DNA of 64,000 bases from Acidimicrobiales bacterium (GTDB lineage: Bacteria > Actinomycetota > Acidimicrobiia > Acidimicrobiales > CATQHL01), in contig OZ220687.1 in assembly GCA_965116465.1 (NCBI GenBank), positions 2,436,596 through 2,500,595 of the forward strand, in the 5' to 3' direction. Position 1 is the first letter of the stretch, and every line of letters begins with the position of its first letter. Positions 1 through 64,000 of this stretch are shown here, piece by piece. The translations under genes were made by a program, and so were the position numbers. The notes under the pieces are model-generated. The model saw only the letters and a list, made by a program, of their open reading frames with translations. It was not told the DNA's origin and did no database searches.

Positions 1-582
1 GGCCGGGAGGTGCTGGCGATCCGGATGAGCTACGTGGGCGAGCTGGGGTGGGAGCTGTACGTCGCCAACGACGACGCCGGAGCGGTCTTCGACGCCCTCG
101 TGGCGGCCGGCGAACCGCACGGCCTGGCGCTCGCCGGCTACCACGCCATGAACACGCTGCGTCTCGAGTCGGGTTACCGCCACTGGGGCCACGACATCTC
201 CCCGGCCGACACCCCGCTGGAGGCCGGGCTGGGATTCGCCGTGGGGTGGGACAAGCAGGTGGACTTCTGCGGCCGGGCCGCGCTGGAGGCCCAGCGGCCC
301 CAACCCTGCACGAAGCGCCTGGTGCAGTTCCGGCTCGAGGATCCCGAACTGCTCGTCTACCACGACGAGCCGGTCCTGCGCGACGGCGAAGTTGCGGGAA
401 CGACCACCTCGGCAGCCTGGAGCTATCTCGAGGACCGCTGCCTGGCGATGGGCTACGTGCACCACACCGAGGCGGTGACGGCGGACTGGCTGGCGACGGG
501 GAGCTTCGAGATCGACGTGGGCGGGCGGCGGGTCCCGGCGACGGCGTCGCTGCGCAGCTTCTACCGCCCGCGCCGGAGGTGA
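1..582 (+). CDS. C-terminal part of a dimethylglycine/sarcosine dehydrogenase-family protein (GcvT-like folate-binding domain); 5' end outside the window
   Basis: Frame 1 is open from base 1 to TGA 580-582. ...AIRMSYVGELGWELYV...YHAMNTLRLESGYRHWGHD... is paralogous to the C-termini of the ORFs at 587-3022 and 28446-30971. Confidence 0.75.
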   Translation, partial: GREVLAIRMSYVGELGWELYVANDDAGAVFDALVAAGEPHGLALAGYHAMNTLRLESGYRHWGHDISPADTPLEAGLGFAVGWDKQVDFCGRAALEAQRPQPCTKRLVQFRLEDPELLVYHDEPVLRDGEVAGTTTSAAWSYLEDRCLAMGYVHHTEAVTADWLATGSFEIDVGGRRVPATASLRSFYRPRRR

Positions 583-586
583 GTCG

Positions 587-3022
587 ATGGCCACAGAGAC
601 CCGGGTCACCATCGTCGGCGGCGGTGCCATGGGCGCGGCCCTGCTGTACTTCCTGGCGCACGAGGGCTGGACCGACACCATCCTCGTGGAGAAAGGGGAG
701 TTGAACTCGGGCTCCACCTGGCACGCGGCGGGGATGATCCCCAACTTCACCAGCGACTTCAACCTCGCCAAGGTCCACGAGGTGGGAGTCTCGCTGTACC
801 GCACCATCGAGGCCGAGACCGGTCTGGCGACCGGCTGGCACCAGCCCGGCACCGTCCGACTCTGCCGCAGGGGCCGCCCCGAGGAGGCGGACTGGCATCG
901 CTACACCCAGGGTCTGCTGCGCCAGGCCGGCGTGGAGTGCCACATCATCGGACCCTCCGAGATCGCCGAATTGCACCCGCTGTTGAATCTGGACGACGTG
1001 GTCTCGGGGGTCTACACGCCCAACGACGGCTGGGCCGACCCTTCGAGCTGCACGAACTCCATGGCCCGCGGCGCCCGGCTGCTCGGCGCCGAGGTCCGGC
1101 GCCACACCCGCGTGACGGACATGAACCAGCTGCCCGGCGGTCGCTGGGAGGTGATCTGCGACAACGACCGGATCATCTGCGAGCACGTCGTGAACGCCGC
1201 CGGCCACTACGCCCCGCAGCTGGGTGCCATGGTGGGCCTCGACGTGCCGATCGTCTCGGTCATCCACCAGTACCTGGTGACCGAGCGCATCGGGTCGCTG
1301 GTGGACCTGGGCTACGAACCCCCCACCATCCGGGACCCGCGCGCCTCGATGTACGTGCGCAGCGAGTTGGACGGGATGCTGATCGGACCGTACGAGATGT
1401 CGGACTCGCAGCCCTACGGCGTGGACGGCGTGGACTGGGATCTGCACTTCTACCTCACGCCGCCGGACCTGGACCGACTCGAGGAGTGCCTCGAGTGGGC
1501 GGCGGTGCGCATCCCCGCCTTCGGCGACGCCGGCATCCGCAAGGTCGTGTCGGGCCCCATCACCCACACCCCCGACGCGGGCTTCCTGATGGGTCCGGCG
1601 CCGGGCCTGCGCAACTACTGGCACTGCAACGGCGCCTCCATCGGCGTGACCCAGGGCCCGGGGGCCGGCAAGTACCTGGCGCAGTGGATGGTGCACGGCC
1701 AGACCGAGATCAACGTGCGGGGCATGGACCCGCGCCGTTACGGCGACTACGCCGGGGCGCGCAGCCACTACACCATCGAGCGGTCCCTCGACGAGTACCA
1801 CGAGATGTACCAGCCGCGCCCGCCGGGGGAGTACCGGGCCGCGGGCCGGCCGCAGAAGACGACCCCCATCTACAAGCACCTCGACGCCCTGGGTGCGCAG
1901 TGGCAGGAGGTGTACGGCTGGGAGCGCCCGCAGTACTTCTCACCCGACGGCACCCCGGAGGTGCACTCGTACCGTCGCTCGAACGCCTTCGAGCCGGTCG
2001 GCGCGGAGGTGCGCGGCGTGCGCGAGCGGGTGGGCATCGCCGACCTGACGGCCTTCGCCAAGTTCGAGGTCGCCGGCGCCGGCGCCGCCGCCCTGCTGGA
2101 CCGCCTTTCGGCCAACCGCCTGCCGGGGCCGGGGGGTATCCGGCTCGTGCACATGCTCACCGAACTCGGCGGCATCGAGTGCGAGATGACCATCACTCGG
2201 TTGGGCCCCGAGCGCTTCTATCTCTCCTCGGCGATCATGGGCCAGAGCCACGACCGGGACTGGCTCACCCAACACGTCGCGGCGGGCGAGGATGTGACCG
2301 TCGACGACGTCACCGATTCCACGGCGTTGCTCGGCCTCTCCGGCCCCCGAGCCCGGGACGTCCTGGCGCCCCTCACCGCCGCCGATCTCGGCAACGAGTC
2401 GTTCCGGTGGCTGAGCGCCCAGGAGATCGAGGTGGCGGGAGTTCCCGTCAAGGCGCTGCGGGTGTCCTACGTGGGGGAGTTGGGCTGGGAACTGCACTGC
2501 CCCATCGATCAGATGGGCGAACTGTACGAGGCGCTCTTGGAGCAGGGTGAACCGCACGGCATCGTCCACTACGGCAGCTACGCCATGAATGTGATGCGCA
2601 TCGAGAAGGCCTACAAGGCCTGGGGCGCGGAGCTCACCACCGAGATCACCCCCATCGAGGCTCGCATCGAGCGCTTCGTGGACTTCTCCAAGGACTTCGT
2701 CGGCCGCCAAGCCACGCTGGCGCGCCGCGACGGTCCCGAACCGCTGCAGTGGGCGCTCGTCTACTGCTCGGTGGACGAGGGCGACAACGATGTCTGGGGC
2801 AACGAGCCGGCCTACGCCGCGGGCAGCGACGAGATCATGGGGATCGCCACCAGCGGGGCCTACGGGCACGCGGTGGGCACCAGCCTGGCGTTCGTCTACG
2901 TGGCCCCGGAGTTCGAGGCGCCCGGCTCGGTCTTCGAGTTGGAGATGCTGGGCGAGCGCCGCGGGGCCACCGTGCTCCCGGCGGCGGCGTACGACCCTCA
3001 GAACAGAGCGCCACGGGAGTAG
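587..3022 (+). CDS. FAD-dependent oxidoreductase fused to a GcvT-like aminomethyltransferase domain (dimethylglycine/sarcosine dehydrogenase family)
   Basis: 811 aa. N-terminal dinucleotide-binding motif VTIVGGGAMGAALLYFLAHEGW; C-terminal LRVSYVGELGWELHCP and YGSYAMNVMRIEKAYKAWG of the GcvT fold. Confidence 0.85.
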   Translation: MATETRVTIVGGGAMGAALLYFLAHEGWTDTILVEKGELNSGSTWHAAGMIPNFTSDFNLAKVHEVGVSLYRTIEAETGLATGWHQPGTVRLCRRGRPEEADWHRYTQGLLRQAGVECHIIGPSEIAELHPLLNLDDVVSGVYTPNDGWADPSSCTNSMARGARLLGAEVRRHTRVTDMNQLPGGRWEVICDNDRIICEHVVNAAGHYAPQLGAMVGLDVPIVSVIHQYLVTERIGSLVDLGYEPPTIRDPRASMYVRSELDGMLIGPYEMSDSQPYGVDGVDWDLHFYLTPPDLDRLEECLEWAAVRIPAFGDAGIRKVVSGPITHTPDAGFLMGPAPGLRNYWHCNGASIGVTQGPGAGKYLAQWMVHGQTEINVRGMDPRRYGDYAGARSHYTIERSLDEYHEMYQPRPPGEYRAAGRPQKTTPIYKHLDALGAQWQEVYGWERPQYFSPDGTPEVHSYRRSNAFEPVGAEVRGVRERVGIADLTAFAKFEVAGAGAAALLDRLSANRLPGPGGIRLVHMLTELGGIECEMTITRLGPERFYLSSAIMGQSHDRDWLTQHVAAGEDVTVDDVTDSTALLGLSGPRARDVLAPLTAADLGNESFRWLSAQEIEVAGVPVKALRVSYVGELGWELHCPIDQMGELYEALLEQGEPHGIVHYGSYAMNVMRIEKAYKAWGAELTTEITPIEARIERFVDFSKDFVGRQATLARRDGPEPLQWALVYCSVDEGDNDVWGNEPAYAAGSDEIMGIATSGAYGHAVGTSLAFVYVAPEFEAPGSVFELEMLGERRGATVLPAAAYDPQNRAPRE

Positions 3023-3102
3023 GACCGGGGCGCCGCGGACCTCAGAACACCGATCAGCCGACGCCGCAAGGGAGGCTCGACTCACAACCCAAAGGAGGCC
3101 CG

Positions 3103-4659
3103 ATGGCCGGAGAGCCCAGGGCAGGCTCGCGCCGCCGCAGCGGCGGCCGGGCGGGGCGCATCGCCGAGCGCCAAGCACCACCGGAGGCAACGACGCGACC
3201 AGTGCGCCCGGGGCTGCCGGGTGGTCGCTACGCACCGCTCCGCGAGAGCGACATGCAGCAGATCTACGACACGGCGTTGCGGTTGCTGGAGGATGTCGGC
3301 ATGGGCACGCCGATTCCGGAGTTCGCCGAGGTCGTGACCGATGCCGGGGGTTGGCTGGACGCCGACGGCCGCCTGCACTACCCGCGGGGTCTCATCGAGC
3401 GGGGCGTCCAGCTCTCGGCCAAGGAGTGGATCTGGCACGGCTTCGACGACGACAAGTCGATTCACGTCGGCGGCAACAGGGTGCACTACGGCACGGCGGG
3501 CGCGGCCGTGTTGATCCACGACTACGAGACCAACCGGTTCCGCCCCTCCACCATCAATGACGTTTACGACTGTGCCCGGCTGGTGGACTCATTCGAGCAC
3601 GTCCACTTCTACGGACGCACCTGCGTGGCCCGTGATCTGGAGGATCCACGCGATCTCGACCTCTCCACGGCCCATGCGGTCCTGACGGGCACCTCCAAAC
3701 CCTCCGGTTCGGCGTGGTTTGACCCGCGCCACGTGCGGGAGTCCGTCGAGATGTTCGATCTGGCACTGGGTGGCCCCGGTGAGTTCGCCAAGCGCCCGTG
3801 CTTCGTGGGCTACAACACGTTCGTCGTGCCGCCGATGCGCTTCGCCGAGGAGGCCAACCAGTGCATGGTGGCTCAGGTCGAGACGGGTATGCCCGTGCTG
3901 CTGCTCTCCGCGGGCCAGGCGGGCGCCACTGCCCCGGCCGCTCTGGCGGGCGCGCTTGCGCAGGCGCTGGCCGAGTGCCTCGCGGGGCTGTGCAACGTCA
4001 ACATGCTGCGCCCCGGCCATCCGTGCATCATGGGCATGTGGCCCTTCGTCTCGGACCTGCGCACGGGCGCAATGAGCGGTGGTTCGGGTGAGGAGGCGGT
4101 GATCAACGCGGCCGCCGCGCAACTGGTCAATTGGATGGGCCTGCCGTCCGGCGTGCCGGCCAGCATGACCGACTCGAAATTGCCCGACGCCCAGTCCGGC
4201 CACGAGAAGGGTCTCACGGTCGGGCTGGCGGCTAACGCCGGCGCCAACCTGATCTTCGAGTCCGCGGGCATGCTGGCCAGCCTGCTGGCGTGCTCGCCCG
4301 AGCAGCTGGTCATCGATAACGACATGCTGGGCGCCATCAACCGCACGGTCCGCGGCATCGAAGTGAACGAGGGCACGCTGTCGGCGGAGGTGATCGCCGA
4401 GGTGATCGCCGGGCCGGGCCACTTCCTGGGCTCCGCCCAGACCCTGTCACTCATGCAGACCGAGTACGTCTACCCGATCGTCGGCGATCGGGACTCGCCG
4501 GAGAACTGGACCGACGCCGGCGGTCTGAGCGCCCTGCAGGTGGCCCATCGCCGGGCTCGGGAGGTGCTGGTTGAGCACTATCCGGGCCACGTGAGTGCCG
4601 ATGTCGACGCCCGAATCCGGGAGGCGTTCCCGATCCGCCTACCGTCGCGTTTCGCCTGA
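3103..4659 (+). CDS. MttB-superfamily methyltransferase (quaternary amine:corrinoid methyltransferase), non-pyrrolysine, paralogue 1
   Basis: ATG 3103 is preceded by AAAGGAGG (3091-3098). Arg-rich N-terminus RRRSGGRAGRIAERQ, then DMQQIYDTALRLLEDVGMGTP, VLLLSAGQAGATAPAALAGALAQ and PEQLVIDNDMLGAINRTV. No in-frame TAG. Track start 2749 rejected because it overlaps the upstream gene. Confidence 0.85.
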   Translation: MAGEPRAGSRRRSGGRAGRIAERQAPPEATTRPVRPGLPGGRYAPLRESDMQQIYDTALRLLEDVGMGTPIPEFAEVVTDAGGWLDADGRLHYPRGLIERGVQLSAKEWIWHGFDDDKSIHVGGNRVHYGTAGAAVLIHDYETNRFRPSTINDVYDCARLVDSFEHVHFYGRTCVARDLEDPRDLDLSTAHAVLTGTSKPSGSAWFDPRHVRESVEMFDLALGGPGEFAKRPCFVGYNTFVVPPMRFAEEANQCMVAQVETGMPVLLLSAGQAGATAPAALAGALAQALAECLAGLCNVNMLRPGHPCIMGMWPFVSDLRTGAMSGGSGEEAVINAAAAQLVNWMGLPSGVPASMTDSKLPDAQSGHEKGLTVGLAANAGANLIFESAGMLASLLACSPEQLVIDNDMLGAINRTVRGIEVNEGTLSAEVIAEVIAGPGHFLGSAQTLSLMQTEYVYPIVGDRDSPENWTDAGGLSALQVAHRRAREVLVEHYPGHVSADVDARIREAFPIRLPSRFA

Positions 4660-4909
4660 GCGAATCCCGCTGCGGTGGGGCTCTGAGAGGCCCTTACCTG
4701 CCGTGGAACCGAGCCGCATGATGTGGTAGATTTGTTCCGTATTACGGTTCCGGTCCACAATGCGGAATCGAGACGGCTCGTGCCGCCGTGGTACGGGCCC
4801 GCAGGCGGGGCCGGGCCGAGGGTGAAAACTGCGGCACGCCCGCGACGCCGGAACCGGCTGCCGGGACCGGAACAGCGGGAACCGCGGTTGGCTCCGAAAG
4901 GACACGCCG

Positions 4910-5629
4910 ATGAGTGATGCGCCCGCGAACGCCGACTACGACGACGCCGACGATCTGGACCTGTCGAGTCTGAACGACGAAGAACTCTGCGTCCAGATGC
5001 ACGACGATCTCTACGACGGCTTAGCCGACGAGATCGCCGAGGGAACCAACATCCTGCTCGACCGGGGCTGGTCGGCCGACAAGGTCCTCAACGACGCCCT
5101 CGTGGAGGGAATGCGCATCGTCGGCATCGACTTCCGCGACGGCATCCTCTTCGTGCCCGAGGTGCTGCTGGCCGCCAACGCCATGAAGGCCGGCATGGCC
5201 ATCCTGCGACCGCTGCTGGCCGAGACCGGGGCCGAGCCGATCGGCAGCGTCGTCATCGGCACTGTCAAGGGGGACATCCACGACATCGGCAAGAACCTCG
5301 TGGCCATGATGTTGGAGGGAGCCGGGTTCGAGGTGTTCAACCTGGGCATCAACACCGACGTCGAGGAGTTCCTGGCGGCCCTCGACGAGCACAAGCCCGA
5401 CATCCTGGGCATGTCCGCCCTGCTCACGACCACGATGCCGTACATGAAGGTCGTCATCGACACGCTCGTCGAGAAGGGTCGCCGGCAGGAGGTCATCATC
5501 CTCGTCGGCGGCGCGCCTCTCAACGAGGAGTTCGGAGCGGCGATCGGCGCCGACGCCTACTGCCGCGACGCGGCCGTCGCCGCGGAGACCGCAACGAAGC
5601 TCGTGACGGCGCGCCGCGCCGCCGGGTGA
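4910..5629 (+). CDS. Cobalamin-binding corrinoid methyl-carrier protein (MttC/MtgC-like)
   Basis: 239 aa. Helical cap plus B12-binding Rossmann domain with the DxHxxG signature (GTVKGDIHDIGKNLVAMML), MSALLTTTMPYMK and IILVGGAPLNEEF. Confidence 0.9.
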   Translation: MSDAPANADYDDADDLDLSSLNDEELCVQMHDDLYDGLADEIAEGTNILLDRGWSADKVLNDALVEGMRIVGIDFRDGILFVPEVLLAANAMKAGMAILRPLLAETGAEPIGSVVIGTVKGDIHDIGKNLVAMMLEGAGFEVFNLGINTDVEEFLAALDEHKPDILGMSALLTTTMPYMKVVIDTLVEKGRRQEVIILVGGAPLNEEFGAAIGADAYCRDAAVAAETATKLVTARRAAG

Positions 5630-5639
5630 CGGGGCGACG

Positions 5640-6269
5640 ATGACCCGGCGCGGGGCACCGGCGCCGGCGCGGGATCGGGTTCTGGTCATCGCCTGCGGGG
5701 CCCTGGCCCGCGAACTCGGCGCGATCACCGCCTCACTGGACGGGCTGGACTTCGAGTGCCTGCCGGCCCGCCTGCACAACCGCCCCGAGCAGATCCCCGA
5801 GGCGGTGCGCCGACGTGTGCGCGCGGCCCGCGGCGCCTACGACACGATCCTCGTGGGTTACATGGACTGCGGCACTGGCGGCCTCCTGGACAGGGTTTGT
5901 ACCGAGGAGGGCGTGGAGCGGCTTCCCGGCGCCCACTGCTACGAGTTGTACGCGGGCTCGGAAGTCTTCGCCGGATTGCAGGAGGCGGAGCCGGGGACCT
6001 TCTATCTGACCGACTATCTGGTCCGGCACTTCGACCGGCTGATCCTGGGGGGACTCGGCATAGCCGACCACCCCGAACTGCGTGATCTCTACTTCGGCCA
6101 TTACACGCGGGTGGTGCATCTCGTGCAGGACCCCGATGCCGCCCTGGATGCCGCGGCGCGCACCGCCGCGGAGAGCCTGGGTCTGCGCTACGAGCGGATT
6201 GTGGTGGGTTACGGCGGGTTGGCCGAGCCGCTGCAGGCCCGGCGACGTCTCGCCGTGCGGGCGGCCTGA
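5640..6269 (+). CDS. DUF1638-like protein associated with corrinoid methyltransferase operons
   Basis: 209 aa with RVLVIACGALARELGAI, VGYMDCGTGGLLD and GTFYLTDYLVRHFD. Family assignment from memory; operon context fits. Confidence 0.6.
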   Translation: MTRRGAPAPARDRVLVIACGALARELGAITASLDGLDFECLPARLHNRPEQIPEAVRRRVRAARGAYDTILVGYMDCGTGGLLDRVCTEEGVERLPGAHCYELYAGSEVFAGLQEAEPGTFYLTDYLVRHFDRLILGGLGIADHPELRDLYFGHYTRVVHLVQDPDAALDAAARTAAESLGLRYERIVVGYGGLAEPLQARRRLAVRAA

Positions 6270-6271
6270 TC

Positions 6272-6691
6272 GTGACGGCGCAAGGTGAGCCGGCCGGCAG
6301 CCGCCGCCGGCGGCGGCGCGACGGTAGTGGGGATCTCGTCGTCATCAGCTGGCGCGACATTCCCGCGCAGGTGAACGCAGGGGCGGGCGATCACAGGGTC
6401 CAGCGCATCCTGCCGCGCCGCTTCCAGCGCGCCATCGACAACGCCGCCATGGTGGCTGGGATGTCCTCGGCGTCGCAGTACATCGGCGAGTGGCGGCGGA
6501 GCTCGCGCCGGGCCGACGGTGCCGATCTGGAGGGTGCCGCCCTGCGGGTGGCGGCCGAGTTGGAGGCGGCGTTCCCCCGCGAGCGCCTCGAGACCTTCGT
6601 GGCGACCGGTGGATGGGACCCGGAACGCGCCGAGCCCCCTGTTCCCACCGAACCGGCCACAGAACCGAGACACCAGGAGGAAGTGACGTGA
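6272..6691 (+). CDS. Small conserved protein of unknown function (resembles the Pfam 'virulence factor' PF13769-type proteins found in these operons)
   Basis: 139 aa with VVISWRDIPAQVNAGAG and RRFQRAIDNAAMVAG. Its TGA (6689-6691) overlaps the GTG start of the next gene. Confidence 0.45.
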   Translation: MTAQGEPAGSRRRRRRDGSGDLVVISWRDIPAQVNAGAGDHRVQRILPRRFQRAIDNAAMVAGMSSASQYIGEWRRSSRRADGADLEGAALRVAAELEAAFPRERLETFVATGGWDPERAEPPVPTEPATEPRHQEEVT

Positions 6692-7590
6692 CTGAGACAG
6701 TGATCAGTTCCCGCACCAGAGAAGTGGTGATCGGGTTCGAGCGTCCCTTCGTGATGATCGGTGAGCGGATCAACCCCACTGGCCGCAAGCTCCTGACCGA
6801 GGAGATGAAGGCGGGCGACTTCAGCCGCGTGGAGGCCGACGCCGTCGCCCAGGTCACCGCGGGCGCGCACATCCTGGACGTCAATGCCGGGATCCCTCTG
6901 GCCGACGAGCCGGCGCTACTCACCCGGGCCATCAAGCTCGTGCAGGAGGTGACCGACGTCCCGCTGTCCATCGACTCCTCGATCGTGGAGGCCCTCGAGG
7001 CGGCCATCACCGTGTACGACGGCAAGCCGCTCATCAACTCGGTCACCGGCGAGGAGGAGGTGATGGAGCGGGTCCTGCCCCTGGTGCAGCGCCACGGCGC
7101 CGCCGTCGTGGCGATCTCCAACGACGAGACCGGAATCAGCGAGGATCCCGACGTTCGCTTCGAGGTGGCCCGCCGGATCGTCGAGCGCGCCGCCGACCAC
7201 GGCATTCACCACTCCGACGTGGTGGTGGATCCGCTCGTCATGCCGATCGGCGCCGTCGGCACGGCGGGGCGCCAGGTGCTGCACCTCGTGCGGCGCCTCC
7301 GCGAAGAACTGCGTGTCAACACCACCTGTGGTGCCAGCAACGTCAGCTTCGGGCTGCCCAACCGCCACGTGATCACCGGCACGTTCCTCTCCATGGCGAT
7401 CGGCGCCGGGATGACCTCGGCGATCATGAACCCGCTGCACCCCGAGGTGAAGAACGCCGTCATGGCGGCCGACGTGCTGGCCGGCCACGACCGCGACTGC
7501 ATGGCCTGGATCGGCGAGCACCGGGAGATGGGCGCGCTCGGGGCGGGGATCTCCCGGCGCCGGGGCGGGCGGCGGCGCAGCGCGGCCTGA
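6688..7590 (+). CDS. Methylcorrinoid:tetrahydrofolate methyltransferase (pterin-binding TIM barrel, MtgA/MetH-pterin-like)
   Basis: GTG 6688 with AGGAGG at 6675-6680. Motifs RPFVMIGERINPTGRKLLTEEM, GAHILDVNAGIPL, VPLSIDSSIVEALEA and KPLINSVTGEEE. Track start 6490 rejected (overlaps upstream ORF in another frame). Confidence 0.8.
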   Translation: MTETVISSRTREVVIGFERPFVMIGERINPTGRKLLTEEMKAGDFSRVEADAVAQVTAGAHILDVNAGIPLADEPALLTRAIKLVQEVTDVPLSIDSSIVEALEAAITVYDGKPLINSVTGEEEVMERVLPLVQRHGAAVVAISNDETGISEDPDVRFEVARRIVERAADHGIHHSDVVVDPLVMPIGAVGTAGRQVLHLVRRLREELRVNTTCGASNVSFGLPNRHVITGTFLSMAIGAGMTSAIMNPLHPEVKNAVMAADVLAGHDRDCMAWIGEHREMGALGAGISRRRGGRRRSAA

Positions 7591-7668
7591 GCAACCCACC
7601 GCGCCAGCGGAGACCATGTTCGGTCACATCCGGGAGTCTCTGGACCCGTCAATCTGGTGCGGGCCCCA

Positions 7669-7745
7669 CCCGTCGTTCCGGCACAGGTCGGCCCCGTCAT
7701 TCCGGCACAGGCCCCACCCGTCATTCCGGCGAAGGCCGGAATCCA
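7669..7745. repeat. Three 24-nt tandem units (CCCGTCRTTCCGGCRMAGG at 7669, 7693, 7717); the last completes a REP-like hairpin ATTCCGGC-GAAG-GCCGGAAT (7723-7742)
   Basis: Read directly. The 27-nt core CGTCATTCCGGCGAAGGCCGGAATCCA (7719-7745) recurs identically at 11453-11479. Confidence 0.9.
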
Positions 7746-7787
7746 GGCACCGGGACGTCGGGCGGGCGCTCGGCCCGTCGTTCCTCC

Positions 7788-9824
7788 ATGGCTGAACCTT
7801 CCGGCGCCGAATCGCGCGGCGGCGTCGACTGCCGTGTCGTGTTCACGCCGTCGGGTATCGAGGTGCCGGTGACGGCCGGCACCAGCGTGCTGGACGCCGC
7901 CCGTGCCGGCGGCGTGGATCTGGACTCGGTGTGCGGGGGGCGCGGCCTGTGCGGCCGCTGCCAGGTGGTTCCGGCGCTCGGCCACCACGCCAAGTGGGGG
8001 ATCTCCGTCGACTCGGAGGCGTTGTCGCCGCCCGGCAGCGTCGAAGCGGAGTATCGAGGGCGCAGACCGCTGGCGGGGGACAACCGGCTGGGTTGCCAGG
8101 CGCTGGTGAACGGGGACGTGGTCATCGATGTCCCCGCTGCCAGCGCCGTACGGCGGCCCGTCGTGCGCAAGGCCATCGACCTGGGCGACGTGGTGCTCGA
8201 CCCCGTGGTCACGCTGCACTACCTGGAGTTGCCGCCCGCTGTGCTCGGCGAGGAGGTGAGTGACGCCGAGCGGATCGTCTCGGCACTCGGGGACGACTGG
8301 GGACTGCACGACGTGGCAGTGCCGCCGGTCGCGCTGGCGAACCTGCAGGCGGCCGTCCGCGCCGGCGACGGGGCGGTCACCGCGGTCGTGCACGACCGCA
8401 GCCGGCTGCTGGAGGTCCGCGCCGGCTACTCCGACGAGGCGTGGGGCATCGCCATCGACGTGGGGTCCACGACCGTGGCGGGCTATCTCCTGGATCTGAC
8501 CACCGGGGAGGTCGTGGCGACGGCGGGCCGTATGAACCCCCAGATCCGCTTCGGCGAGGACCTCATGAGCCGGGTGTCCTACGTGATGCTGAACCCCGGT
8601 GGAGCCGCCACCTTGACCGAGGCGGTACGGGGAGCACTCGACGAGCTGGTCGGCGAGCTGTGCGAGCAGGGTTCGGCGTCCCGCGACCACGTTCACGACG
8701 CCGTCGTCGTCGGGAACCCCATCATGCACCACCTCGTGTTGGGATTGGACCCGACGCCGCTGGGCACCGCCCCGTTCACGCTGGCCGAGCGCCGCAGCGT
8801 GCGTGCCCGCGCGGCCGACATCGGCCTGGGGCTACCCCATGCGTCGCTCTACGTGGCTCCGTGCATTGCCGGCCACGTGGGGGCCGACTCAGCGGCCGCC
8901 ACCCTCGCCGAGGGTCCGCACAGGGTTGCGTACCCGCAGCTGCTCGTGGACGTGGGCACCAACGCCGAGATCGTCCTCGGCGACGGCGAGCGGGTCTTCG
9001 CCGCCTCCAGCCCCACCGGGCCGGCCTTCGAGGGCGCCCAGATCAGCTGCGGTCAGCGCGCCACCGCGGGAGCCATCGAGCGGGTCCGCATCGATGCCGA
9101 CAGCCTGGAGCCGCGCTTCAAGGTGATCGGCTGCGCGGCGTGGTCCGACGACCCGACCTTCGAGGGGGCGCTGGGGTCGCTGCAGGTCTCAGGGGTGTGC
9201 GGCTCGGGCATCATCGACGTCATCGCCGAGATGTTCCTGGTCGGCATCATCGATCGCCACGGCGTCGTGCAGGGACACCTGGCCGAACGCACGCCCCGGA
9301 TCGTCGCCGACGGGCGCACCTTCGCCTACGAGTTGCAGAGCGAGCCGGTGCGGCTGCGGATCACCCAGAACGACGTCCGCGCCATCCAGTTGGCCAAGGC
9401 GGCGTTGCGCGCCGGCATCGACCTGCTGACCGAGCATGCCGGGGTCGCGGAGGTGCACGACATCCGCCTGGCGGGCGCCTTCGGGGCGCACATCGACCCG
9501 CTGCGGGCACTGGTGCTGGGCCTGGTGCCCGACGCGCCGGTGGCCGGGGTGCGCTCGGTGGGCAACGCCTCCGGTGCCGGCGCGGCGCGACTGCTGGTGT
9601 CGCGGGCCCAGCGCCGCGAGATCGAGCAGCTCAGCGAGCAGATCGTCAAGATCGAGACCGCCACCGAGCCCCGCTTCCAGGAGCTGTTCGTGGCAGCGAT
9701 GGCCTTCCCGCACGAGACGGCGCCAACGACGCATCTGGAGCAGGTCGTGGACCTGCCGCCGGCCGATGACGGTCAATCATCCGAGGAAGCTGTGTGGGGA
9801 CGCCGGAGGCGGCGCGTACGGTGA
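7788..9824 (+). CDS. Corrinoid reductive activase (RamA/RACo-like): N-terminal 2Fe-2S ferredoxin plus ASKHA-fold ATPase
   Basis: 678 aa. Ferredoxin Cys cluster SVCGGRGLCGRCQVV; actin-like ATPase phosphate motifs WGIAIDVGSTTVAGYLLDLTTG and QLLVDVGTNAEIVLGDG. Confidence 0.8.
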   Translation: MAEPSGAESRGGVDCRVVFTPSGIEVPVTAGTSVLDAARAGGVDLDSVCGGRGLCGRCQVVPALGHHAKWGISVDSEALSPPGSVEAEYRGRRPLAGDNRLGCQALVNGDVVIDVPAASAVRRPVVRKAIDLGDVVLDPVVTLHYLELPPAVLGEEVSDAERIVSALGDDWGLHDVAVPPVALANLQAAVRAGDGAVTAVVHDRSRLLEVRAGYSDEAWGIAIDVGSTTVAGYLLDLTTGEVVATAGRMNPQIRFGEDLMSRVSYVMLNPGGAATLTEAVRGALDELVGELCEQGSASRDHVHDAVVVGNPIMHHLVLGLDPTPLGTAPFTLAERRSVRARAADIGLGLPHASLYVAPCIAGHVGADSAAATLAEGPHRVAYPQLLVDVGTNAEIVLGDGERVFAASSPTGPAFEGAQISCGQRATAGAIERVRIDADSLEPRFKVIGCAAWSDDPTFEGALGSLQVSGVCGSGIIDVIAEMFLVGIIDRHGVVQGHLAERTPRIVADGRTFAYELQSEPVRLRITQNDVRAIQLAKAALRAGIDLLTEHAGVAEVHDIRLAGAFGAHIDPLRALVLGLVPDAPVAGVRSVGNASGAGAARLLVSRAQRREIEQLSEQIVKIETATEPRFQELFVAAMAFPHETAPTTHLEQVVDLPPADDGQSSEEAVWGRRRRRVR

Positions 9825-9896
9825 ATGCCCCGATGGCGAGGGCCCGGATACCAAAGTTCGAACGGGTACGGACCGGACAGCGAGACAGGTGAACCG

Positions 9897-11432
9897 ATGA
9901 GCGAGCCACGAAGACGCAGAGGCGGCGGGCGGGCCGCCCGCCAGGCGGCGCATGCCGCCACCGAGGCGGTCGTTGCGCCCTACCTGGAACGCAGTGGACC
10001 ACCGGTTGAGATCCTCGACACCGAGGGCCTCGTGCGCATCGAGGAGGCGGCGGAGACGCTTCTGGCCGAGGTGGGCATTGCCTTCCAGGAGTTCCCGTCG
10101 GCGCTGGAGTTGTGGCGGGAGGCCGGCGCCGACGTCGACGGGGAGTTGGTGCGCTTCCCCCGCGGGCTCTGCCGGAAGATCGTGCAGGAGAACGCCCCGG
10201 CGGTCTACACCCAGCACGCCCGCAACCCGGCCCGCAGCGTGAAGATCGGCGCCAACGCCACGGTGTTCGTCCCCAACTACGGCTCCCCCTTCGTGACCGA
10301 CCTGGACCGCGGCCGCCGCTACGCCACCCTGGAGGACTTCCACAACACCGTGAAGCTCACCTACGCCCTCCCGCACCTGCACCACAGCGGCGGCACGGTG
10401 TGCGAGCCCGTGGATGTGCCGGTCAACAAGCGGCACCTCGACATGGTGTACGCGCACCTGCGCTACAGCGACAAGCCGTTCATGGGGTCGGTGACCGCCG
10501 CCGAGCGGGCCGCCGACTCCGTGGAAATGGCCCGCATCGCCTTCGGCGGCGACCTGGCCGACCGCACGGTCATGACCTCGCTGATCAACGCCTCCTCGCC
10601 GATGCGCTGGGACGCCACCATGCTGGGGGCCGCCACGACCTATGCCCGGGCCAACCAGGCCTGCGTGATCAGCCCGTTCATCCTGGCCGGGGCGATGTCG
10701 CCGGTGACCGTGGCGGGCCTGTCGGCCCAGGCCCTGGCCGAGGCGCTTTCGGGCATGGCCTACCTGCAGCTGGTGCGCCCCGGTGCCCCGGTGGTCTTCG
10801 GAACCTTCGCCTCCACCATGTCGATGGCCAGCGGTGCGCCCACCTTCGGCACGCCCGAGGCCGGCCAGGCCATCTACGTCATGGCGGCCCTGGCCCGGCG
10901 GGTGGGGGTGCCGTTCCGCTCCGGCGGCCAGTTCACCTCCTCCAAGGCCCCCGACGCCCAGGCCGCCTACGAGTCGGCGCACACGTTGCTGCCCACGCTG
11001 CAGGCGGGGGTGAACTTCGTGCTGCACGCCGCCGGCTGGCTGGAGGGCGGGCTGGCGCTGTCGTATGAGAAGCTGATCTTGGACGCCGACCAGCTCGGCG
11101 CCATGGAGGTGTACGCCCGCGGCGTGGATGTCTCCGACAACGGCTTGGCCCTCGAGGCGTTCCGCAGCAACGCCCACGGCGACCACTTCCTGGGCAACCC
11201 GCACACGCTGGCCAACTTCGAGACCGCCTTCTGGCGCTCCGAGCTGGCCGACCACAACAGCTACGAGCAGTGGTCCGAGGAGGGTGGCCTCACCGCAGCC
11301 CAGCGCGCCAACGCCCGCTGGAAGCAGATGCTGGCCGACTACGAGCCGCCCCCCGTCGACGACGCCATCGACGCCGAACTCCAGGACTACGTCGCCCGCC
11401 GCAAAGCCGAAATGCCCGACGAAATCGGCTGA
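9897..11432 (+). CDS. MttB-superfamily methyltransferase, non-pyrrolysine, paralogue 2 (strongly diverged from paralogue 1)
   Basis: ATG 9897, in frame with track ORF 9825. RRRRGGGRAARQAA N-terminus, EILDTEGLVRIEEAAETLLAEVGIAF and KLILDADQLGAMEVY. No in-frame TAG. Confidence 0.85.
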   Translation: MSEPRRRRGGGRAARQAAHAATEAVVAPYLERSGPPVEILDTEGLVRIEEAAETLLAEVGIAFQEFPSALELWREAGADVDGELVRFPRGLCRKIVQENAPAVYTQHARNPARSVKIGANATVFVPNYGSPFVTDLDRGRRYATLEDFHNTVKLTYALPHLHHSGGTVCEPVDVPVNKRHLDMVYAHLRYSDKPFMGSVTAAERAADSVEMARIAFGGDLADRTVMTSLINASSPMRWDATMLGAATTYARANQACVISPFILAGAMSPVTVAGLSAQALAEALSGMAYLQLVRPGAPVVFGTFASTMSMASGAPTFGTPEAGQAIYVMAALARRVGVPFRSGGQFTSSKAPDAQAAYESAHTLLPTLQAGVNFVLHAAGWLEGGLALSYEKLILDADQLGAMEVYARGVDVSDNGLALEAFRSNAHGDHFLGNPHTLANFETAFWRSELADHNSYEQWSEEGGLTAAQRANARWKQMLADYEPPPVDDAIDAELQDYVARRKAEMPDEIG

Positions 11433-11452
11433 TCAGCGCCCGAATTCTCGAT

Positions 11453-11479
11453 CGTCATTCCGGCGAAGGCCGGAATCCA
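11453..11479. repeat. REP-like hairpin (ATTCCGGC-GAAG-GCCGGAAT, 11457-11476), second copy
   Basis: 27/27 identical to 7719-7745. Lies 21 nt after the mttB-2 stop and contains the hicB stop codon on the opposite strand. Confidence 0.9.
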
Positions 11480-11901
11480 TCCCGCTCCGCCGCTGGCGCG
11501 GCGGTTACGTGCAAGCGCCGCCCGATCGCTTCTAGGGCGGCGTCCATCTGGTCCAGGCGCGAGTGGTGCGTCACGTCCAGGACGCGATCCACCTGCGGCA
11601 TGTGCCAGCCCAGTCGGCGGGCAAGTTCCGCCTTGCCGACACCTTGGGAGCGCATGCCCTGGTAGAGCTGCACCTTGACGGAGGTGAGAGTCGGAAGGAC
11701 CGCATAGGCCGCGCCTCTCGATGGCAGCGGGATGTCCTTGCGATCGTGGATGCGGGCGGCGATCGCCTCCTCGAGTGCATTCGTCGCGCGGGCGATGGCC
11801 TCCTCGCGGTTCTCCCCGAAGGTGGTCAGTTCGGGGAAGTCGGGGGACGTCGCCAGAACAGAGCCGTCGTCATCTTCGAGCACGATCGGATAGGCGAGCA
11901 T
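11455..11901 (-). CDS. hicB: HicB-family antitoxin
   Basis: 148 aa. MLAYPIVLEDDDGSVLATSPDFPELTTFGENREEAIARATNALEEAI (HicB fold) plus C-terminal HTH GKAELARRLGWHMPQVDRVL. Its ATG overlaps the hicA stop (TGATG). Only the 3' third of the 423-aa track ORF is real. Confidence 0.8.
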   Translation of the reverse strand: MLAYPIVLEDDDGSVLATSPDFPELTTFGENREEAIARATNALEEAIAARIHDRKDIPLPSRGAAYAVLPTLTSVKVQLYQGMRSQGVGKAELARRLGWHMPQVDRVLDVTHHSRLDQMDAALEAIGRRLHVTAAPAAERDGFRPSPE

Positions 11902-12089
11902 CAGTCCAATCCCAGGTCCTTCTTGATCTTGGCGACGAGTCCACGCCCCAACTCCTTGCGCCCGCCGTGCATTGGCAACTGACTGGTGCGGTTCCCTCGC
12001 CGGACGGTGAGATGGCCGCTGCCACCCTTGTGGGTGTGAAAGGTGCAGCCCTGTTTCCGTAGCCAGCGGCGCAACTCGCCGGCGTTCAA
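11901..12089 (-). CDS. hicA: HicA-family mRNA interferase toxin
   Basis: 62 aa. LRKQGCTFHTHKGGSGHLTVRRG ... GRKELGRGLVAKIKKDLGL is a typical HicA sequence. Located upstream of, and coupled to, hicB. Confidence 0.85.
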   Translation of the reverse strand: MNAGELRRWLRKQGCTFHTHKGGSGHLTVRRGNRTSQLPMHGGRKELGRGLVAKIKKDLGLD

Positions 12090-12100
12090 TTTGAACCAGC

Positions 12101-13720
12101 CTATACAACACTTGTGTTGTGTTCACTGATTCTCCGACCTCGCCCTGCGATCGGCTTTGCGGCGGGGGTCGGGAGGGGTGGTTGGTGGCATGGCCCGGGG
12201 GCCTGTGCGGGGTGGGTGTCGGGCCTGGTCGGAGCGATGGTTTCGTGGGGGCGGGGTCGGTGGTGGTTGTGCGGCGGTGGGCGCGTGACTCCGTTGCTGT
12301 CACCGCCGCTGCTGCCTCCGCCGCCGTCGCTGCTGCCTCCGCCGCCGTCGCTGCTGCCTCCGCCGCCGTCGCTGCTGCCTCCGCCGCCGTCGCGGTCGCC
12401 GCTGCCGGTGGTGGTGTTGGTTGGGGGTGTGAGGGTGAGGTGGCCGTTGGGGTGGCGGGTGACCTGTTCGCCGTGGAGGTGGACGCGGATGTGGTGGCAG
12501 CGCCAGCAGAGGAGGCAGGTGTTCTCGAGGGTGGTTTCGCCGCCGTGGGCCCAGTGGTTGCGGTGGTGGACTTCGCAGATGTTGTGGTGGGTTCGGCAGC
12601 CGATGCAGCCGCCGTCGCGGGCGATGAGGCGTTTGCGGTGTCGGGGGGAGACTTTGCGTTGTGCGCGGCCCAGGAGTGGGGTGCCGGTGTGTTTGTTGAA
12701 GATGCCTGGGAGGATTTTGGCGTCACACGCCAGCGCCAACGTTTCGGCTTCGGTGAGGTGGGTGCCGTCGGCGAGGCGGGCGTTGGTGATGGCGTCGCGG
12801 GTTTGGTCGTAGTCGGCCAGGACCAACAGTTCGACGCCGCCGGGCGCGCCGGCGCCGGCGCTGTCGCTGTTGCTGGTGGTGATCAGCTCGGTGAGCGCGT
12901 CCGCGAACCGCTGCGGCGCCGTCGGACGGTCTTTGGGGTCCTCTGAGCGGAACATCTGGTCGGACTTGGCGATGAGCGCGGCTTGGACTCGCGCGCCGGT
13001 GAGGGGGTCGAGTTGGGCGAAGAGGTGGAACATGCCGTCGCCCTGTTCTCTGATCGAAGCGCGGCGCCGGCGCCGCTGTTGTTCCCGGCGGGCTTCGAGC
13101 TCGGCCTCGCTGGTGCGCTCATTCACGTGGTCCTTGAGCGTGCGGCGGAACTGATCCTCGGGCTCCTCCTCAGCAGCCGCGAGCAGCTCCCGCTGATCCA
13201 CCGGCCCCTCGGCGTCGAGAATCAACCCCGCGGCCTCCGGAGTGATCGCACCGTCGGCGAGTTTCTCGGCCACGTTCGGGGCCCACTCCAGTTGCGCCGC
13301 GACCTTGACGGCCTTGCGAGCGCCCCGCCGGGACCGCTTCTGGGTGCGCCGCAGCGTCTCCTCGGCAGCGGCGTCGCCTTCCCGGCGGGAGATCTCCGCG
13401 ACCACGTCGGCTTCGGCGGCGACCAAACAGGCCCGCGCCCGGCCCATGAACGCCAGCCGTTCCTGCAGCACTTCCAGGTCCACCTTGTGCAACAGCGGCG
13501 GCGGCGACGCCAGCCACTCACCCAGCACAGCCCACTCGCGGACCCGCGCCGAACCCGGCTCGTCGCGGCCCACCGCAACGGCGCCGCACGACGGAGAAAG
13601 CACAGCACCGCTATCGGCGCGGCTCGATCCGGAAAGCACAGCACCGCCATCGGCGCCGGTCGGCTCGGAAGCCGCAGCGCCGGATCCGAGCGACTCGGTG
13701 CGCTTCGCATCGCCGTCCAT
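12101..13720 (-). CDS. DUF222 / HNH endonuclease (actinobacterial REP13E12-type)
   Basis: HNH motif DGGCIGCRTHHNICEVHHRNHWAHGGETTLENTCLLCWRCHHIRVH. Start set at ATG 13720 (GAGGGGG about 10 nt upstream); the track start 13888 is possible. The C-terminus carries GGGGSSD x4. Confidence 0.8.
   Translation of the reverse strand: MDGDAKRTESLGSGAAASEPTGADGGAVLSGSSRADSGAVLSPSCGAVAVGRDEPGSARVREWAVLGEWLASPPPLLHKVDLEVLQERLAFMGRARACLVAAEADVVAEISRREGDAAAEETLRRTQKRSRRGARKAVKVAAQLEWAPNVAEKLADGAITPEAAGLILDAEGPVDQRELLAAAEEEPEDQFRRTLKDHVNERTSEAELEARREQQRRRRRASIREQGDGMFHLFAQLDPLTGARVQAALIAKSDQMFRSEDPKDRPTAPQRFADALTELITTSNSDSAGAGAPGGVELLVLADYDQTRDAITNARLADGTHLTEAETLALACDAKILPGIFNKHTGTPLLGRAQRKVSPRHRKRLIARDGGCIGCRTHHNICEVHHRNHWAHGGETTLENTCLLCWRCHHIRVHLHGEQVTRHPNGHLTLTPPTNTTTGSGDRDGGGGSSDGGGGSSDGGGGSSDGGGGSSGGDSNGVTRPPPHNHHRPRPHETIAPTRPDTHPAQAPGPCHQPPLPTPAAKPIAGRGRRISEHNTSVV
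12308..12391. repeat. Four perfect 21-nt tandem units GCTGCTGCCTCCGCCGCCGTC inside the HNH gene (encode GGGGSSD x4)
   Basis: Read directly. In frame (21 = 7 codons). Confidence 0.95.
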
Positions 13721-13947
13721 GTGTCCATCACCCCCTCGTGCAAGCTTCCCGGCCCACCCGCCCGGTGGACCTTCCTGATTGCTTCTTCTCATAATATAGT
13801 CGGTATAAGACAGAATATCAACACTAGTTCGAACATTGGCCGAAGTGAGAGGAAGCCGGCCCGGAGTCTCGGCCCGCAGAGCCATCAAACCCCCAGGTCA
13901 GCGGGCTGCATTGGTTCCAGTCGAGCACCCCACCCGAGCGGCAGCCA

Positions 13948-13967
13948 GATGTGACCAAGGTCACATC
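13948..13967. repeat. Perfect palindrome GATGTGACC-AA-GGTCACATC in the AT-rich region upstream of the DUF222/HNH gene
   Basis: Read directly. Function (operator or recombination site) unknown. Confidence 0.6.
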
Positions 13968-13993
13968 TCAATTACACATCGCCGGCCGAGCAC

Positions 13994-14066
13994 CGACGCC
14001 ATCGACGCGGAACTGCGCGACTACGTCGCCCGCCGCGAGGCCGAAATGCCCGACGAGATCGGCCGA
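13994..14066 (+). pseudogene. Diverged duplicate of the last 73 nt of mttB paralogue 2 (gene 3'-end remnant)
   Basis: Aligns without gaps to 11360-11432, with 65/73 identical by my count. Encodes DAIDAELRDYVARREAEMPDEIG versus DAIDAELQDYVARRKAEMPDEIG; the stop TGA is changed to CGA. Followed at 14117-14134 by half of the REP element (CCGACATTCCGGCGAATG). Confidence 0.75.
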
Positions 14067-14223
14067 GGTACCCAACCGCTCGTCTTGTTGGTCGTCTCGC
14101 TCCCCGTCACCCCTCTCCGACATTCCGGCGAATGCCTGCACCCGAGCGGATCGACGGGGAGCCACTCATGCCACTCTGCCCAACTCGGACCCCCTGGCCG
14201 AGAGGTACGCCTATATTGCGTTC

Positions 14224-14454
14224 ATGCCGAATGTCCAGGTGCGGAACGTCTCGCCAGCGATTCACGAAGCGCTGGTGCGCCGCGCGGCGCTGGCTGGGCA
14301 ATCGTTGCAGCAGTATCTGACGGAGCAGTTGGCTCGGATCGCAGCCAGTCCCACGCTCGACGAGGTTCTAGACCGAATTGACGGCCAGAGCCTGGGCACG
14401 CTCGCCGTCGCGGAGGCAGTGGGCGCACTCGAAGCCGAACGTGCAAGTCGTTGA
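14224..14454 (+). CDS. Ribbon-helix-helix antitoxin (FitA/VapB-like)
   Basis: 76 aa. MPNVQVRNVSPAIHEALVRRAALAGQSLQQYLTEQL is a typical Arc/MetJ-type antitoxin N-terminus. The rest of track ORF 13951-14454 is read-through of the mttB remnant. Confidence 0.7.
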   Translation: MPNVQVRNVSPAIHEALVRRAALAGQSLQQYLTEQLARIAASPTLDEVLDRIDGQSLGTLAVAEAVGALEAERASR

Positions 14455-14485
14455 CGCCTCAGTCGTGGCACCCGCAATGGCGTAA
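14441..14485 (+). pseudogene. Probable 14-codon stump of a PIN-domain (VapC-like) toxin
   Basis: GTG 14441 overlaps the antitoxin 3' end as in vapBC operons. It encodes VQVVDASVVAPAMA then TAA. VxDASVV matches the first PIN acidic-residue strand. Confidence 0.35.
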
Positions 14486-14563
14486 GGGGGTTACGGTCTG
14501 GGCTGTGGACGCCTAGGGCTCCTGAGCCTCAGTATGGCGGTCGGTTAGTAGGTTGGCGTATAG

Positions 14564-14809
14564 CTAGCCAGGTGGGGGGTAGGGGTCATTCCCGGGCTTG
14601 ACGGTGATCCCTTCCCGGATCCGACCATCAGTTCCGTGCACGCGGACCTCGCCACCACCTTGATTCCGAAGTATCTGCTTGGCGGCTTCAATCGCTTCCC
14701 TTTGCGTGGCATGGATCGAACTGGCTCGAGTGGACTTCGGCGCCTTGACTGCCCAGCCGTCAGGCTGTCGAGCAACGTGCCTACTCTTCGGCCTTGATGC
14801 CATTGTCAT
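14564..14809 (-). CDS. DUF2188-like small protein
   Basis: QPDGWAVKAPKSTRASSIHATQREAIEAAKQIL ... EVRVHGTDGRIREG. Start chosen at MTMASR (14809); track start 14857 is possible. Confidence 0.6.
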   Translation of the reverse strand: MTMASRPKSRHVARQPDGWAVKAPKSTRASSIHATQREAIEAAKQILRNQGGGEVRVHGTDGRIREGITVKPGNDPYPPPG

Positions 14810-14984
14810 CCTCCTCTTCGCTCGTGGATTCGTCTGTGTCTTTGAGTGGCTCTTCAAGGATCACTGGCCCTTCGTTCAAGATAATCACTGTGCAGTTGTA
14901 GTACACGGGGTGAACGTGCACCTCGCGTTTCCGTGAGAACATCCGGCCCAACAGGGCGAGGATTGGAGCGAGCCATTCAGGCAC
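14781..14984 (-). CDS. Hypothetical 67-aa protein (hydrophobic N-terminus, acidic C-terminus)
   Basis: ORF only. Overlaps the start of the DUF2188 gene by 29 nt in another frame. AT-richer than its surroundings. Confidence 0.3.
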   Translation of the reverse strand: MPEWLAPILALLGRMFSRKREVHVHPVYYNCTVIILNEGPVILEEPLKDTDESTSEEEDDNGIKAEE

Positions 14985-15069
14985 AATCGTTCCTCGGCGA
15001 CTGACGAGCCATGAGGCAAGCGTATTCTCCGCAGGTGTCGGGAGGTTCCGGGGTGGACGCGGTCGTCAG

Positions 15070-15183
15070 GAGCAGGCGTCGTTCGATCGCTTGCCGGGCG
15101 GCGTCCATCCGGTCGATGCGCGAGAGATGCCCTATGCCCAGGACGCGGTCCACTTGCTGTGCCTGCCAGCCGAGTTGACAGGC
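15070..15183 (-). pseudogene. Remnant of a second HicB-type antitoxin (C-terminal HTH part only)
   Basis: ACQLGWQAQQVDRVLGIGHLSRIDRMDAARQAIERRLL parallels hicB RRLGWHMPQVDRVLDVTHHSRLDQMDAALEAIGRRLH. No HicB N-terminal domain and no hicA partner upstream. Confidence 0.5.
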
Positions 15184-15359
15184 ACATTGCGCGGGCGCTG
15201 GGCCGGCAGAGGCGATAATCGGGGCGTGATGCCCCGAGCCGCTCCAGGGATCCGTCGCGGAGCGACAACTTCCGAGCCCGGAACGTCGCACATGATGTTT
15301 CAAGATATTACAGTATACAAGGACTTCCCCCAGACGCCATTCGTCTTGAAGGGGGAGCT

Positions 15360-18300
15360 ATGTCTGCAGTTGCGGCGGTCGGTCGGCGACGGGTCAGGTT
15401 CCGGGCTGTGAACGCTGTCGAGTTGCTCGAGCGGCTGGTGTCGTACGGAGTGGCCAGGGAAGTCGTTGCGCCGCGAGGGGTGACCCGCGCGGTGAGTGTC
15501 AATCAGATCGAGGTGGCGATCGCCATCGACGGACGGGAGGGCAACCTGCGTGCGCGGTGGCGGGAGCGGGTTGGGACCAGCGGTCTCGCCTATCTGCTCG
15601 TCAGCGACGATTCCGATTGCCCAGGGAGCGTGCGGGTGCTTGGCCCGAGCGCCGTCGAGGTGCCGGTCCGGTCGGTCGACTGCGCTCGGTTGGCGGACGT
15701 ACTCGAGTCGGTCCCCAACATGACCTCCCTTGATGCCGTCCGTCATGTGGCGGGTGAAGTGGATCGGCTCGCCGGCCGGGGGATGGTTGTCGAGGGCTTG
15801 CTGAGCCGCCACACCCTGGAGGATCGCTTCCGCAATGACGCTGACCGCTGGCGGGCAGCCACCGCAACCGTTGAATCGCTGCGCATCAGCGATGACTGGC
15901 GCTTGGTCCTGGTCGAGGTCGGGTATGAGGTGGAGCAGTTGCCTCAGCGCGGCTGGCTCGCCCGTCACGATGGCCGGCCCGTAGCAATTGTCCATCCCAG
16001 AGCGACGCCGCAGGACTTTGTGCGATTGGACGAGGCGGGCCGACCCGCCGAGGGGGTGCTCGCCGCCGACTGTCACAGGTACGGCGCCCGCTATGGCGTT
16101 CTGGCCTGTAAGAACCGCTACCGGCTATTCGACTGCGACCCCTCGGCCACAACGGCGGAGTGGCTGGATCTGGACGCTGCCCTACTCGGCGAGGAGCGAA
16201 GGCCGTATCTGGCCCTGCTAGCGCCCCCGTACTTGGCCGAAGGCGGCCTAGCGGAGTTGCAACAGGAATCCCGGGACTTCGGCGCGAGCCTGCGCCGCCG
16301 GCTCGATGAGACCATTCGCCAGAAGGCGCTGCCTGCGCTAGCCACAGGACTCGAACAGTGGGCCTGCCGCGAGAGCATCGACATTCGGGGCGAGACCCAG
16401 CGTGCCGAACTGGAACAGGCCTCGCTCACCCTCTTGTTCCGGCTGCTGTTCGTTCTCTACGCCGAGAGTTCACGCTTCCTGCCGATCGAGAACGAGACCT
16501 ACCGCCGCAGGTCACTCTCTGCTCTCATCGAGGAGGCGTACAGCACCGGAGAGCAACTGAGTGATGAGTCGACAGCGCTGTGGTCAACGTTCGCCACCCT
16601 CGTGCGCGCACTGCGTTCCGGCAACCCCGCCTGGGGCGTGCCCGCCTACAACGGAGCGCTCTTCGCGGCTGGCGACTTCGAGGGCGCCGAACTGCTTGAG
16701 CGTGTCGAACTGAGCGATCCGTACTTCGCGAGCGTGCTCGTTGCGGTCGGACGCGATGGCGAGACCGGACGGGGAGTGGACTACTCCTCCCTGGAGATCG
16801 GCCACCTCGGTCACATCTACGAGGCTCTGCTGAGCCTCCGGCTCTCAGTCGCCGATCGTCCTCTGCGCTACGACGTAGGCGAGGATCGGTACGTGCCGGT
16901 GAACGGCGCGGCGCCGTCGGATGTCGTCGAGGGTTCGCTGCTCTGGCAGACCAACGAGGGCGGGCGAAAGTCGGGTGGCGTCTACTACACGCCTGTCTCG
17001 CTAGTACGCCACCTGGTGCGTCACGCTGTCCTACCCGCCTACGAGCGGCACCTCGATGGCGTGCGCGAAACCGCCAAGACCGACCCGAAGCGTGCGGCAC
17101 AAGACCTGATGGACTTCACAGTGCTCGACCCAGCCTGTGGAAGCGCTCACTTCCTGGTCCAGGTGCTGGAGGCACTCGCAGACAGAGCGGTGAGTTTCCT
17201 GGCCGACACCCCCCTGCCGGCGATCCGTGAGTCGCTCGACAGGCTGCGGTCCCAAGCACAGAGCGGTGCTGTGGTCACCGACGTAGCACTGCTGCGCCGG
17301 CTGATCCTCAAGCACTGCGTGTTCGGGGTGGATCTCAGTCCCATGGGTGCCGAGGTCGCCACTCTGTCTCTCTGGTTGGCGTCGTTCGTGCCGGGTCTCT
17401 CCCTGGCCTATCTCGGGCGCAACATTCTTGTGGGGAATTCGCTGATCGGGGTAGGTAGTGCGGGCTCGGTCGTCCGGGAGGGCACGTGGCCAGCGGAGGC
17501 GTTGCGGAGCGCTCTGGCCGAGGCGTCCGAGGCTGCGGCCAGGCTTGCGGGTATTGACGACCGGACACCCTGGGAGGTCGATGCCAGCCGGGAGGCCGAT
17601 ATCGAGGCTCAGAAGGCGACGGCGGGTCTACAGCGACTCTTCGACTTGTGGATTGCCGACGGGTTCGGTGTGAACGGGGCCCGAGGGCTCGCCGAGACGG
17701 ACGGACCGGCAGTAATTGCTGGAACGAACGGTGACAACGGCGAGAGGCTTGTGAAGCGAGCCGCGGCACTTGCCGCCGAGCACCGATTCCTGCATTGGCC
17801 GCTGGCGTTCCCGCAGGTGTTTGCCGGCAAATCGCGTGGCTTCGATGTCGTGGTCGGCAACCCGCCCTGGGAGGAGGTGAAGGTCGAGCAGTTGGGGTTC
17901 TACCTATTGCATCGGCCTGGGATTCAGGGCTTGCCCCAAGCTGAGCGCGATGCTTTGATCGCTGATCTCGCGACAGAGAGACCCGAGTTGCTGCGAGCGC
18001 TGGAGACAGAGCAGCAGCAGGCAGCAGCTTGGCGCGCTGCTGCCGCGACCGGTGAGTACGAGCAGACGGCCGGTGATCCCGACCTGTACAAGTACTTCTG
18101 TCAGCGCTATCGCCTCCTTGTTCGGGACGGCGGAGCGATCGGTGTCGTCCTGCCACGGACCGCGTTCGTGAACAAGGGGTCGGAGGGCTTCCGTGACTGG
18201 CTCTACACGAGAACCAGCGCGCAGCGTGTCGACTTCTTGGTGAACCGGAACAAGTGGATATTCGACACCCATCCCCAATATGGGATTGCGTTGGTAGTGA

Positions 18301-19304
18301 GTCGGAATCGGAGGCCTGCTGAAGGTCATCGCGTGGTGATCGCTGGGCCAGCTGATTCCTCAGGAGCGTGGCTAGACCAGTCCTCGACTCATGGCGTAGC
18401 TGCAGCACCGTCCTCGTTCCCATCTGGTTGGATCACGCCCAAGCTGCGTTCCGAGGCCGAGGCTGACCTCCTCGGTAAGTTCCGAACAGGATCGAGGTTC
18501 CCTCGCGGTTCGTCCGGGAGATGGTGTTGTTTCCCCGTCCGGGAACTCGACGAGAAGAACGACAAGAAGCTGTGGCTCGGTGCCGATGAGGGCCGCCCCC
18601 TGTGGAAGGGCGAGAGCTTCGACCAATTCGATCCTCATGGCGCCGAGCGTCGCCTGTGCCCGCTCAATGATCGAGTCTGGAAGAAAATCCGAAAGCCGCG
18701 TCCGGGTTCAGAGTCGCTCTTGGCCTCGTCCATCAGCTTGAATGACCGCCGTCAAGCGGTTCTCGGTGAGTTGGAGACAGCCAGAGTGGCATACCGCGCG
18801 GTGTCCAGGTCGTCCGGTGACAGTCGGACAGTCCGTGCTTGCCTGATTCCGCCAGACGTGTTCCTGGTGAATTCGGCCCCATACCTTGCCTTCGTCACCG
18901 GTGGCGAACAGGATCGAGCAGCGTGTCTCGGCATCATGAACAGCCTGGCGTTCGACTGGCAGGCTCGTCGCATCATTGAGGCCAATGTCAACTACTTCAT
19001 CCTCGAGGCACTCACGGTGCCCGATCTCGACGACGGCGCGTTGTCCGAGGTGGCTCGAGCGTCGGCTCGACTCTCCGCAGTCGACGACCGCTTCGCCACG
19101 TTCGCCACTGCTGCCGGCGTCGCATGCGGGCCGTTGTCCGAGGACGAACGCCAACGACTCCGAGTGGAGATCGACGCCCGAGTCGCTCACGCCTGGCGGC
19201 TCAGGGAGGCCGATCTGGTGGTCATGTTCGCCGACTTCACGACCGACGCTGTGCCGCCGACGTACCGCTCGGCCCTCTTCGACCGCCTCGCTGAGTTGAG
19301 TTGA
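15360..19304 (+). CDS. Large gamma-class N6-adenine DNA methyltransferase (Eco57I/type IIG/PglX-like) with a ~330-aa N-terminal extension and C-terminal specificity region
   Basis: 1314 aa. GGVYYTPVSLVRHLV, SAM motif VLDPACGSAHFLVQVLEAL, catalytic FDVVVGNPPWEEVKVEQ and TRD-like CLGIMNSLAFDWQARRII. Purine-rich GAAGGGGGAG immediately upstream. Confidence 0.85.
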   Translation: MSAVAAVGRRRVRFRAVNAVELLERLVSYGVAREVVAPRGVTRAVSVNQIEVAIAIDGREGNLRARWRERVGTSGLAYLLVSDDSDCPGSVRVLGPSAVEVPVRSVDCARLADVLESVPNMTSLDAVRHVAGEVDRLAGRGMVVEGLLSRHTLEDRFRNDADRWRAATATVESLRISDDWRLVLVEVGYEVEQLPQRGWLARHDGRPVAIVHPRATPQDFVRLDEAGRPAEGVLAADCHRYGARYGVLACKNRYRLFDCDPSATTAEWLDLDAALLGEERRPYLALLAPPYLAEGGLAELQQESRDFGASLRRRLDETIRQKALPALATGLEQWACRESIDIRGETQRAELEQASLTLLFRLLFVLYAESSRFLPIENETYRRRSLSALIEEAYSTGEQLSDESTALWSTFATLVRALRSGNPAWGVPAYNGALFAAGDFEGAELLERVELSDPYFASVLVAVGRDGETGRGVDYSSLEIGHLGHIYEALLSLRLSVADRPLRYDVGEDRYVPVNGAAPSDVVEGSLLWQTNEGGRKSGGVYYTPVSLVRHLVRHAVLPAYERHLDGVRETAKTDPKRAAQDLMDFTVLDPACGSAHFLVQVLEALADRAVSFLADTPLPAIRESLDRLRSQAQSGAVVTDVALLRRLILKHCVFGVDLSPMGAEVATLSLWLASFVPGLSLAYLGRNILVGNSLIGVGSAGSVVREGTWPAEALRSALAEASEAAARLAGIDDRTPWEVDASREADIEAQKATAGLQRLFDLWIADGFGVNGARGLAETDGPAVIAGTNGDNGERLVKRAAALAAEHRFLHWPLAFPQVFAGKSRGFDVVVGNPPWEEVKVEQLGFYLLHRPGIQGLPQAERDALIADLATERPELLRALETEQQQAAAWRAAAATGEYEQTAGDPDLYKYFCQRYRLLVRDGGAIGVVLPRTAFVNKGSEGFRDWLYTRTSAQRVDFLVNRNKWIFDTHPQYGIALVVSRNRRPAEGHRVVIAGPADSSGAWLDQSSTHGVAAAPSSFPSGWITPKLRSEAEADLLGKFRTGSRFPRGSSGRWCCFPVRELDEKNDKKLWLGADEGRPLWKGESFDQFDPHGAERRLCPLNDRVWKKIRKPRPGSESLLASSISLNDRRQAVLGELETARVAYRAVSRSSGDSRTVRACLIPPDVFLVNSAPYLAFVTGGEQDRAACLGIMNSLAFDWQARRIIEANVNYFILEALTVPDLDDGALSEVARASARLSAVDDRFATFATAAGVACGPLSEDERQRLRVEIDARVAHAWRLREADLVVMFADFTTDAVPPTYRSALFDRLAELS

Positions 19305-22300
19305 TGCCCGGACGTCCGTACCTTCTCGACAATCGGGGAGACGACACGCGCCATGCCGACGCCCTGTCGTACCTCCTCGACGACCTCGTGTCGAGCCATG
19401 AGTTGTCGGTCGCTACCGGATACGTCAATCTGGGCGGCCTCCACTACCTGGCGACTGCGGTGGCAGACGGGAGGAGAGTGCGGGTGTTGCTCGGTGTGGC
19501 ACCCGGACCGGGTCTGGGCGGACAGCCGCCGGCGCCTCAGTTCAATCTGGCTCTCGAGGGTTTGCGCGAAGACCGCGACATAGCGCGGTTCCCGCCGAGC
19601 CGGGCCGCGAAGCGGCTCGTGCAACTCGACGACTGGCTGCAGCGCCCCGAGGTGGAGGTGCGCCGCTATACGCGTCGGTTCCTCCACGGCAAGGCGTACC
19701 TGTTCGGTGACCGAGACGATGCCCGGGCTGCACTAGTCACCTCGGCCAACCTCACGAGGGCCGGGTTGTTCGAGAACCTGGAACTGGGACTCGTGCAGTA
19801 CGACCCGCCCGTGGCGGCCCGGGCCGTGGCCTGGTTCGACGAACTGTGGGACGAGGCCGCAGAGTTCAAGGACGAACTAAGGGACCTTCTCTTCCCCGAC
19901 ATCGGACTCGTGAACCCCCGCGAGGTGTACCTCCGTGCGTTGCTCGAGCTGCTTGGCCCGACTATCGACGCGCCTCACGGCGCCGAGACGACCGCTGTGG
20001 AGTTGGCGCCGTTCCAGCGAGACGGGCTGCACCGCGCACTCCGGATCCTTGAGGAACACCACGGCGTGATCTACGCCGACGGCGTCGGCACGGGCAAGAC
20101 CGAGATCGGCTTGGCGCTCGTCGAGGAATACGTGCTGCGGCGAGGTCATCACGCGCTCGTTGTTGCGCCGGCCCAACTCGTGAACTACTGGGAGGATCGG
20201 CTCAACCAGGTGCGGCTCTCCGCCCAAGTGGTCAGCTATCACCAACTCGCCGGCGACGAACAACTCGCCGAGCCCAGCGCATCGAACGTACGGCGCCATC
20301 TGCACAACGACAAGGACGCCTTCCGGCTGGTTGTCGTGGACGAGGGTCACGCTCTGCGCACGCCTGACACCACCTGGTACCGAGCGGTGGCACGACTCCT
20401 CGGCGGCACGCGGAAGGACTTGGTGCTGCTTTCTGCCACCCCAATTAACAACAGCCTGTGGGATCTATACAACCTCGTCATGGCCTTTGCGCGCCACGAC
20501 AGGGCGTTCGCGGCCAAGGGCATACGGTCGCTGCGGCGTCTCTTCGTACGGGCGGGGGCCAACGAACGCGATCCGGAGAATCTCGATCCCGACGTGCTGT
20601 TCCCGCTCGCTGACATGGTGAGCGTGCGGCGGGACCGGAGACTCATCGAACGCAACTACCCCAACACGACGTTTCCCGACGGCACGCTCGTGACGTTCCC
20701 GACACCGTCGCTTTCCACCGAGCGCTACGACCTCGACGAGGCCTACCCCGGGTTGGTTCGGGAGATCACGGCGTCGATCGGCGCCCTCACGATGGCTCGC
20801 TACCGGCCAAGCGCCTACGGCCTCGACGGAGAAGAGTTGAGCAGGGAGTCGAGCCTGGGAGCGCTGCTGCAGTCGGCGATCCTGAAGCGTTTCGAGTCGT
20901 GCTGGCAGGCCTGCCTACTGACCGTCCAGCGGATGATCGCAGCCCACGAGGTGTTTCTGGTCGCTTGGGACTCAGGCCAGGTGCTAAGCGGGCAGGCGCT
21001 TCGGGACGCGGCCGCAGAGGATCTTGATGAGACCGCCCTCGCTGGCTGGATTGCCGAAGCCTTGGACGAGGCCGACATCGAGCCGGTTGAGGACTTTCGT
21101 CCCGAGTACCGGGACGATGTTGCCGCTGATCTGTCCCGGCTGAAGGCAGCGAGAGACTCGCTGCGCAGTCTTCGCGCCGAGGACGACCCCAAACTCGACT
21201 TGCTGCGTCGACTGCTCGAGGCCATCCCGTCGGAGAAAGTCGTTGTGTTCTCCTCCTTCGCCGACACCGTGCGTTATCTCGACGAACACCTGCCGGACAT
21301 GATGAATGGCCGCGAACGGGTCACGGTGATCGGAGCCGAGACCAACCCTGACGAGCGCACCAAGATGCTGGCCCGCTTCTGCCCGGAGACAGTGGTGCGG
21401 CCCGGCTACGAGCCGCCCGACGGTGAGGTGGACCTGTTGTTGAGCAACGACGTTCTCTCCGAGGGCCAGAACCTGCAGCAGGCCGCAGCCGTCATCAGTT
21501 ACGACATGCCGTGGAACCCACAGCGGGTCGTGCAGCGCTATGGCCGCGTCATCCGGCTGAAGAGTCCGCACGAGCGCGTCTTGTTGCGCACGATGCTTCC
21601 GGACGAGGGTGACCTGGAGTTAATCCTGCAGCTCGAGACCGCCATCCGCCGCAAGATCGTGGCCGCTCGCCCGTACGGGATGGAGGTCGACGTGATCGAA
21701 GGCGATGTCGAGGAGGAGATCCGCGCCTACGCCGGCCGCCTCGCCGCGAGTGATGCGTCTCTGCTCGACGAAAGTGATCCATCTTCTGGTGTGCAGGCGC
21801 TCAGCGCCGAGGTCTTGCGTGCCGAACTGCGACGAGCTGCCTCGGAGGGTGAGGTCGACCGCGTCGCCGACCTACCGTGGGGTGTCGGCGCCGTCTTCGC
21901 ACAAGGCAGCGGGGTGCCCTCGACCGGCCCTCCGGGGATCTTCTTCGCCTGCCGCACCCGCCACGGCGACCGCTACTGGCGCTACGTCACGGCCGACGGG
22001 GGTACCACATCGGCCGAGGCCACGATCCTGCGTCGGATAGATCCAGGGTTTGCTCCTGGCGTGTCTTCCCCAACGATCGACCTGGAAGGGGCATGGCAGA
22101 CTGCAGCGGCCTCCATCCTTGAGGAGCACAACGAGGCGGCGATATCTGCAGCAGACGGAATGCCAGTAGGACGGATCCAGCAGTGGGCCAGGCGATTGCT
22201 TACCGAGCCCCAGATCGCCACGTCAGCCGAAGCGGCTGATGCCTACGACGTGCTCGGAGTCGAGCGAGGCGCCACCGTGCGTCAAGCCCTCGGCGTGGTC

Positions 22301-22468
22301 AGACGAGACCTGGACGCGGAGACGATCGATCCAGTCGAAGCCGCTCGACGAATCGTCGGCGTCGTCGCCTTCTACGGGCTGAGCAAGGTCGACCCTCCGG
22401 AACCCGTCCTCCCAATCACCGAGGAAGATATCGGAGTCGTCTGCTGGATGGCTGTACTGTCCAAGTAG
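19304..22468 (+). CDS. Phospholipase-D-family nuclease domain fused to an SNF2/SF2 helicase
   Basis: ATG 19304 shares its A with the upstream TGA (TGATG); the track uses TTG 19301. Single HKD module RRFLHGKAYLFGDRDDARAALVTSANLTRAGLFEN. Helicase motifs VIYADGVGTGKTEIGLAL, FRLVVVDEGHALRTP, DLVLLSATPINNSLWDL, LLLSNDVLSEGQNLQQ and YDMPWNPQRVVQRYGRVIRLKS. Confidence 0.85.
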   Translation: MPGRPYLLDNRGDDTRHADALSYLLDDLVSSHELSVATGYVNLGGLHYLATAVADGRRVRVLLGVAPGPGLGGQPPAPQFNLALEGLREDRDIARFPPSRAAKRLVQLDDWLQRPEVEVRRYTRRFLHGKAYLFGDRDDARAALVTSANLTRAGLFENLELGLVQYDPPVAARAVAWFDELWDEAAEFKDELRDLLFPDIGLVNPREVYLRALLELLGPTIDAPHGAETTAVELAPFQRDGLHRALRILEEHHGVIYADGVGTGKTEIGLALVEEYVLRRGHHALVVAPAQLVNYWEDRLNQVRLSAQVVSYHQLAGDEQLAEPSASNVRRHLHNDKDAFRLVVVDEGHALRTPDTTWYRAVARLLGGTRKDLVLLSATPINNSLWDLYNLVMAFARHDRAFAAKGIRSLRRLFVRAGANERDPENLDPDVLFPLADMVSVRRDRRLIERNYPNTTFPDGTLVTFPTPSLSTERYDLDEAYPGLVREITASIGALTMARYRPSAYGLDGEELSRESSLGALLQSAILKRFESCWQACLLTVQRMIAAHEVFLVAWDSGQVLSGQALRDAAAEDLDETALAGWIAEALDEADIEPVEDFRPEYRDDVAADLSRLKAARDSLRSLRAEDDPKLDLLRRLLEAIPSEKVVVFSSFADTVRYLDEHLPDMMNGRERVTVIGAETNPDERTKMLARFCPETVVRPGYEPPDGEVDLLLSNDVLSEGQNLQQAAAVISYDMPWNPQRVVQRYGRVIRLKSPHERVLLRTMLPDEGDLELILQLETAIRRKIVAARPYGMEVDVIEGDVEEEIRAYAGRLAASDASLLDESDPSSGVQALSAEVLRAELRRAASEGEVDRVADLPWGVGAVFAQGSGVPSTGPPGIFFACRTRHGDRYWRYVTADGGTTSAEATILRRIDPGFAPGVSSPTIDLEGAWQTAAASILEEHNEAAISAADGMPVGRIQQWARRLLTEPQIATSAEAADAYDVLGVERGATVRQALGVVRRDLDAETIDPVEAARRIVGVVAFYGLSKVDPPEPVLPITEEDIGVVCWMAVLSK

Positions 22469-22550
22469 TGCTCAACTCGCTTGCCGAGAGCGTTACCTGC
22501 GAGGCGTCATAACGCCTTGTCGCTACAGTGAGATGTCCTAGTATTGTGCC

Positions 22551-23621
22551 GTGACCGCCGCCGATTTCGAACCGCCATCTGTCCTCTCATTCAGTGAGGC
22601 TTACAGTGCAGCTACGAGAACCGACGCGCAATCCGGAGGTCCATCAAGGCTGCCACACTTACTGCTCGGGAATGGGTTCTCGCTCGCCTGTCAGCCACAG
22701 ACTTTTGCCTACAGTTCACTATTCGACCAGGCAGACTTCGGGGATTATTCACCCACAGTACGGGCAGTATTTGATGAGTTCAACACGAGGGACTTTGAGC
22801 GAGTTGTCAATCTGATTCAATCGTCGGAGAAGATCATAAGCGTACTTGAGACTACGGACGGGGCGTTGGTGGAGTGCCTCCGAGAGATTGCGCAAGCGAT
22901 TCGTGATGGGCTAGTCGCTGTATTGACAGATGTACACCCGGGGAGTCAGAGCGATATCTCGGCTGACTATTACGAATCGGCGCATACGTTTCTCTCCAAG
23001 TTCAGCCGAATCTTTACGCTAAACTACGATCTTCTCTTGTACTGGACGATTGTTAGCCACCTGAAGAAGCACTACAGGAAAGATGGGTTCTCGATAACTA
23101 GCGGGTCATATCGGCTTTGGGATCCGTCTGCGTCCTCAGTGGACTTCTACTTTCTCCATGGTGCGTTGCACCTCTACAACACGGAGGGTAGCGTTGGTAA
23201 GACTACGTGGGCTGACACGGGAGTCCAGTTGGTGGAACAGACTCGCCAAGGATTAGACGACGGCAGGTTCCCCTTAGTCGTTACGGAAGGGACCAGTAAG
23301 GATAAGAAAGAGAAGATCCATAGCAACCGTTACTTGTCTCGCGCAATTGATGAGTTCTCGAAGCTCGAGGGGGCGTTATTCATATATGGATTCTCGATGT
23401 CAGACAACGATCAGCATATCCTAGATCGGATAGTTCGAGGACGGTTAGCTAGAGTATTCGTGAGTATCTATGGTGAGCCTGAATCTGACAACAGAGCTAG
23501 ATCGATCGAGAAGGGGGAGAGATTGGCTGCTCAGAGGTGCCAGAGTAGTCCTAATGGACCTCCGCTCGAGATATGTTTCTATGAGGCGGGGACTGCCCAC
23601 ATCTGGCATACCGATGGCTGA
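22551..23621 (+). CDS. DUF4917 / SIR2-like protein
   Basis: GTG start, 356 aa. PHLLLGNGFSLACQP (Gly-rich NAD loop), RIFTLNYDLLLYWTI, FYFLHGALHLYN and LFIYGFSMSDNDQHILD follow the SIR2_2-type motif order. Visibly AT-richer codons than neighbours. Confidence 0.65.
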   Translation: MTAADFEPPSVLSFSEAYSAATRTDAQSGGPSRLPHLLLGNGFSLACQPQTFAYSSLFDQADFGDYSPTVRAVFDEFNTRDFERVVNLIQSSEKIISVLETTDGALVECLREIAQAIRDGLVAVLTDVHPGSQSDISADYYESAHTFLSKFSRIFTLNYDLLLYWTIVSHLKKHYRKDGFSITSGSYRLWDPSASSVDFYFLHGALHLYNTEGSVGKTTWADTGVQLVEQTRQGLDDGRFPLVVTEGTSKDKKEKIHSNRYLSRAIDEFSKLEGALFIYGFSMSDNDQHILDRIVRGRLARVFVSIYGEPESDNRARSIEKGERLAAQRCQSSPNGPPLEICFYEAGTAHIWHTDG

Positions 23622-23893
23622 GCAAATCGGTGAGTCGGACAAGGTCAACTCACTGTCCGTCCCGTGACTGAAGCTCGCTGACGGCGCTTCGGTGCGAAGC
23701 AAGTCCATCTGAGCCCCCCCAGATTCCTCTCCGGCTTCAGCGGAAGTGGCCAGCGCCGCTGTCGGCGCCTGCTCGCCGGGATCTCTCAGGACCTCCCTGG
23801 CTTCGAGATCGTCGAGGCGGTCGTGAGTTCGGTTTCGGTACACCCCTGGCCGTAGGGCGATCAACGCACCACCGGCAGTCTCTGTCGGTGGTC

Positions 23894-25171
23894 TCAGCAA
23901 TCTGAGGGCTGCCCGGGTTCCGGATCCTGGTACACCTCGACGGCGTCGGGGTGGAGGTTGGCGGTGACAGCGGTGCCGCGGGCGGGGAGGGCGACGTAGT
24001 CGGTCTGCTCGTCGACCGGGATGGTGGGGTGGGCGATGATCCGGTAGAGCACGTACACGGCGATGGTGGCGTGGACGGCGGCCAGCACGACGAAGAAGGT
24101 GCTGGGTCCGGTGGCGCTCATGATCGCGCCGGCAACGGCTGGGAAGATCGCCGCGCCCACGCCGGTCAGGCGGACGAGGGTCGCGGTGGCAGAGGTGATC
24201 TGCCCCGGGGAAACCCGGTCGACAGTGATGGCCACGGCCAGGGAGTGCAGCGGGAAGGTGAAGCCGCCGAACAGGAACATGAGCAGCAGCGAGGGAGCCG
24301 AGCCGGGCTCGGTCAGCAACGAACCTGCCGCGGCCAGTGCCGCCGCCACGGCGGTCACACCGATGACGCCGCGCCTGGAGACGCGGTCGGAGATCCAACC
24401 GATGGGCCACTGGAACAGCACGCATCCCAGGGGTGCTGCGGCGGTGAACACTGCGATCCGGCTGTCGGAGAGTCCCTCGGACTTGGCGTAGATGGCGGCG
24501 AGGCCCAGCAGGGTGCCGTGCCCCGCGCCGGTCCAGAAGGCGGTGACCGCGCCGGTCGGGATCACCGACACCAGCCGGCGCAACGACAGGGGCTCGGGCA
24601 CCGAGACCGGGGGAGCGGTGGTGGCTGAGAGGGTGATCGGCACGAGGGCGAGGGAAACCAGCACCGATACCAGCACGAACAATTCGAACCCAGCCGGGTC
24701 GCCGCCGGCCAGGAGGAGTTGCCCTCCCGCCAGGCCACCCATCATGACCACCATGTAGCCGGCCAGGATCCGTCCCCGGTTGGCGTTGGTGGCCATGTCG
24801 TTGAGCCAGGACTCCACCACCACGTAGAGGCCGGCGACGCACAGCCCGAACACCAGGCGCAACAGCGCCCACGTGACGGGGTTGACCCACACGGCGTGCA
24901 GGATTGCGGCGCTTGAGGCTGTCGAGGCCAGCGCCGCGAACACCCTGATGTGACCGACTGCCGCCAGGAAGCGTTCGGCGACCGCGGTGCCGAAGAGGAA
25001 GCCCACGAAATAGCCGGCCATGACGGCGCCGGCGACTGCGAAACCGAACCCCTCGATCTCGGCCCGGACTCCCAGAACTGAGGCCTGCAAGCCGTTCCCG
25101 ACCATGAGGAACGCCATGCCGACCAGCAGGGTCCGGACGGCCTTGCCGCTGCGAACCGTTGGACCGTTCAC
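23894..25171 (-). CDS. MFS transporter
   Basis: Hydrophobic multi-TM profile (LVGMAFLMVGNGLQASVLGVRA...). Start placed at GTG 25171; the track ATG 25423 adds an Arg/Pro-rich non-membrane leader. Confidence 0.7.
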   Translation of the reverse strand: MNGPTVRSGKAVRTLLVGMAFLMVGNGLQASVLGVRAEIEGFGFAVAGAVMAGYFVGFLFGTAVAERFLAAVGHIRVFAALASTASSAAILHAVWVNPVTWALLRLVFGLCVAGLYVVVESWLNDMATNANRGRILAGYMVVMMGGLAGGQLLLAGGDPAGFELFVLVSVLVSLALVPITLSATTAPPVSVPEPLSLRRLVSVIPTGAVTAFWTGAGHGTLLGLAAIYAKSEGLSDSRIAVFTAAAPLGCVLFQWPIGWISDRVSRRGVIGVTAVAAALAAAGSLLTEPGSAPSLLLMFLFGGFTFPLHSLAVAITVDRVSPGQITSATATLVRLTGVGAAIFPAVAGAIMSATGPSTFFVVLAAVHATIAVYVLYRIIAHPTIPVDEQTDYVALPARGTAVTANLHPDAVEVYQDPEPGQPSDC

Positions 25172-25388
25172 GTCTGTCCGTCCCGACTCTCCGGCCGGAG
25201 CGATTGCCTCGACCCCGGCTACAACGCTCGAATCAGAACAAACTACCGGCCCGCGATTCCGGATCGTGGTACCGTTCCACGATGCGGGCCAAGAGTCACA
25301 CCGGTCATCGGTCACAGGCGTCCGAGACCCGGCACCTCGTGCCGCTGCCGGGCGTTGATCGGGTCGGTGCCGTGGCCACCGCAGCGAC

Positions 25389-25841
25389 GTGCGCGTGCGG
25401 TCGAAGGAGGCGAACGTGAGCAAATCTCTGACCGGCCGTTGCGTCTGCGGGGGTGTGCGCTACGAGATCGCCGGACCGCTGCGGCCGGTCTGGAACTGCC
25501 ACTGCCACCGGTGCCGGCGCTGGACCGGCCACTTCATGGCCGCCACCAACTGCGAGTACGACGACTTCACGTTGATCGAGGACGGAACGCTCCACTGGCA
25601 CTATCCCGCCGACGACGCGAACGTGGCCTACGGGTCCTGCCGGGAGTGCGGCAGTTCGCTGTTCTGGCGCGTGGTGGAGCCGCCCCCGGACGGCCTGTAC
25701 GCCCAGACCCGCTGCATGTGGATCTGCGCCGGCACCCTGGACCCCCCGACCGGGTTGCGGACCGAGCGGGCCATCTTCTGCGGCGACGCCAGCGACTACC
25801 ACACCCTGGACCCGAACATCGAGAACCGGGAATGGGAGTAG
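25389..25841 (+). CDS. GFA-family (CENP-V/glutathione-dependent formaldehyde-activating-like) zinc protein
   Basis: LTGRCVCGGVRYEI and WNCHCHRCRRWTGH Cys motifs. Confidence 0.75.
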   Translation: MRVRSKEANVSKSLTGRCVCGGVRYEIAGPLRPVWNCHCHRCRRWTGHFMAATNCEYDDFTLIEDGTLHWHYPADDANVAYGSCRECGSSLFWRVVEPPPDGLYAQTRCMWICAGTLDPPTGLRTERAIFCGDASDYHTLDPNIENREWE

Positions 25842-25906
25842 CCGGCCTGCCGGCGCGACCGCCGGGGCGCGACGGACCGCGCGGCGCGCTGCCGTAGCCT
25901 GCAGCG

Positions 25907-26650
25907 ATGGTGGTCCAGTCGATAGAACGTGCCTTTGTGCTGCTGCGCTTCCTGGCCCTCGGGCCTCTGGGAGTGACCGATCTGGCGGACCGGGCCCAGT
26001 TGCCCAAGAGCACCGTCGCCCGCCTGCTCTCGGCTCTGGAGACCGAGCGCGCCGTGGAGCAGGAGGCCGCGAGCGGTCTGTACCGGCTCGGTCCGGGGCT
26101 GATCGACATCGCGGGGACCGTCGCTCCGGGCCGCAACCTCATCTCGACAGCACGGCCCTATCTCCTGGAGCTTTGCGATGCACTCGACGAGATCGCCGGG
26201 CTGTCGATCCCCGACCGGGGCGAGGTGTTCTACCTCGACCAGACCGAGTCGCAGTCGGAGGTGCAGGTCCGGGACTGGACAGGCGAGCGGATCCCGCTGC
26301 ACGTGGTGTCGTCGGGGCTGGCGATCCTGGCCCACATGCCGTCGGCGGAGCGCGAGGAGTACCTGGCGGGTCCGCTGGAGCCCTACACCAACCGCACGAT
26401 GGTCGACCCCGATGCCCTCAGGACCCGGCTCGAGCAGATCCGCAGTATCGGCTACGTCTGGGTCTACGGGGAGTTCGTGGAGGACCTCCACTCGGTCGCC
26501 GCCGCGGTCCCGGCGTCCGACGGGCAGCCGCTGGCGGCGCTGCACGTCCACGGGCCCGCGTACCGCTTCCCCGACCCCGACCGGGCACACGACTTCGGCA
26601 TGGCCGTGGCGCGCGCCGCGGAGGGCCTCGCGGAGCAGTTGAACGCCTGA
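25907..26650 (+). CDS. IclR-family transcriptional regulator
   Basis: QSIERAFVLLRFLA, LGVTDLADRAQLPKSTVARLLSALE (wHTH) plus a C-terminal effector domain. Confidence 0.85.
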   Translation: MVVQSIERAFVLLRFLALGPLGVTDLADRAQLPKSTVARLLSALETERAVEQEAASGLYRLGPGLIDIAGTVAPGRNLISTARPYLLELCDALDEIAGLSIPDRGEVFYLDQTESQSEVQVRDWTGERIPLHVVSSGLAILAHMPSAEREEYLAGPLEPYTNRTMVDPDALRTRLEQIRSIGYVWVYGEFVEDLHSVAAAVPASDGQPLAALHVHGPAYRFPDPDRAHDFGMAVARAAEGLAEQLNA

Positions 26651-26675
26651 CCGGCCGCCCGATCCTGGAGAGCGG

Positions 26676-27638
26676 CTAGCGGCGGGAGCGAATCTCCTCG
26701 CTGATTGCGGGAATGACCTCGTGCAGGTCGCCGATCACGGCCCAGTCGGCCTTCTGCACGATGTTGGCCTCGGCGTCGAGGTTGATGGCCAGGATGTGCT
26801 TGGAGCCCATGGCGCCCACCCAGTGCTGGATGGCGCCGGAGATGCCCGAGGCGATGTAGACCTCCGGGGCGATGCGCGTGCCGGTCTGGCCAACCTGGTC
26901 GGCGTGGGGCCGCCAGCCGTTGTTGGTGACCGCACGACTGCAGCCCACCTTGCCGCCGAGCAGATCGGCGAGTTCCTCCAGCGGCGCGAACGCCTCCGCC
27001 GAACCCACGCCGCGGCCTCCGCCCACCACCACCGGGGCGGTCGAGAGGGTCACCCCGGCGCTGAGCACCACCCGGTCGCGCACCACCGTGCGCGACAGCG
27101 CCGCGTCCAGCTCCACCTCGAAGGACTCGACGGTCGGCTCGGTCGGCGTCGCCGCAGGCTCGGCCGCAACGGCGTGCAGTCCGCAGCTCAGCAGCGGCAC
27201 CTCGGCTGACAGGGCGACGTCCTCCAGCAGCGATCCACCCCACTGGATGCGGGTGATCGACCAGTCGGCGGGATCGACGTCCAGGCAGTTGGCGACGAAC
27301 GGAGCGTCGAGCCGGGCCGCGGCCTGCGCCATCACCTCGTTGCCGCGGTCGCTGCCGCCGGCCAGTACCGCGGCGGGCCCCAGCCGGCGGACCATGGCGG
27401 CGATCACCTCGCCCCAGGCCTCGGGCCCGAAGTCCGACAGCACCGGATGGACCACCGTGTGGACCACGCCGGCGCCGTGGGCGCCGGCCTCGGCGGAGAG
27501 CGCGGCCTCGTCGCTGCCGATGAGGGCGGCATGCAGCGGGACGTCCATCCGTGACGCCAGCGTGCGCCCGAAGGTGAGCGCCTCGCGGGCGGCCTCGGCC
27601 ATGGCGCCCTGATCGTGCTCCAGAATGACCAGCAGCAT
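26676..27638 (-). CDS. etfA: Electron transfer flavoprotein alpha subunit
   Basis: Start MLLVILEHD at 27638 overlaps the etfB stop (ATGA). C-terminal YIASGISGAIQHWVGAMGSKHILAINLDAEA FAD-binding signature. Confidence 0.9.
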   Translation of the reverse strand: MLLVILEHDQGAMAEAAREALTFGRTLASRMDVPLHAALIGSDEAALSAEAGAHGAGVVHTVVHPVLSDFGPEAWGEVIAAMVRRLGPAAVLAGGSDRGNEVMAQAAARLDAPFVANCLDVDPADWSITRIQWGGSLLEDVALSAEVPLLSCGLHAVAAEPAATPTEPTVESFEVELDAALSRTVVRDRVVLSAGVTLSTAPVVVGGGRGVGSAEAFAPLEELADLLGGKVGCSRAVTNNGWRPHADQVGQTGTRIAPEVYIASGISGAIQHWVGAMGSKHILAINLDAEANIVQKADWAVIGDLHEVIPAISEEIRSRR

Positions 27639-28402
27639 CAGAGCACCCCCAGGCCCGCGAGCACGTCGACGACGGCAGGTGCGGCCTCCGGGCCCTCGCC
27701 GAGGATTGCGGTCTCGGAGACCACGTCGGCGGGACGGTGCAACCGGCGCATGCTCTGCCCCCCTTGCGGAGCCTCGATGGGCAGCTCGGCGACCTCCAGC
27801 CGCTTCGATGCCAGGCGCCCGCGCATCGTGGGGTAGCGGGGCAGGTTGATGCCTTCCTTCACGCCCACGGCGGCGGGCATGGACATCTCGTACACCTCGA
27901 AGCCGGCGTCGGTCTGTCGCCGGGCCCGGACCGTCGTGCCGTCGATCTCGATGCCCTTGATGCCGCCCACGATGGGCCGCCCCAACGCAAAGGCCACCCG
28001 GACGCCCACCTGGAAGCCCCCGGAGTCGGCCGACTCGTTGCCGAAGATCAGCAGATCGAAGGGCCCTCCCGCCTCTTCGAGGGTCCGGATCGCCGCCGTG
28101 AGCGCCAGCGCGGTTCGCTGAGGATCCCACGAGGAGTCGTCGGTGGGCACCAGCACCCCGTGGTGGGCGCCCACCGAGGCGGCGTAGCGCAACTGCTCGG
28201 CAGCCTCGGGGGGTCCCAGGGTCAGAACCGTCACCTCGCCGCCGTGGGCCTCGCTGAGTTGCACCGCCTCCTCCACGCCGCACTCCTCGTGCGGGCTGGT
28301 GGTGAAGCCCAGGTGGGCGGTGTCCACCGCCTGGCCGTCGGGGGTCACGTTGATCCGGGCACCTGGGGCCGGTACCCGCTTCACGCAGCAACAGATGCGC
28401 AT
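27638..28402 (-). CDS. etfB: Electron transfer flavoprotein beta subunit
   Basis: MRICCCVKRVPAPGARINV and VTVLTLGPPEAAEQLRYA. Coupled to etfA. Confidence 0.9.
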   Translation of the reverse strand: MRICCCVKRVPAPGARINVTPDGQAVDTAHLGFTTSPHEECGVEEAVQLSEAHGGEVTVLTLGPPEAAEQLRYAASVGAHHGVLVPTDDSSWDPQRTALALTAAIRTLEEAGGPFDLLIFGNESADSGGFQVGVRVAFALGRPIVGGIKGIEIDGTTVRARRQTDAGFEVYEMSMPAAVGVKEGINLPRYPTMRGRLASKRLEVAELPIEAPQGGQSMRRLHRPADVVSETAILGEGPEAAPAVVDVLAGLGVL

Positions 28403-28445
28403 CGCAGCTCCCTCGTCGTCCCGATCTGCCGGAGCTCCCGGTGAC

Positions 28446-30971
28446 TCAGCCCCGCAACCGGGTGTCGTCGGGATCGAAGACCGGCCCGGTGCCGGCCACG
28501 CGGACCGGGAACAACTCGTTCATGTACATCACCTGCAGTTCGGTGCCCGTCCCGGCGAGCTCGCGCGGCAGGTAGCCCATCAGCAGGTACCTGTCCACCG
28601 AGGGTCCGGGACCGGCGCTGGTGACCCGTGAGACCCGTCCGTGGCTATCGGTGATCCGCTTGCCGTCGGCGGTCAGGATCGGCTCGTTGCCGCCCTGCAT
28701 GTAGCGCTTGCGGCCGTGCCTGTCGGTGTGGTCCTCCACGGTCAGCACGCACATCTGCACGTCGGCCGGCCCGGCCTCACGGGCCGCCACGTAGGCCTCC
28801 TTGCCGATGAAGTCGGCGGCCTTCACCCGGGGGCGGGCCAGGCCGGCCTCCAGCGGGTTGTACTCGCTCTCCAACTCGGCGCCCATGAGGCGGTAGCCCT
28901 TCTCGAGGCGGCCCGAGGTGCCGTACACGCCGCCGCCGGTGGCCCGCAGCCCCAGATCGGCGCCGGCGGCCATGAGGGCGTCCCAGAGGTCGGGCCCGTT
29001 CTCCCACGCCGTGTAGATCTCCCAGCCGGTGTCGCCCACGTAGGAGATGCGGAACAGTTCGGCACCGATCGTGCGGTCGCCGCAGCGCAACTCCACGGGG
29101 GTCACCGAGCCGTAGGGAGCGTCGCCCCAGCGGTGGTCGCACAGGGCGCTCAGCACCTCCGGGGCATTCGGTCCCCACAGGCCGAGCGTCGTGATGTCAT
29201 CGGTGATGTTTGCGAACGTGACCGAGCCGTCGGTGGGCATGTGCCGGCGCGCCCAGAACTCGTCGCGCCCGCCGTCGAAGACTCCGGTCACGACGCGCAC
29301 CTTCTCGGGGCCGGTGCGCATCATCGTGAGGTCGGAGTGGAAGCCGCCGTCGGGGGTCAGCCAGGGGGTGTAGACGGCGCGCCCCTCCGGCACGTCGACG
29401 CGGTTCACGGCCAGCTTGTCGGCGTATTCCACGGCGCCCGGCCCCGAGAGTTCGAAGATCTGGAAGGCGCTGAGGTCCACCAGCCCGCAGTTCTCCCGCA
29501 GGTTGAGGTGCTCGCCCATGGTGATGGGGCTCCACCAGCGGTTGTCCCACTCCACCTGGCGGTCCTCGAGGCCGTAGCGCTCCACCAGGTCGGCGTTGGA
29601 GGTGAACCATTGCGGGCGTTCCCAGGTGCGGGCCTGGAAGAACTCGGCACCGAGGGCCTGCTGGCGCGAGAAGTAGGGGCTGACGCGCAGGTTGCGGCGG
29701 CTCTCCCACTGCTCGGACGGATGCACGATGCCGTAGGTCTTGTTGAAGTGCTCCGAGGAGCGGGCCCAGATGTGGTCGTCGCTGCGCTCCTCGGGGTAGA
29801 AGCGGGCCACATCCGCGCCGTGGGTGTCGATGACCCGCGGGTAGCCGAAGGTCATCCACTCGGCGACGACTTGGGCCATGCCGGGGCCTTCCTTCACCCA
29901 GATGGCCGCCGCCGACCAGAGGTTGCGCACGTCGGGGATCTCGCCCAGGCAGGGCATGGCGTCGGGCGTGAGCGACAGCAGGCCGTTGATGGCGTAGCGG
30001 ATCTCGGCGTCGCCGAGCATGTCCATCAGCTCGATGGCCTCCTCCATCTGCTGGTCGAAGTCGTCGGGCGTGAACGGCATCTCCGTGGGTGACAGGGCCG
30101 CCTCGTCGTTGGAGGGGATGTCGTCGGGATGGTGCAGGATCGGCCGGTGGGCGTAGGAGCCGACCTCCATGGAGCCGGCGGACTGGCGCTCGTAGCAGAA
30201 CGTGTCCATGTCGCGCACGATGGGATAGCCGATCTCGTTGTTGGTCTCGGCGAGCACGTCGATCGGGCCCACGTCGGCCATCTGATGCACCGCCGGCACG
30301 AGCGGGATGTAGGCGCCCGCCATGTTGGCGACCCTGTTGGACCACACGCCGCAGGCGATCACCACGTAGTCGGTCTCGATCGTCCCCTTGTCGGTGACCA
30401 CCGCCGAGACCGTGCGCATGCCGGGCAGCGGACCGTCGCTGGTGGTGATGTCGAGCACCTCGGTGTTGGCGAAGACCTGGCAGCCGGCGTCGATGGCCAT
30501 TTGACGCATCCGCGTGCCGGTCTCGAGGGAGTCCACGACCGAGACCGTGGGGCAGTAGAAGCCGCCCAGGATCACGTCGGTGTTGATGAACGGCACCAGT
30601 TCACTCACCTCGGCGGGGGTGAGCAGATGAGCCTCGATACCCCAGGCGGTCGCCGAGGTCATGCGCCGCTGGAACTCGTCCATGCGTTCGGCGGACCGGG
30701 CCACCTCGATGCCCCCGGAGTCCACCGAGAGTCCCAGGTCCCGGTACTGGTTGGCGCTCTGCTCGCCCAGCAGGCACATCTCCTTGTTGTGGTCCACCGG
30801 GAAGATGAAGTTGGAGGCGTGACCCGTGGAGCCGCCGGGGTTCGGCAGGGGACCCTTGTCCAGGAGCACGAGATCGGTCCAGCCGAGCTTCGCCAGGTGC
30901 CCCACCAGGCAGTTGCCGACAATCCCTGCCCCGATGACCACGCAGCGGGCCTTGGTGGGTATTTCGCTCAC
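28446..30971 (-). CDS. FAD-dependent oxidoreductase/GcvT-domain fusion (dimethylglycine/sarcosine dehydrogenase family), third paralogue
   Basis: 841 aa with ARCVVIGAGIVGNCLVGHLAKLGW and FRISYVGDTGWEIY. Immediately upstream of etfBA on the same strand. Confidence 0.85.
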   Translation of the reverse strand: MSEIPTKARCVVIGAGIVGNCLVGHLAKLGWTDLVLLDKGPLPNPGGSTGHASNFIFPVDHNKEMCLLGEQSANQYRDLGLSVDSGGIEVARSAERMDEFQRRMTSATAWGIEAHLLTPAEVSELVPFINTDVILGGFYCPTVSVVDSLETGTRMRQMAIDAGCQVFANTEVLDITTSDGPLPGMRTVSAVVTDKGTIETDYVVIACGVWSNRVANMAGAYIPLVPAVHQMADVGPIDVLAETNNEIGYPIVRDMDTFCYERQSAGSMEVGSYAHRPILHHPDDIPSNDEAALSPTEMPFTPDDFDQQMEEAIELMDMLGDAEIRYAINGLLSLTPDAMPCLGEIPDVRNLWSAAAIWVKEGPGMAQVVAEWMTFGYPRVIDTHGADVARFYPEERSDDHIWARSSEHFNKTYGIVHPSEQWESRRNLRVSPYFSRQQALGAEFFQARTWERPQWFTSNADLVERYGLEDRQVEWDNRWWSPITMGEHLNLRENCGLVDLSAFQIFELSGPGAVEYADKLAVNRVDVPEGRAVYTPWLTPDGGFHSDLTMMRTGPEKVRVVTGVFDGGRDEFWARRHMPTDGSVTFANITDDITTLGLWGPNAPEVLSALCDHRWGDAPYGSVTPVELRCGDRTIGAELFRISYVGDTGWEIYTAWENGPDLWDALMAAGADLGLRATGGGVYGTSGRLEKGYRLMGAELESEYNPLEAGLARPRVKAADFIGKEAYVAAREAGPADVQMCVLTVEDHTDRHGRKRYMQGGNEPILTADGKRITDSHGRVSRVTSAGPGPSVDRYLLMGYLPRELAGTGTELQVMYMNELFPVRVAGTGPVFDPDDTRLRG

Positions 30972-31230
30972 GTCATGCCTCCGCGATCGGTGGGCACCGA
31001 AGCGAGTGCCCCTTTCGTGTGCCTTCGGTGCGGCCGCCGCTCCGATCCACCCGTGGGTCGCAGGGCCAAAATCCCTGCTGCCGCGACCAGCGGCGCCGCT
31101 GCGTTCTGTAATATGGAATCGTTCCAGAATACGGAACGCCGGTCAAGACACCCTAGCGTGCCGACGCCCTGACCGGCGGTCGGGGGACATACGATCCAAC
31201 CAACGACAGCCGGTTACCGGAGGGGCAGCC

Positions 31231-32928
31231 ATGGCATTTCCGTCAGATCTTGAGATCGCGTCGCAGGCCCGGTTGCGGCCCCTGGAGGAGATCGCGGCCG
31301 GGTCGGGGATCCCACAGGAGTGCCTGGAGTTCTACGGGAAGGGTGCCGCCAAGGTGGATCTGGCAGCGGTCGAGGCCATGGCGGACCGGCCTCGAGCCCG
31401 CTACGTGGTGGTCTCGGCGATCACGCCCACGCCGCTCGGGGAGGGCAAGACCACCACCACCGTGGGCCTCGGCCAGGCCTTCCAGCACATCGGCCGCACC
31501 GCCACGATCGCCATCCGCCAGCCTTCGATGGGGCCCACCTTCGGCATCAAGGGGGGCGCCGCGGGCGGCGGCTACAGCCAGGTGGTGCCGATGGAGTTGT
31601 TCAACCTCCACCTCACCGGCGACATGCACGCCGTGACGGCAGCCCACAACCTGTGCTCGGCCATGGTGGACGCGCACCTCTACCACGGCAACGAATCGGG
31701 CCTGGACATCCACAACATCACCTGGCGCCGGGTGCTGGACGTCAACGACCGGGCGCTGCGCAACGTCACCATCGGCCTCGGCGGGCGGCTCGACGGCGTC
31801 CCCCGCGAGAGCGGTTTCGACATCACCGCCGCCTCGGAGGTCATGGCCACCCTGGCGCTGTGCAGCGGGCTGGCGGACCTGCGGGCAAGGCTCGGGCGGA
31901 TCGTCGTGGGCTATACGCGCGGCGGCACCCCGGTCACCGCCGAGGAGATCGGCGTGGCCGGGTCCATGGCGGTCATCCTGCGCGAGGCCATCAAGCCCAA
32001 CCTGATGCAGACCCTGGAGAACACCCCCGCCCTGGTGCACACCGGACCCTTCGGCAACATCGCCACCGGCAACTCCTCGATCGTGGCCGACCAGGTGGGC
32101 ATCCACATGAGCGATTTCCTGCTGACCGAGGCCGGGTTCGGCGCCGACATGGGCGCCGAGCGGTTCTTCAACATCAAGTGCCGCTACTCGGGGCTGGCGC
32201 CCGACGCGGCCGTGCTGGTGGCCACCGTGCGCGGGTTGAAGGCGCACTCGGGCCGCCATCGCATCGTGGCGGGGCGGCCGCTGCCGGAGGCGCTGCTGGC
32301 GGAGAACCCCGACGAGGTGCATCTCGGCGGTGACAACCTGCGCAAGCAGATCCAGAACATCCAGTTGCACGGCTGTACACCGGTTGTGGCCATAAACGCC
32401 TTCCCCGACGACCACGCCGCCGACCTGGCCGCCATCGCCGAGATCGCCGCGGAGTACGGCGTCCGTGCCACGGTCACCACGCACTTCGCCGACGGGGGCC
32501 GCGGGGCCGCCGAACTGGCCGAAGCCACCGCCGAGGCGGCCGAGGAGGAGAGCCACTTCGCGGTGCTGTACCCCGACGAGGCGTCTCTGACCGACAAGAT
32601 CCATGCGGTCGCCACCAAGGTCTACGGGGCGGACGGCGTGGAGTACTCGGCACAGGCCGCCAAGCAACTCGCCACCTACACGGAGGCGGGCTTCGGGCAC
32701 CTGCCGGTCTGCATCGCCAAGACCCACCTGTCGATCTCCTCCGACGCCTCCCTGAAGGGGGCGCCGACGGGTTGGACGCTGCCGGTGCGGGAGGCGCGGG
32801 CTTCGGTGGGCGCCGGGTTCGTGTACCCCATCTGCGGTGAGATGCGCACGATGCCGGGCCTGGGACGGGCGCCGGCGGCGATGGGCATCGACATCGACGC
32901 CCAGGGAAACATCGTCGGACTGAGCTGA
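31231..32928 (+). CDS. fhs: Formate--tetrahydrofolate ligase
   Basis: ATG 31231 (MAFPSDLEIASQARLRPLEEIA), ITPTPLGEGKTTTTVGL P-loop and FNLHLTGDMHAV. Track start 30826 rejected (overlaps the divergent gene). Confidence 0.92.
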   Translation: MAFPSDLEIASQARLRPLEEIAAGSGIPQECLEFYGKGAAKVDLAAVEAMADRPRARYVVVSAITPTPLGEGKTTTTVGLGQAFQHIGRTATIAIRQPSMGPTFGIKGGAAGGGYSQVVPMELFNLHLTGDMHAVTAAHNLCSAMVDAHLYHGNESGLDIHNITWRRVLDVNDRALRNVTIGLGGRLDGVPRESGFDITAASEVMATLALCSGLADLRARLGRIVVGYTRGGTPVTAEEIGVAGSMAVILREAIKPNLMQTLENTPALVHTGPFGNIATGNSSIVADQVGIHMSDFLLTEAGFGADMGAERFFNIKCRYSGLAPDAAVLVATVRGLKAHSGRHRIVAGRPLPEALLAENPDEVHLGGDNLRKQIQNIQLHGCTPVVAINAFPDDHAADLAAIAEIAAEYGVRATVTTHFADGGRGAAELAEATAEAAEEESHFAVLYPDEASLTDKIHAVATKVYGADGVEYSAQAAKQLATYTEAGFGHLPVCIAKTHLSISSDASLKGAPTGWTLPVREARASVGAGFVYPICGEMRTMPGLGRAPAAMGIDIDAQGNIVGLS

Positions 32929-33113
32929 TGGTTGTGCGCTTGGTCTCGAAATCGACGCCCAGGGTCCGAACCCCGTGGGACTGAGCTGATGGTTATGCGC
33001 TTGGTCTCGAAATCGACGCCCAGGGTCCGAACCCCGTGGGACTGAGCTGATGGTTATGCGCTTGGTCTTGAAATCGACGCCCAAGGTCCGAACCCCGTGG
33101 GCTTGAGTTGATG
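32894..33113. repeat. 61-nt tandem repeat, about 3.6 copies, starting inside the fhs 3' end and ending at the metF-like start
   Basis: Phase markers GAGCTGATGG at 32922, 32983 and 33044, and GAGTTGATGG at 33105. Units are near-identical (ATCGACGCCCAGGGTCCGAACCCCGTGGGACTGAGCTGATGGTTATGCGCTTGGTCTCGAA). Confidence 0.95.
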
Positions 33114-33989
33114 GGGCTCGGGCAGACGCGGCGCCGGCGACTCGGAGGCGAGACGCCGGAGGCGCGCGCGGCGCGCCTCCGGCTCATCGAGGCGAGCAAC
33201 TTCGAAGTGATCCCGCTGCGCAGCCTGGACGCAGCTCTCTCGGATCTGCCCGCCGGATCGCGGGTCTCGGTGACGGCGTCGCCGACGAAGGGCCTGGACG
33301 CCACCCTGGAGATCACCGAGAAGCTGCTCGCCGGAGGGCACCGTGCCGTCCCGCACATCTCGGCGCGCCTCGTGCGTGACCCCTCCCACACCCGTGCGAT
33401 CGCCTCCTGGCTGCGGGCCACCGAGGTCACCGAGATCTTCCTGGTAGGCGGCGACGTCGTCGAGCCGGAGCACTATCACGACGCGCTGAGCTTCCTGGCC
33501 GACCTGCTGGAGAGCGATCACGGGCTGCGGCGCGTGGGCGTCACGGCGTACCCCGACGGCCATCCGCTGATCGAGCCCGCGGTCTTGCAGGAGGCGCTGC
33601 ACGCCAAGCAGGCAATGCTGGCCGAGGCGGGCCTGGACGGCTACTGCAGCACGCAGATGTGCTTCGACGCCGCCCGCATCGTGGGCTGGCTGGGCGCCGA
33701 GCGCCGGGCGGGTCTGAGGTTGCCGGCACATCTCGGCATCGCCGGCGTGGTGGACCGCGCCAAGCTGCTCAGCATCGGCGTCCGCTTGGGAATCGGGCAG
33801 TCGCTGCGCTACCTGCGCAAGAACCGCCGCGCGGTCGCCAGGCTGATGACCGTGCCGCACTACGACCCGAACGACCTGCTGGTACCGCTGAGCGCGCACG
33901 TGGTGGAGTTGGATATCCGGGAGCTGCACGTGTTCACGTTCAACCAGGTGGCGGCCACCGTCGCATGGCGGGAGCGGAACCTGCGTTGA
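33111..33989 (+). CDS. metF: Methylenetetrahydrofolate reductase family protein
   Basis: FEVIPLRSLDAALSDLP and VTAYPDGHPLIE. ATG 33111 (track uses TTG 33108). Confidence 0.7.
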   Translation: MGLGQTRRRRLGGETPEARAARLRLIEASNFEVIPLRSLDAALSDLPAGSRVSVTASPTKGLDATLEITEKLLAGGHRAVPHISARLVRDPSHTRAIASWLRATEVTEIFLVGGDVVEPEHYHDALSFLADLLESDHGLRRVGVTAYPDGHPLIEPAVLQEALHAKQAMLAEAGLDGYCSTQMCFDAARIVGWLGAERRAGLRLPAHLGIAGVVDRAKLLSIGVRLGIGQSLRYLRKNRRAVARLMTVPHYDPNDLLVPLSAHVVELDIRELHVFTFNQVAATVAWRERNLR

Positions 33990-34055
33990 GGCCCGCCGGA
34001 CCGGTCGATTTGCGCCGGAACGGACCCGGTACGGAGCGGTAGGCTGATCGCCGCC

Positions 34056-34853
34056 ATGGTCACCTCACCGCCCGATCTTCCCGGCGCAGGCTCTTCCGGA
34101 GGCGACGCCACCTCCGGTCCCGTCCTGACCTTCGACGGGGTCTCCAAGGTCTTCCCCGACGGCACGCACGCCCTCGAGGGCGTCAGCTTCTCGGTCAGCC
34201 GCGGCGAGTTCGTGACGCTGGTCGGGCCCTCGGGCTGCGGGAAGTCGACACTCCTGCGCATCGCCTCCAATCTCGACACTGCGACCGGGGGGACGATGCA
34301 GGTCGACCAGGATCGCATCGGCTACATCTTCCAGGACGCGACGCTGATGCCGTGGCGCACGGTGCTCGGCAACGTGGAGTTGCTCGGCGAGTTGCACGGA
34401 TACTCCCGCGAGGAGCGCCGCCGCCTGGCGAAGGCGGCCATCGGTACCGTCGGCCTCGACGGGTTCGAGGGTCACTATCCCAAGGCGCTCTCCGGCGGCA
34501 TGCGCATGCGGGCCTCCATCGCCCGCACGCTCACCCTGAACCCGCCGCTGTTCCTGTTCGACGAGCCGTTCGGGGCGCTGGACGAGATCACGCGCGAGCG
34601 CCTCAACGAGGAGACGCTCTCGCTGTTCATGCGCGAGCAGTTCGCGGCGCTGTTCATCACGCACTCCATCTACGAGGCCGTCTACCTCTCGACACGGGTG
34701 CTGGTGATGTCGCCGCGGCCGGGGCGCATCGTGGCCGGTTTCGATGTCCCCTTCGACTATCCCCGTGCACAGAGTTTGCGGTACGAAGCGAAGTTCGCAG
34801 AGCTGACGGGTGCCGTCTCTGCCGCCCTGCGGGGATCCTTCGCCCACGACTGA
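34056..34853 (+). CDS. ABC transporter ATP-binding protein (NitT/TauT-like)
   Basis: Walker A LVGPSGCGKSTLLRI, signature LSGGMRMRASIARTL, Walker B LFLFDEPFGALD. Confidence 0.85.
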   Translation: MVTSPPDLPGAGSSGGDATSGPVLTFDGVSKVFPDGTHALEGVSFSVSRGEFVTLVGPSGCGKSTLLRIASNLDTATGGTMQVDQDRIGYIFQDATLMPWRTVLGNVELLGELHGYSREERRRLAKAAIGTVGLDGFEGHYPKALSGGMRMRASIARTLTLNPPLFLFDEPFGALDEITRERLNEETLSLFMREQFAALFITHSIYEAVYLSTRVLVMSPRPGRIVAGFDVPFDYPRAQSLRYEAKFAELTGAVSAALRGSFAHD

Positions 34854-34930
34854 CCGCGGCGGCCCGCCGCCGGGCGCGGGACCCACCGGCAACAGGCGGC
34901 GACCGACGATCATCCAGGCAGGAGGCAGGT

Positions 34931-36082
34931 ATGGAGACCGGAGTCTTCTTCTTCGGAGCGGTGGAGATGGGCGATGTGGGGGCCGGCCCGCCGGTGCCCA
35001 CCGACCGTCGCTACACCCAACAGGAGATGTGGTACGCCTCCGAGCGCATGCTCGACATGGGTGTGGCCGCCGAGCAGGCCGGCTTCGATGTCTTCTGGCT
35101 GACCGAGCACCACTTCCAGTACGAGGGCTACGAGGTGCTGCCCAACGCGCTGCTCTTCGGCGCCGTGCTGGCCGAGCGCACCGAGCGCATCAAGATCGGG
35201 GCGCTGTTCAACATCGTGCCGCAGTGGCACCCGTTGCGCCTCGCCGAGGACTTCGCCACGATGCACAACCTCTCGGGAGGACGCGGGGTTCTGGGTGTGG
35301 GCCGCGGCACGGTGCCCCGCGAGGCTGAACCTCTCGGCACCTTCGTGGGCAGTTTCGACAACCCCGACAAGGCGGAGGCCGATCGCATCAACCGCGAGAT
35401 GTTCGACGAGGCGCTCGACGTGATCCTGGCAGCCTTCGAGAACGAGACGTTCGCCTACCACGGCAAGTACTTCAACCTGCCGCCCGAGGGCATCCCCGAC
35501 CGCGGCGGCACCGTGCAGCACCTCACGCTGGTGCCGCGCCCGCTGTACCCCTATGACATCTGGCAGGCCGTGACCTCGCCGCCCACGCTGGAGTACGTGC
35601 CGCGCCGGGGTTGGGGCGGCGTGTTCTGGCTGCGCAACCACAAGTTCATGACCGAGTGGTGGGGGCGCTTCGGCGAGCTGTACGAGAAGGAGCACGGCGT
35701 GGCCCTGGCCCCCGGGGAGAACCGCATGCTGGTGCTCAACGTGCGCGTCGCCGACACCCACGAGCAGGCATTGCGGGACGCCCGCGACGGCCACGACGAG
35801 TTCTGGAAGTTCCTCGGCCCCTACGGCTGGAGTCGCGGCTACATGGCCACCGACGGGCGACCCGCCGCACCGGGACTGATTCCCTCTCTCGAGGAGTCAC
35901 TCGACCAGAAGGTATGGATCGTGGGGACGGCGGAGGATGTGGCCGAGGGGATCGCCGGCTACGCCGAGCAGCTCGGCGGCCTGCAGCACCTGACGCTGTT
36001 CCCGAACTTCCCCGGAGAGACCTACGACGAGGCCGCCGAACACGTGATGCGTTTGGGCGAGGAGGTGCTGCCGCTGCTCTAG
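34931..36082 (+). CDS. LLM-class (luciferase-like) flavin-dependent oxidoreductase
   Basis: ATG 34931 after GGAGG (34921). GFDVFWLTEHHFQYEGYEVLPN. Track start 34352 rejected. Confidence 0.8.
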   Translation: METGVFFFGAVEMGDVGAGPPVPTDRRYTQQEMWYASERMLDMGVAAEQAGFDVFWLTEHHFQYEGYEVLPNALLFGAVLAERTERIKIGALFNIVPQWHPLRLAEDFATMHNLSGGRGVLGVGRGTVPREAEPLGTFVGSFDNPDKAEADRINREMFDEALDVILAAFENETFAYHGKYFNLPPEGIPDRGGTVQHLTLVPRPLYPYDIWQAVTSPPTLEYVPRRGWGGVFWLRNHKFMTEWWGRFGELYEKEHGVALAPGENRMLVLNVRVADTHEQALRDARDGHDEFWKFLGPYGWSRGYMATDGRPAAPGLIPSLEESLDQKVWIVGTAEDVAEGIAGYAEQLGGLQHLTLFPNFPGETYDEAAEHVMRLGEEVLPLL

Positions 36083-36124
36083 GGCGAGACCTTCACGGGC
36101 CACCGGCACCAAGGCGGTGGCCGG

Positions 36125-36853
36125 TCAGCCGACCAGTTCCGCGTCCTCCTTGTAGACCCACGTGCCGAGGGCGAGCAGCCAGGCGGTGATGGGGAAGATG
36201 GCGATGGCGCCGATGGGCAGCACCGCTTCCGCACCCTCGGCGTTGATGCCGATCAGCGTCAGCACGAGGGCCGCGAACGAGATCAGTGCTACGGCCTGCG
36301 CTGCCGCCCGGCGCCTGCCGCTGGCGAACGTCCAGGCCAAACCGCAGCCCAGGAGGGTGTAGCCGATAAATGAGGCCATCAGGAGCCCGACGTCGACCCC
36401 CGCGTCGATGGCGTTGAAGATCTGGGGGAACAGCCAGTAGTCCTCGAGGGGGATTCCGGCGGCACTCGAGAAGCGATCGCTGAGGACGATGGCCCAGTCC
36501 AGGACGGCGGAGGCCATGCCGCAGATGACGGCGACCGTGATGGTGAGGATCCCCGCCCGCGCCACGGCGTCGCCGCTGGAGCTTTCTCGACCGCGTCGCC
36601 ACAGCGCGAACAGCCCGCCGAGGAAGAGGACGTGGCCGAGCAAGTAGAACGTGGCGGTGAGAGTGGTGGCAATGGGGTTGTCCACCTTGGCGACGAGCCT
36701 GTCCTCGACGTCGGCAGGTTCGACCCCCGAGGCCATGTCGATGATCAGTGCCCCCGGTGAGAAAAGACCGGAGAGGAACAGGATCACGACGCCGGCCAGG
36801 AGCATCAGGCCGGTCATCTGGGTTCCGTTCAGTTCTTTGAGCGACTTGAGCAT
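36125..36853 (-). CDS. Integral membrane protein of unknown function
   Basis: Start MLKSLKEL at 36853 with GGAGGA upstream. Several hydrophobic segments. Confidence 0.55.
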   Translation of the reverse strand: MLKSLKELNGTQMTGLMLLAGVVILFLSGLFSPGALIIDMASGVEPADVEDRLVAKVDNPIATTLTATFYLLGHVLFLGGLFALWRRGRESSSGDAVARAGILTITVAVICGMASAVLDWAIVLSDRFSSAAGIPLEDYWLFPQIFNAIDAGVDVGLLMASFIGYTLLGCGLAWTFASGRRRAAAQAVALISFAALVLTLIGINAEGAEAVLPIGAIAIFPITAWLLALGTWVYKEDAELVG

Positions 36854-37137
36854 GCGTCCTCCTTCGCATGGGGGGTCCTGCCCCGTCCGCACCGGGAGTG
36901 TGGAAGCTGCCCGATCACACGGCGTAGAACCCTTGCCGGACGCGACGAAACTAGCACGGCCGCCGGGTTCGATCCGAGAATCAGGATCATGGAGAGTAGT
37001 AGGGTCTTATTGAATAGTTCGTCATATTGGATCTATCACCGTGGATGGTCGAGATTCCGGTGCCCCGGCGCGCCCGGTGCGGCCCTCGCCGGCGGCTCTA
37101 CGATCGCGCCTGTCAGCGGCGGCGATGATTGCGGGTG

Positions 37138-38337
37138 ATGAGCGACGAACTGCTGCGCCGGATCGTGACCGATCCCGGCGCGATTGCCGACCCCTACCCG
37201 CTGCTGCGGGAGCTGCGGGAGACCTCTCCCGTGCACAGGCTCGGCTTTGCCGACTACTGGATCCTGACGCGGTTCGAGGACTGCCGGTCCGTGCTGCGCG
37301 ACCAGCGTCTGGGCAAGCCCGGCGCGGGCGACCTGGTGCCGTCGCTGCGGGGCGCGCCGTCGCGGGACGCGGGCGGCGACCGGTCGATGCTGTTCCTGAA
37401 CCCTCCCGACCACACCCGCATCCGCTCCCTCGTGAGCCGGGCCTTCACTCCCCGGCGCGTGGAGGAACTGCGGGCGTCCATCGAGGCCATGAGCCGCGGA
37501 CTCCTCGACGACCTGGCGGCCGGCGGCGGGGGCGATCTCATGGCCAGGCTGGCCTTCCCGCTGCCCGCCAATGTCATCAGCGAGCTCGTCGGCATTCCGC
37601 GGACCGAGCGCGACTGGCTGCGACCGCTGATCCTGGACCTGGCCGCCATGCTGGAGCCGGCACGCGGGGCCACCGAGGCGGAGCGGGCCAAGGCCTCGCG
37701 CGACATGGTGCGGGCGTATCTCAAGGAGCTGATCGCGCGGCGCCGGGCCGAACCGGCCGACGATCTGCTCTCCGGCCTGATCGCGGCGGTCGACGGCGAC
37801 GACCGGCTCACCGAGAGCGAGATGGTGATGACGGTGATCCTCATCTACGGCGCCGGCTTCGAGACGACCACCAACCTCATCGGCAACATGGTGCACACCC
37901 TGCTGCGCCACCCCGACCAGTTGGCGCGCCTGCGGGCCGACCGGTCGCTGGTACCGGCGGCGGTGGAGGAGGTGCTGCGCTACGAGCCGCCGGTGCAGGT
38001 GGACAGCCGCTATGCCTTCGAGGACGTCGAGATCGCCGGCAACGTGGTGCAGAAGGGGTTCGTCGTGATGACCCTGCTGGGGGCCGCCAACCGGGACCCC
38101 GCCGTCATCGAGGATCCCGACCGGTTCGACGTGGGCCGCAGCGAGATCCCGCTGCTGTCGTTCTCCTCCGGCATCCACTATTGCCTCGGGGCCTCGCTGG
38201 CCCGCCTCGAGGGGCAGGTCGTGCTGGAGGGGCTGCTGGATCGCTTCGGTACCTGGTCGGCACTGGAGGAGAGCCCTCCCTGGAAGCCCCGCCTCACCCT
38301 CCGGGGCCTGGCCCGCCTGCCGGTGGCGCTGTCGTAG
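37138..38337 (+). CDS. Cytochrome P450
   Basis: Heme-thiolate loop FSSGIHYCLGASLARLE, I-helix IYGAGFETTTNLIGN, ExxR EEVLRYEPPV. Confidence 0.9.
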   Translation: MSDELLRRIVTDPGAIADPYPLLRELRETSPVHRLGFADYWILTRFEDCRSVLRDQRLGKPGAGDLVPSLRGAPSRDAGGDRSMLFLNPPDHTRIRSLVSRAFTPRRVEELRASIEAMSRGLLDDLAAGGGGDLMARLAFPLPANVISELVGIPRTERDWLRPLILDLAAMLEPARGATEAERAKASRDMVRAYLKELIARRRAEPADDLLSGLIAAVDGDDRLTESEMVMTVILIYGAGFETTTNLIGNMVHTLLRHPDQLARLRADRSLVPAAVEEVLRYEPPVQVDSRYAFEDVEIAGNVVQKGFVVMTLLGAANRDPAVIEDPDRFDVGRSEIPLLSFSSGIHYCLGASLARLEGQVVLEGLLDRFGTWSALEESPPWKPRLTLRGLARLPVALS

Positions 38338-38352
38338 CCCCCTCTGTCGCCG

Positions 38353-39255
38353 TCAGATCAGCGACTGGCGGACGTCGAAGCGGCGCATCAGCGTGTCGCC
38401 GATGTAGTTGACCGCCATGAGGGTGCAGAACATCACGATGGCCGGGTAGATCGTCAGGTGCGGAGCGTCTGCGAGCTTGCCCTTGGCGACCGCCAGGATG
38501 CCGCCCCAGGTGATGGCAGGCGAAGGCACGCTCTTGCCGATGAAGCTGAGCCCGCCCTCGCCCACGATCACCAGCCCCAGGCCCAGGAAGGTGAAGGCCA
38601 CGACGATGGGAATGAGATTGGGAAGCACTTCGCGGAACAGCAGTCGCGATGTGCGCGCACCCATGCAACGCGCCGCGGTCACGAACTCCCGCTCGCGGAA
38701 GCGCAGTGTCTGTGCCCTGACGATGCGCGCCACGGCGCGCGCGGCGAGGATCGTGACCGCAATGATGACGTTGCGGGTGTTCTGCTCGAGCACCGTGACG
38801 ATGAACAGGGCCAGGATCAGCGCCGGCAGTGACAGCAGGATGTTGATCACGGCGCTGAGGGCCGCGTCGACCCACCCGCCGAAGAAGCCGGCCAGCAGCC
38901 CCATCAGCCCGCCGACCAGGATCCCGACCGCAACGGCGATCGCCGCGATCAGCAACGAGAGGCGACCTCCCCAGACAACCCGGGCGAACATGTCGCGGCC
39001 CAACTCGTCGGTGCCGAACCAGTGTGACCGCCCGACACCCTGCAGCACGTCCCGGGAGTAGCCGTCGGGATCGGCGAGAAACCCCAGCACCGGAGCGAAC
39101 AACACGAAGAAGACCAGCGCCGCCAGCCAGATGGCCGCCAGCCAGAAGCCCAGCGGCTGCTCGGCCAGTCCAAGGCGGCCGGCGCCCCTGCCACGAGTCT
39201 TGCGCCCCCGCAGGATGGCGAGGCTGTCGCGGCCCGGAATGGCCGGGGCCCTCAT
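38353..39255 (-). CDS. ABC transporter permease (peptide/nickel, DppC/OppC-like)
   Basis: Start MRAPAIPG at 39255 overlaps the upstream stop (ATGA). GTDELGRDMFARVVWGGR. Confidence 0.85.
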   Translation of the reverse strand: MRAPAIPGRDSLAILRGRKTRGRGAGRLGLAEQPLGFWLAAIWLAALVFFVLFAPVLGFLADPDGYSRDVLQGVGRSHWFGTDELGRDMFARVVWGGRLSLLIAAIAVAVGILVGGLMGLLAGFFGGWVDAALSAVINILLSLPALILALFIVTVLEQNTRNVIIAVTILAARAVARIVRAQTLRFREREFVTAARCMGARTSRLLFREVLPNLIPIVVAFTFLGLGLVIVGEGGLSFIGKSVPSPAITWGGILAVAKGKLADAPHLTIYPAIVMFCTLMAVNYIGDTLMRRFDVRQSLI

Positions 39256-40265
39256 TGGTTCCGCACCCGTACTCGAGGATCCAGCAGCGGGTAGGTGGCG
39301 TCCACGAGCATGTTCGTGGCCACGAACGCCGCCGCGATGAGGGCGACCAGGGTCTGAACGACCAGGAAGTCCTGGTTGAACACGGCCGAGATGAGATAGG
39401 TGCCGACGCCGTCGAGGTCGAAGATGATCTCCACCACCAGAGCGCCGTTGATGAGTTGGGCGGCGTTGAGGCCGGCGACGGTCACCACCGTGAAGCTCGA
39501 CGGTCGCAGCACGTGGCGCAGCAGGATCCACCAGCGGGGCAGACCCTTGGCTCGGGCCGCCTCCACGTAGTCCTCCTGCAGCGTGGTGATCACGTCGCTG
39601 CGCAGCAGCCGCAGCAGGAACGGCATGATGCTGGCGGTGAGCGTGACCACCGGCAACACCAGCGACTTCCAGTGCGCCAGGAGACCCTCGGTGGGGCCGA
39701 CGTAGCCGCCCAGGTCGAACCACCCCAGCTTGGCGGCGAAGATCAGCGCCAGTATCACACCCAACACGAACGATGGCAGCGCCAGCAGCGAGAACGCCCC
39801 ACCGGTGAGCACGCGGTCCACCCATGTGTCCCGACGGACCGCGCTCAGCATCCCCAGCGGGACCGAGATGACGATGCTCAGGACGGAGGTGTACAGCACC
39901 AGCCATGCGGTAACCGGCAGCTTGTCGCGCAGGCTGTCGGTCACGTCGATGCCATTGCGGTAGGACTCGCCCAGATCGCCGGTGAGCATGTTGCCGAGCC
40001 AGGCGCCGTACTGCGCGAACAGGCCGCGGTCGAGTTCCAGGCGCTCGCGGCACTCTGCCAGGAGTTCCTCGGTGGCGCCGGTTCCCACCGACAGGAAGCA
40101 CGGATCGCTGGGCAGCAGGCTGAGCATCCAGTAAGTGACGAATGTGACGACGATCACCACCACCGCCGTCTGTACGAGCCTGCCGGCCAGCCGCCGCAGG
40201 ACTGCCAGCGGCGTCGCCATGCCGCTGAGGCTCGAACCCCTGGCCGGCATCTCGGTGCGGGTCAC
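39252..40265 (-). CDS. ABC transporter permease (DppB/OppB-like)
   Basis: LVQTAVVVIVVTFVTYWML and EDYVEAARAKGLP. Start uncertain (GTG 40265 or ATG 40220). Confidence 0.85.
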   Translation of the reverse strand: MTRTEMPARGSSLSGMATPLAVLRRLAGRLVQTAVVVIVVTFVTYWMLSLLPSDPCFLSVGTGATEELLAECRERLELDRGLFAQYGAWLGNMLTGDLGESYRNGIDVTDSLRDKLPVTAWLVLYTSVLSIVISVPLGMLSAVRRDTWVDRVLTGGAFSLLALPSFVLGVILALIFAAKLGWFDLGGYVGPTEGLLAHWKSLVLPVVTLTASIMPFLLRLLRSDVITTLQEDYVEAARAKGLPRWWILLRHVLRPSSFTVVTVAGLNAAQLINGALVVEIIFDLDGVGTYLISAVFNQDFLVVQTLVALIAAAFVATNMLVDATYPLLDPRVRVRNQ

Positions 40266-42124
40266 TCGTTCAGCCAGGTCTCGGTGAGGAACGTTCGGCC
40301 TTCCACGATGTTCAGTACCGGGCGGCCGTCCGGTGGCGGCAGCGTGATCCAGCCCAGGTTCTGGACCTCGTCGCGATGGGGGATCTGCCAGCGCACCCAG
40401 TGCAGCCAGATGTTGTGCACCTCCTCGCCGAAGATGCGGTTGACCTCCTCGGCGATCTGCCGCAACTCGTCGCGGTCGGCGGTGAGCGTGGCGCGGATGA
40501 GAGCGTCATCGAGTTCGGGGTTCGTGATGCGCCCCATGTTGATGGCGATGAACCCGGCGTACTCGGAATGCCACCAGACCCGCTCGTTCTGCAGGGTGGC
40601 GCCGTTGTGGTTCCGCCACTGGGCCACCTGGAAGTTCCCCATGACGGCGTTGAGGATCAGCGATCCCTGGTCGATCTGGGCGATCTCCACATCGATGCCG
40701 CAATCCGACCACATCTGGGCGAGCAGTTCCGCCCCGGTGCGGTAGTGGGCGTCGGGCGTCGTGGAGAGGGCGATCGTGCCGGGATCGGGGAGTTCCGCCC
40801 ACAGCGCCCGACCGGCCTCGGGGTCGTAGGCGGGGAATCCGGTGTCGGTGAGGTACCCGGGGGTGTTGGGGCCGAAGGGGCCGTTGGCGATGTCGAAGTT
40901 GCCGGCGGTGCGCAGCAGGTTGTACGTCTCGTAGTCGGTGCAGTGGGCCAGCGCCCGCCGGGCGCGGATGTCGTCGAACGGCGCCTTGGCGTTGTTGATC
41001 AGCAGGTAGAAGGTCTGGAGGAAGCCCTGCTCCTCGATGGTCTTGAAGTTCTCCCGGTACCGCTCGTTGTCCAGACCCAGGTCGTAGTGCGTGACGGTGA
41101 TGTCACCGGTCTCCAGGGCCAGCCTGCGGGCGTCGGGCTCGATGAACGGGCGGTATACGATCCGGTCCAGATAGGGCAGGGAGCGGCCCTCGGCGTCGCT
41201 GCGCCAGTAGTCGGGGTTGCGTTCCACGACGAGTTCGTCGTCGGGGATCCACGACTTGAACACGAAGGGCCCGGTGCCCACCGGATTGGCCGCCCCGTCG
41301 GGATCGGCGTGCTGGCTGGGGGCGGCCAGGTAGCCCAGCTGGCCGGTCATGCCTGGCGCCAGGCCGGCGAACGGGGCTTTGGTGTACAGCTCAAGGGTGA
41401 GGTCGTCGACCACCTCCCAGCTGTCGATGCGGTTCAGCACCTGCCCGGCGAGAGGATTCTTCAGGATCTGCTGGAAGTGCACGTCCAGCGCGTGGGCGTC
41501 GGCGGGTGTGCCGTCGTGGAAGCTGATGCCGGGGCGCATCCGGAAGGTCCAGACGGTGTAGTCCTCGTTGGCTTCGAAGGACTCCAGCAGGTAGGGCACG
41601 GGTGCCCCGGTCTCGTCCTCGATGACCAGAGGATCGAAGACGGCCCGCATCACGGCGTGGCACGACACGGCGCACTGGGTCGTGGCGGGGTTCCAGCCGT
41701 CGGGGGTCTCGGCCTCCACGGCGAAGATCAGCGTGCCGCCGTAGACGGGCCCGGAAGTGGGCTCGGGGGCTGCCACGGGGGCCGGCGGCGGTGGCGGGGG
41801 GTCACTCGGTGGCGGGGGGTCACTCGGCGGCGGGGCCGGCGCGTCGGGGGCAGGCGGCGGCGCATCGGGTTGGGCGGGAACTGCGACGGGTTCGGAGGGC
41901 GGTGCATCGGGCGCGGCGGGAGGTTCCTCCGGGGCCGCCGGCGGCGTGTCGGGCGCGGCGGGCGGTTCCTCCGGGGCAACGGGTTGCGCGGCATCGCCCG
42001 CTGCCGGCGGCGTCGCCGTCTGCGGGCTGTCGTCGCCACCTCCCCCGCAGGCCGCCGCCACCAGGAGGGCGCCCACCGTGGCGGCGAGGAGTCTGCGGGA
42101 CTGTGGCTTCTGCATGTGTTGCAT
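40262..42124 (-). CDS. ABC substrate-binding lipoprotein, family 5 (peptide/nickel type), paralogue 1
   Basis: Lipobox LLVAAACGGG, long Pro/Ala-rich linker, then an SBP_bac_5-like body (GTGPFVFKSWIPDDELVVERNPDYW). Confidence 0.85.
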   Translation of the reverse strand: MQHMQKPQSRRLLAATVGALLVAAACGGGGDDSPQTATPPAAGDAAQPVAPEEPPAAPDTPPAAPEEPPAAPDAPPSEPVAVPAQPDAPPPAPDAPAPPPSDPPPPSDPPPPPPAPVAAPEPTSGPVYGGTLIFAVEAETPDGWNPATTQCAVSCHAVMRAVFDPLVIEDETGAPVPYLLESFEANEDYTVWTFRMRPGISFHDGTPADAHALDVHFQQILKNPLAGQVLNRIDSWEVVDDLTLELYTKAPFAGLAPGMTGQLGYLAAPSQHADPDGAANPVGTGPFVFKSWIPDDELVVERNPDYWRSDAEGRSLPYLDRIVYRPFIEPDARRLALETGDITVTHYDLGLDNERYRENFKTIEEQGFLQTFYLLINNAKAPFDDIRARRALAHCTDYETYNLLRTAGNFDIANGPFGPNTPGYLTDTGFPAYDPEAGRALWAELPDPGTIALSTTPDAHYRTGAELLAQMWSDCGIDVEIAQIDQGSLILNAVMGNFQVAQWRNHNGATLQNERVWWHSEYAGFIAINMGRITNPELDDALIRATLTADRDELRQIAEEVNRIFGEEVHNIWLHWVRWQIPHRDEVQNLGWITLPPPDGRPVLNIVEGRTFLTETWLNE

Positions 42125-42131
42125 CTTTCTG

Positions 42132-43946
42132 CTAATCGAGCCAGGTCTCGGTCAGGAATGCCCGTCCGCGCAGGATGTTGAGCACTTCGCTGCCGTCGGG
42201 CATCGTGATCCGGGCGAGATTCTTGACTTCCGGGCGATGGGGCAGGATCCAGCGCACCCAGTGCATCCAGATGTTGTGGACCCCCTCGGCGAGGGCTCGG
42301 TTCACATCCTCGGCGATCCGTCGCAACCCGTCGCGATCTGTCGTGACGGTGGCCTCGTCCAGAGCTGCGTCGAGAGGTTCACTCACGATGCGCCCCAGAT
42401 TCAGGGCCAGACCTGTGGTGAAATTCGAGTGCCACCAGACTCGCTCGCTGGCCAGGCTGATCCCGTCGTGGTTCCGCCACAGGTTCACCTGGAAGTTCCC
42501 CATGATCGCGTTGCGAATCAGGGCGCTCGCGTCGAGTTGGCTGATCTGGACCTCGAGGCCGCAGTCGCCCCACATCTGGGCGAGCAACTCGGCGGAGGTC
42601 CGGTCGAATGGCTCGTTCGTGGTGCCGAGCACGATGGCGCCCGGGTCCGGCAGCTGCGCCCAGAGGGAGCGACCGGCCTCGAGATCGAAAGCGGGGAATC
42701 CGTTCTCGGCCAGGTAGCCGGGCGTGTTCGGCGAGAACGGCCCGTTGGCGATGTCGAAGTTGCCGCCGGTTCGCAGCAGGTTGTAGGTCTCGTGGTCGGT
42801 GCAGTGGGCGAGGGCCCGCCGGGCATCGAGGTTGTTGAAGGGCGGCGCCGCATTGTTGAGCAGCAGGTGATGCGTCTGCAGGAAGCTGCGCTCCTCCACC
42901 GTGTTGAAGTTCTCCCGGTAGTGGTCGAAGTCCAAGCCGATGTCGGAATGGGTGACGTGAATATCGCCGAGTTGCAGAGCCACCTTCCGGGAGTCGGACT
43001 CGAGGATGGGCCGGAACACGATCCGGTCGAGGTACGGAACGGTGCGGCCGGCGGCATCGGTCCGCCAGTAGTCGGCGTTGCGTTCCACGACCAGTTCCTG
43101 ATCGGGGATCCACGACTTGAAGGTGAACGGCCCCGTGCCGACCGGATTGGCCGCGCCGTCGGGGTCGGCGTACTGGCTCGGGGCGGCGAGGTAGCCCAGC
43201 TGGCCGGTGAGGCCGGCGGGCAGGCCGGCGAACGAAACCTCGGAGTACAACTCCAGCGTCAGTTCGTCGATCACCTCCCAGCCCGTGAGCCGTCGCAACG
43301 TCTGACCCGGTAGGGCGCCGCTCAAAAGGTTCTGGAAGTGGGTGGCAAGGGCGGCCGCATTCGCGGGGGTGCCGTCGTGGAAGGTGACGCCGGGGCGCAT
43401 CCTGAAGGTCCAGACGGTGAAGTCCTCGTTCGGTTCGAAGGACTCCAGCAGGTACGGCTGCGGTTGCCCGCCGGCGTCGGTGATGGTCAGCGGATCGAAG
43501 ATGGCGCGCATGATGGTGTGACACGACACGGTGCAGGTCTGGGTCGCCGGGTTCCAGCCGCCGGGGCTCTCGGCCTCGAGGCCCACGAACAGCGTTCCCC
43601 CGTAGACGGGCCCTGTGGTCGGCTGCGGCGCCGCCACCGGGGCGGGTGGCGGGGACGTCGGTTCGCTTGGCGTCTGGGGTGCGGGCGGTGGGTCGGATGC
43701 GGCCGGAGCGGTGGCGGGCTCGGGCGGTTCGCTCGGCGGCTGAGGATCGGGCGCGGGTTGAGGGTCCGACCCTGCCGGCGAAGCGGTGGGCGCCGCCGGT
43801 GCGCCGGATTCCGAAGCCGGGCCGTCAGCCGGGATCGTCGAAGGCGCTGGGTCCTCCTGGCCGCCGCAGGCCGCGGCGAGCAGCGCCACGACGGCCGCTG
43901 CGGCGAGCAGGCGGGGGCTCATTTGCTTTGGCACACGTGATCCCAC
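42132..43946 (-). CDS. ABC substrate-binding lipoprotein, family 5, paralogue 2
   Basis: Lipobox ALLAAACGG, Pro-rich linker, GTGPFTFKSWIPDQELVVERNADYW. Confidence 0.85.
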   Translation of the reverse strand: MGSRVPKQMSPRLLAAAAVVALLAAACGGQEDPAPSTIPADGPASESGAPAAPTASPAGSDPQPAPDPQPPSEPPEPATAPAASDPPPAPQTPSEPTSPPPAPVAAPQPTTGPVYGGTLFVGLEAESPGGWNPATQTCTVSCHTIMRAIFDPLTITDAGGQPQPYLLESFEPNEDFTVWTFRMRPGVTFHDGTPANAAALATHFQNLLSGALPGQTLRRLTGWEVIDELTLELYSEVSFAGLPAGLTGQLGYLAAPSQYADPDGAANPVGTGPFTFKSWIPDQELVVERNADYWRTDAAGRTVPYLDRIVFRPILESDSRKVALQLGDIHVTHSDIGLDFDHYRENFNTVEERSFLQTHHLLLNNAAPPFNNLDARRALAHCTDHETYNLLRTGGNFDIANGPFSPNTPGYLAENGFPAFDLEAGRSLWAQLPDPGAIVLGTTNEPFDRTSAELLAQMWGDCGLEVQISQLDASALIRNAIMGNFQVNLWRNHDGISLASERVWWHSNFTTGLALNLGRIVSEPLDAALDEATVTTDRDGLRRIAEDVNRALAEGVHNIWMHWVRWILPHRPEVKNLARITMPDGSEVLNILRGRAFLTETWLD

Positions 43947-44049
43947 TGATCCACTCCACCCGGGCGTCGGTGCTGACTGATCGTCCTTCGAGCATGTTCA
44001 GTATCTCACGCCCACCCAGTGGAGGGGCGACGAGCCGGTTCCTGGCCGG

Positions 44050-45930
44050 TCACTCGATCCAGGTCTCGGTGAGGAAGGCTCGCCCCTCGATGAGGTTGAG
44101 GATCTCGCGCCCGTCGGGCAGCGTCAGCTTCGCCAGGTTATGGACGTGGTCGAGGTGCGGCAGCATCCAGAGCGACCAGTTGAGCCACACGTTGTAGACA
44201 CCGGCCGCGAAGATCCGATTGACTTCCTCGGCCAGCGCCCGCAACTCGTCGGGGTCGGTGGTACGCGCGGCGGCCTCCAGGGCGGCGTCCAGTGCCGGAT
44301 CCACGATCCGTCCGAAGTTCACGGCCAGGCCGGCGGCGTACTCGGAGTGCCACCACGTGCGCTCGTTCTCGAGGCTGGCACCATTGTGGTTCCGCCACAG
44401 GAACGTCTGGAAGAGCCCGAAGACGGCGTTCGTGATGAGGGTTCCCTGGTCCACCTGGGTGATCTGGGTGTCGATGCCGCAGTCGTTCCACATCTGGGAG
44501 ATCAGTTCGGTCGTCGTCCGGTTGAACGAATCGTTCGTCGTGCCGAGTTCCACCACGCCGGGGTTGTCCAGCTGGCTCCAGAGAGCGCGTCCCGCCTCGG
44601 GGTCGTAGGTGGGGAACCCGGAGTCGGCCAGGTAGCCGGGCGTGTTCGGCCCAAACGGGCCGTTGGCAGTCGGAGTGTTGCCGCCGACTCGCAGCAGGTT
44701 GTAGGTGTCGTAGTCGGTGCAGTGGGCCACGGCCTGCCGGGCGCGGATGTCGTCGAAGGGCGGGTTGGCGGCGTTCAGCATCATGTAGGTGGTCTGGAAG
44801 AAGCTGCCCTCCTCCACCATCTTGTAACTCTCCCGGTACTCGCCTGCCTTGAGGGCGGAGTTGATGTGTTGGACGTCGAGGTCGCCCGATGCCAGGGCCA
44901 GGTCGCGGGTTTCCTGGTCGGGGATGGGTCGGAACACCACCCTGTCGAGATACGGGAGCTGGCGTCCTTCGGCGTCGGTCTTCCAGTAGTTGGGGTTGCG
45001 GTCCACGATCAGTTCCGCATCCGGTGTCCATGAGGTGAAGACGAACGGGCCGGTGCCGACCGGCCGGATGGCACCTTCGGGGTCGGCGTACTGGCTCGGC
45101 GCAGCGAGGTAGCCCAGTTGGCCGGTCAGCAGCGCGGGCAGCCCGGCGAGCGGACCGGCGGTTCGCACTTCCACGGTCAGGTCGTCGATCACCTCCCAGC
45201 TCGCCCAGCGGCGGACGATCAGGCCTGTCAGCGTTCCCGCCTTCAGGTTGTCGAAGTGGGTGGCGAGGGCGGCGGCGTCGGCGGGCGTGCCGTCGTGGAA
45301 GGTGATGCCCGGCCGCATCGTCAATGTCCAGACGGTGAAGTCCTCGTTGGAGCTGAAGGACTCCAGGAGGTAGGGCTCGGCGGCCCCTGAGGGGCCTTCG
45401 ATCGTGAGCGTGTCGAAGATGGCGCGCATCACGGTGTGGCAGGCCACGGCGCACTGCGTGGTCGCCGGATTCCAGCCCTGGCCGGTCTCGGCCTCCAGGC
45501 CGAAGGTCAGCGTCCGGCCGTAGACCGGCTCGGCGACGGGCTCGGGTGCCGCCACCGGCGCCGGTGGCGGCGGGGCCGGGTCGTCCGCTGCAGGTGGTGG
45601 TGCCGGCGGGTCCCCCGGCGCGGGTGGTGGCGCCGGCGGATCATCGCGTGCGGTTGGCGGCGGGGGCGGGTCGCCGGGCGCAGGTGGTGGTGCCGGCGGG
45701 TCCCCCGGCGCGGGTGGCGGTGCCGGCGGATCACCGGGTGCGGGTGGCGGCGGGGCCGGGTCGCCGGGCGCAGGTGGTGGAGCCGGCGCCCCGGCGGGCT
45801 CTGCCACCGGCGCCGCATCGTCGCCGGCGTCCCCGCCGCAGGCGGCAGCGACCAGAAGGACGATCAGTGCCACCGCGGGCAGGCGTCGGTTCCACAGCGA
45901 GCGAGCGAGTTGCAGCAGGGTGGTCGGCAT
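44050..45930 (-). CDS. ABC substrate-binding lipoprotein, family 5, paralogue 3
   Basis: ATG 45930 preceded by AAGGGGGGAT. Lipobox LLVAAACGG, PAPGDPPAPPP repeats, GTGPFVFTSWTPDAELIVDRNPNYW. Confidence 0.85.
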   Translation of the reverse strand: MPTTLLQLARSLWNRRLPAVALIVLLVAAACGGDAGDDAAPVAEPAGAPAPPPAPGDPAPPPPAPGDPPAPPPAPGDPPAPPPAPGDPPPPPTARDDPPAPPPAPGDPPAPPPAADDPAPPPPAPVAAPEPVAEPVYGRTLTFGLEAETGQGWNPATTQCAVACHTVMRAIFDTLTIEGPSGAAEPYLLESFSSNEDFTVWTLTMRPGITFHDGTPADAAALATHFDNLKAGTLTGLIVRRWASWEVIDDLTVEVRTAGPLAGLPALLTGQLGYLAAPSQYADPEGAIRPVGTGPFVFTSWTPDAELIVDRNPNYWKTDAEGRQLPYLDRVVFRPIPDQETRDLALASGDLDVQHINSALKAGEYRESYKMVEEGSFFQTTYMMLNAANPPFDDIRARQAVAHCTDYDTYNLLRVGGNTPTANGPFGPNTPGYLADSGFPTYDPEAGRALWSQLDNPGVVELGTTNDSFNRTTTELISQMWNDCGIDTQITQVDQGTLITNAVFGLFQTFLWRNHNGASLENERTWWHSEYAAGLAVNFGRIVDPALDAALEAAARTTDPDELRALAEEVNRIFAAGVYNVWLNWSLWMLPHLDHVHNLAKLTLPDGREILNLIEGRAFLTETWIE

Positions 45931-46070
45931 GATCCCCCCTTTCGATTCGACTGCGGCGAGTTTGCGCAAGATAGGTCCCGGAGCCGGCTGGCCGCAGTGC
46001 GCCCGATGCTAGTGAGCAGCCTTGTTACGTGCCGGTCGAGAGGGCGCCGCAGGAGCCTGAGGGTGCGGCG

Positions 46071-47675
46071 TCACTGTCTCTCGACGCCGTCCGGTTCCGG
46101 GGTTGCGCCGGCTGTCGCGGCGCGTTCGACGAGTTCGAAGCGCAGGATCTTCCCGGTGGGATTGCGGGGGATCTCCTCGATGGCGTGGAACCGCTTCGGC
46201 ACCTTGTAGCCGCTGAGGTATCGGCGCGCCCAACGGCGCAGGTCCTCCTCGCCGAACCCGGCGGTGCTGACCACGAACGCGGTGACCTCCTCGCCCCAGC
46301 GGGTCGACGGCGCGCCGACGACGGCCACGGCGTCGACCGCCGCGTGGCGGGCCAGTACGTCCTCCACTTCCCGGGGGAGGACGTTCATGCCTCCGGTGAT
46401 GATGATGTCCTTGGACCGCCCGGTGATCGTGACCGCGCCGGTGTCCGGATCGCGTCTCGCCAGGTCGCCGGTCGGGAACCATTCGTCCTCGGCGCGGGAC
46501 GTCTGGCTCGCGTAGCCGGCGAAGACCTGCGGACCCCGCACCGAGAGTTCGCCCGTCTTCTCGTTGATGGCGATCTCGACGCCCGGCAGCGGGAAGCCAA
46601 CGCCGCCGGGTTGCCGGGGGCCGTCGTACAGGTTCGAGACATTCAGTCCCGACTCCGTCGTCCCGTAGCGCTCCAGGGGAGGTTGGCCGAGCACGTCGTT
46701 GACTCGCTCGAAGAGAGTCGCCGGCAAAGGAGCCGAGCCCGATATCGGCAGGCGCAGGCGGGGCATAGCCACGGTCTCGTGGACGTTCGTGATGCGTTCC
46801 CACATGGCGGGAACGGCGAAGACGACCGAGGCGTGGCGCAGCTTCGCTTCGTCGATGAGCCGTTCGGGGTCGAACCGGGAGAGGCAGTGAAGCGACGAAC
46901 CGCTCAACACGGCGGCATGGAGGCCGCTGAGCCCGTGCTGGTGGTACATCGGCAGCGCGTGGACAAGGACGTCGTTCCGGTGCCAACGCCAGGCGCCCAT
47001 GGCGCTGCGGATGGACGCCTGGATGTCTCCGTGGCGCAACGGCGTCAACTTGGGCGCGCCCGTCGTGCCTGAGGTGAATGCGCAGACGGCCACGTCGCCC
47101 GATCGGGGAAGGTGCGCGTGCGGCAGCGTGCCGCCACCGGAGGCTTCCAGACCGACGATCGGCCAGTGCGCCACGGACGTCCCCGCGGCGAGGCCGGCGA
47201 GCGTGTCGGTGGCCTGGCCGCCGGTGATCGCCACCGACACCGCCGCCGCGGCCATCTGCGCTTCGAGTTCGGAAGCCGTGGACGACGGATTGGCGAGCAC
47301 CACCGGGGAGCGGAGGGCCAGCAGCGCCAGGTAGCAGGTGATGAAGTCGAGTGAGGTGGGGGCGGCCAGGAGTGTCGGGCGTGTCCGGTCCACTCCCCGG
47401 CGGGCGAGTGTTGCCGCGAGGGCTTCGGTCTGGCTGTGCAACTCGCGCAGGCCGAGGTGCTCGCCGTCGACGCCGATCCGCGCGTGCGTGGAGCCGGTGA
47501 GGGCTCGTTGCCGCAGCGCCCGCGAGATCGATCCCCGCCGGAGCCGGCGCGCCAGCTGGGCGCGGTCGGGGCTCGGCGGGAGCGTCGGATCGTGCATCCG
47601 CCAGGCACGCAACGTGGCGCCGTCGAGAGGCTCTGCTTGGAGTCGGTGTGCGGTTGCCACGGCTACCGCTCGCAT
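46071..47675 (-). CDS. AMP-dependent synthetase/ligase (acyl-CoA ligase family)
   Basis: AMP motif VCAFTSGTTGAPKLTPL and EWFPTGDLARRDPDTGAVTITGRSKD. Start uncertain. Confidence 0.8.
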   Translation of the reverse strand: MRAVAVATAHRLQAEPLDGATLRAWRMHDPTLPPSPDRAQLARRLRRGSISRALRQRALTGSTHARIGVDGEHLGLRELHSQTEALAATLARRGVDRTRPTLLAAPTSLDFITCYLALLALRSPVVLANPSSTASELEAQMAAAAVSVAITGGQATDTLAGLAAGTSVAHWPIVGLEASGGGTLPHAHLPRSGDVAVCAFTSGTTGAPKLTPLRHGDIQASIRSAMGAWRWHRNDVLVHALPMYHQHGLSGLHAAVLSGSSLHCLSRFDPERLIDEAKLRHASVVFAVPAMWERITNVHETVAMPRLRLPISGSAPLPATLFERVNDVLGQPPLERYGTTESGLNVSNLYDGPRQPGGVGFPLPGVEIAINEKTGELSVRGPQVFAGYASQTSRAEDEWFPTGDLARRDPDTGAVTITGRSKDIIITGGMNVLPREVEDVLARHAAVDAVAVVGAPSTRWGEEVTAFVVSTAGFGEEDLRRWARRYLSGYKVPKRFHAIEEIPRNPTGKILRFELVERAATAGATPEPDGVERQ

Positions 47676-47705
47676 TCCGGCGGGGAAGTGACCGGTCCGC
47701 CTGCG

Positions 47706-48527
47706 CTAGCGGCGGAGGCCTTCGATGCTGCCGGTCCAGTTCTCACGGTTCCCGGTCCGCTCGCGCTCCAGCGGCTCGTGGAGGTCGGCATTGAGGAGTT
47801 GCTTGAGGCGGGCGCGGGCCTCGGGATGGGTTCGGGTGATCTCGGTGAGCAGCTCCTCCCGCCAGGGCGTGGCGATCCCCAACCGGATGGCCTCCGGCGC
47901 GTCCACCCGGCGGGTCGTGAGGCACAGGTCGGCCGCCGCATGGCGCCCGGCGATCCTCACCAGCGCCCACGCACCGACGGCCAGACCGTGCCCGGCGCCC
48001 GCGAAACGGAACCAGGCGTCGGGCGTGGCCATGCAGACGTCGGCGGCGAGACACAGCTGGGCGCCCCCGCCCACGGCCGCACCGGCCACCTCGGCCACGA
48101 ATATGACAGGAGATCCGAGCATCCGCTGATAGGTGGCGTAGAGCCGGTCCGACACGAGGGCCCGCTCGGCGTCGGGCAGGGTGAGGTCGGCGCCGGAGCA
48201 GAACACCCCCTCGAGCGAGGAGCGGATCACGAGCGCCGCGTCGTGCCGTTCCTCGGCACGATCGATGGCCTCGCGCAACCTGACCAGGAAGGCGTCGTCA
48301 ACGGCGTTGCGGCGCTTCTCGTCGGACATCAGGAACTCGGCGCAACCGTCGGGGATCGGTTGTCGGACCCCCGGGGTGGGTGCGGGCCGAGGCCCGGTCC
48401 GCCGTCGCTCCCTCGCCTTCCGAGGCCACCAGAACCCGCCGGGAATCCACCCCCAGGAAGGGAAGTCGCGAAGGCGAAGGGGCGCGCCGTGGTCGCCCTT
48501 GCGGAAACCGATCACGTGGTTCACCAT
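47706..48527 (-). CDS. Enoyl-CoA hydratase/isomerase (crotonase) family protein
   Basis: VFCSGADLTL and VAGAAVGGGAQLCLAAD oxyanion-hole segments. The N-terminal 60 aa are atypical, so the start (48527 versus ATG 48329) is uncertain. Confidence 0.65.
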   Translation of the reverse strand: MVNHVIGFRKGDHGAPLRLRDFPSWGWIPGGFWWPRKARERRRTGPRPAPTPGVRQPIPDGCAEFLMSDEKRRNAVDDAFLVRLREAIDRAEERHDAALVIRSSLEGVFCSGADLTLPDAERALVSDRLYATYQRMLGSPVIFVAEVAGAAVGGGAQLCLAADVCMATPDAWFRFAGAGHGLAVGAWALVRIAGRHAAADLCLTTRRVDAPEAIRLGIATPWREELLTEITRTHPEARARLKQLLNADLHEPLERERTGNRENWTGSIEGLRR

Positions 48528-48588
48528 AGGTGACCTGCCGGCAATGAGCCGCCGGCGCCCGGGAAGGACGGTGAGGACGTTGGAGGAG

Positions 48589-49476
48589 ATGTCGGTGCGG
48601 GAGGTCACGACCTCTGACGGGGTGGTTCTGCACAGCGAGTCGGTGGGCGACGGCGACCCGATCCTGTTCATCCACGAGTTCGCCGGCGACCATCGCACCT
48701 GGGAACCGCAGATGCGGAGGTTCTCACGCAGCCACCGCTGCATCACCTACGCCGCTCGCGGCTACCCGCCGTCGCAGGTGCCCACCGATCCGGCCGCCTA
48801 CTCCCAGCGGCACGCCGTGGACGACGCTCTGGCGGTGCTCGACGCCCATGCGGTCACCGAGGCGCACGTTGTCGGGATCTCCATGGGGGGATTTGCCGGG
48901 CTGCACCTCGCCATGCGGCACCCGGGGCGTGTCAGGTCGCTGGTCGCGGCCGGCACGGGTTACGGCGCCCGCCCCACCGAAGTGGACCGATTCCGCGGGG
49001 AGTGTGACGCCATCGCGGAGGTGATCGAAACCGCGGGAATCGCTGCGTTCGCCCGGCAGTACATGTCCGGGCCGTCGCGGGTGCAACTGCAGAACAAGGA
49101 CCGCCGCGCCTGGCAGGAGTACACCAGGTGGGTGAGCGAGCATTCGGCGGAAGGCTCGGCCGCCACGATGCGCGGCGTGCAGCGGGAGAGGCCGTCGCTC
49201 TACGCCCTGGAGGCTGAGCTTGCGTCGATCGCGGCTCCGGTGCTCGTTCTCGCCGGCGACGAGGACGACGGCTGCCTGGAGACGAGCGTGTGGCTGAAGC
49301 GGGTGATCCCGACGGCCGGACTCGCCGTGCTACCCAAGTCGGGGCACACGCTGAACGTCGAGGAGCCGGACCTCGTGAACACGCTCATCGCGGACTTCCT
49401 GCACCGGGTCGAGGCCGGCGTCTGGGGACCGCGGGATCCGCGCGCCGACCCGGGAGCCATCACCGGATTCTCGTGA
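48589..49476 (+). CDS. Alpha/beta-fold hydrolase
   Basis: ATG 48589 after GGAGGA. ILFIHEFAGDHRTWEPQ and nucleophile elbow HVVGISMGGFAGL. Confidence 0.85.
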   Translation: MSVREVTTSDGVVLHSESVGDGDPILFIHEFAGDHRTWEPQMRRFSRSHRCITYAARGYPPSQVPTDPAAYSQRHAVDDALAVLDAHAVTEAHVVGISMGGFAGLHLAMRHPGRVRSLVAAGTGYGARPTEVDRFRGECDAIAEVIETAGIAAFARQYMSGPSRVQLQNKDRRAWQEYTRWVSEHSAEGSAATMRGVQRERPSLYALEAELASIAAPVLVLAGDEDDGCLETSVWLKRVIPTAGLAVLPKSGHTLNVEEPDLVNTLIADFLHRVEAGVWGPRDPRADPGAITGFS

Positions 49477-49531
49477 GGTCGTCCCACCGGAGGTGTGACA
49501 TCATTTCGTGCGGGATGACAAGTCAGGGAGA

Positions 49532-50335
49532 ATGCCCGTGGACCTACAACTGACCGACAAGGCCGCCATCATCACCGGCGGGAGCATGGGTATCGGCAAG
49601 GCCGTGGCCGAGGGACTGGCCGCCGAGGGTTGCGATGTCGCCATCGTGGCCCGGGGGCAGGAACTATTGGAGGAGGTGGCGGCGGATATCGCCTCGGCGA
49701 GCGGAAGGCGCTGCATTCCCCTGGTGGGCGACATGAGCAGCACCGACGACGCCAACCGCGTCGTGGATGCCGCCGCCGAGGCGTTCGGCGGGCTGGACAT
49801 CTGCGTGCCCAACGCCGGCAGCTCGCCCGGCGGGCTCCTCGAGGAACTGACCGACGACCAGTGGAACGCCAGCCTGCAACTCAAGTTCATGGGCCACGTG
49901 CGGACGGTGCGCGCCGCCGTGCCGCACCTGCGGGCCCGCGGCGGGGGCTCCATCGTCATGGTGGTCGGGAACGACGGCCTCAAGCCCTCGTACTGGGAGA
50001 TGACCGCCGGTGTCGCCAATGCCGCCGACATCAACTTCGCCTCCTCGGTGGCCGAGCAGTACGGCCGCATCGGCATCCGCTGCAACACCGTGAATCCGGG
50101 TCCGGTGGCCACCACCCGCTGGGACTACCTCGAGGAGGCCATGGCCCGCGACAAGAAGATCAGCAGGGAGCGGGCCCACGAGATCACCATCGACAGCCTT
50201 CCCCTGGGGACGATCTGCACGGCCCAGCAGGTGGCGGACGTGGTCGTCTTCCTGGCGTCGGATCGCGGCGGCTACGTCAACGGCGCGCACATCCTCCTCG
50301 ACGGAGGCCAGCGCAAGGCGCTGATGGACGTCTGA
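49532..50335 (+). CDS. SDR-family oxidoreductase
   Basis: AAIITGGSMGIGKAVAEGL cofactor motif and CVPNAGSSP. Confidence 0.8.
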   Translation: MPVDLQLTDKAAIITGGSMGIGKAVAEGLAAEGCDVAIVARGQELLEEVAADIASASGRRCIPLVGDMSSTDDANRVVDAAAEAFGGLDICVPNAGSSPGGLLEELTDDQWNASLQLKFMGHVRTVRAAVPHLRARGGGSIVMVVGNDGLKPSYWEMTAGVANAADINFASSVAEQYGRIGIRCNTVNPGPVATTRWDYLEEAMARDKKISRERAHEITIDSLPLGTICTAQQVADVVVFLASDRGGYVNGAHILLDGGQRKALMDV

Positions 50336-50345
50336 GCCGCTGGCT

Positions 50346-51029
50346 CTACGCCGGCCGCTTGTCGCGCCGCGCCCAGATGCGGTCGATGTACGCCACGGCC
50401 TCGGGCGTCTTGCAGGAGGTCTCGCCGTGGTCCACGACGACAGGTCCGATCCGCCGGGCGGCGGCGGTGGCGCTCTCCCGAAGTGACTCGTTGCGGCCGC
50501 CGATGGCGATGAGGGCGCCGTTCATGCAGTGCCGCACCCGGTTGGCGGACTCCGCGATGCTCGACTCGATCCTCGCCAGACGCATCTCGAAATAGTCATC
50601 GCCCAAGTCGTTGTCACCGAGCGCCTGCTGAGCGACGAGGGTCCAGCCGGCCGAGGCCATCCACTCACTGACGTCATCGATCCAATCCGCGGCGCAGCCG
50701 TCCAGGAACGGCGTGCGGGCGACGAACGCGGCCATCTCGTCGATCAGGACGTAGTTGCCGAGGTCCCCCGCCCACGCCTCGATCTCGGATCGACCGGTCC
50801 GCGCCGGGTCTGCAACGGCGAGAGCCAGCACGCGGGCGTCGTGGTTTCCGCTCGCCCACAGCGCCTGTGCCAGATCGTGATCGGGCCGGAGCTTCTTCCC
50901 CATCTTGCGCAGATGGGCGAAACTCACCCCGAACATCGGCTCGTTCACGCCGTGCCGGGCATAGACCTTGCGGTTCTGGGCGGTACCCAGCGCCTCCAAC
51001 TCCGCCAACACGCTGCCGGGATCGCTCAT
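50346..51029 (-). CDS. DNA alkylation repair protein (AlkD-like HEAT-repeat family)
   Basis: Start MSDPGS at 51029 with GAGGTGGAGA upstream. LGTAQNRKVYARHGV. Family call from memory. Confidence 0.65.
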   Translation of the reverse strand: MSDPGSVLAELEALGTAQNRKVYARHGVNEPMFGVSFAHLRKMGKKLRPDHDLAQALWASGNHDARVLALAVADPARTGRSEIEAWAGDLGNYVLIDEMAAFVARTPFLDGCAADWIDDVSEWMASAGWTLVAQQALGDNDLGDDYFEMRLARIESSIAESANRVRHCMNGALIAIGGRNESLRESATAAARRIGPVVVDHGETSCKTPEAVAYIDRIWARRDKRPA

Positions 51030-51197
51030 GTCTCCACCTCGTGTGCCGCTCCGGATGGGTGCACCGTTTCGTCGCGTGTGCTGGTCCGTTCTGCTCAGAC
51101 CTCTCGCCTGCGCACCAAGCGCCACGATATGTGATCACCCTGTGGCCGCCGCATCCGGACGGCCTCGATTCAGAGCATGAGTGCCGGGCGGGACTAT

Positions 51198-51320
51198 TCA
51201 CCACGCTCCACGTGTGAGGTTCTTGTCGGCGAACATGTAGTGCCCCAACTCGTGGGGAGCATCAGGATGCGCCGACCGACGGTCGGCGCTGCCGCGCTCG
51301 AGCAGGATTGCCACACCATC
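51198..51320 (-). pseudogene. Possible fragment of an ImmA/IrrE-type zinc metallopeptidase
   Basis: GVAILLERGSADRRSAHPDAPHELGHYMFADKN contains HExxH in the usual ImmA context. The upstream part of the ORF looks non-coding, and the fragment is far shorter than a functional ImmA. Confidence 0.3.
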
Positions 51321-51648
51321 GCGCTCAGTTCGCCCAGCACCACGAGAATGCGAGCAGGCTGCCACGCTCCGCGTGGCGGCCAAGTCGAACTTTGGTCCAG
51401 TGCGAGGGCGATGGGCTTGATGTCGCGCAACTGTTGGCACCCGTTGGCGTCGGTTCGCGACGATCACGGACCTGCGAGACGTGTTCGAGCGAATACTTGA
51501 CTCCCGGACGACAGTTTCCTCGGCGTGGAGTCGCGCAGGGGCTTGCAGAACGTGCTCTGCTGGGCGAGAATAGGGGTGCTGAGAGCAATAGCTTGAGGAA
51601 GTGGGCCCGACTCCTCTCCGGACGGTGAGCAGTCGGGCCTTGCGCTGT

Positions 51649-52188
51649 CTAACGGGTCTTCACCTCCGCGACTCGCGGGAGCATGCCGAGGTGGTCGAGT
51701 CGAGTCCGCCACGTACCGCCTCGGCCCCAAGCCCATGCGATCGCATCGGCGATCCAGAGCAGAGGCTCGTCTGTGGCACGCCGATGGGCGTACGCGAATA
51801 GGGGCGCCGGGTGATGGCCAATGGCCTCGAATAGCACGGAACGGTCCCGGTCGTCTTGGCGATCACGCGATTCGATCACGACACGGGTGACACCGACGCT
51901 CCGCAGGTCCGCCACCATCGCCGCGAGAATGCGAGCCCGCGCGGCGACCTGATCCCGATTGTCGGTGAAGTACACGACCGGATCCACGTCAAGCGCCGCG
52001 ATGGAGCCCAGTGCGGCGCGCCGACGCTCGTCGCTCTCGCGGGCGAAGTGGATTCGCCTCTGTCCCGGCGCCCGGAGGTGACGGAGAGCCCGGCGTGCGG
52101 GTCCGAGGCTGCTGACCGGAATCAAGACTGCGCAAATGACGTACCGTCGACCCCGAATCGATTCGTCGACGAAGGCGTGCAGACTCAT
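51649..52188 (-). CDS. Hypothetical 179-aa protein with an RNase H-like/DUF3800-like arrangement of acidic residues
   Basis: HAFVDESIRGRRYVICAVLI, RVVIESRDRQDDRDRS and EPLLWIADAIAWAWGRGG. ATG overlaps the upstream stop (ATGA 52185-52188). The fold call is inference only. Confidence 0.5.
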   Translation of the reverse strand: MSLHAFVDESIRGRRYVICAVLIPVSSLGPARRALRHLRAPGQRRIHFARESDERRRAALGSIAALDVDPVVYFTDNRDQVAARARILAAMVADLRSVGVTRVVIESRDRQDDRDRSVLFEAIGHHPAPLFAYAHRRATDEPLLWIADAIAWAWGRGGTWRTRLDHLGMLPRVAEVKTR

Positions 52189-52988
52189 CGCGGGCGACTC
52201 GCGGCCTTGCTCTTCTTGCCGTGCGGGCCGAACGGTTGCTGGAGCGTGTATAGGTTCTCTATCGTGACGCCCTCGGGCGCGAGGGGAGCTTTGACGATAC
52301 TTCGTTCCACCTTCAGCAGTCCTCGTTCTCTCAGTCCTCTCTGGCCGCGCAGGAGGGTGTCGGCGGACACGCGGTAGTAGTCCGGCCCTCGCTCAGCAGG
52401 CAGCGCGAACGCATCCAGGTTGCTCAGCGCGATTACCAAGAAGGCGAGTTCGGGAAGTGAGAGAATCTCGAACCAGCGGTTCGACGGCTCGGGACCGGCG
52501 GTCCACAACGCATGAGGAACCTTGACGTACTGCGAACTTGGACGCTCGTAGGGATCACCCGAACCGTCCTCGCACAGCAGCGTGAATCGCGCCAGTCGCT
52601 TGTGGCGACTCCGGGCGACGAGTTTCCTGGCGACGAGCCGCCCCCAGGTCTTGGATACGCGCGTCCTCGCAACCGTGGTATTCGGTTCGGGAATGCCGAG
52701 CGCGCGGGCCCAGACAGCGGAGTGCAGCGACACGTCCCAGGGCTCCCGACTTGCCTTCGTGAGCGCGAGGAAGTAAAGCAGCAAGCCGACGCGATCGCCC
52801 GCCGTTACCAGGCCGGCGAGAGGTGGGCTGGGTAAAGGCGGTTCAATGCCCTTCTGCTGGATGAAGGTCCGCCGCAGTGGGAACTCGGGCCGGACCGCGG
52901 TGTCGACGATGGCGTCAACGGTGTCGTGGGTGGTGGCCGGGTTATCGCCTGACCGTTCAGACTTCATGCTCGCAGAGTATCCATCCAA
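52185..52988 (-). CDS. Hypothetical 267-aa protein with winged-helix-like basic segments
   Basis: TVARTRVSKTWGRLVARKLVARS and DTLLRGQRGLRERGLLKVE. No enzymatic motif recognised. Confidence 0.5.
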   Translation of the reverse strand: MDGYSASMKSERSGDNPATTHDTVDAIVDTAVRPEFPLRRTFIQQKGIEPPLPSPPLAGLVTAGDRVGLLLYFLALTKASREPWDVSLHSAVWARALGIPEPNTTVARTRVSKTWGRLVARKLVARSRHKRLARFTLLCEDGSGDPYERPSSQYVKVPHALWTAGPEPSNRWFEILSLPELAFLVIALSNLDAFALPAERGPDYYRVSADTLLRGQRGLRERGLLKVERSIVKAPLAPEGVTIENLYTLQQPFGPHGKKSKAASRPR

Positions 52989-53386
52989 TGCGATTACAGC
53001 AACAGATCATAGTCTCAGTGACGCATTTTGAATTACCTTTTCAGCGGGACGTCAACGCTGAGCAGGCGGTCGCACTACGAGTGCGAGTACCAATACCCGA
53101 TGATTGCCACGACTAGTACCTCAGCCATACCCGAATAAGTTCCGTGACTTGGGTCTGCCCGGGAGCGACTAGCCGAGCACCCACCGGATCGGAATCGCCG
53201 AGGGCCTCGCAGATTCCCGTAGTCAATCTGCCCACCACGGATGAGGAGAGCGGTGAGAGACCTCGGCCCCGAGCATCGCACGCTGTCGGAGCCGCCAATG
53301 GCGCACGGGTGGGAATTCGCGGACGGGGTGGCGATGAGTTGCTCGTGTGCCACCTACTCTCCATCCATGGCTGAGACGCGGGTCGG

Positions 53387-56300
53387 ATGGCCGGAGGTCT
53401 GTGCGAGGTGAGTTCGTCGCCGGATGACGCCGTGCATCACAGGCCATCGACGTTCAACGACATCGCCACAGGCGCCCGCCTGACCGGCGTGGTGCCGAAC
53501 ACCGCGGTCACGGTTGTGGCTCTGCAGGTTCACGGGCCGGATTCGGCGACGCTCACCTTTCGCACCGCTGAGGGTGGGCTGGGCGAGCGCTTGCTCTCCT
53601 CCGCTGATCTGGTGTCCCTCAGCCCGGCGCCGACCTCCCGTTGGACGTTTGATGCGGATGGGGAGTTGTTCCGCCTGGCGTCTGAGGCGCGCCGGATGCG
53701 GTTCGCGCATCTCGCCGATCCGTTCGCGGCAGTGGATACGTCGAGCATTGAGCCGTATCCGCATCAGATCGAAGCCGTGTACAAGCGGTTGTTGCCTCAG
53801 CGTCCGGTGCGGTTCGTGCTGGCCGATGATCCTGGGGCGGGCAAGACGATCATGTCGGGGCTGCTGATCCGGGAGTTGATGCTGCGTGGCGACGTGGAGC
53901 GGTGCCTGATCGTCGCGCCTGGCAGCCTGGTGGAGCAGTGGCAGGACGAGTTGGCGGACCGTTTCGGGCTGCGCTTCGAGGTGTTGTCGCGGGCGACGGT
54001 GGAGGCGTCGTACACCGGCAACCCGTTCGCGGACAAGAACCTGCTCATCGCCCGGTTGGATCAGCTGGCCCGGGCCGAGGACTTGCAGGGTCGCCTGCGC
54101 GCCGTGGAGTGGGACCTGGTGATTGTCGATGAGGCCCACAAGATGGCCGCTCACAGCTACGGCGCCGAACTGAAGCGCACGAAGCGGTTCGCACTCGGTG
54201 AGTTGTTGCGCGATCGCACCCGGCACTTCCTGCTTCTCACGGCCACGCCGCATAACGGCAAGAACGAGGACTTCCTGGCGTTCCTGTCGCTCGTGCACCC
54301 GGACCGGTTCGCCGGCCAACTACGCGGTCGCCCGATGCCGGACGTGAGTGACGTGATGCGCCGGCGGGTGAAGGAGAACCTCCGCAGCTTCGAGGGCAGG
54401 CGCCTGTTTCCCCAGCGCTTTGCCCACAGCGTCAAGTTCGAGTTGTCCGAGCCGGAGACCGATCTGTACGAGGCGGTCACTAACTACGTGCGCACGGGCA
54501 TGGCCAAGGCGGCCGACATGGCGGATTCCGACGCCGCCGACCGCCGGCGGGGGATCATCATCGGCTTCGCCCTGGCCGGGCTGCAGCGACGCTTGGCGTC
54601 GTCCCCGGCCGCCATCTATCACTCGTTACGCCGCCGCTCTGAACGTCTCGATGCCCAGGCCAAGGAACTGCGGCGCCTTGCTGCCAGCGGCGAGCCGGTG
54701 CCGGTCGTCAGCCTCCCTCCGGGCGTCCGGCTCTCTGACCTGGAGGATTTCGACTCCGACGAGTACGACGACGCCGAGTTCGAGGAACTGGAGAACGTCT
54801 TCATCGATTCCGCGACCGCGTCCGCGACCGCCGATGAGCTCGAGGCCGAGGTGCAGGAGTTGCGAGGGTTGGTGGCGTTGGCCGAGGAGGTCCGGTCCAG
54901 CGGCACAGACACCAAGTGGACCGAACTCCGGGAGTTGCTGCGCAAAGGCGACTTCGGCCAGACCGTGCCCTCCAACGGCAGCGGCGGGGCCGGTGGCCCA
55001 ACTGACACCGCCGCGGTCCCAGCAGGCCCCCGCAAGCTCATCGTGTTCTCCGAGCACAAGGACACGCTCGATTACGTCGCCGACCGCGTCCGGGCCGAGT
55101 TGGGCCGCCCTGAGGCGGTGATCACCATCCACGGCGGTGTCAAGCGCCACGATCGCCGCGAGTTGCAGGAGCGGTTCCGGGTGGACCCGACGGTGCAGGT
55201 GCTGGTGGCCACCGACGCCGCGGGTGAGGGCGTGAACCTGCAGGTCGCCAACATGATGGTCAACTACGACCTGCCCTGGAACCCCAACCGCATCGAGCAG
55301 CGGTTCGGGCGCATCCACCGCATTGGCCAGCAGCGGCCCTGCCACCTGTGGAACCTCGTCGCGCATGAGACCAGGGAGGGCAGCGTCTTCACCCGGCTGT
55401 TCGAGAAGATCGAGCAGCAGAAGGGCGTCTACGGCGATCAGGTCTATGACGTGTTGGGCGACTCGCACATCAACACGTCGCTGCAGCAGTTGCTGCTCGA
55501 CGCCATCCGCACCGATGCCGACCCGGCGCACTTGGCCTACATGGACGAGGTCATCGAGGGCGAGATCGGCGAGCAGCTCAAGGCCGTCCTGGAGGAGCGA
55601 GCATTGGTGGCAAGCGTCGCCGATCCGGCGGCCAACGAGAAGATCCGCGACCTCATGGAACGCTCCAAGGCCCGCAAGCTGCAGCCCTGGTTCGTGGAGG
55701 CGTTCTTCTCCGAGGCGTTGAAGAGCTATGGCGGACGCATTGTTCCCCGGGAGCGTGGCCGTTTCGAGATCACCCGAGTGCCCGCGTCGGTGCGCGCCCA
55801 CGCGGATGCCGCCAAGGGTCCGGTGCACGACCGCTACGCCCGAGTCACCTTCAACAAGGACCACGTCCACCTCGACGGCGCCGACCGGGCCGAGCTGATT
55901 TCCCCCGGCAGCCCGCTGCTGACCGCCGCGGTCAACAGGGTCCTCGCCGATCACGGCCACACTCTCGACCGCGGCGCCACCCTCATTGACCCCGACGACC
56001 TGTCGACCGAGCCCCGCCTGCTCGTCTATCTCGACCACGCCGTCACCGATGGGCGCCATGTCGGCGGCCACCGCCAAGTCGTCTCCCGGCGCTTCCAATA
56101 CGCGGAAATCGACCAGCACGGCACCGTGAGCGACCCCGGCGGCGAGCCCTACATCGGCTACCAACCGCCCAACGACGAGCAACGAGCGCTCATCGACGCC
56201 AACCTCAACCTCGACTGGGTCGACAACACCGCCGAATCGACCGCCCGAGACTGGGCCATCCAACACCTCGCCGGGCCACACCTCGAAGAGATCGCCGCCA

Positions 56301-57004
56301 TCACCAACGCCAGGGTCGACAAGGTCCGCGAAGCCGTCCGGGAACGCCTCGAGTCCGAGATCCGCCACTGGGACGAACGCACCGAGCAGATCAAGGCCCA
56401 GGAACTCTCCGGCGGAAGACCGAAGATCAGCTCCGGACGGGCCCGCGCCCGCGCCGACGACCTCGAAACCCGCCTGGCGCGCCGCCGCCTCGAACTCGAC
56501 ATGGAAGCCGACCTCCACAGCAGCCCCCCCAACATCGTCGCCGCCGCCCTCGTCATCCCCCAGGGCCTGCTCGACCAACTCGCCGGCACGCCGCCCGACC
56601 CCCACGAGACCGCCGACAAGATGGAAACCGACCGCCGCGCCGTCGCCGCCGTCCTCGCCGCCGAGCGGGCACTCGGCCGTATTCCCGAAGGGCAGGCCCA
56701 CAGCAACCCAGGCTTCGACGTCCTCTCGGTCGACCCGGCCACCGGCATTCACTACTTCATCGAGGTCAAGGGCCACCTACCCCGCACCACCGAGATCAGC
56801 GTCAGCGCTCAGCAGGTCCAGAAGGCCCGCTCAAACCCCGACCGCTGGCGCCTGGCCGTCGTCTCGGTCCCCGACGACCCCGATACCGAGCCGGCCGTCC
56901 GTTACCTCGTCGACCCGTTCCGCGACTACACCCTCCACTTCGCCGAAAGCAAGATCACCCTCAACGTCGCCGACCTCCTCAGCGCCGCCGGCCCGCCTTG
57001 CTGA
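53387..57004 (+). CDS. SNF2-family helicase with a C-terminal DUF3883/PD-(D/E)xK nuclease-like domain
   Basis: 1205 aa. VLADDPGAGKTIMSGLL, WDLVIVDEAHKMAA, FLLLTATPHNGKNEDF, VLVATDAAGEGVNLQ and YDLPWNPNRIEQRFGRIHRIGQ. C-terminal GFDVLSVDPATGIHYFIEVKGHL (D...ExK). Confidence 0.85.
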   Translation: MAGGLCEVSSSPDDAVHHRPSTFNDIATGARLTGVVPNTAVTVVALQVHGPDSATLTFRTAEGGLGERLLSSADLVSLSPAPTSRWTFDADGELFRLASEARRMRFAHLADPFAAVDTSSIEPYPHQIEAVYKRLLPQRPVRFVLADDPGAGKTIMSGLLIRELMLRGDVERCLIVAPGSLVEQWQDELADRFGLRFEVLSRATVEASYTGNPFADKNLLIARLDQLARAEDLQGRLRAVEWDLVIVDEAHKMAAHSYGAELKRTKRFALGELLRDRTRHFLLLTATPHNGKNEDFLAFLSLVHPDRFAGQLRGRPMPDVSDVMRRRVKENLRSFEGRRLFPQRFAHSVKFELSEPETDLYEAVTNYVRTGMAKAADMADSDAADRRRGIIIGFALAGLQRRLASSPAAIYHSLRRRSERLDAQAKELRRLAASGEPVPVVSLPPGVRLSDLEDFDSDEYDDAEFEELENVFIDSATASATADELEAEVQELRGLVALAEEVRSSGTDTKWTELRELLRKGDFGQTVPSNGSGGAGGPTDTAAVPAGPRKLIVFSEHKDTLDYVADRVRAELGRPEAVITIHGGVKRHDRRELQERFRVDPTVQVLVATDAAGEGVNLQVANMMVNYDLPWNPNRIEQRFGRIHRIGQQRPCHLWNLVAHETREGSVFTRLFEKIEQQKGVYGDQVYDVLGDSHINTSLQQLLLDAIRTDADPAHLAYMDEVIEGEIGEQLKAVLEERALVASVADPAANEKIRDLMERSKARKLQPWFVEAFFSEALKSYGGRIVPRERGRFEITRVPASVRAHADAAKGPVHDRYARVTFNKDHVHLDGADRAELISPGSPLLTAAVNRVLADHGHTLDRGATLIDPDDLSTEPRLLVYLDHAVTDGRHVGGHRQVVSRRFQYAEIDQHGTVSDPGGEPYIGYQPPNDEQRALIDANLNLDWVDNTAESTARDWAIQHLAGPHLEEIAAITNARVDKVREAVRERLESEIRHWDERTEQIKAQELSGGRPKISSGRARARADDLETRLARRRLELDMEADLHSSPPNIVAAALVIPQGLLDQLAGTPPDPHETADKMETDRRAVAAVLAAERALGRIPEGQAHSNPGFDVLSVDPATGIHYFIEVKGHLPRTTEISVSAQQVQKARSNPDRWRLAVVSVPDDPDTEPAVRYLVDPFRDYTLHFAESKITLNVADLLSAAGPPC

Positions 57005-57051
57005 AGGCCGGCCGAGCCCGCTGGCCGAGGGTCGGCTCGGCCGACCGGTGG

Positions 57052-57738
57052 TCAGGTGCTCGCGGTGTGGGAGGGGATGCCGATGTGGACCGTCCGGCGT
57101 TCTGCCGGGGTGATGCAGACCTCGAAGCGCAGCAACGGCTTCGGCAGGCGAACATCCACGACGGAACTCGCAGTGTTGTAGAAGCTGCGCAGCACGAACT
57201 CCACGAATGCGTGGGGAGTCACGCCGGCGGAGACCGGGATCCGGCACGCGGAGTACTGGCCGAGGGTCATGTGCGAGGCCGGATGATCCAACTCGACCGC
57301 GATTCCGTCCCGGCTGTCGTAGTCGAACCGGCAGGGCACGGTTACGACGCCCTTCTCGACCACGTCGGCGTACATCCGCTCCTGCATGTAGATCTCGGGG
57401 TTGTTCTGGTACTCCAGCAGGTCGGGCGACGGCAGGAACGCCAGGCGATGGCGTACGAGGCGTCGCTCGCGGAACTCGTACTCCATCTGCAGCATCGCCC
57501 CGTCGAGCATCAGGACGTTGAACGAGCGCGCCCGGCGCAACTCCCGGTAGGTCTTGCTGTACGGCGTGTTCCGGGGAGCCGATCCGAGACCGCCGTGTGA
57601 CGAATAGCGAACGAGGTAGTCGCCAGAACCCGCCCGGGACTCGTACGCCGGATTCTGATCGTCGGCGAGGCCGGACTCGACCAGCGCCGCGGTTGCGCCG
57701 TTGATCTCTTGGAGCACCTTGCGATGCGCGGTCACCAT
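57052..57738 (-). CDS. DUF2290-like protein
   Basis: 228 aa with SFNVLMLDGAMLQMEYEF and VPCRFDYDSRDG. Starts 7 nt after the upstream helicase stop. Family call from memory. Confidence 0.6.
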   Translation of the reverse strand: MVTAHRKVLQEINGATAALVESGLADDQNPAYESRAGSGDYLVRYSSHGGLGSAPRNTPYSKTYRELRRARSFNVLMLDGAMLQMEYEFRERRLVRHRLAFLPSPDLLEYQNNPEIYMQERMYADVVEKGVVTVPCRFDYDSRDGIAVELDHPASHMTLGQYSACRIPVSAGVTPHAFVEFVLRSFYNTASSVVDVRLPKPLLRFEVCITPAERRTVHIGIPSHTAST

Positions 57739-57745
57739 CGGACTG

Positions 57746-59905
57746 TCACGCCCCGGCCGCTCCGAGTAGCTCGCGGAGCGTCGCCAACTGTTCGCCGTCG
57801 ATGTCCTCCAAGAGGATGCGGCCGTGTTGCAGATCCTCGATGAGGCCGTCCACGGATTTCAGACGCTTCTCCCAGTCCTTCTGCTCCTTGCCCGACATGT
57901 CCCGATGGACGACGGTGAGATGCTCCAACTCATCCTGCGTGGGGTAGCGAAACGACAACTCGAAGTTCGCTTGTCTGACCTGCTCGTACTCCTCGATGAG
58001 AGAGTCCATCTCGGGGCCGATACCACACACCCGCACCCAGGCCGTGCTACGTGTCATCGCCGTGAAGAGCCGGTTGCGGACGTGAGCGAGGTTGGCGGTG
58101 GCGCCGTGTGCCTCCTCCGCGTTGACCACGTAGACCATTGCGGCTTCGTTGCCCTTGGCCCTGTGGATGCCGGTACAGGTCACCGATCCGGTCTGGCGGA
58201 ACACGTCGGCCTCTGTATCAACACCGGCAAGGTGGCTCGGGATGTCCCGCGCGAACAACTCCGCTCTGATACGGCCCAACTTCTTCCGCGCCGAGAGCGG
58301 GTCGGTGTTGATGACGATGACGTCACCGTGTCGCAGTTCGTCCTTGTCGAGGTTGCGCTCGATCTGAGTGGCGACCCACCTGGCCTGCGTCGTCTGATCA
58401 TCGAACCTGTGGAACTGGATCAGGTCGTTGATGGGGGAATGGGATTCCAGGAACTCTGGACTGGTCTCCGGCAGCCGAGCCAAACGGACGTCCTTGCCGA
58501 GCGCCAGTTCTCCCGAGCGAACCTTGTAGCCGACATCGGTCCAGAGTTCGGGTCGATCGAACATCTGCACGAGCCCGGTGGGGCTCCAGGACGGTGGCTC
58601 TCGATAGATGCCGAACCCCAGACCATGAGCAGAAACCAGGACAGGGCGTGAGTTCCGGTAGCACTTCTCGAGGATGATGTCCCGCTGAGCCCCGTCGCCG
58701 TCGCTGTCGTCAAAGCTGACTCTCGGGCCACCCCCATCGCGCGTACCGAATATGTCTTCGGGTGGAGGCAAGCCCTCGTTCGTCAGGTTCTGCAGTTCGT
58801 CGTATGCGTAGACGAGACGTTTTGGTCGCTTGAGGACCTCGTAGCACAGTCTGAGGAACGCAGGCGGGAAGTCCTGCGCTTCATCGACGAGAATGGCATC
58901 GTACGATCTGCGGACCTTGCCAGTGTTGTCGAGCGCCGTCTCCACGGCACCCTCGAAGGCGTTCTCGAACCCGAACCTGGACTTCGCGGCGAAGAAGTTG
59001 AGGTACTCGAGGTCCTGGTTCCGGCAGAACTCGTAGTAGATCCCATCTCGGTCGGCTCCCCCCGAGGCACCCCAGGAATTGACGACTCGAAGCCTGTCCC
59101 AGTCCGGCTCCTCACCGGTCTGTTCGATCGAGAAGTTCGTGATGAGACGTGTGAAGTGGCCCTTGAGGGAGCGCGTGTTGAACGTGACTGCTATTCGCCA
59201 GTCCGGATGCCGGGCATGGAGGTATGCCGCCTTCAGCGCAAGGACGATCGTCTTGCCCGAGCCGGCAAGACCTCGGATGCGCTGGACACCGGCCACGGTC
59301 TCGATCACAGCCTTGCTCTGGCTCCGGTCAAGGGTCGCGATGGAGTTCTCGAGCGCGTCGAGCCTGGCGGCTCTCGAGTCCGGCGTCCCCGGAGCACGCG
59401 CCCCACCGGGCCGGCGGATCGCCGTGATGCTCTGAATGGCCGAGAGCGTTCTGTCGTAGAGCTCCGGCGTGGAGGATTCCCAGACGAGTTGCTTGAGGTG
59501 TAGCACGAGGGCGGAGCCGTCCAGGACGGGATAGTCGTGATCGGCGACCTCGTGCGGGACTGCAGGCGCAAACGTCACCGTGGCAATGTCGACGAGCAGG
59601 TTGCGGCGCCGTACGAGACCCTTATGCGGCATGAGCCGCGCATACAGCCGGTTGTAGGCCTCGTCCTGCCGCGCGACGTGGTCGCCCAGATCGGTTCCTT
59701 CGACAAGATCGAAGCAGACCAACCCCTGATCCGGAGAGACGAGCAGCGCGTCGATCGCGTAGCGGCCGTCAGGTGAGGCCATCACCGGATACCCGATCAG
59801 TAGCTGCCCATGCAAGTTCTGGTCGCGGAGGCCACTGACGAGCGCATCCGTAGCCGCGGGCTTGTCATTCGTACCGTGGACGATGCTGAGGGGTGGTGTG
59901 CTCAT
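57746..59905 (-). CDS. SF1 (UvrD/DUF2075-like) helicase with an N-terminal NERD-like domain
   Basis: 719 aa. YAIDALLVSPDQGLVCFDLVEG (nuclease-like, no ExK), Walker A IRGLAGSGKTIVLALKAAYL, motif II YDAILVDEAQDFPPAFL, motif VI GIHRAKGNEAAMVYVV. Confidence 0.8.
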   Translation of the reverse strand: MSTPPLSIVHGTNDKPAATDALVSGLRDQNLHGQLLIGYPVMASPDGRYAIDALLVSPDQGLVCFDLVEGTDLGDHVARQDEAYNRLYARLMPHKGLVRRRNLLVDIATVTFAPAVPHEVADHDYPVLDGSALVLHLKQLVWESSTPELYDRTLSAIQSITAIRRPGGARAPGTPDSRAARLDALENSIATLDRSQSKAVIETVAGVQRIRGLAGSGKTIVLALKAAYLHARHPDWRIAVTFNTRSLKGHFTRLITNFSIEQTGEEPDWDRLRVVNSWGASGGADRDGIYYEFCRNQDLEYLNFFAAKSRFGFENAFEGAVETALDNTGKVRRSYDAILVDEAQDFPPAFLRLCYEVLKRPKRLVYAYDELQNLTNEGLPPPEDIFGTRDGGGPRVSFDDSDGDGAQRDIILEKCYRNSRPVLVSAHGLGFGIYREPPSWSPTGLVQMFDRPELWTDVGYKVRSGELALGKDVRLARLPETSPEFLESHSPINDLIQFHRFDDQTTQARWVATQIERNLDKDELRHGDVIVINTDPLSARKKLGRIRAELFARDIPSHLAGVDTEADVFRQTGSVTCTGIHRAKGNEAAMVYVVNAEEAHGATANLAHVRNRLFTAMTRSTAWVRVCGIGPEMDSLIEEYEQVRQANFELSFRYPTQDELEHLTVVHRDMSGKEQKDWEKRLKSVDGLIEDLQHGRILLEDIDGEQLATLRELLGAAGA

Positions 59906-60453
59906 GGTCCTGAGGCCTCAAGTGGGAGAACCTGACATTGTCCCAGCCTGACGGCGGTCGGCCGGGTCTCGACGCGGGTGTCGCGTCAGGAGCGATCCTA
60001 CGCGCCTGGCCGATCGGCAGGCCGGGGCGGTCACGCCGCCATGGCGACGCGGAACAACCTGATCGAGATGACGTGCGTGCGCACAAACCCGGGACTGCGG
60101 TTCCTGAAGGCGTGGAGTGACTGCCGATGGCGGAGGTCAAGGCCGCGAGGCGCGTGAACCTACGACATCGTGCCGCCAATTCCAACCCTGCCCGGCCCGA
60201 TGGCACCACGGGCGACGGCTGGCGCAGCACCCACAACTCCGCACTTCGCCATGCGTCGAGGAGGAACGGCGAGAGTCGCGTCATGCGGTGTGGCTCCGCG
60301 GCGAACGTCACGGGATGCCGCGAGGATCTGGCCAGCGGATCTACTGAGATTGGATTGAGGTGCTCTGGCCCGGTCGCCAGCGGTGGTTGACTGGTTGAGC
60401 CGAGGCGACGTGTTGAGTGGGATGGCTCGGACGAATAGCAGGAAGGATGCACA

Positions 60454-60984
60454 GTGCGGCTTGATGAGGTGCGTGAGGAGGATCCCGGTGTACCGGCCCG
60501 TGCCGGGGAGGTCGTCGCAAGGTTGCAGGCGTTGGCGGAGCAGCGAGCCGAGGATGGGCTAGCGGTGCTGGTGGAGGAGTTGGGTGATCTGGGCTTCTCG
60601 TGGCGGGACGTGGCCCGTGTTGCCAAAGTCACCCTGCCCGTTCTGCACCGCTGGCGCCAAGGCGTCCCTACGAGCGGAGGGGATGCCGAGCGGACAGCCA
60701 TGCTGGCAGCGCTCTGTGAGATCGCACGAGGCGATCAGATCAACGACGTGTTGGGGCGGTTGGAGACTCCCATCGACTCCGCCGCGCCGGTGACCGGCAT
60801 GGACCTTGTCGCCGACGACCGGTTCGACCTCGTGCTGCGGCTGCTCACGAGTGGCGGCGAGGGCGCCGAATCGATCCTGGACGAGTTCGAACCCGGATGG
60901 CACGATCGTTACGCCTCCGATATGGAGGTGTTCGTCGCGCCCGACGGACTGCCAGGTGTGTGCTTGAGCCACCGGACAACTTGA
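60454..60984 (+). CDS. HTH-containing hypothetical protein (possible Xre/MbcA/ParS-like antitoxin architecture)
   Basis: GTG start after AGGAAGGA. LGFSWRDVARVAKVTLPVLHRWRQG looks like an HTH. The antitoxin idea is speculative. Confidence 0.45.
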   Translation: MRLDEVREEDPGVPARAGEVVARLQALAEQRAEDGLAVLVEELGDLGFSWRDVARVAKVTLPVLHRWRQGVPTSGGDAERTAMLAALCEIARGDQINDVLGRLETPIDSAAPVTGMDLVADDRFDLVLRLLTSGGEGAESILDEFEPGWHDRYASDMEVFVAPDGLPGVCLSHRTT

Positions 60985-61090
60985 GAGGCTGAGAATTCCC
61001 TATCGGGGCCGCTCGGATATGCCTCCCCAAGTCCGAGACGCTCTGGGTTCCACGGTTGAATCGCATGTCGCTCGGAGGTAGGAATCTGCT

Positions 61091-61293
61091 ATGAGCAGTG
61101 ACACAGTTATGACGACATGGAGAATAGAACACGCGTGTAGGCTTATCGGTCGGTTGATCTCCAAGAATCCAATCGCCCCCGATGCAATACCAGATGCTGA
61201 AGCCGTCCAAGCGTGGGCATTTGTCACATCTCTCTATAACGGTATTGAACAAGCCTTGAAGCACTTGTTGCTCCTATCGGATCTAGGCATTCC
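61091..61293 (+). pseudogene. AT-rich ORF truncated by the ISL3 insertion (possible HEPN-like helix ...LYNGIEQALKHLLLL...)
   Basis: The reading frame runs straight into the IS left inverted repeat at 61294. No continuation is recognisable beyond the right IS end. Confidence 0.35.
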
Positions 61294-62663
61294 GGTTCTA
61301 CGCGTTTTGTGGGGCAGCGGGGATTCGGTTGTCTGGCGGCTTCAGTGTGTCATGCGCAGCGGTGCAGGACGCGCTGGCGGTAGTTCTCGGCGTTCCTGTA
61401 GCCGAATCCTTGGCGTTTGACGGCCTTGATGATCCGGTTGGTGCCTTCGGTGGGGCCGTTGGTGAGCCGGCGGTCGAAGTAGGCGAGCAGTTCGGGCTGC
61501 CACGCTCGGAGGGTGCGGGCGAGGCGGTTCGTCTCGGCGACGTCGAAGGTGTCGGCGTGGTGGTGCCAGTCCGCCAGCGCCGCCTCGGCGGCGGGCCGGT
61601 CGGTGCTGGCGTAGAGGTCGGCGAGCATCTCCTTGAGCGTCCAGGCGCATTCGAGTTCGTCCCAGCAGTCCGCCCCGAAGGCGGCGTCGAGGCGCTCCCA
61701 GGCCGCCGCTGTGAGGTGGTGGCGGGAGCGCAGCAGGTCCCGGCGCACCGCCCACAGCGGGTCGCCGGTGCGCCCCCGGTGGCCGGTGAGTTCCTGCTGG
61801 CGCCGGCAGCGCACCTCGGTGAGCGCCTGGGCGGCGAGGCGCTGCATGTGGAACCGGTCCGCCACCCGCACCGCGTGTGGGGCGAGGTCCCGCACGGCGG
61901 CCTTGTAGCCGGCGTAGGGGTCGATCACCACCGCCTCGATCTCCCTGACCTGCTCGCCGAGTTCTTCCAGGCGGGCGACGAGGGCTTTCTTCGAGCGGCC
62001 CTCGATGAGGTCCCACAGCCGGGACGTGTCCAGGTCCACCAGGCCGGTCATGAAGCTGCGGTGGCGCCTGAAGGTGGTCTCGTCGATGCCGAGGCGCCGC
62101 GGCGGCGCCTGGGGCAGCCCGGCCATCTTGCGGCGTGCGGCAGCGGCGATCGCCCGCCACGCCGTGGACCAGCTCACCCTGAAGGAGCGAGCCACCGCCG
62201 CAGTCGACCGGTCCCAGGCCGCTCGAGCCATGGCCCCACACAGCCGGGCGGTCACCCGCCGCCGCCGGGGCACCTGGCCGGTGGACTCAGTGAAGGTCCG
62301 AACGCAGCCCGGTGTGGCGCAACGGAACCGGCGCTTGGTCCACACCAGCATCGTCGGGCGCTCATAGCTCAGGCCGTCGCGCACCCGCTGGGTCCGATAC
62401 TCCTTGACCCTCGAGCTGAAGGTCCCACACCGCGGGCACGCCGCATCCGGGCGCGCCAGACGCACCGACACCTCCAACCCGCCGACGACGGTCTCGACCG
62501 CGCCGGTCACCTCGAAGTCCTCCAACCCCGACAGCACACGCGTAACATCACCCATCTCGGGGCCTCCTTCTCTGGACAGCTGTCACTGCCAGACTCGCGA
62601 GGCCCCGACCCGCGCACGCGGACCCTCAACTCAGAGCACCTGCCCCATCAACCGCGTAGAGCC
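61294..62663 (-). mobile_element. ISL3-family insertion sequence, 1370 bp
   Basis: Terminal inverted repeats GGTTCTACGCGTTTTGTGGGGCAG (61294-61317) and the reverse complement of 62640-62663, GGCTCTACGCGGTTGATGGGGCAG (20/24 match). They enclose one transposase gene. The flanking 8-mers GGCATTCC and ATCAAACC differ. Confidence 0.85.
61350..62555 (-). CDS. ISL3-family transposase
   Basis: 401 aa. N-terminal MGDVTRVLSGLEDFEVTG, zinc finger CPRCGTFSSRVKEY and DDE region LGIDETTFRRHRSFMTGLVDLD. Confidence 0.85.
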   Translation of the reverse strand: MGDVTRVLSGLEDFEVTGAVETVVGGLEVSVRLARPDAACPRCGTFSSRVKEYRTQRVRDGLSYERPTMLVWTKRRFRCATPGCVRTFTESTGQVPRRRRVTARLCGAMARAAWDRSTAAVARSFRVSWSTAWRAIAAAARRKMAGLPQAPPRRLGIDETTFRRHRSFMTGLVDLDTSRLWDLIEGRSKKALVARLEELGEQVREIEAVVIDPYAGYKAAVRDLAPHAVRVADRFHMQRLAAQALTEVRCRRQQELTGHRGRTGDPLWAVRRDLLRSRHHLTAAAWERLDAAFGADCWDELECAWTLKEMLADLYASTDRPAAEAALADWHHHADTFDVAETNRLARTLRAWQPELLAYFDRRLTNGPTEGTNRIIKAVKRQGFGYRNAENYRQRVLHRCA

Positions 62664-62762
62664 ATCAAACCGCCTCGGCACGTTGAGCTCTGCTGGTCGA
62701 CCAACTCAACCGGGTCCTGAATCTCTAGCTGTCAGCCTGGCTCATCGGGTCCGCGAAGGTCG

Positions 62763-63623
62763 TTACGCACAGGCTTCATCCTGGCTGGTCGCTTCGCGCG
62801 TACGGCGCCAAGGTGCAGCATCGTCATCGAGTGTGTCGAACATCAATGTGGCTATGAGGTTTGCAGCACCTGCTGCCAGTCGTCCATGTCGGCTCGTGAG
62901 GTTTACCGGAGGCTCGGCTCTACCGTGCCCGGTGCCGCGATCATTCCGCAGTTCGTTGATCGCAAGCGCAATTTGGAGAACACCGCCAAGGACTTTTCGG
63001 ACAGGTTCGACGAGATCCTCGCGCTCTGTGGGACTGCTCTTGGGATGCAACATTAGGACATCCAGCGCCCGCGCGACAAGTGCCGGATACGTGTTTGGAC
63101 AAGGCTCGCCGACGCGACTCAAGACTATCTTGGCGGTCGACTCTAAGAGTTCCTTGCTGGAGCCGAGCAGTAGAGCTGAATCGCCCTCCGAAAGTGCCGA
63201 GCGCATCCTTCGGACGTGTTCACGGACTGCTGCCTCGTCTGGAAGGGTTGTGATATCGGCGAGCGACTCTCGATTGCTCCCGATTTGCCCTTGAGAGTCA
63301 AGCGTGATCCCGTAGGACGCGAGCGATTCGACGAGCCGTTTGATTTCGTCGGCATCAGCTGCCTCGACGAATGATCTACCAGACACCGAGGGGCGATGAA
63401 GCAAGTCGAGTAGCTCTTGTATCATTGGCATTAGGTCTTGGTGTTCAACCGTCCTAATTGCGGCGCTTACACGGTCTCGCTTGCTGCCACCTGAGGGCTC
63501 AATCTCGAACATGGCCAGAACATCGTCGAGTTCACCATGTGTCGGGCCAGCACCGCCGGCCCAGAAGTCGGCCATTGCGCGTGCCAAGCGTGCGCCTTGG
63601 CGCTTTTCAGTGGACGGAGACAT
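62763..63623 (-). CDS. Abortive-infection C-terminal domain (Abi_C) family protein
   Basis: 286 aa. C-terminal INELRNDRGTGHGR matches the Abi_C NxxRNxxGxGHG signature. AT-richer than the core genome. Confidence 0.65.
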   Translation of the reverse strand: MSPSTEKRQGARLARAMADFWAGGAGPTHGELDDVLAMFEIEPSGGSKRDRVSAAIRTVEHQDLMPMIQELLDLLHRPSVSGRSFVEAADADEIKRLVESLASYGITLDSQGQIGSNRESLADITTLPDEAAVREHVRRMRSALSEGDSALLLGSSKELLESTAKIVLSRVGEPCPNTYPALVARALDVLMLHPKSSPTEREDLVEPVRKVLGGVLQIALAINELRNDRGTGHGRAEPPVNLTSRHGRLAAGAANLIATLMFDTLDDDAAPWRRTREATSQDEACA

Positions 63624-63721
63624 ACGTGTACCGTATCGCGACCCCCCACGGACTCGGCGTGAGGCAGGGGTTGAGGTGAGGGATGGGATTCGGCAGGATT
63701 GGGTTGGTACCGTGAGCGGCC

Positions 63722-64000
63722 GTGTCCGGGTACAAGCCGAAGCTGATTGAGGTAGCGCTGCCGTTGGCGGCGATCAATGCGGAGGCGGCTCGGGAGAAGT
63801 CGATTCGGCATGGGCATCCGTCGACGCTGCACCTCTGGTGGGCTCGGCGGCCGTTGGCGGCGGCTCGGGCGGTGATCTGGGCTTCGTTGGTGGACGATCC
63901 ATCGGGGGACGAGTCGCTGACGGCAGTGGAGCAAGAGGTGGAGCGGGAGCGGCTGTTCGGGATCCTTGAGCGCCTGGTGAGGTGGGAGAACTCCAACAAC
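63722..64000 (+). CDS. N-terminus of a DUF1156-domain DNA methyltransferase (anti-phage-associated family); 3' end outside the window
   Basis: Not in the ORF track. My translation from GTG 63722 (in-frame TGA at 63713-63715 upstream): [64 protein letters not shown]... This carries the [20 protein letters not shown] signature of DUF1156. Confidence 0.8.

Follow-up and report, generated by a model that had tools for sequence, protein, structure and literature searches.

A translationally coupled adenine methylase and PLD-SNF2 fusion protein as a candidate two-subunit, ATP-dependent restriction-modification-like module

Two adjacent genes of the window, the 64,000-nucleotide stretch of Acidimicrobiales DNA analysed here, belong to a conserved, translationally coupled two-gene unit, a conclusion supported by gene order in 80 related genome loci. 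The first gene, MT, encodes a gamma-class N6-adenine DNA methyltransferase, and the second, PS, a single-HKD PLD nuclease fused to an SNF2 ATPase. Judging from their sequences, we estimate a probability of about 0.6 that the two proteins are the two subunits of an ATP-dependent, restriction-modification-like defence module. The initial annotation of this DNA had proposed a PLD restriction module guarded by methylation and driven by ATP, and this is still the best reading in view of the linkage of the two genes, the invariant methylase, PLD, and SNF2 residues, and the absence of DISARM and BREX cores among the genes scanned. The features of the locus, with three open reading frames on the forward strand, are as follows.

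15293..15359, + strand: AT-rich region upstream of MT, possible promoter region (direct sequence reading)
15360..19304, + strand: MT, gamma-class N6-adenine DNA methyltransferase, 1314 aa, Type IIG-like architecture (profile matches; PADLOC PDLC03620)
15408..16229, + strand: MT N-terminal tandem alpha/beta domains, aa 17-290, restriction-enzyme-like fold, predicted non-catalytic (AlphaFold2, Foldseek)
16245..16919, + strand: MT helical spacer, aa 296-520, MmeI-like (all-helical in AlphaFold2; MmeI_hel weak, E 0.0011)
16947..17879, + strand: MT methyltransferase core, aa 530-840 (Pfam matches; motifs)
17880..19301, + strand: MT target-recognition and C-terminal region, aa 841-1314 (TIGR02987 and Eco57I C-terminal matches)
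19302..19306, + strand: TGATG stop/start overlap of MT and PS, translational coupling (direct sequence reading)
19304..22468, + strand: PS, single-HKD PLD nuclease fused to SNF2 ATPase, 1054 aa from its ATG (profile matches, alignments, structural relatives)
19439..19849, + strand: PS PLD (HKD) nuclease domain, aa 46-182 (PLDc_2, RE_NgoFVII)
19991..20533, + strand: PS SNF2 N-lobe, aa 230-410, with Walker A GVGTGKT at 20081-20101 and DEGH at 20339-20350 (SNF2-rel_dom; 1z63)
21191..21598, + strand: PS helicase C-lobe, aa 630-765, with motif VI QRYGRVIRL (Helicase_C; RapA)
21671..22465, + strand: PS C-terminal domain, aa 790-1054, conserved in the family with invariant residues (homologue alignment)
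22551..23621, + strand: DUF4917/SIR2-like gene, 356 aa, putative independently acquired neighbour outside the module (PDC-S21, absence from 80 loci, GC)

The stop codon of MT (TGA, 19302-19304) overlaps the start codon of PS (ATG, 19304-19306), reading ...TTGATGCC, and most homologous loci place the PS start codon 3-20 nt past the MT stop. A Shine-Dalgarno sequence (GGGGGAG) lies 4 nt ahead of the MT start codon within the AT-rich upstream region, in which a consensus promoter scan gave no significant match. MT and PS have a common composition (GC 65%, GC3 75-79%), unlike that of the flanking core genes (GC 69-70%, GC3 85-94%). The third gene, which follows PS after a gap of 82 nt, was described in the initial annotation as visibly AT-richer, in agreement with its GC content of 51.6% (GC3 58%) against 65% for the pair. 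The three reading frames, the TGATG overlap, the 82-nt gap, and the N-terminal extension of about 330 aa in MT were likewise present as described; every motif quoted for MT and PS was located, and the proposed domain assignments agree with the Pfam matches of all three proteins.

Conserved linkage of the methylase with the PLD-SNF2 protein had been set as a test of the proposal, and was found when gene neighbourhoods were tabulated. In 79 of the 80 genome loci PS had a neighbouring MT homologue that includes the N-terminal 330 aa, directly upstream in most of them, and the lone exception is a locus with just 116 nt of sequence ahead of PS. These loci span at least six phyla and include Acidimicrobiia, Gemmatimonadota, Thermoleophilia, Acidobacteriota, Gammaproteobacteria, and Chloroflexota. 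More distant pairs, at 29-36% identity, are carried by plasmids of Mycobacterium, Rhodococcus, Euzebya, Paenarthrobacter, and the archaeon Halorubrum. No third conserved gene was found around the 80 loci, and in some of them MT and PS are separated by inserted mobile elements and further genes of defence type.

The third gene encodes a protein matched by the PADLOC PDC-S21 model PDLC04960 (E 3e-102, aa 32-353), by Pfam DUF4917 (PF16263, 214 bits, cut-off 28), and weakly by SIR2_2, with the SIR2-type motifs GNGFS (40-44), TLNYD (156-160), and FLHG (201-204). It had been suggested that this SIR2-like protein backs up the restriction module, which would make a three-gene system with DUF4917 as a functional NAD-consuming effector of MT-PS. 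The gene is indeed on the same strand as PS, 82 nt downstream, with no terminator detected by the search made for one; the same arrangement recurs in one more metagenomic contig (L093), and in L094 a Type I restriction-modification system is followed by a DUF4917 gene. However, DUF4917 is missing from all 80 genome loci, including that of the closest relative (L001), and its GC content is 13 points below that of MT and PS. Moreover, the members of this widespread family are stand-alone proteins, about 340 aa long and found in varied settings, elsewhere beside a Type I restriction-modification system or a phage integrase, and PDC-S21 is itself a single-gene candidate. The back-up role is thus extremely improbable, and sequence comparison identifies the predicted effector as a separate defence-island neighbour and not as a part of the module.

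MT was matched by Pfam Eco57I (61.6 bits, cut-off 25.3) and N6_Mtase, weakly by MmeI_Mtase, and by the PADLOC REase_MTase_IIG model PDLC03620 (E 2.3e-118), in which aa 265-1294 align with profile positions 275-1353 of 1378. Motif I (DPACGSAHF, aa 590-598, 17127-17153) precedes motif IV (NPPW, aa 834-837, 17859-17870) and the recognition region is C-terminal, an order that places MT in the gamma class; both motifs are invariant among 21 aligned homologues. The succession of N-terminal domain, helical spacer, gamma-class methylase, and C-terminal recognition region is shared with Type IIG/IIL enzymes (MmeI, BpuSI, Eco57I, and Cj0031), and because PDLC03620 matches MT, annotation tools would nominally label it "Type IIG". 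These enzymes are single-chain and ATP-free, whereas MT has no conserved nuclease motif, and the nuclease and ATP motor reside in an obligate partner gene. MT therefore agrees with Type IIG by profile, but an active endonuclease in the same chain is not predicted.

The N-terminal domains of MT were modelled by AlphaFold2 with a pLDDT of 86 and gave weak Foldseek matches to BpuSI, Hjc, and the HsdR nuclease (E 0.04-0.5). A Pfam search with these domains returned no match, residues 1-264 fall outside the alignment to the PADLOC Type IIG profile, and no conserved D, E, or K was found at the N-terminus in a wider family alignment. The domains are specific to the MT family, since in a search of 1.84 billion representatives they occurred at the N-terminus of MT-like proteins only (179 clusters). 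MT itself is probably unable to cut DNA because its restriction-enzyme-like domains lack conserved catalytic residues, although a non-canonical active site is possible.

PS carries its PLD domain near the N-terminus (PLDc_2, 38.4 bits, cut-off 27; RE_NgoFVII, 23.6 bits, cut-off 23.8), with H128-x-K130 at 19685-19693 in HGKAYLF (128-134) and S147 and N149 within the TSAN of TSANLT (146-151). These four residues are invariant in the PS family and are retained in distant homologues out to archaea, which argues for a working nuclease. The motor part was matched by SNF2-rel_dom (aa 238-392, 43.8 bits, cut-off 24.9) and Helicase_C (aa 630-752, 61.7 bits, cut-off 23.5), and contains GVGTGKT (260-266), DEGH (346-349), SATP (377-380), and QRYGRVIRLKS (744-754), among which motifs I (Walker A), II (DEGH), III, and VI are all invariant across homologues. 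The Sulfolobus SNF2 core 1z63 is the nearest solved relative by sequence, with RapA and Ino80 also among the relatives, and the SNF2 fold of PS was confirmed. The AlphaFold2 model of PS was poor (pLDDT 56); the C-terminal domain, which had no Pfam match, was of low confidence in it. One HKD motif is half of a PLD active site, and as each PS chain has a single copy, dimerisation would be expected.

The distribution of simple-sequence repeats and gene disruptions differs markedly between MT and PS. The MT genes of 10 related loci contain twelve non-triplet repeats, against zero in the PS genes (binomial p 6e-4); they comprise poly-G/C tracts of 10-52 nt, (AG)18, (TC)14, (CCCA)16, and (CCAG)30, and the repeat-bearing genes occur in both in-frame and out-of-frame states. 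Similarly, MT was disrupted in 15 of 64 loci compared with 2 of 76 for PS (Fisher p 1.7e-4). In the window, the counterpart of the repeat hotspot of the homologues corresponds to aa 1049-1072 of MT (nt 18504-18575), where this copy has no repeat. As the frameshifting repeats are confined to MT and the disruptions fall mostly on it, the data indicate that MT would be phase-variable and PS harmless without MT, like Type III systems. Assembly errors or simple decay, instead of phase variation, could account for part of the frameshifts.

These observations also bear on two other explanations. In the first, MT would be a self-contained Type IIG restriction-modification enzyme, as the database label implies, and PS an independent or accessory protein, for example a Type IV-like PLD-helicase. 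SauUSI is such a stand-alone PLD-helicase restriction enzyme, so that precedents exist for PS, while the PADLOC match (E 2e-118), the MmeI-like spacer, and the weak restriction-enzyme-like fold matches favour a complete Type IIG enzyme. We consider this explanation distinctly unlikely: the MT N-terminus lacks conserved catalytic residues and its first 264 residues do not align with the Type IIG model, PS strictly co-occurs and is translationally coupled with MT, and MT is often off where PS is intact. A modification-dependent PS would furthermore attack the genome methylated by its own partner.

In the second, the pair would not serve defence at all but would act mainly as an epigenetic switch, a phasevarion in which MT alters gene expression, or as a DNA-repair or recombination module with PS working on chromosomal DNA. 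The repeats of MT do resemble those of phase-variable mod genes and of Cj0031, which varies through a poly-G tract (PMC4889913). In addition, MT-PS occupies one shared chromosomal site in at least seven of the Acidimicrobiia loci retrieved, with about 69% nucleotide identity, a stability that is uncommon among defence genes and counts against the defence reading. However, a nuclease-motor partner would be superfluous to a phasevarion, but PS is conserved and intact; the family is spread over phyla and plasmids, and defence genes are embedded in or adjoin it, in the window the DUF4917 (PDC-S21) gene. This explanation was thus also judged quite improbable.

The restriction-modification-like reading accommodates both subunits. 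MT would be a Type IIG-derived gamma-class methylase that methylates host sites through its target-recognition region, and cutting would come from PS, a double-stranded-DNA translocase of the SNF2 type fused to a single-HKD PLD nuclease. At unmethylated sites MT may recruit or license PS, so that PS would need MT in the way that the Res of Type III systems needs Mod and the HsdR of Type I systems needs HsdM/S. PS would then move along DNA at the expense of ATP and cleave upon the pairing of two PLD domains, and in some lineages the repeats in MT may switch the whole system on or off.

Functionally, this proposal resembles Type III and ISP systems (EcoP15I; LlaGI/LlaBIII), which combine a methylase-recognition unit with an SF2 motor-nuclease; methylase-dependent restriction would be expected for MT-PS. 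Type III systems likewise have phase-variable mod genes, and cleavage probably requires the meeting of two enzymes in both. By contrast, the nucleases of Res and ISP are PD-(D/E)xK or Mrr and their motors are not SNF2, the Type III Mod is beta-class, and ISP enzymes are one polypeptide. Membership in Type III was rejected on the PLD nuclease, the SNF2 motor, and the gamma-class motif order, and no membership in either type is detectable at the sequence level. SauUSI and the R and N proteins of CglI/NgoAVII share with PS a single-HKD PLD nuclease, an SF2 ATPase, ATP-dependent cleavage, and PLD domains that must dimerise. However, SauUSI is modification-dependent and works alone, CglI/NgoAVII has a C5 methylase, separate R and N proteins, and a B3-like DNA-binding domain, and both lack an SNF2 motor and a Type IIG-like methylase partner.

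The initial annotation had also stated that the defining cores of DISARM and BREX are missing. We scanned the genes adjoining the module (within 10 kb), the large ORFs, and the neighbours in the 80 loci: DrmA, DrmB, PglZ, BrxC, and DUF499 were found neither beside the module nor among the ORFs scanned, and no DISARM or BREX core was a conserved neighbour in the 80 loci, in line with that statement. Class 1 DISARM, whose three enzymatic parts (SNF2 helicase, large gamma-class N6A methylase, PLD nuclease) recur in MT-PS, was rejected on the lack of DrmA/DrmB (DUF1998) within this scope; in MT-PS, in addition, PLD and SNF2 are one protein. The PADLOC DrmMI, DrmD, and DrmC models all match, DrmMI on the methylase core only (E 3e-66), and the NCBIfam scores of PS were far below the cut-offs (NF038317 DrmD, 117.6 against 610 bits; NF038319 DrmC, 36.8 against 133 bits). 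BREX was rejected as the same scan found no PglZ or BrxC and the PglX model NF033452 scored 29 bits against a cut-off of 500.

The resemblance of the MT core to DrmMI (E 3e-66) and weakly to PglX, and of PS to DrmD, BrxHII, and DrmC, suggests a further alternative, in which MT marks self and PS acts with MT to block replication or remodel invader DNA without classical site-dependent double-strand cleavage, as in BREX- or DISARM-like exclusion; MT may then need PS to methylate. HVO_A0079 of H. volcanii, a more distant relative, showed no detectable methylation (PMC5867850), a result that also weighs against the restriction-modification-like reading; as its partner gene is truncated, HVO_A0079 is reminiscent of PglX, which depends on other BREX proteins. 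The truncated gene encodes a PLD-helicase, and an IS4 transposase gene lies immediately downstream. Exclusion is nevertheless an unlikely explanation, since H, K, S, and N of the PLD domain do not vary from the family of the window through to archaeal homologues, and the BREX and DISARM core partners were not found among the genes scanned.

One published architecture close to that of MT-PS belongs to the Type-2 BREX-Related (BR) systems, which are centred on a DUF499 AAA+ ATPase, with DUF3780 in 98% (Rakesh & Krishnan 2026, PMC12839542). These predicted restriction-modification-like systems also have an N6-adenine methylase and an effector in which a Swi2/Snf2 helicase follows an N-terminal HKD nuclease, and PS has this effector architecture, a comparison made by architecture only. 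MT, on the other hand, had no HmaB-type model match, and PS matched HmaA in the helicase C-lobe only (E 3e-24). Type-2 BR (Hma-like) was rejected, as each gene within 10 kb either belonged to another family or had no match to DUF499 or DUF3780, and the 80 loci share no further conserved gene. Cj0031-like Type IIG genes adjoining a PLD/SNF gene have been mentioned in passing (PMC9881135). The claim that the locus fits no named system holds for the strictly two-gene family, unnamed in the literature searched, but not in full, as PDLC03620 calls MT Type IIG and methylase plus HKD-Snf2 combinations are already published; these related combinations are known from computational descriptions only.

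We consider it an even chance that MT-PS is an unrecognised, widespread class of ATP-dependent restriction-modification, with a nuclease-less, Type IIG-derived, Mod-like MT, a Res-like PLD-SNF2 PS, and repeat switching in several symbiont lineages. If so, it would be a restriction enzyme with a mechanism of its own, in which an SNF2 motor drives a metal-independent PLD nuclease and a Type IIG-like methylase guides it, placed between Type IIG, Type III/ISP, and DISARM, and it suggests a route by which DISARM-like and BREX-related systems could share parts with classical restriction-modification. Recurrent labels would be corrected ("Type IIG" or "hypothetical protein" for MT, "helicase-related protein" for PS); as MT would be one of the two subunits of an enzyme, many "Type IIG" entries for its family in databases would be wrong. 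The MT repeats point to phase-variable methylation in uncultured sponge symbionts, and the family extends from these to archaeal plasmids. Strains of Rhodococcus, Mycobacterium, Paenarthrobacter, and Halorubrum that can be cultivated carry members of the family on plasmids, so that experiments are feasible. Finally, the window also encodes a full-length HmaA-type SNF2 helicase-nuclease, about 31 kb downstream of the module (53387-57004).

The three-gene layout proposed in the initial annotation was recovered with all three genes at the predicted positions, and every motif quoted for the first two proteins was found in their sequences:

15360-19304, + strand: MT, a gamma-class N6-adenine methyltransferase of 1314 aa (Pfam Eco57I and N6_Mtase)
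19304-22468, + strand: PS, 1054 aa from its ATG, a single-HKD phospholipase D (PLD) nuclease fused to an SNF2 ATPase (Pfam PLDc_2, SNF2-rel_dom, and Helicase_C)
22551-23621, + strand: gene 3, SIR2-like, 356 aa (Pfam DUF4917 at 214 bits, SIR2_2 weak)

A Shine-Dalgarno sequence of good quality precedes the MT ATG, the stop codon of MT shares TGATG with the ATG of PS, and 82 nt separate PS from gene 3. The GC content is about 68% for the window, 69-70% for the flanking core genes (GC3 85-94%), and 65% for MT and PS (GC3 75-79%). Gene 3 was described as AT-richer, and this is the case, with 51.6% GC (GC3 58%) versus the 65% of MT and PS.

More than 1,200 relatives of PS were found, and the best 120 listed were at least 62% identical over the full length. 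Scanning one genome per species yielded 80 loci, to which sponge symbionts contributed many, distributed among Acidimicrobiia, Longimicrobiales/Gemmatimonadota, Solirubrobacterales/Gaiellales, Acidobacteriota, Gammaproteobacteria, Dehalococcoidia, Dormiibacterota, and Mycobacteriales. The suspected linkage of PLD-SNF2 homologues with a methylase proved to be conserved: 79 of the 80 loci pair PS with an MT homologue that includes the N-terminal 330 aa, and the sole locus lacking it has just 116 nt of DNA upstream of PS. MT usually ends 3-20 nt ahead of the PS start, and the two genes lie on opposite strands in two loci. Clustering of all the flank ORFs of the 80 loci revealed no third conserved gene, and no relatives were found in the viral contigs searched. 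An extra partial MT N-terminal domain (aa 9-288) was observed directly upstream of an intact MT in one locus (L080, 5005-5883), and the Solirubrobacterales genome STL-ACT46 (loci L061 and L062) contains two MT-PS copies on different contigs, one with a frameshifted MT.

In about 20 of the 80 loci, variable DNA parts MT from PS, and the genes found there encode Schlafen/AlbA_2-HATPase_c_4-Fic_C, DUF5131, DUF2326 together with an AAA_21 ATPase, and YhgA-like transposase proteins. The junction behaves as an insertion hotspot, with defence-type or mobile genes in inserts such as:

L044, 8299-9924
L038, 1741-2994
L045, 6879-9863
L031, 7662-8903

A BREX- or DISARM-like exclusion mechanism is a rival reading of the pair. 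DrmMI models match MT, in the methylase core only, and PglX matches are weak. As previously noted, the cores that define these systems (DrmA/DrmB and PglZ/BrxC) are absent among the genes and ORFs scanned, with NCBIfam scores far below the cut-offs and no conserved neighbour in the 80 loci, and the module is thus neither DISARM nor BREX.

Gene 3 had been considered as a possible third component. It corresponds to PADLOC PDC-S21 (E 3e-102), and its product contains GxGxS, TxNxD, and xHG motifs, which we take to be of the sirtuin type. A three-gene MT-PS-DUF4917 system is a rival explanation, and a PS-DUF4917 arrangement was found on a metagenomic contig (L093, 2-3173), where a DUF4917 gene 91% identical to that of the window follows a PS homologue. 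However, this PS is only 80% identical to that of the window, whereas the closest relative of the module, in a sponge-associated Acidimicrobiia genome (L001), has a PS 91% identical and no DUF4917 gene downstream, which together suggest a transfer between lineages; the gene would have arrived at an identical position, 82 nt past the end of PS. All other DUF4917 relatives share at most 42% identity; spread over many phyla, these proteins stand alone and are about 340 aa long. In another Acidimicrobiia genome (L094, 64-7032), the gene is immediately preceded by a Type I hsdM-hsdS-hsdR operon and a 91-aa ORF, which it overlaps, and on a Klebsiella-type contig (L097) it adjoins a phage integrase; DUF4917 genes may tend to adjoin restriction systems generally. 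Given its absence beside PS in all 80 loci, its low GC content, and the varied contexts of its stand-alone relatives, membership in the module was ruled out. The three-gene interpretation was thus retained for the two-gene MT-PS module but not for the DUF4917 gene, which is a defence-island neighbour.

The PLD residues of PS (H128, K130, S147, and N149) are invariant, also in distant homologues, as are its Walker A (GVGTGKT), DEGH, motif III, and motif VI. By both sequence and fold searches, the motor was assigned to the SNF2 family, with the Sulfolobus SNF2 core, RapA, Ino80, and Chd1 as neighbours. Among PS family members, conservation extends to the last 265 aa. The full-length AlphaFold2 model, from a 12-sequence alignment, was poor (pLDDT 56), and Foldseek recovered the SNF2 core alone from this low-confidence model.

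In MT, motifs I and IV are invariant, and the PADLOC Type IIG model PDLC03620 covers aa 265-1294 (E 2e-118). MT could therefore be viewed as an autonomous Type IIG enzyme to which PS is unrelated, and MmeI_hel also matches its helical spacer weakly. A search of the PDB with the MT profile gave nothing at E<0.01, and Pfam gave no match for the N-terminal 290 aa. AlphaFold2 predicted this region confidently (pLDDT 86) as a pair of alpha/beta domains leading into a long helical stretch, and Foldseek returned matches to PD-(D/E)xK-fold proteins, namely the Type IIG enzyme BpuSI, Hjc resolvase, and an HsdR nuclease, which were weak because the uncropped query spans several domains. However, the close family contains no invariant lysine in this region, and adding the distant plasmid homologues leaves neither an acidic residue nor a lysine conserved. 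The N-terminus was thus read as a degenerate restriction-enzyme-like module, predicted to be non-catalytic. MT fits the Type IIG profile but lacks a conserved nuclease motif, so it is not a bona fide Type IIG enzyme, and its database annotation is probably a mis-annotation. The N-terminal domain is specific to the family, with 179 matches among 1.84 billion cluster representatives, always at the N-terminus of proteins whose full length is about 1305-1354 aa.

MT and PS also differ in their integrity among the 80 loci: a frameshift, truncation, or interruption affects 15 of 64 complete MT copies versus 2 of 76 for PS (Fisher p 1.7e-4). Twelve non-triplet simple-sequence repeats were located inside MT coding sequences, in 10 loci, versus none in PS (binomial p 6e-4). 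They comprise poly-G/C tracts of 10-52 nt, (AG)18, (TC)14, (CCCA)16, and (CCAG)30. They cluster toward the C-terminus of MT, in its last third, and a hotspot corresponds to aa 1049-1072. The loci with repeats belong to Gemmatimonadota, Acidimicrobiia, Acidobacteriota, and Gammaproteobacteria, and their assemblies have both short-read-style (NODE/k141) and chromosome-level (OZ/OY) accessions. The repeat is in frame, with a full-length MT, in L020, L040, and L045, and out of frame in L019, L023, L027, L037, L056, and L072. The MT of the window is intact and contains no repeat, and no inverted repeats or shufflon were detected in its recognition region.

In three loci (L020 at 9084, L023 at 9025, and L027 at 6831), two diverged copies of a segment of roughly 20 codons stand in tandem behind the repeat, in different frames, so that repeat length would select between a full-length MT and one ending about 35-65 aa past the repeat; this arrangement may be a built-in two-state switch. 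At the sequence level, repeats occurring in both frame states are the signature of phase-variable contingency genes. Type III mod genes are known genes of this kind, and the Type IIG gene Cj0031 is another phase-variable example (PMC4889913). A phasevarion or a repair module is a further rival explanation of MT-PS. The persistence of an intact PS when MT is switched off suggests that PS is harmless without MT, which implies, by analogy, that MT would supply recognition or licensing for PS as Mod does for Res.

The best-supported model thus combines recognition and methylation by MT with translocation and cleavage by PS. MT would recognize a putative, probably asymmetric, site and methylate an adenine within it; at an unmodified site, it would recruit or activate PS, presumably as a complex, and the SNF2 motor would then move along DNA in an ATP-driven manner until two single-HKD PLD domains meet as a joint active site that cleaves the DNA. 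The model builds on the observed linkage, the intact motifs, the degenerate MT N-terminus, and the bias of repeats and disruptions toward MT. MT-PS would accordingly be restriction-modification-like, with a PLD-SNF2 subunit working in trans, and it probably acts in defence. Type III and Type ISP systems resemble MT-PS in the function predicted from its genes, but not in sequence. The Type-2 BR system shares the HKD-Snf2 effector architecture with PS, but is defined by DUF499 and DUF3780, both absent from the module (PMC12839542). The PADLOC entry "C3a139 HKD+Snf2" was ruled out as a match because it is a type III CRISPR accessory family (PMC6546367).

More distant pairs were found on plasmids of M. 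gallinarum, R. erythropolis, Euzebya pacifica, P. aurescens (placed by gene order and sizes, not by detailed sequence comparison), and the archaeon Halorubrum lacusprofundi. In these pairs, a "hypothetical protein" of 1321-1375 aa with NPPW and DxAMGSGHF motifs, 29-32% identical to MT over nearly the full length, is followed by a "helicase-related protein" of 1118-1165 aa, 32-36% identical to PS. Remoter PLD-SNF2 genes (27-30% identical) are partnered with different NPPY-type methylases in Planktothrix, Deinococcus, R. pyridinivorans (in reversed gene order), and H. volcanii. The H. volcanii methylase, HVO_A0079, was labelled "Type IIG", but its N-terminus has no similarity to a nuclease and no methylation could be attributed to it (PMC5867850); the plasmid record shows that its PLD-helicase partner is truncated and directly followed by an IS4 transposase gene. 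A further methylase-plus-SNF2 arrangement was observed on E. coli plasmid pHH194M-140K (L090, 6479-15507), where the gene for a distant SNF2 relative is clustered with those for DUF4391, a site-specific DNA methyltransferase, and a DEAD/DEAH helicase; about a dozen Enterobacteriaceae plasmids carry this SNF2-related protein, the four-gene cluster having been seen in the one inspected.

The initial view that the combination matches no described system holds in part. No named or tested family consisting strictly of a methylase and a PLD-SNF2 gene was found in the literature, but the Type IIG profile matches MT, relatives have already been described computationally, and passing mentions exist, such as that of a Cj0031-like Type IIG gene adjoining a PLD/SNF gene by Milman et al. 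(PMC9881135). MT-PS is of interest for how widely its family is spread, for the signal of phase variation, and because MT is probably mis-annotated.

The module is surrounded by a C1/methylamine-metabolism gene cluster, with no tRNA genes as integration sites around it:

Upstream: pterin-binding protein, RACo, and MTTB genes (MTTB at 9825-11432)
Downstream: MFS, GFA, IclR, ETF, dimethylglycine-oxidase-like, and FTHFS genes

At least seven other fetched Acidimicrobiia loci share this site, with MTTB upstream and GFA/IclR downstream (about 69% nucleotide identity), and the DNA directly 3' of PS differs among them. The region 12127-15079 is missing from the two closest relatives (L001 and L035), indicating that this 2.95-kb stretch was inserted later in the window; it is flanked by a duplicated MTTB 3' end and downstream sequence (11400-11631 versus 14034-14143 and 15047-15192) and contains:

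12101-13888, - strand: HNH-like gene, 595 aa, with a 21-nt tandem repeat at 12288-12407
within 13951-14454: FitA-like RHH ORF
14564-14857, - strand: DUF2188 gene

The HNH-like gene was ruled out as a module member owing to its location in this insertion.

Farther downstream, three tandem paralogous SBP_bac_5 solute-binding protein genes were found at 40262-46008 (-). The gene at 53387-57004 (+) encodes an HmaA-type SNF2 helicase that is full-length and ends in a nuclease-like NOV_C/DUF3883 domain (PADLOC PDLC00659, E = 0, 1286 bits). The ORFs listed and scanned beyond 50 kb include neither an HmaB methylase nor an HmaC/DUF499 ATPase, and the gene is either an orphan or part of a split Hma or Type-1 BR system. 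Adjoining genes for a DUF2290 protein (57052-57738, -; PDLC02999, E 2e-78) and a UvrD-like helicase (57746-59905, -; PDLC03002, E 7e-287) look like the helicase + DUF2290 candidate defence pair of PADLOC, and an ISL3 transposase (61350-62555, -) and an Abi_C-domain protein (62763-63623, -) are encoded close to them. The GC content, which falls to 0.61-0.67 across 51-64 kb, suggests a second defence or mobile island.
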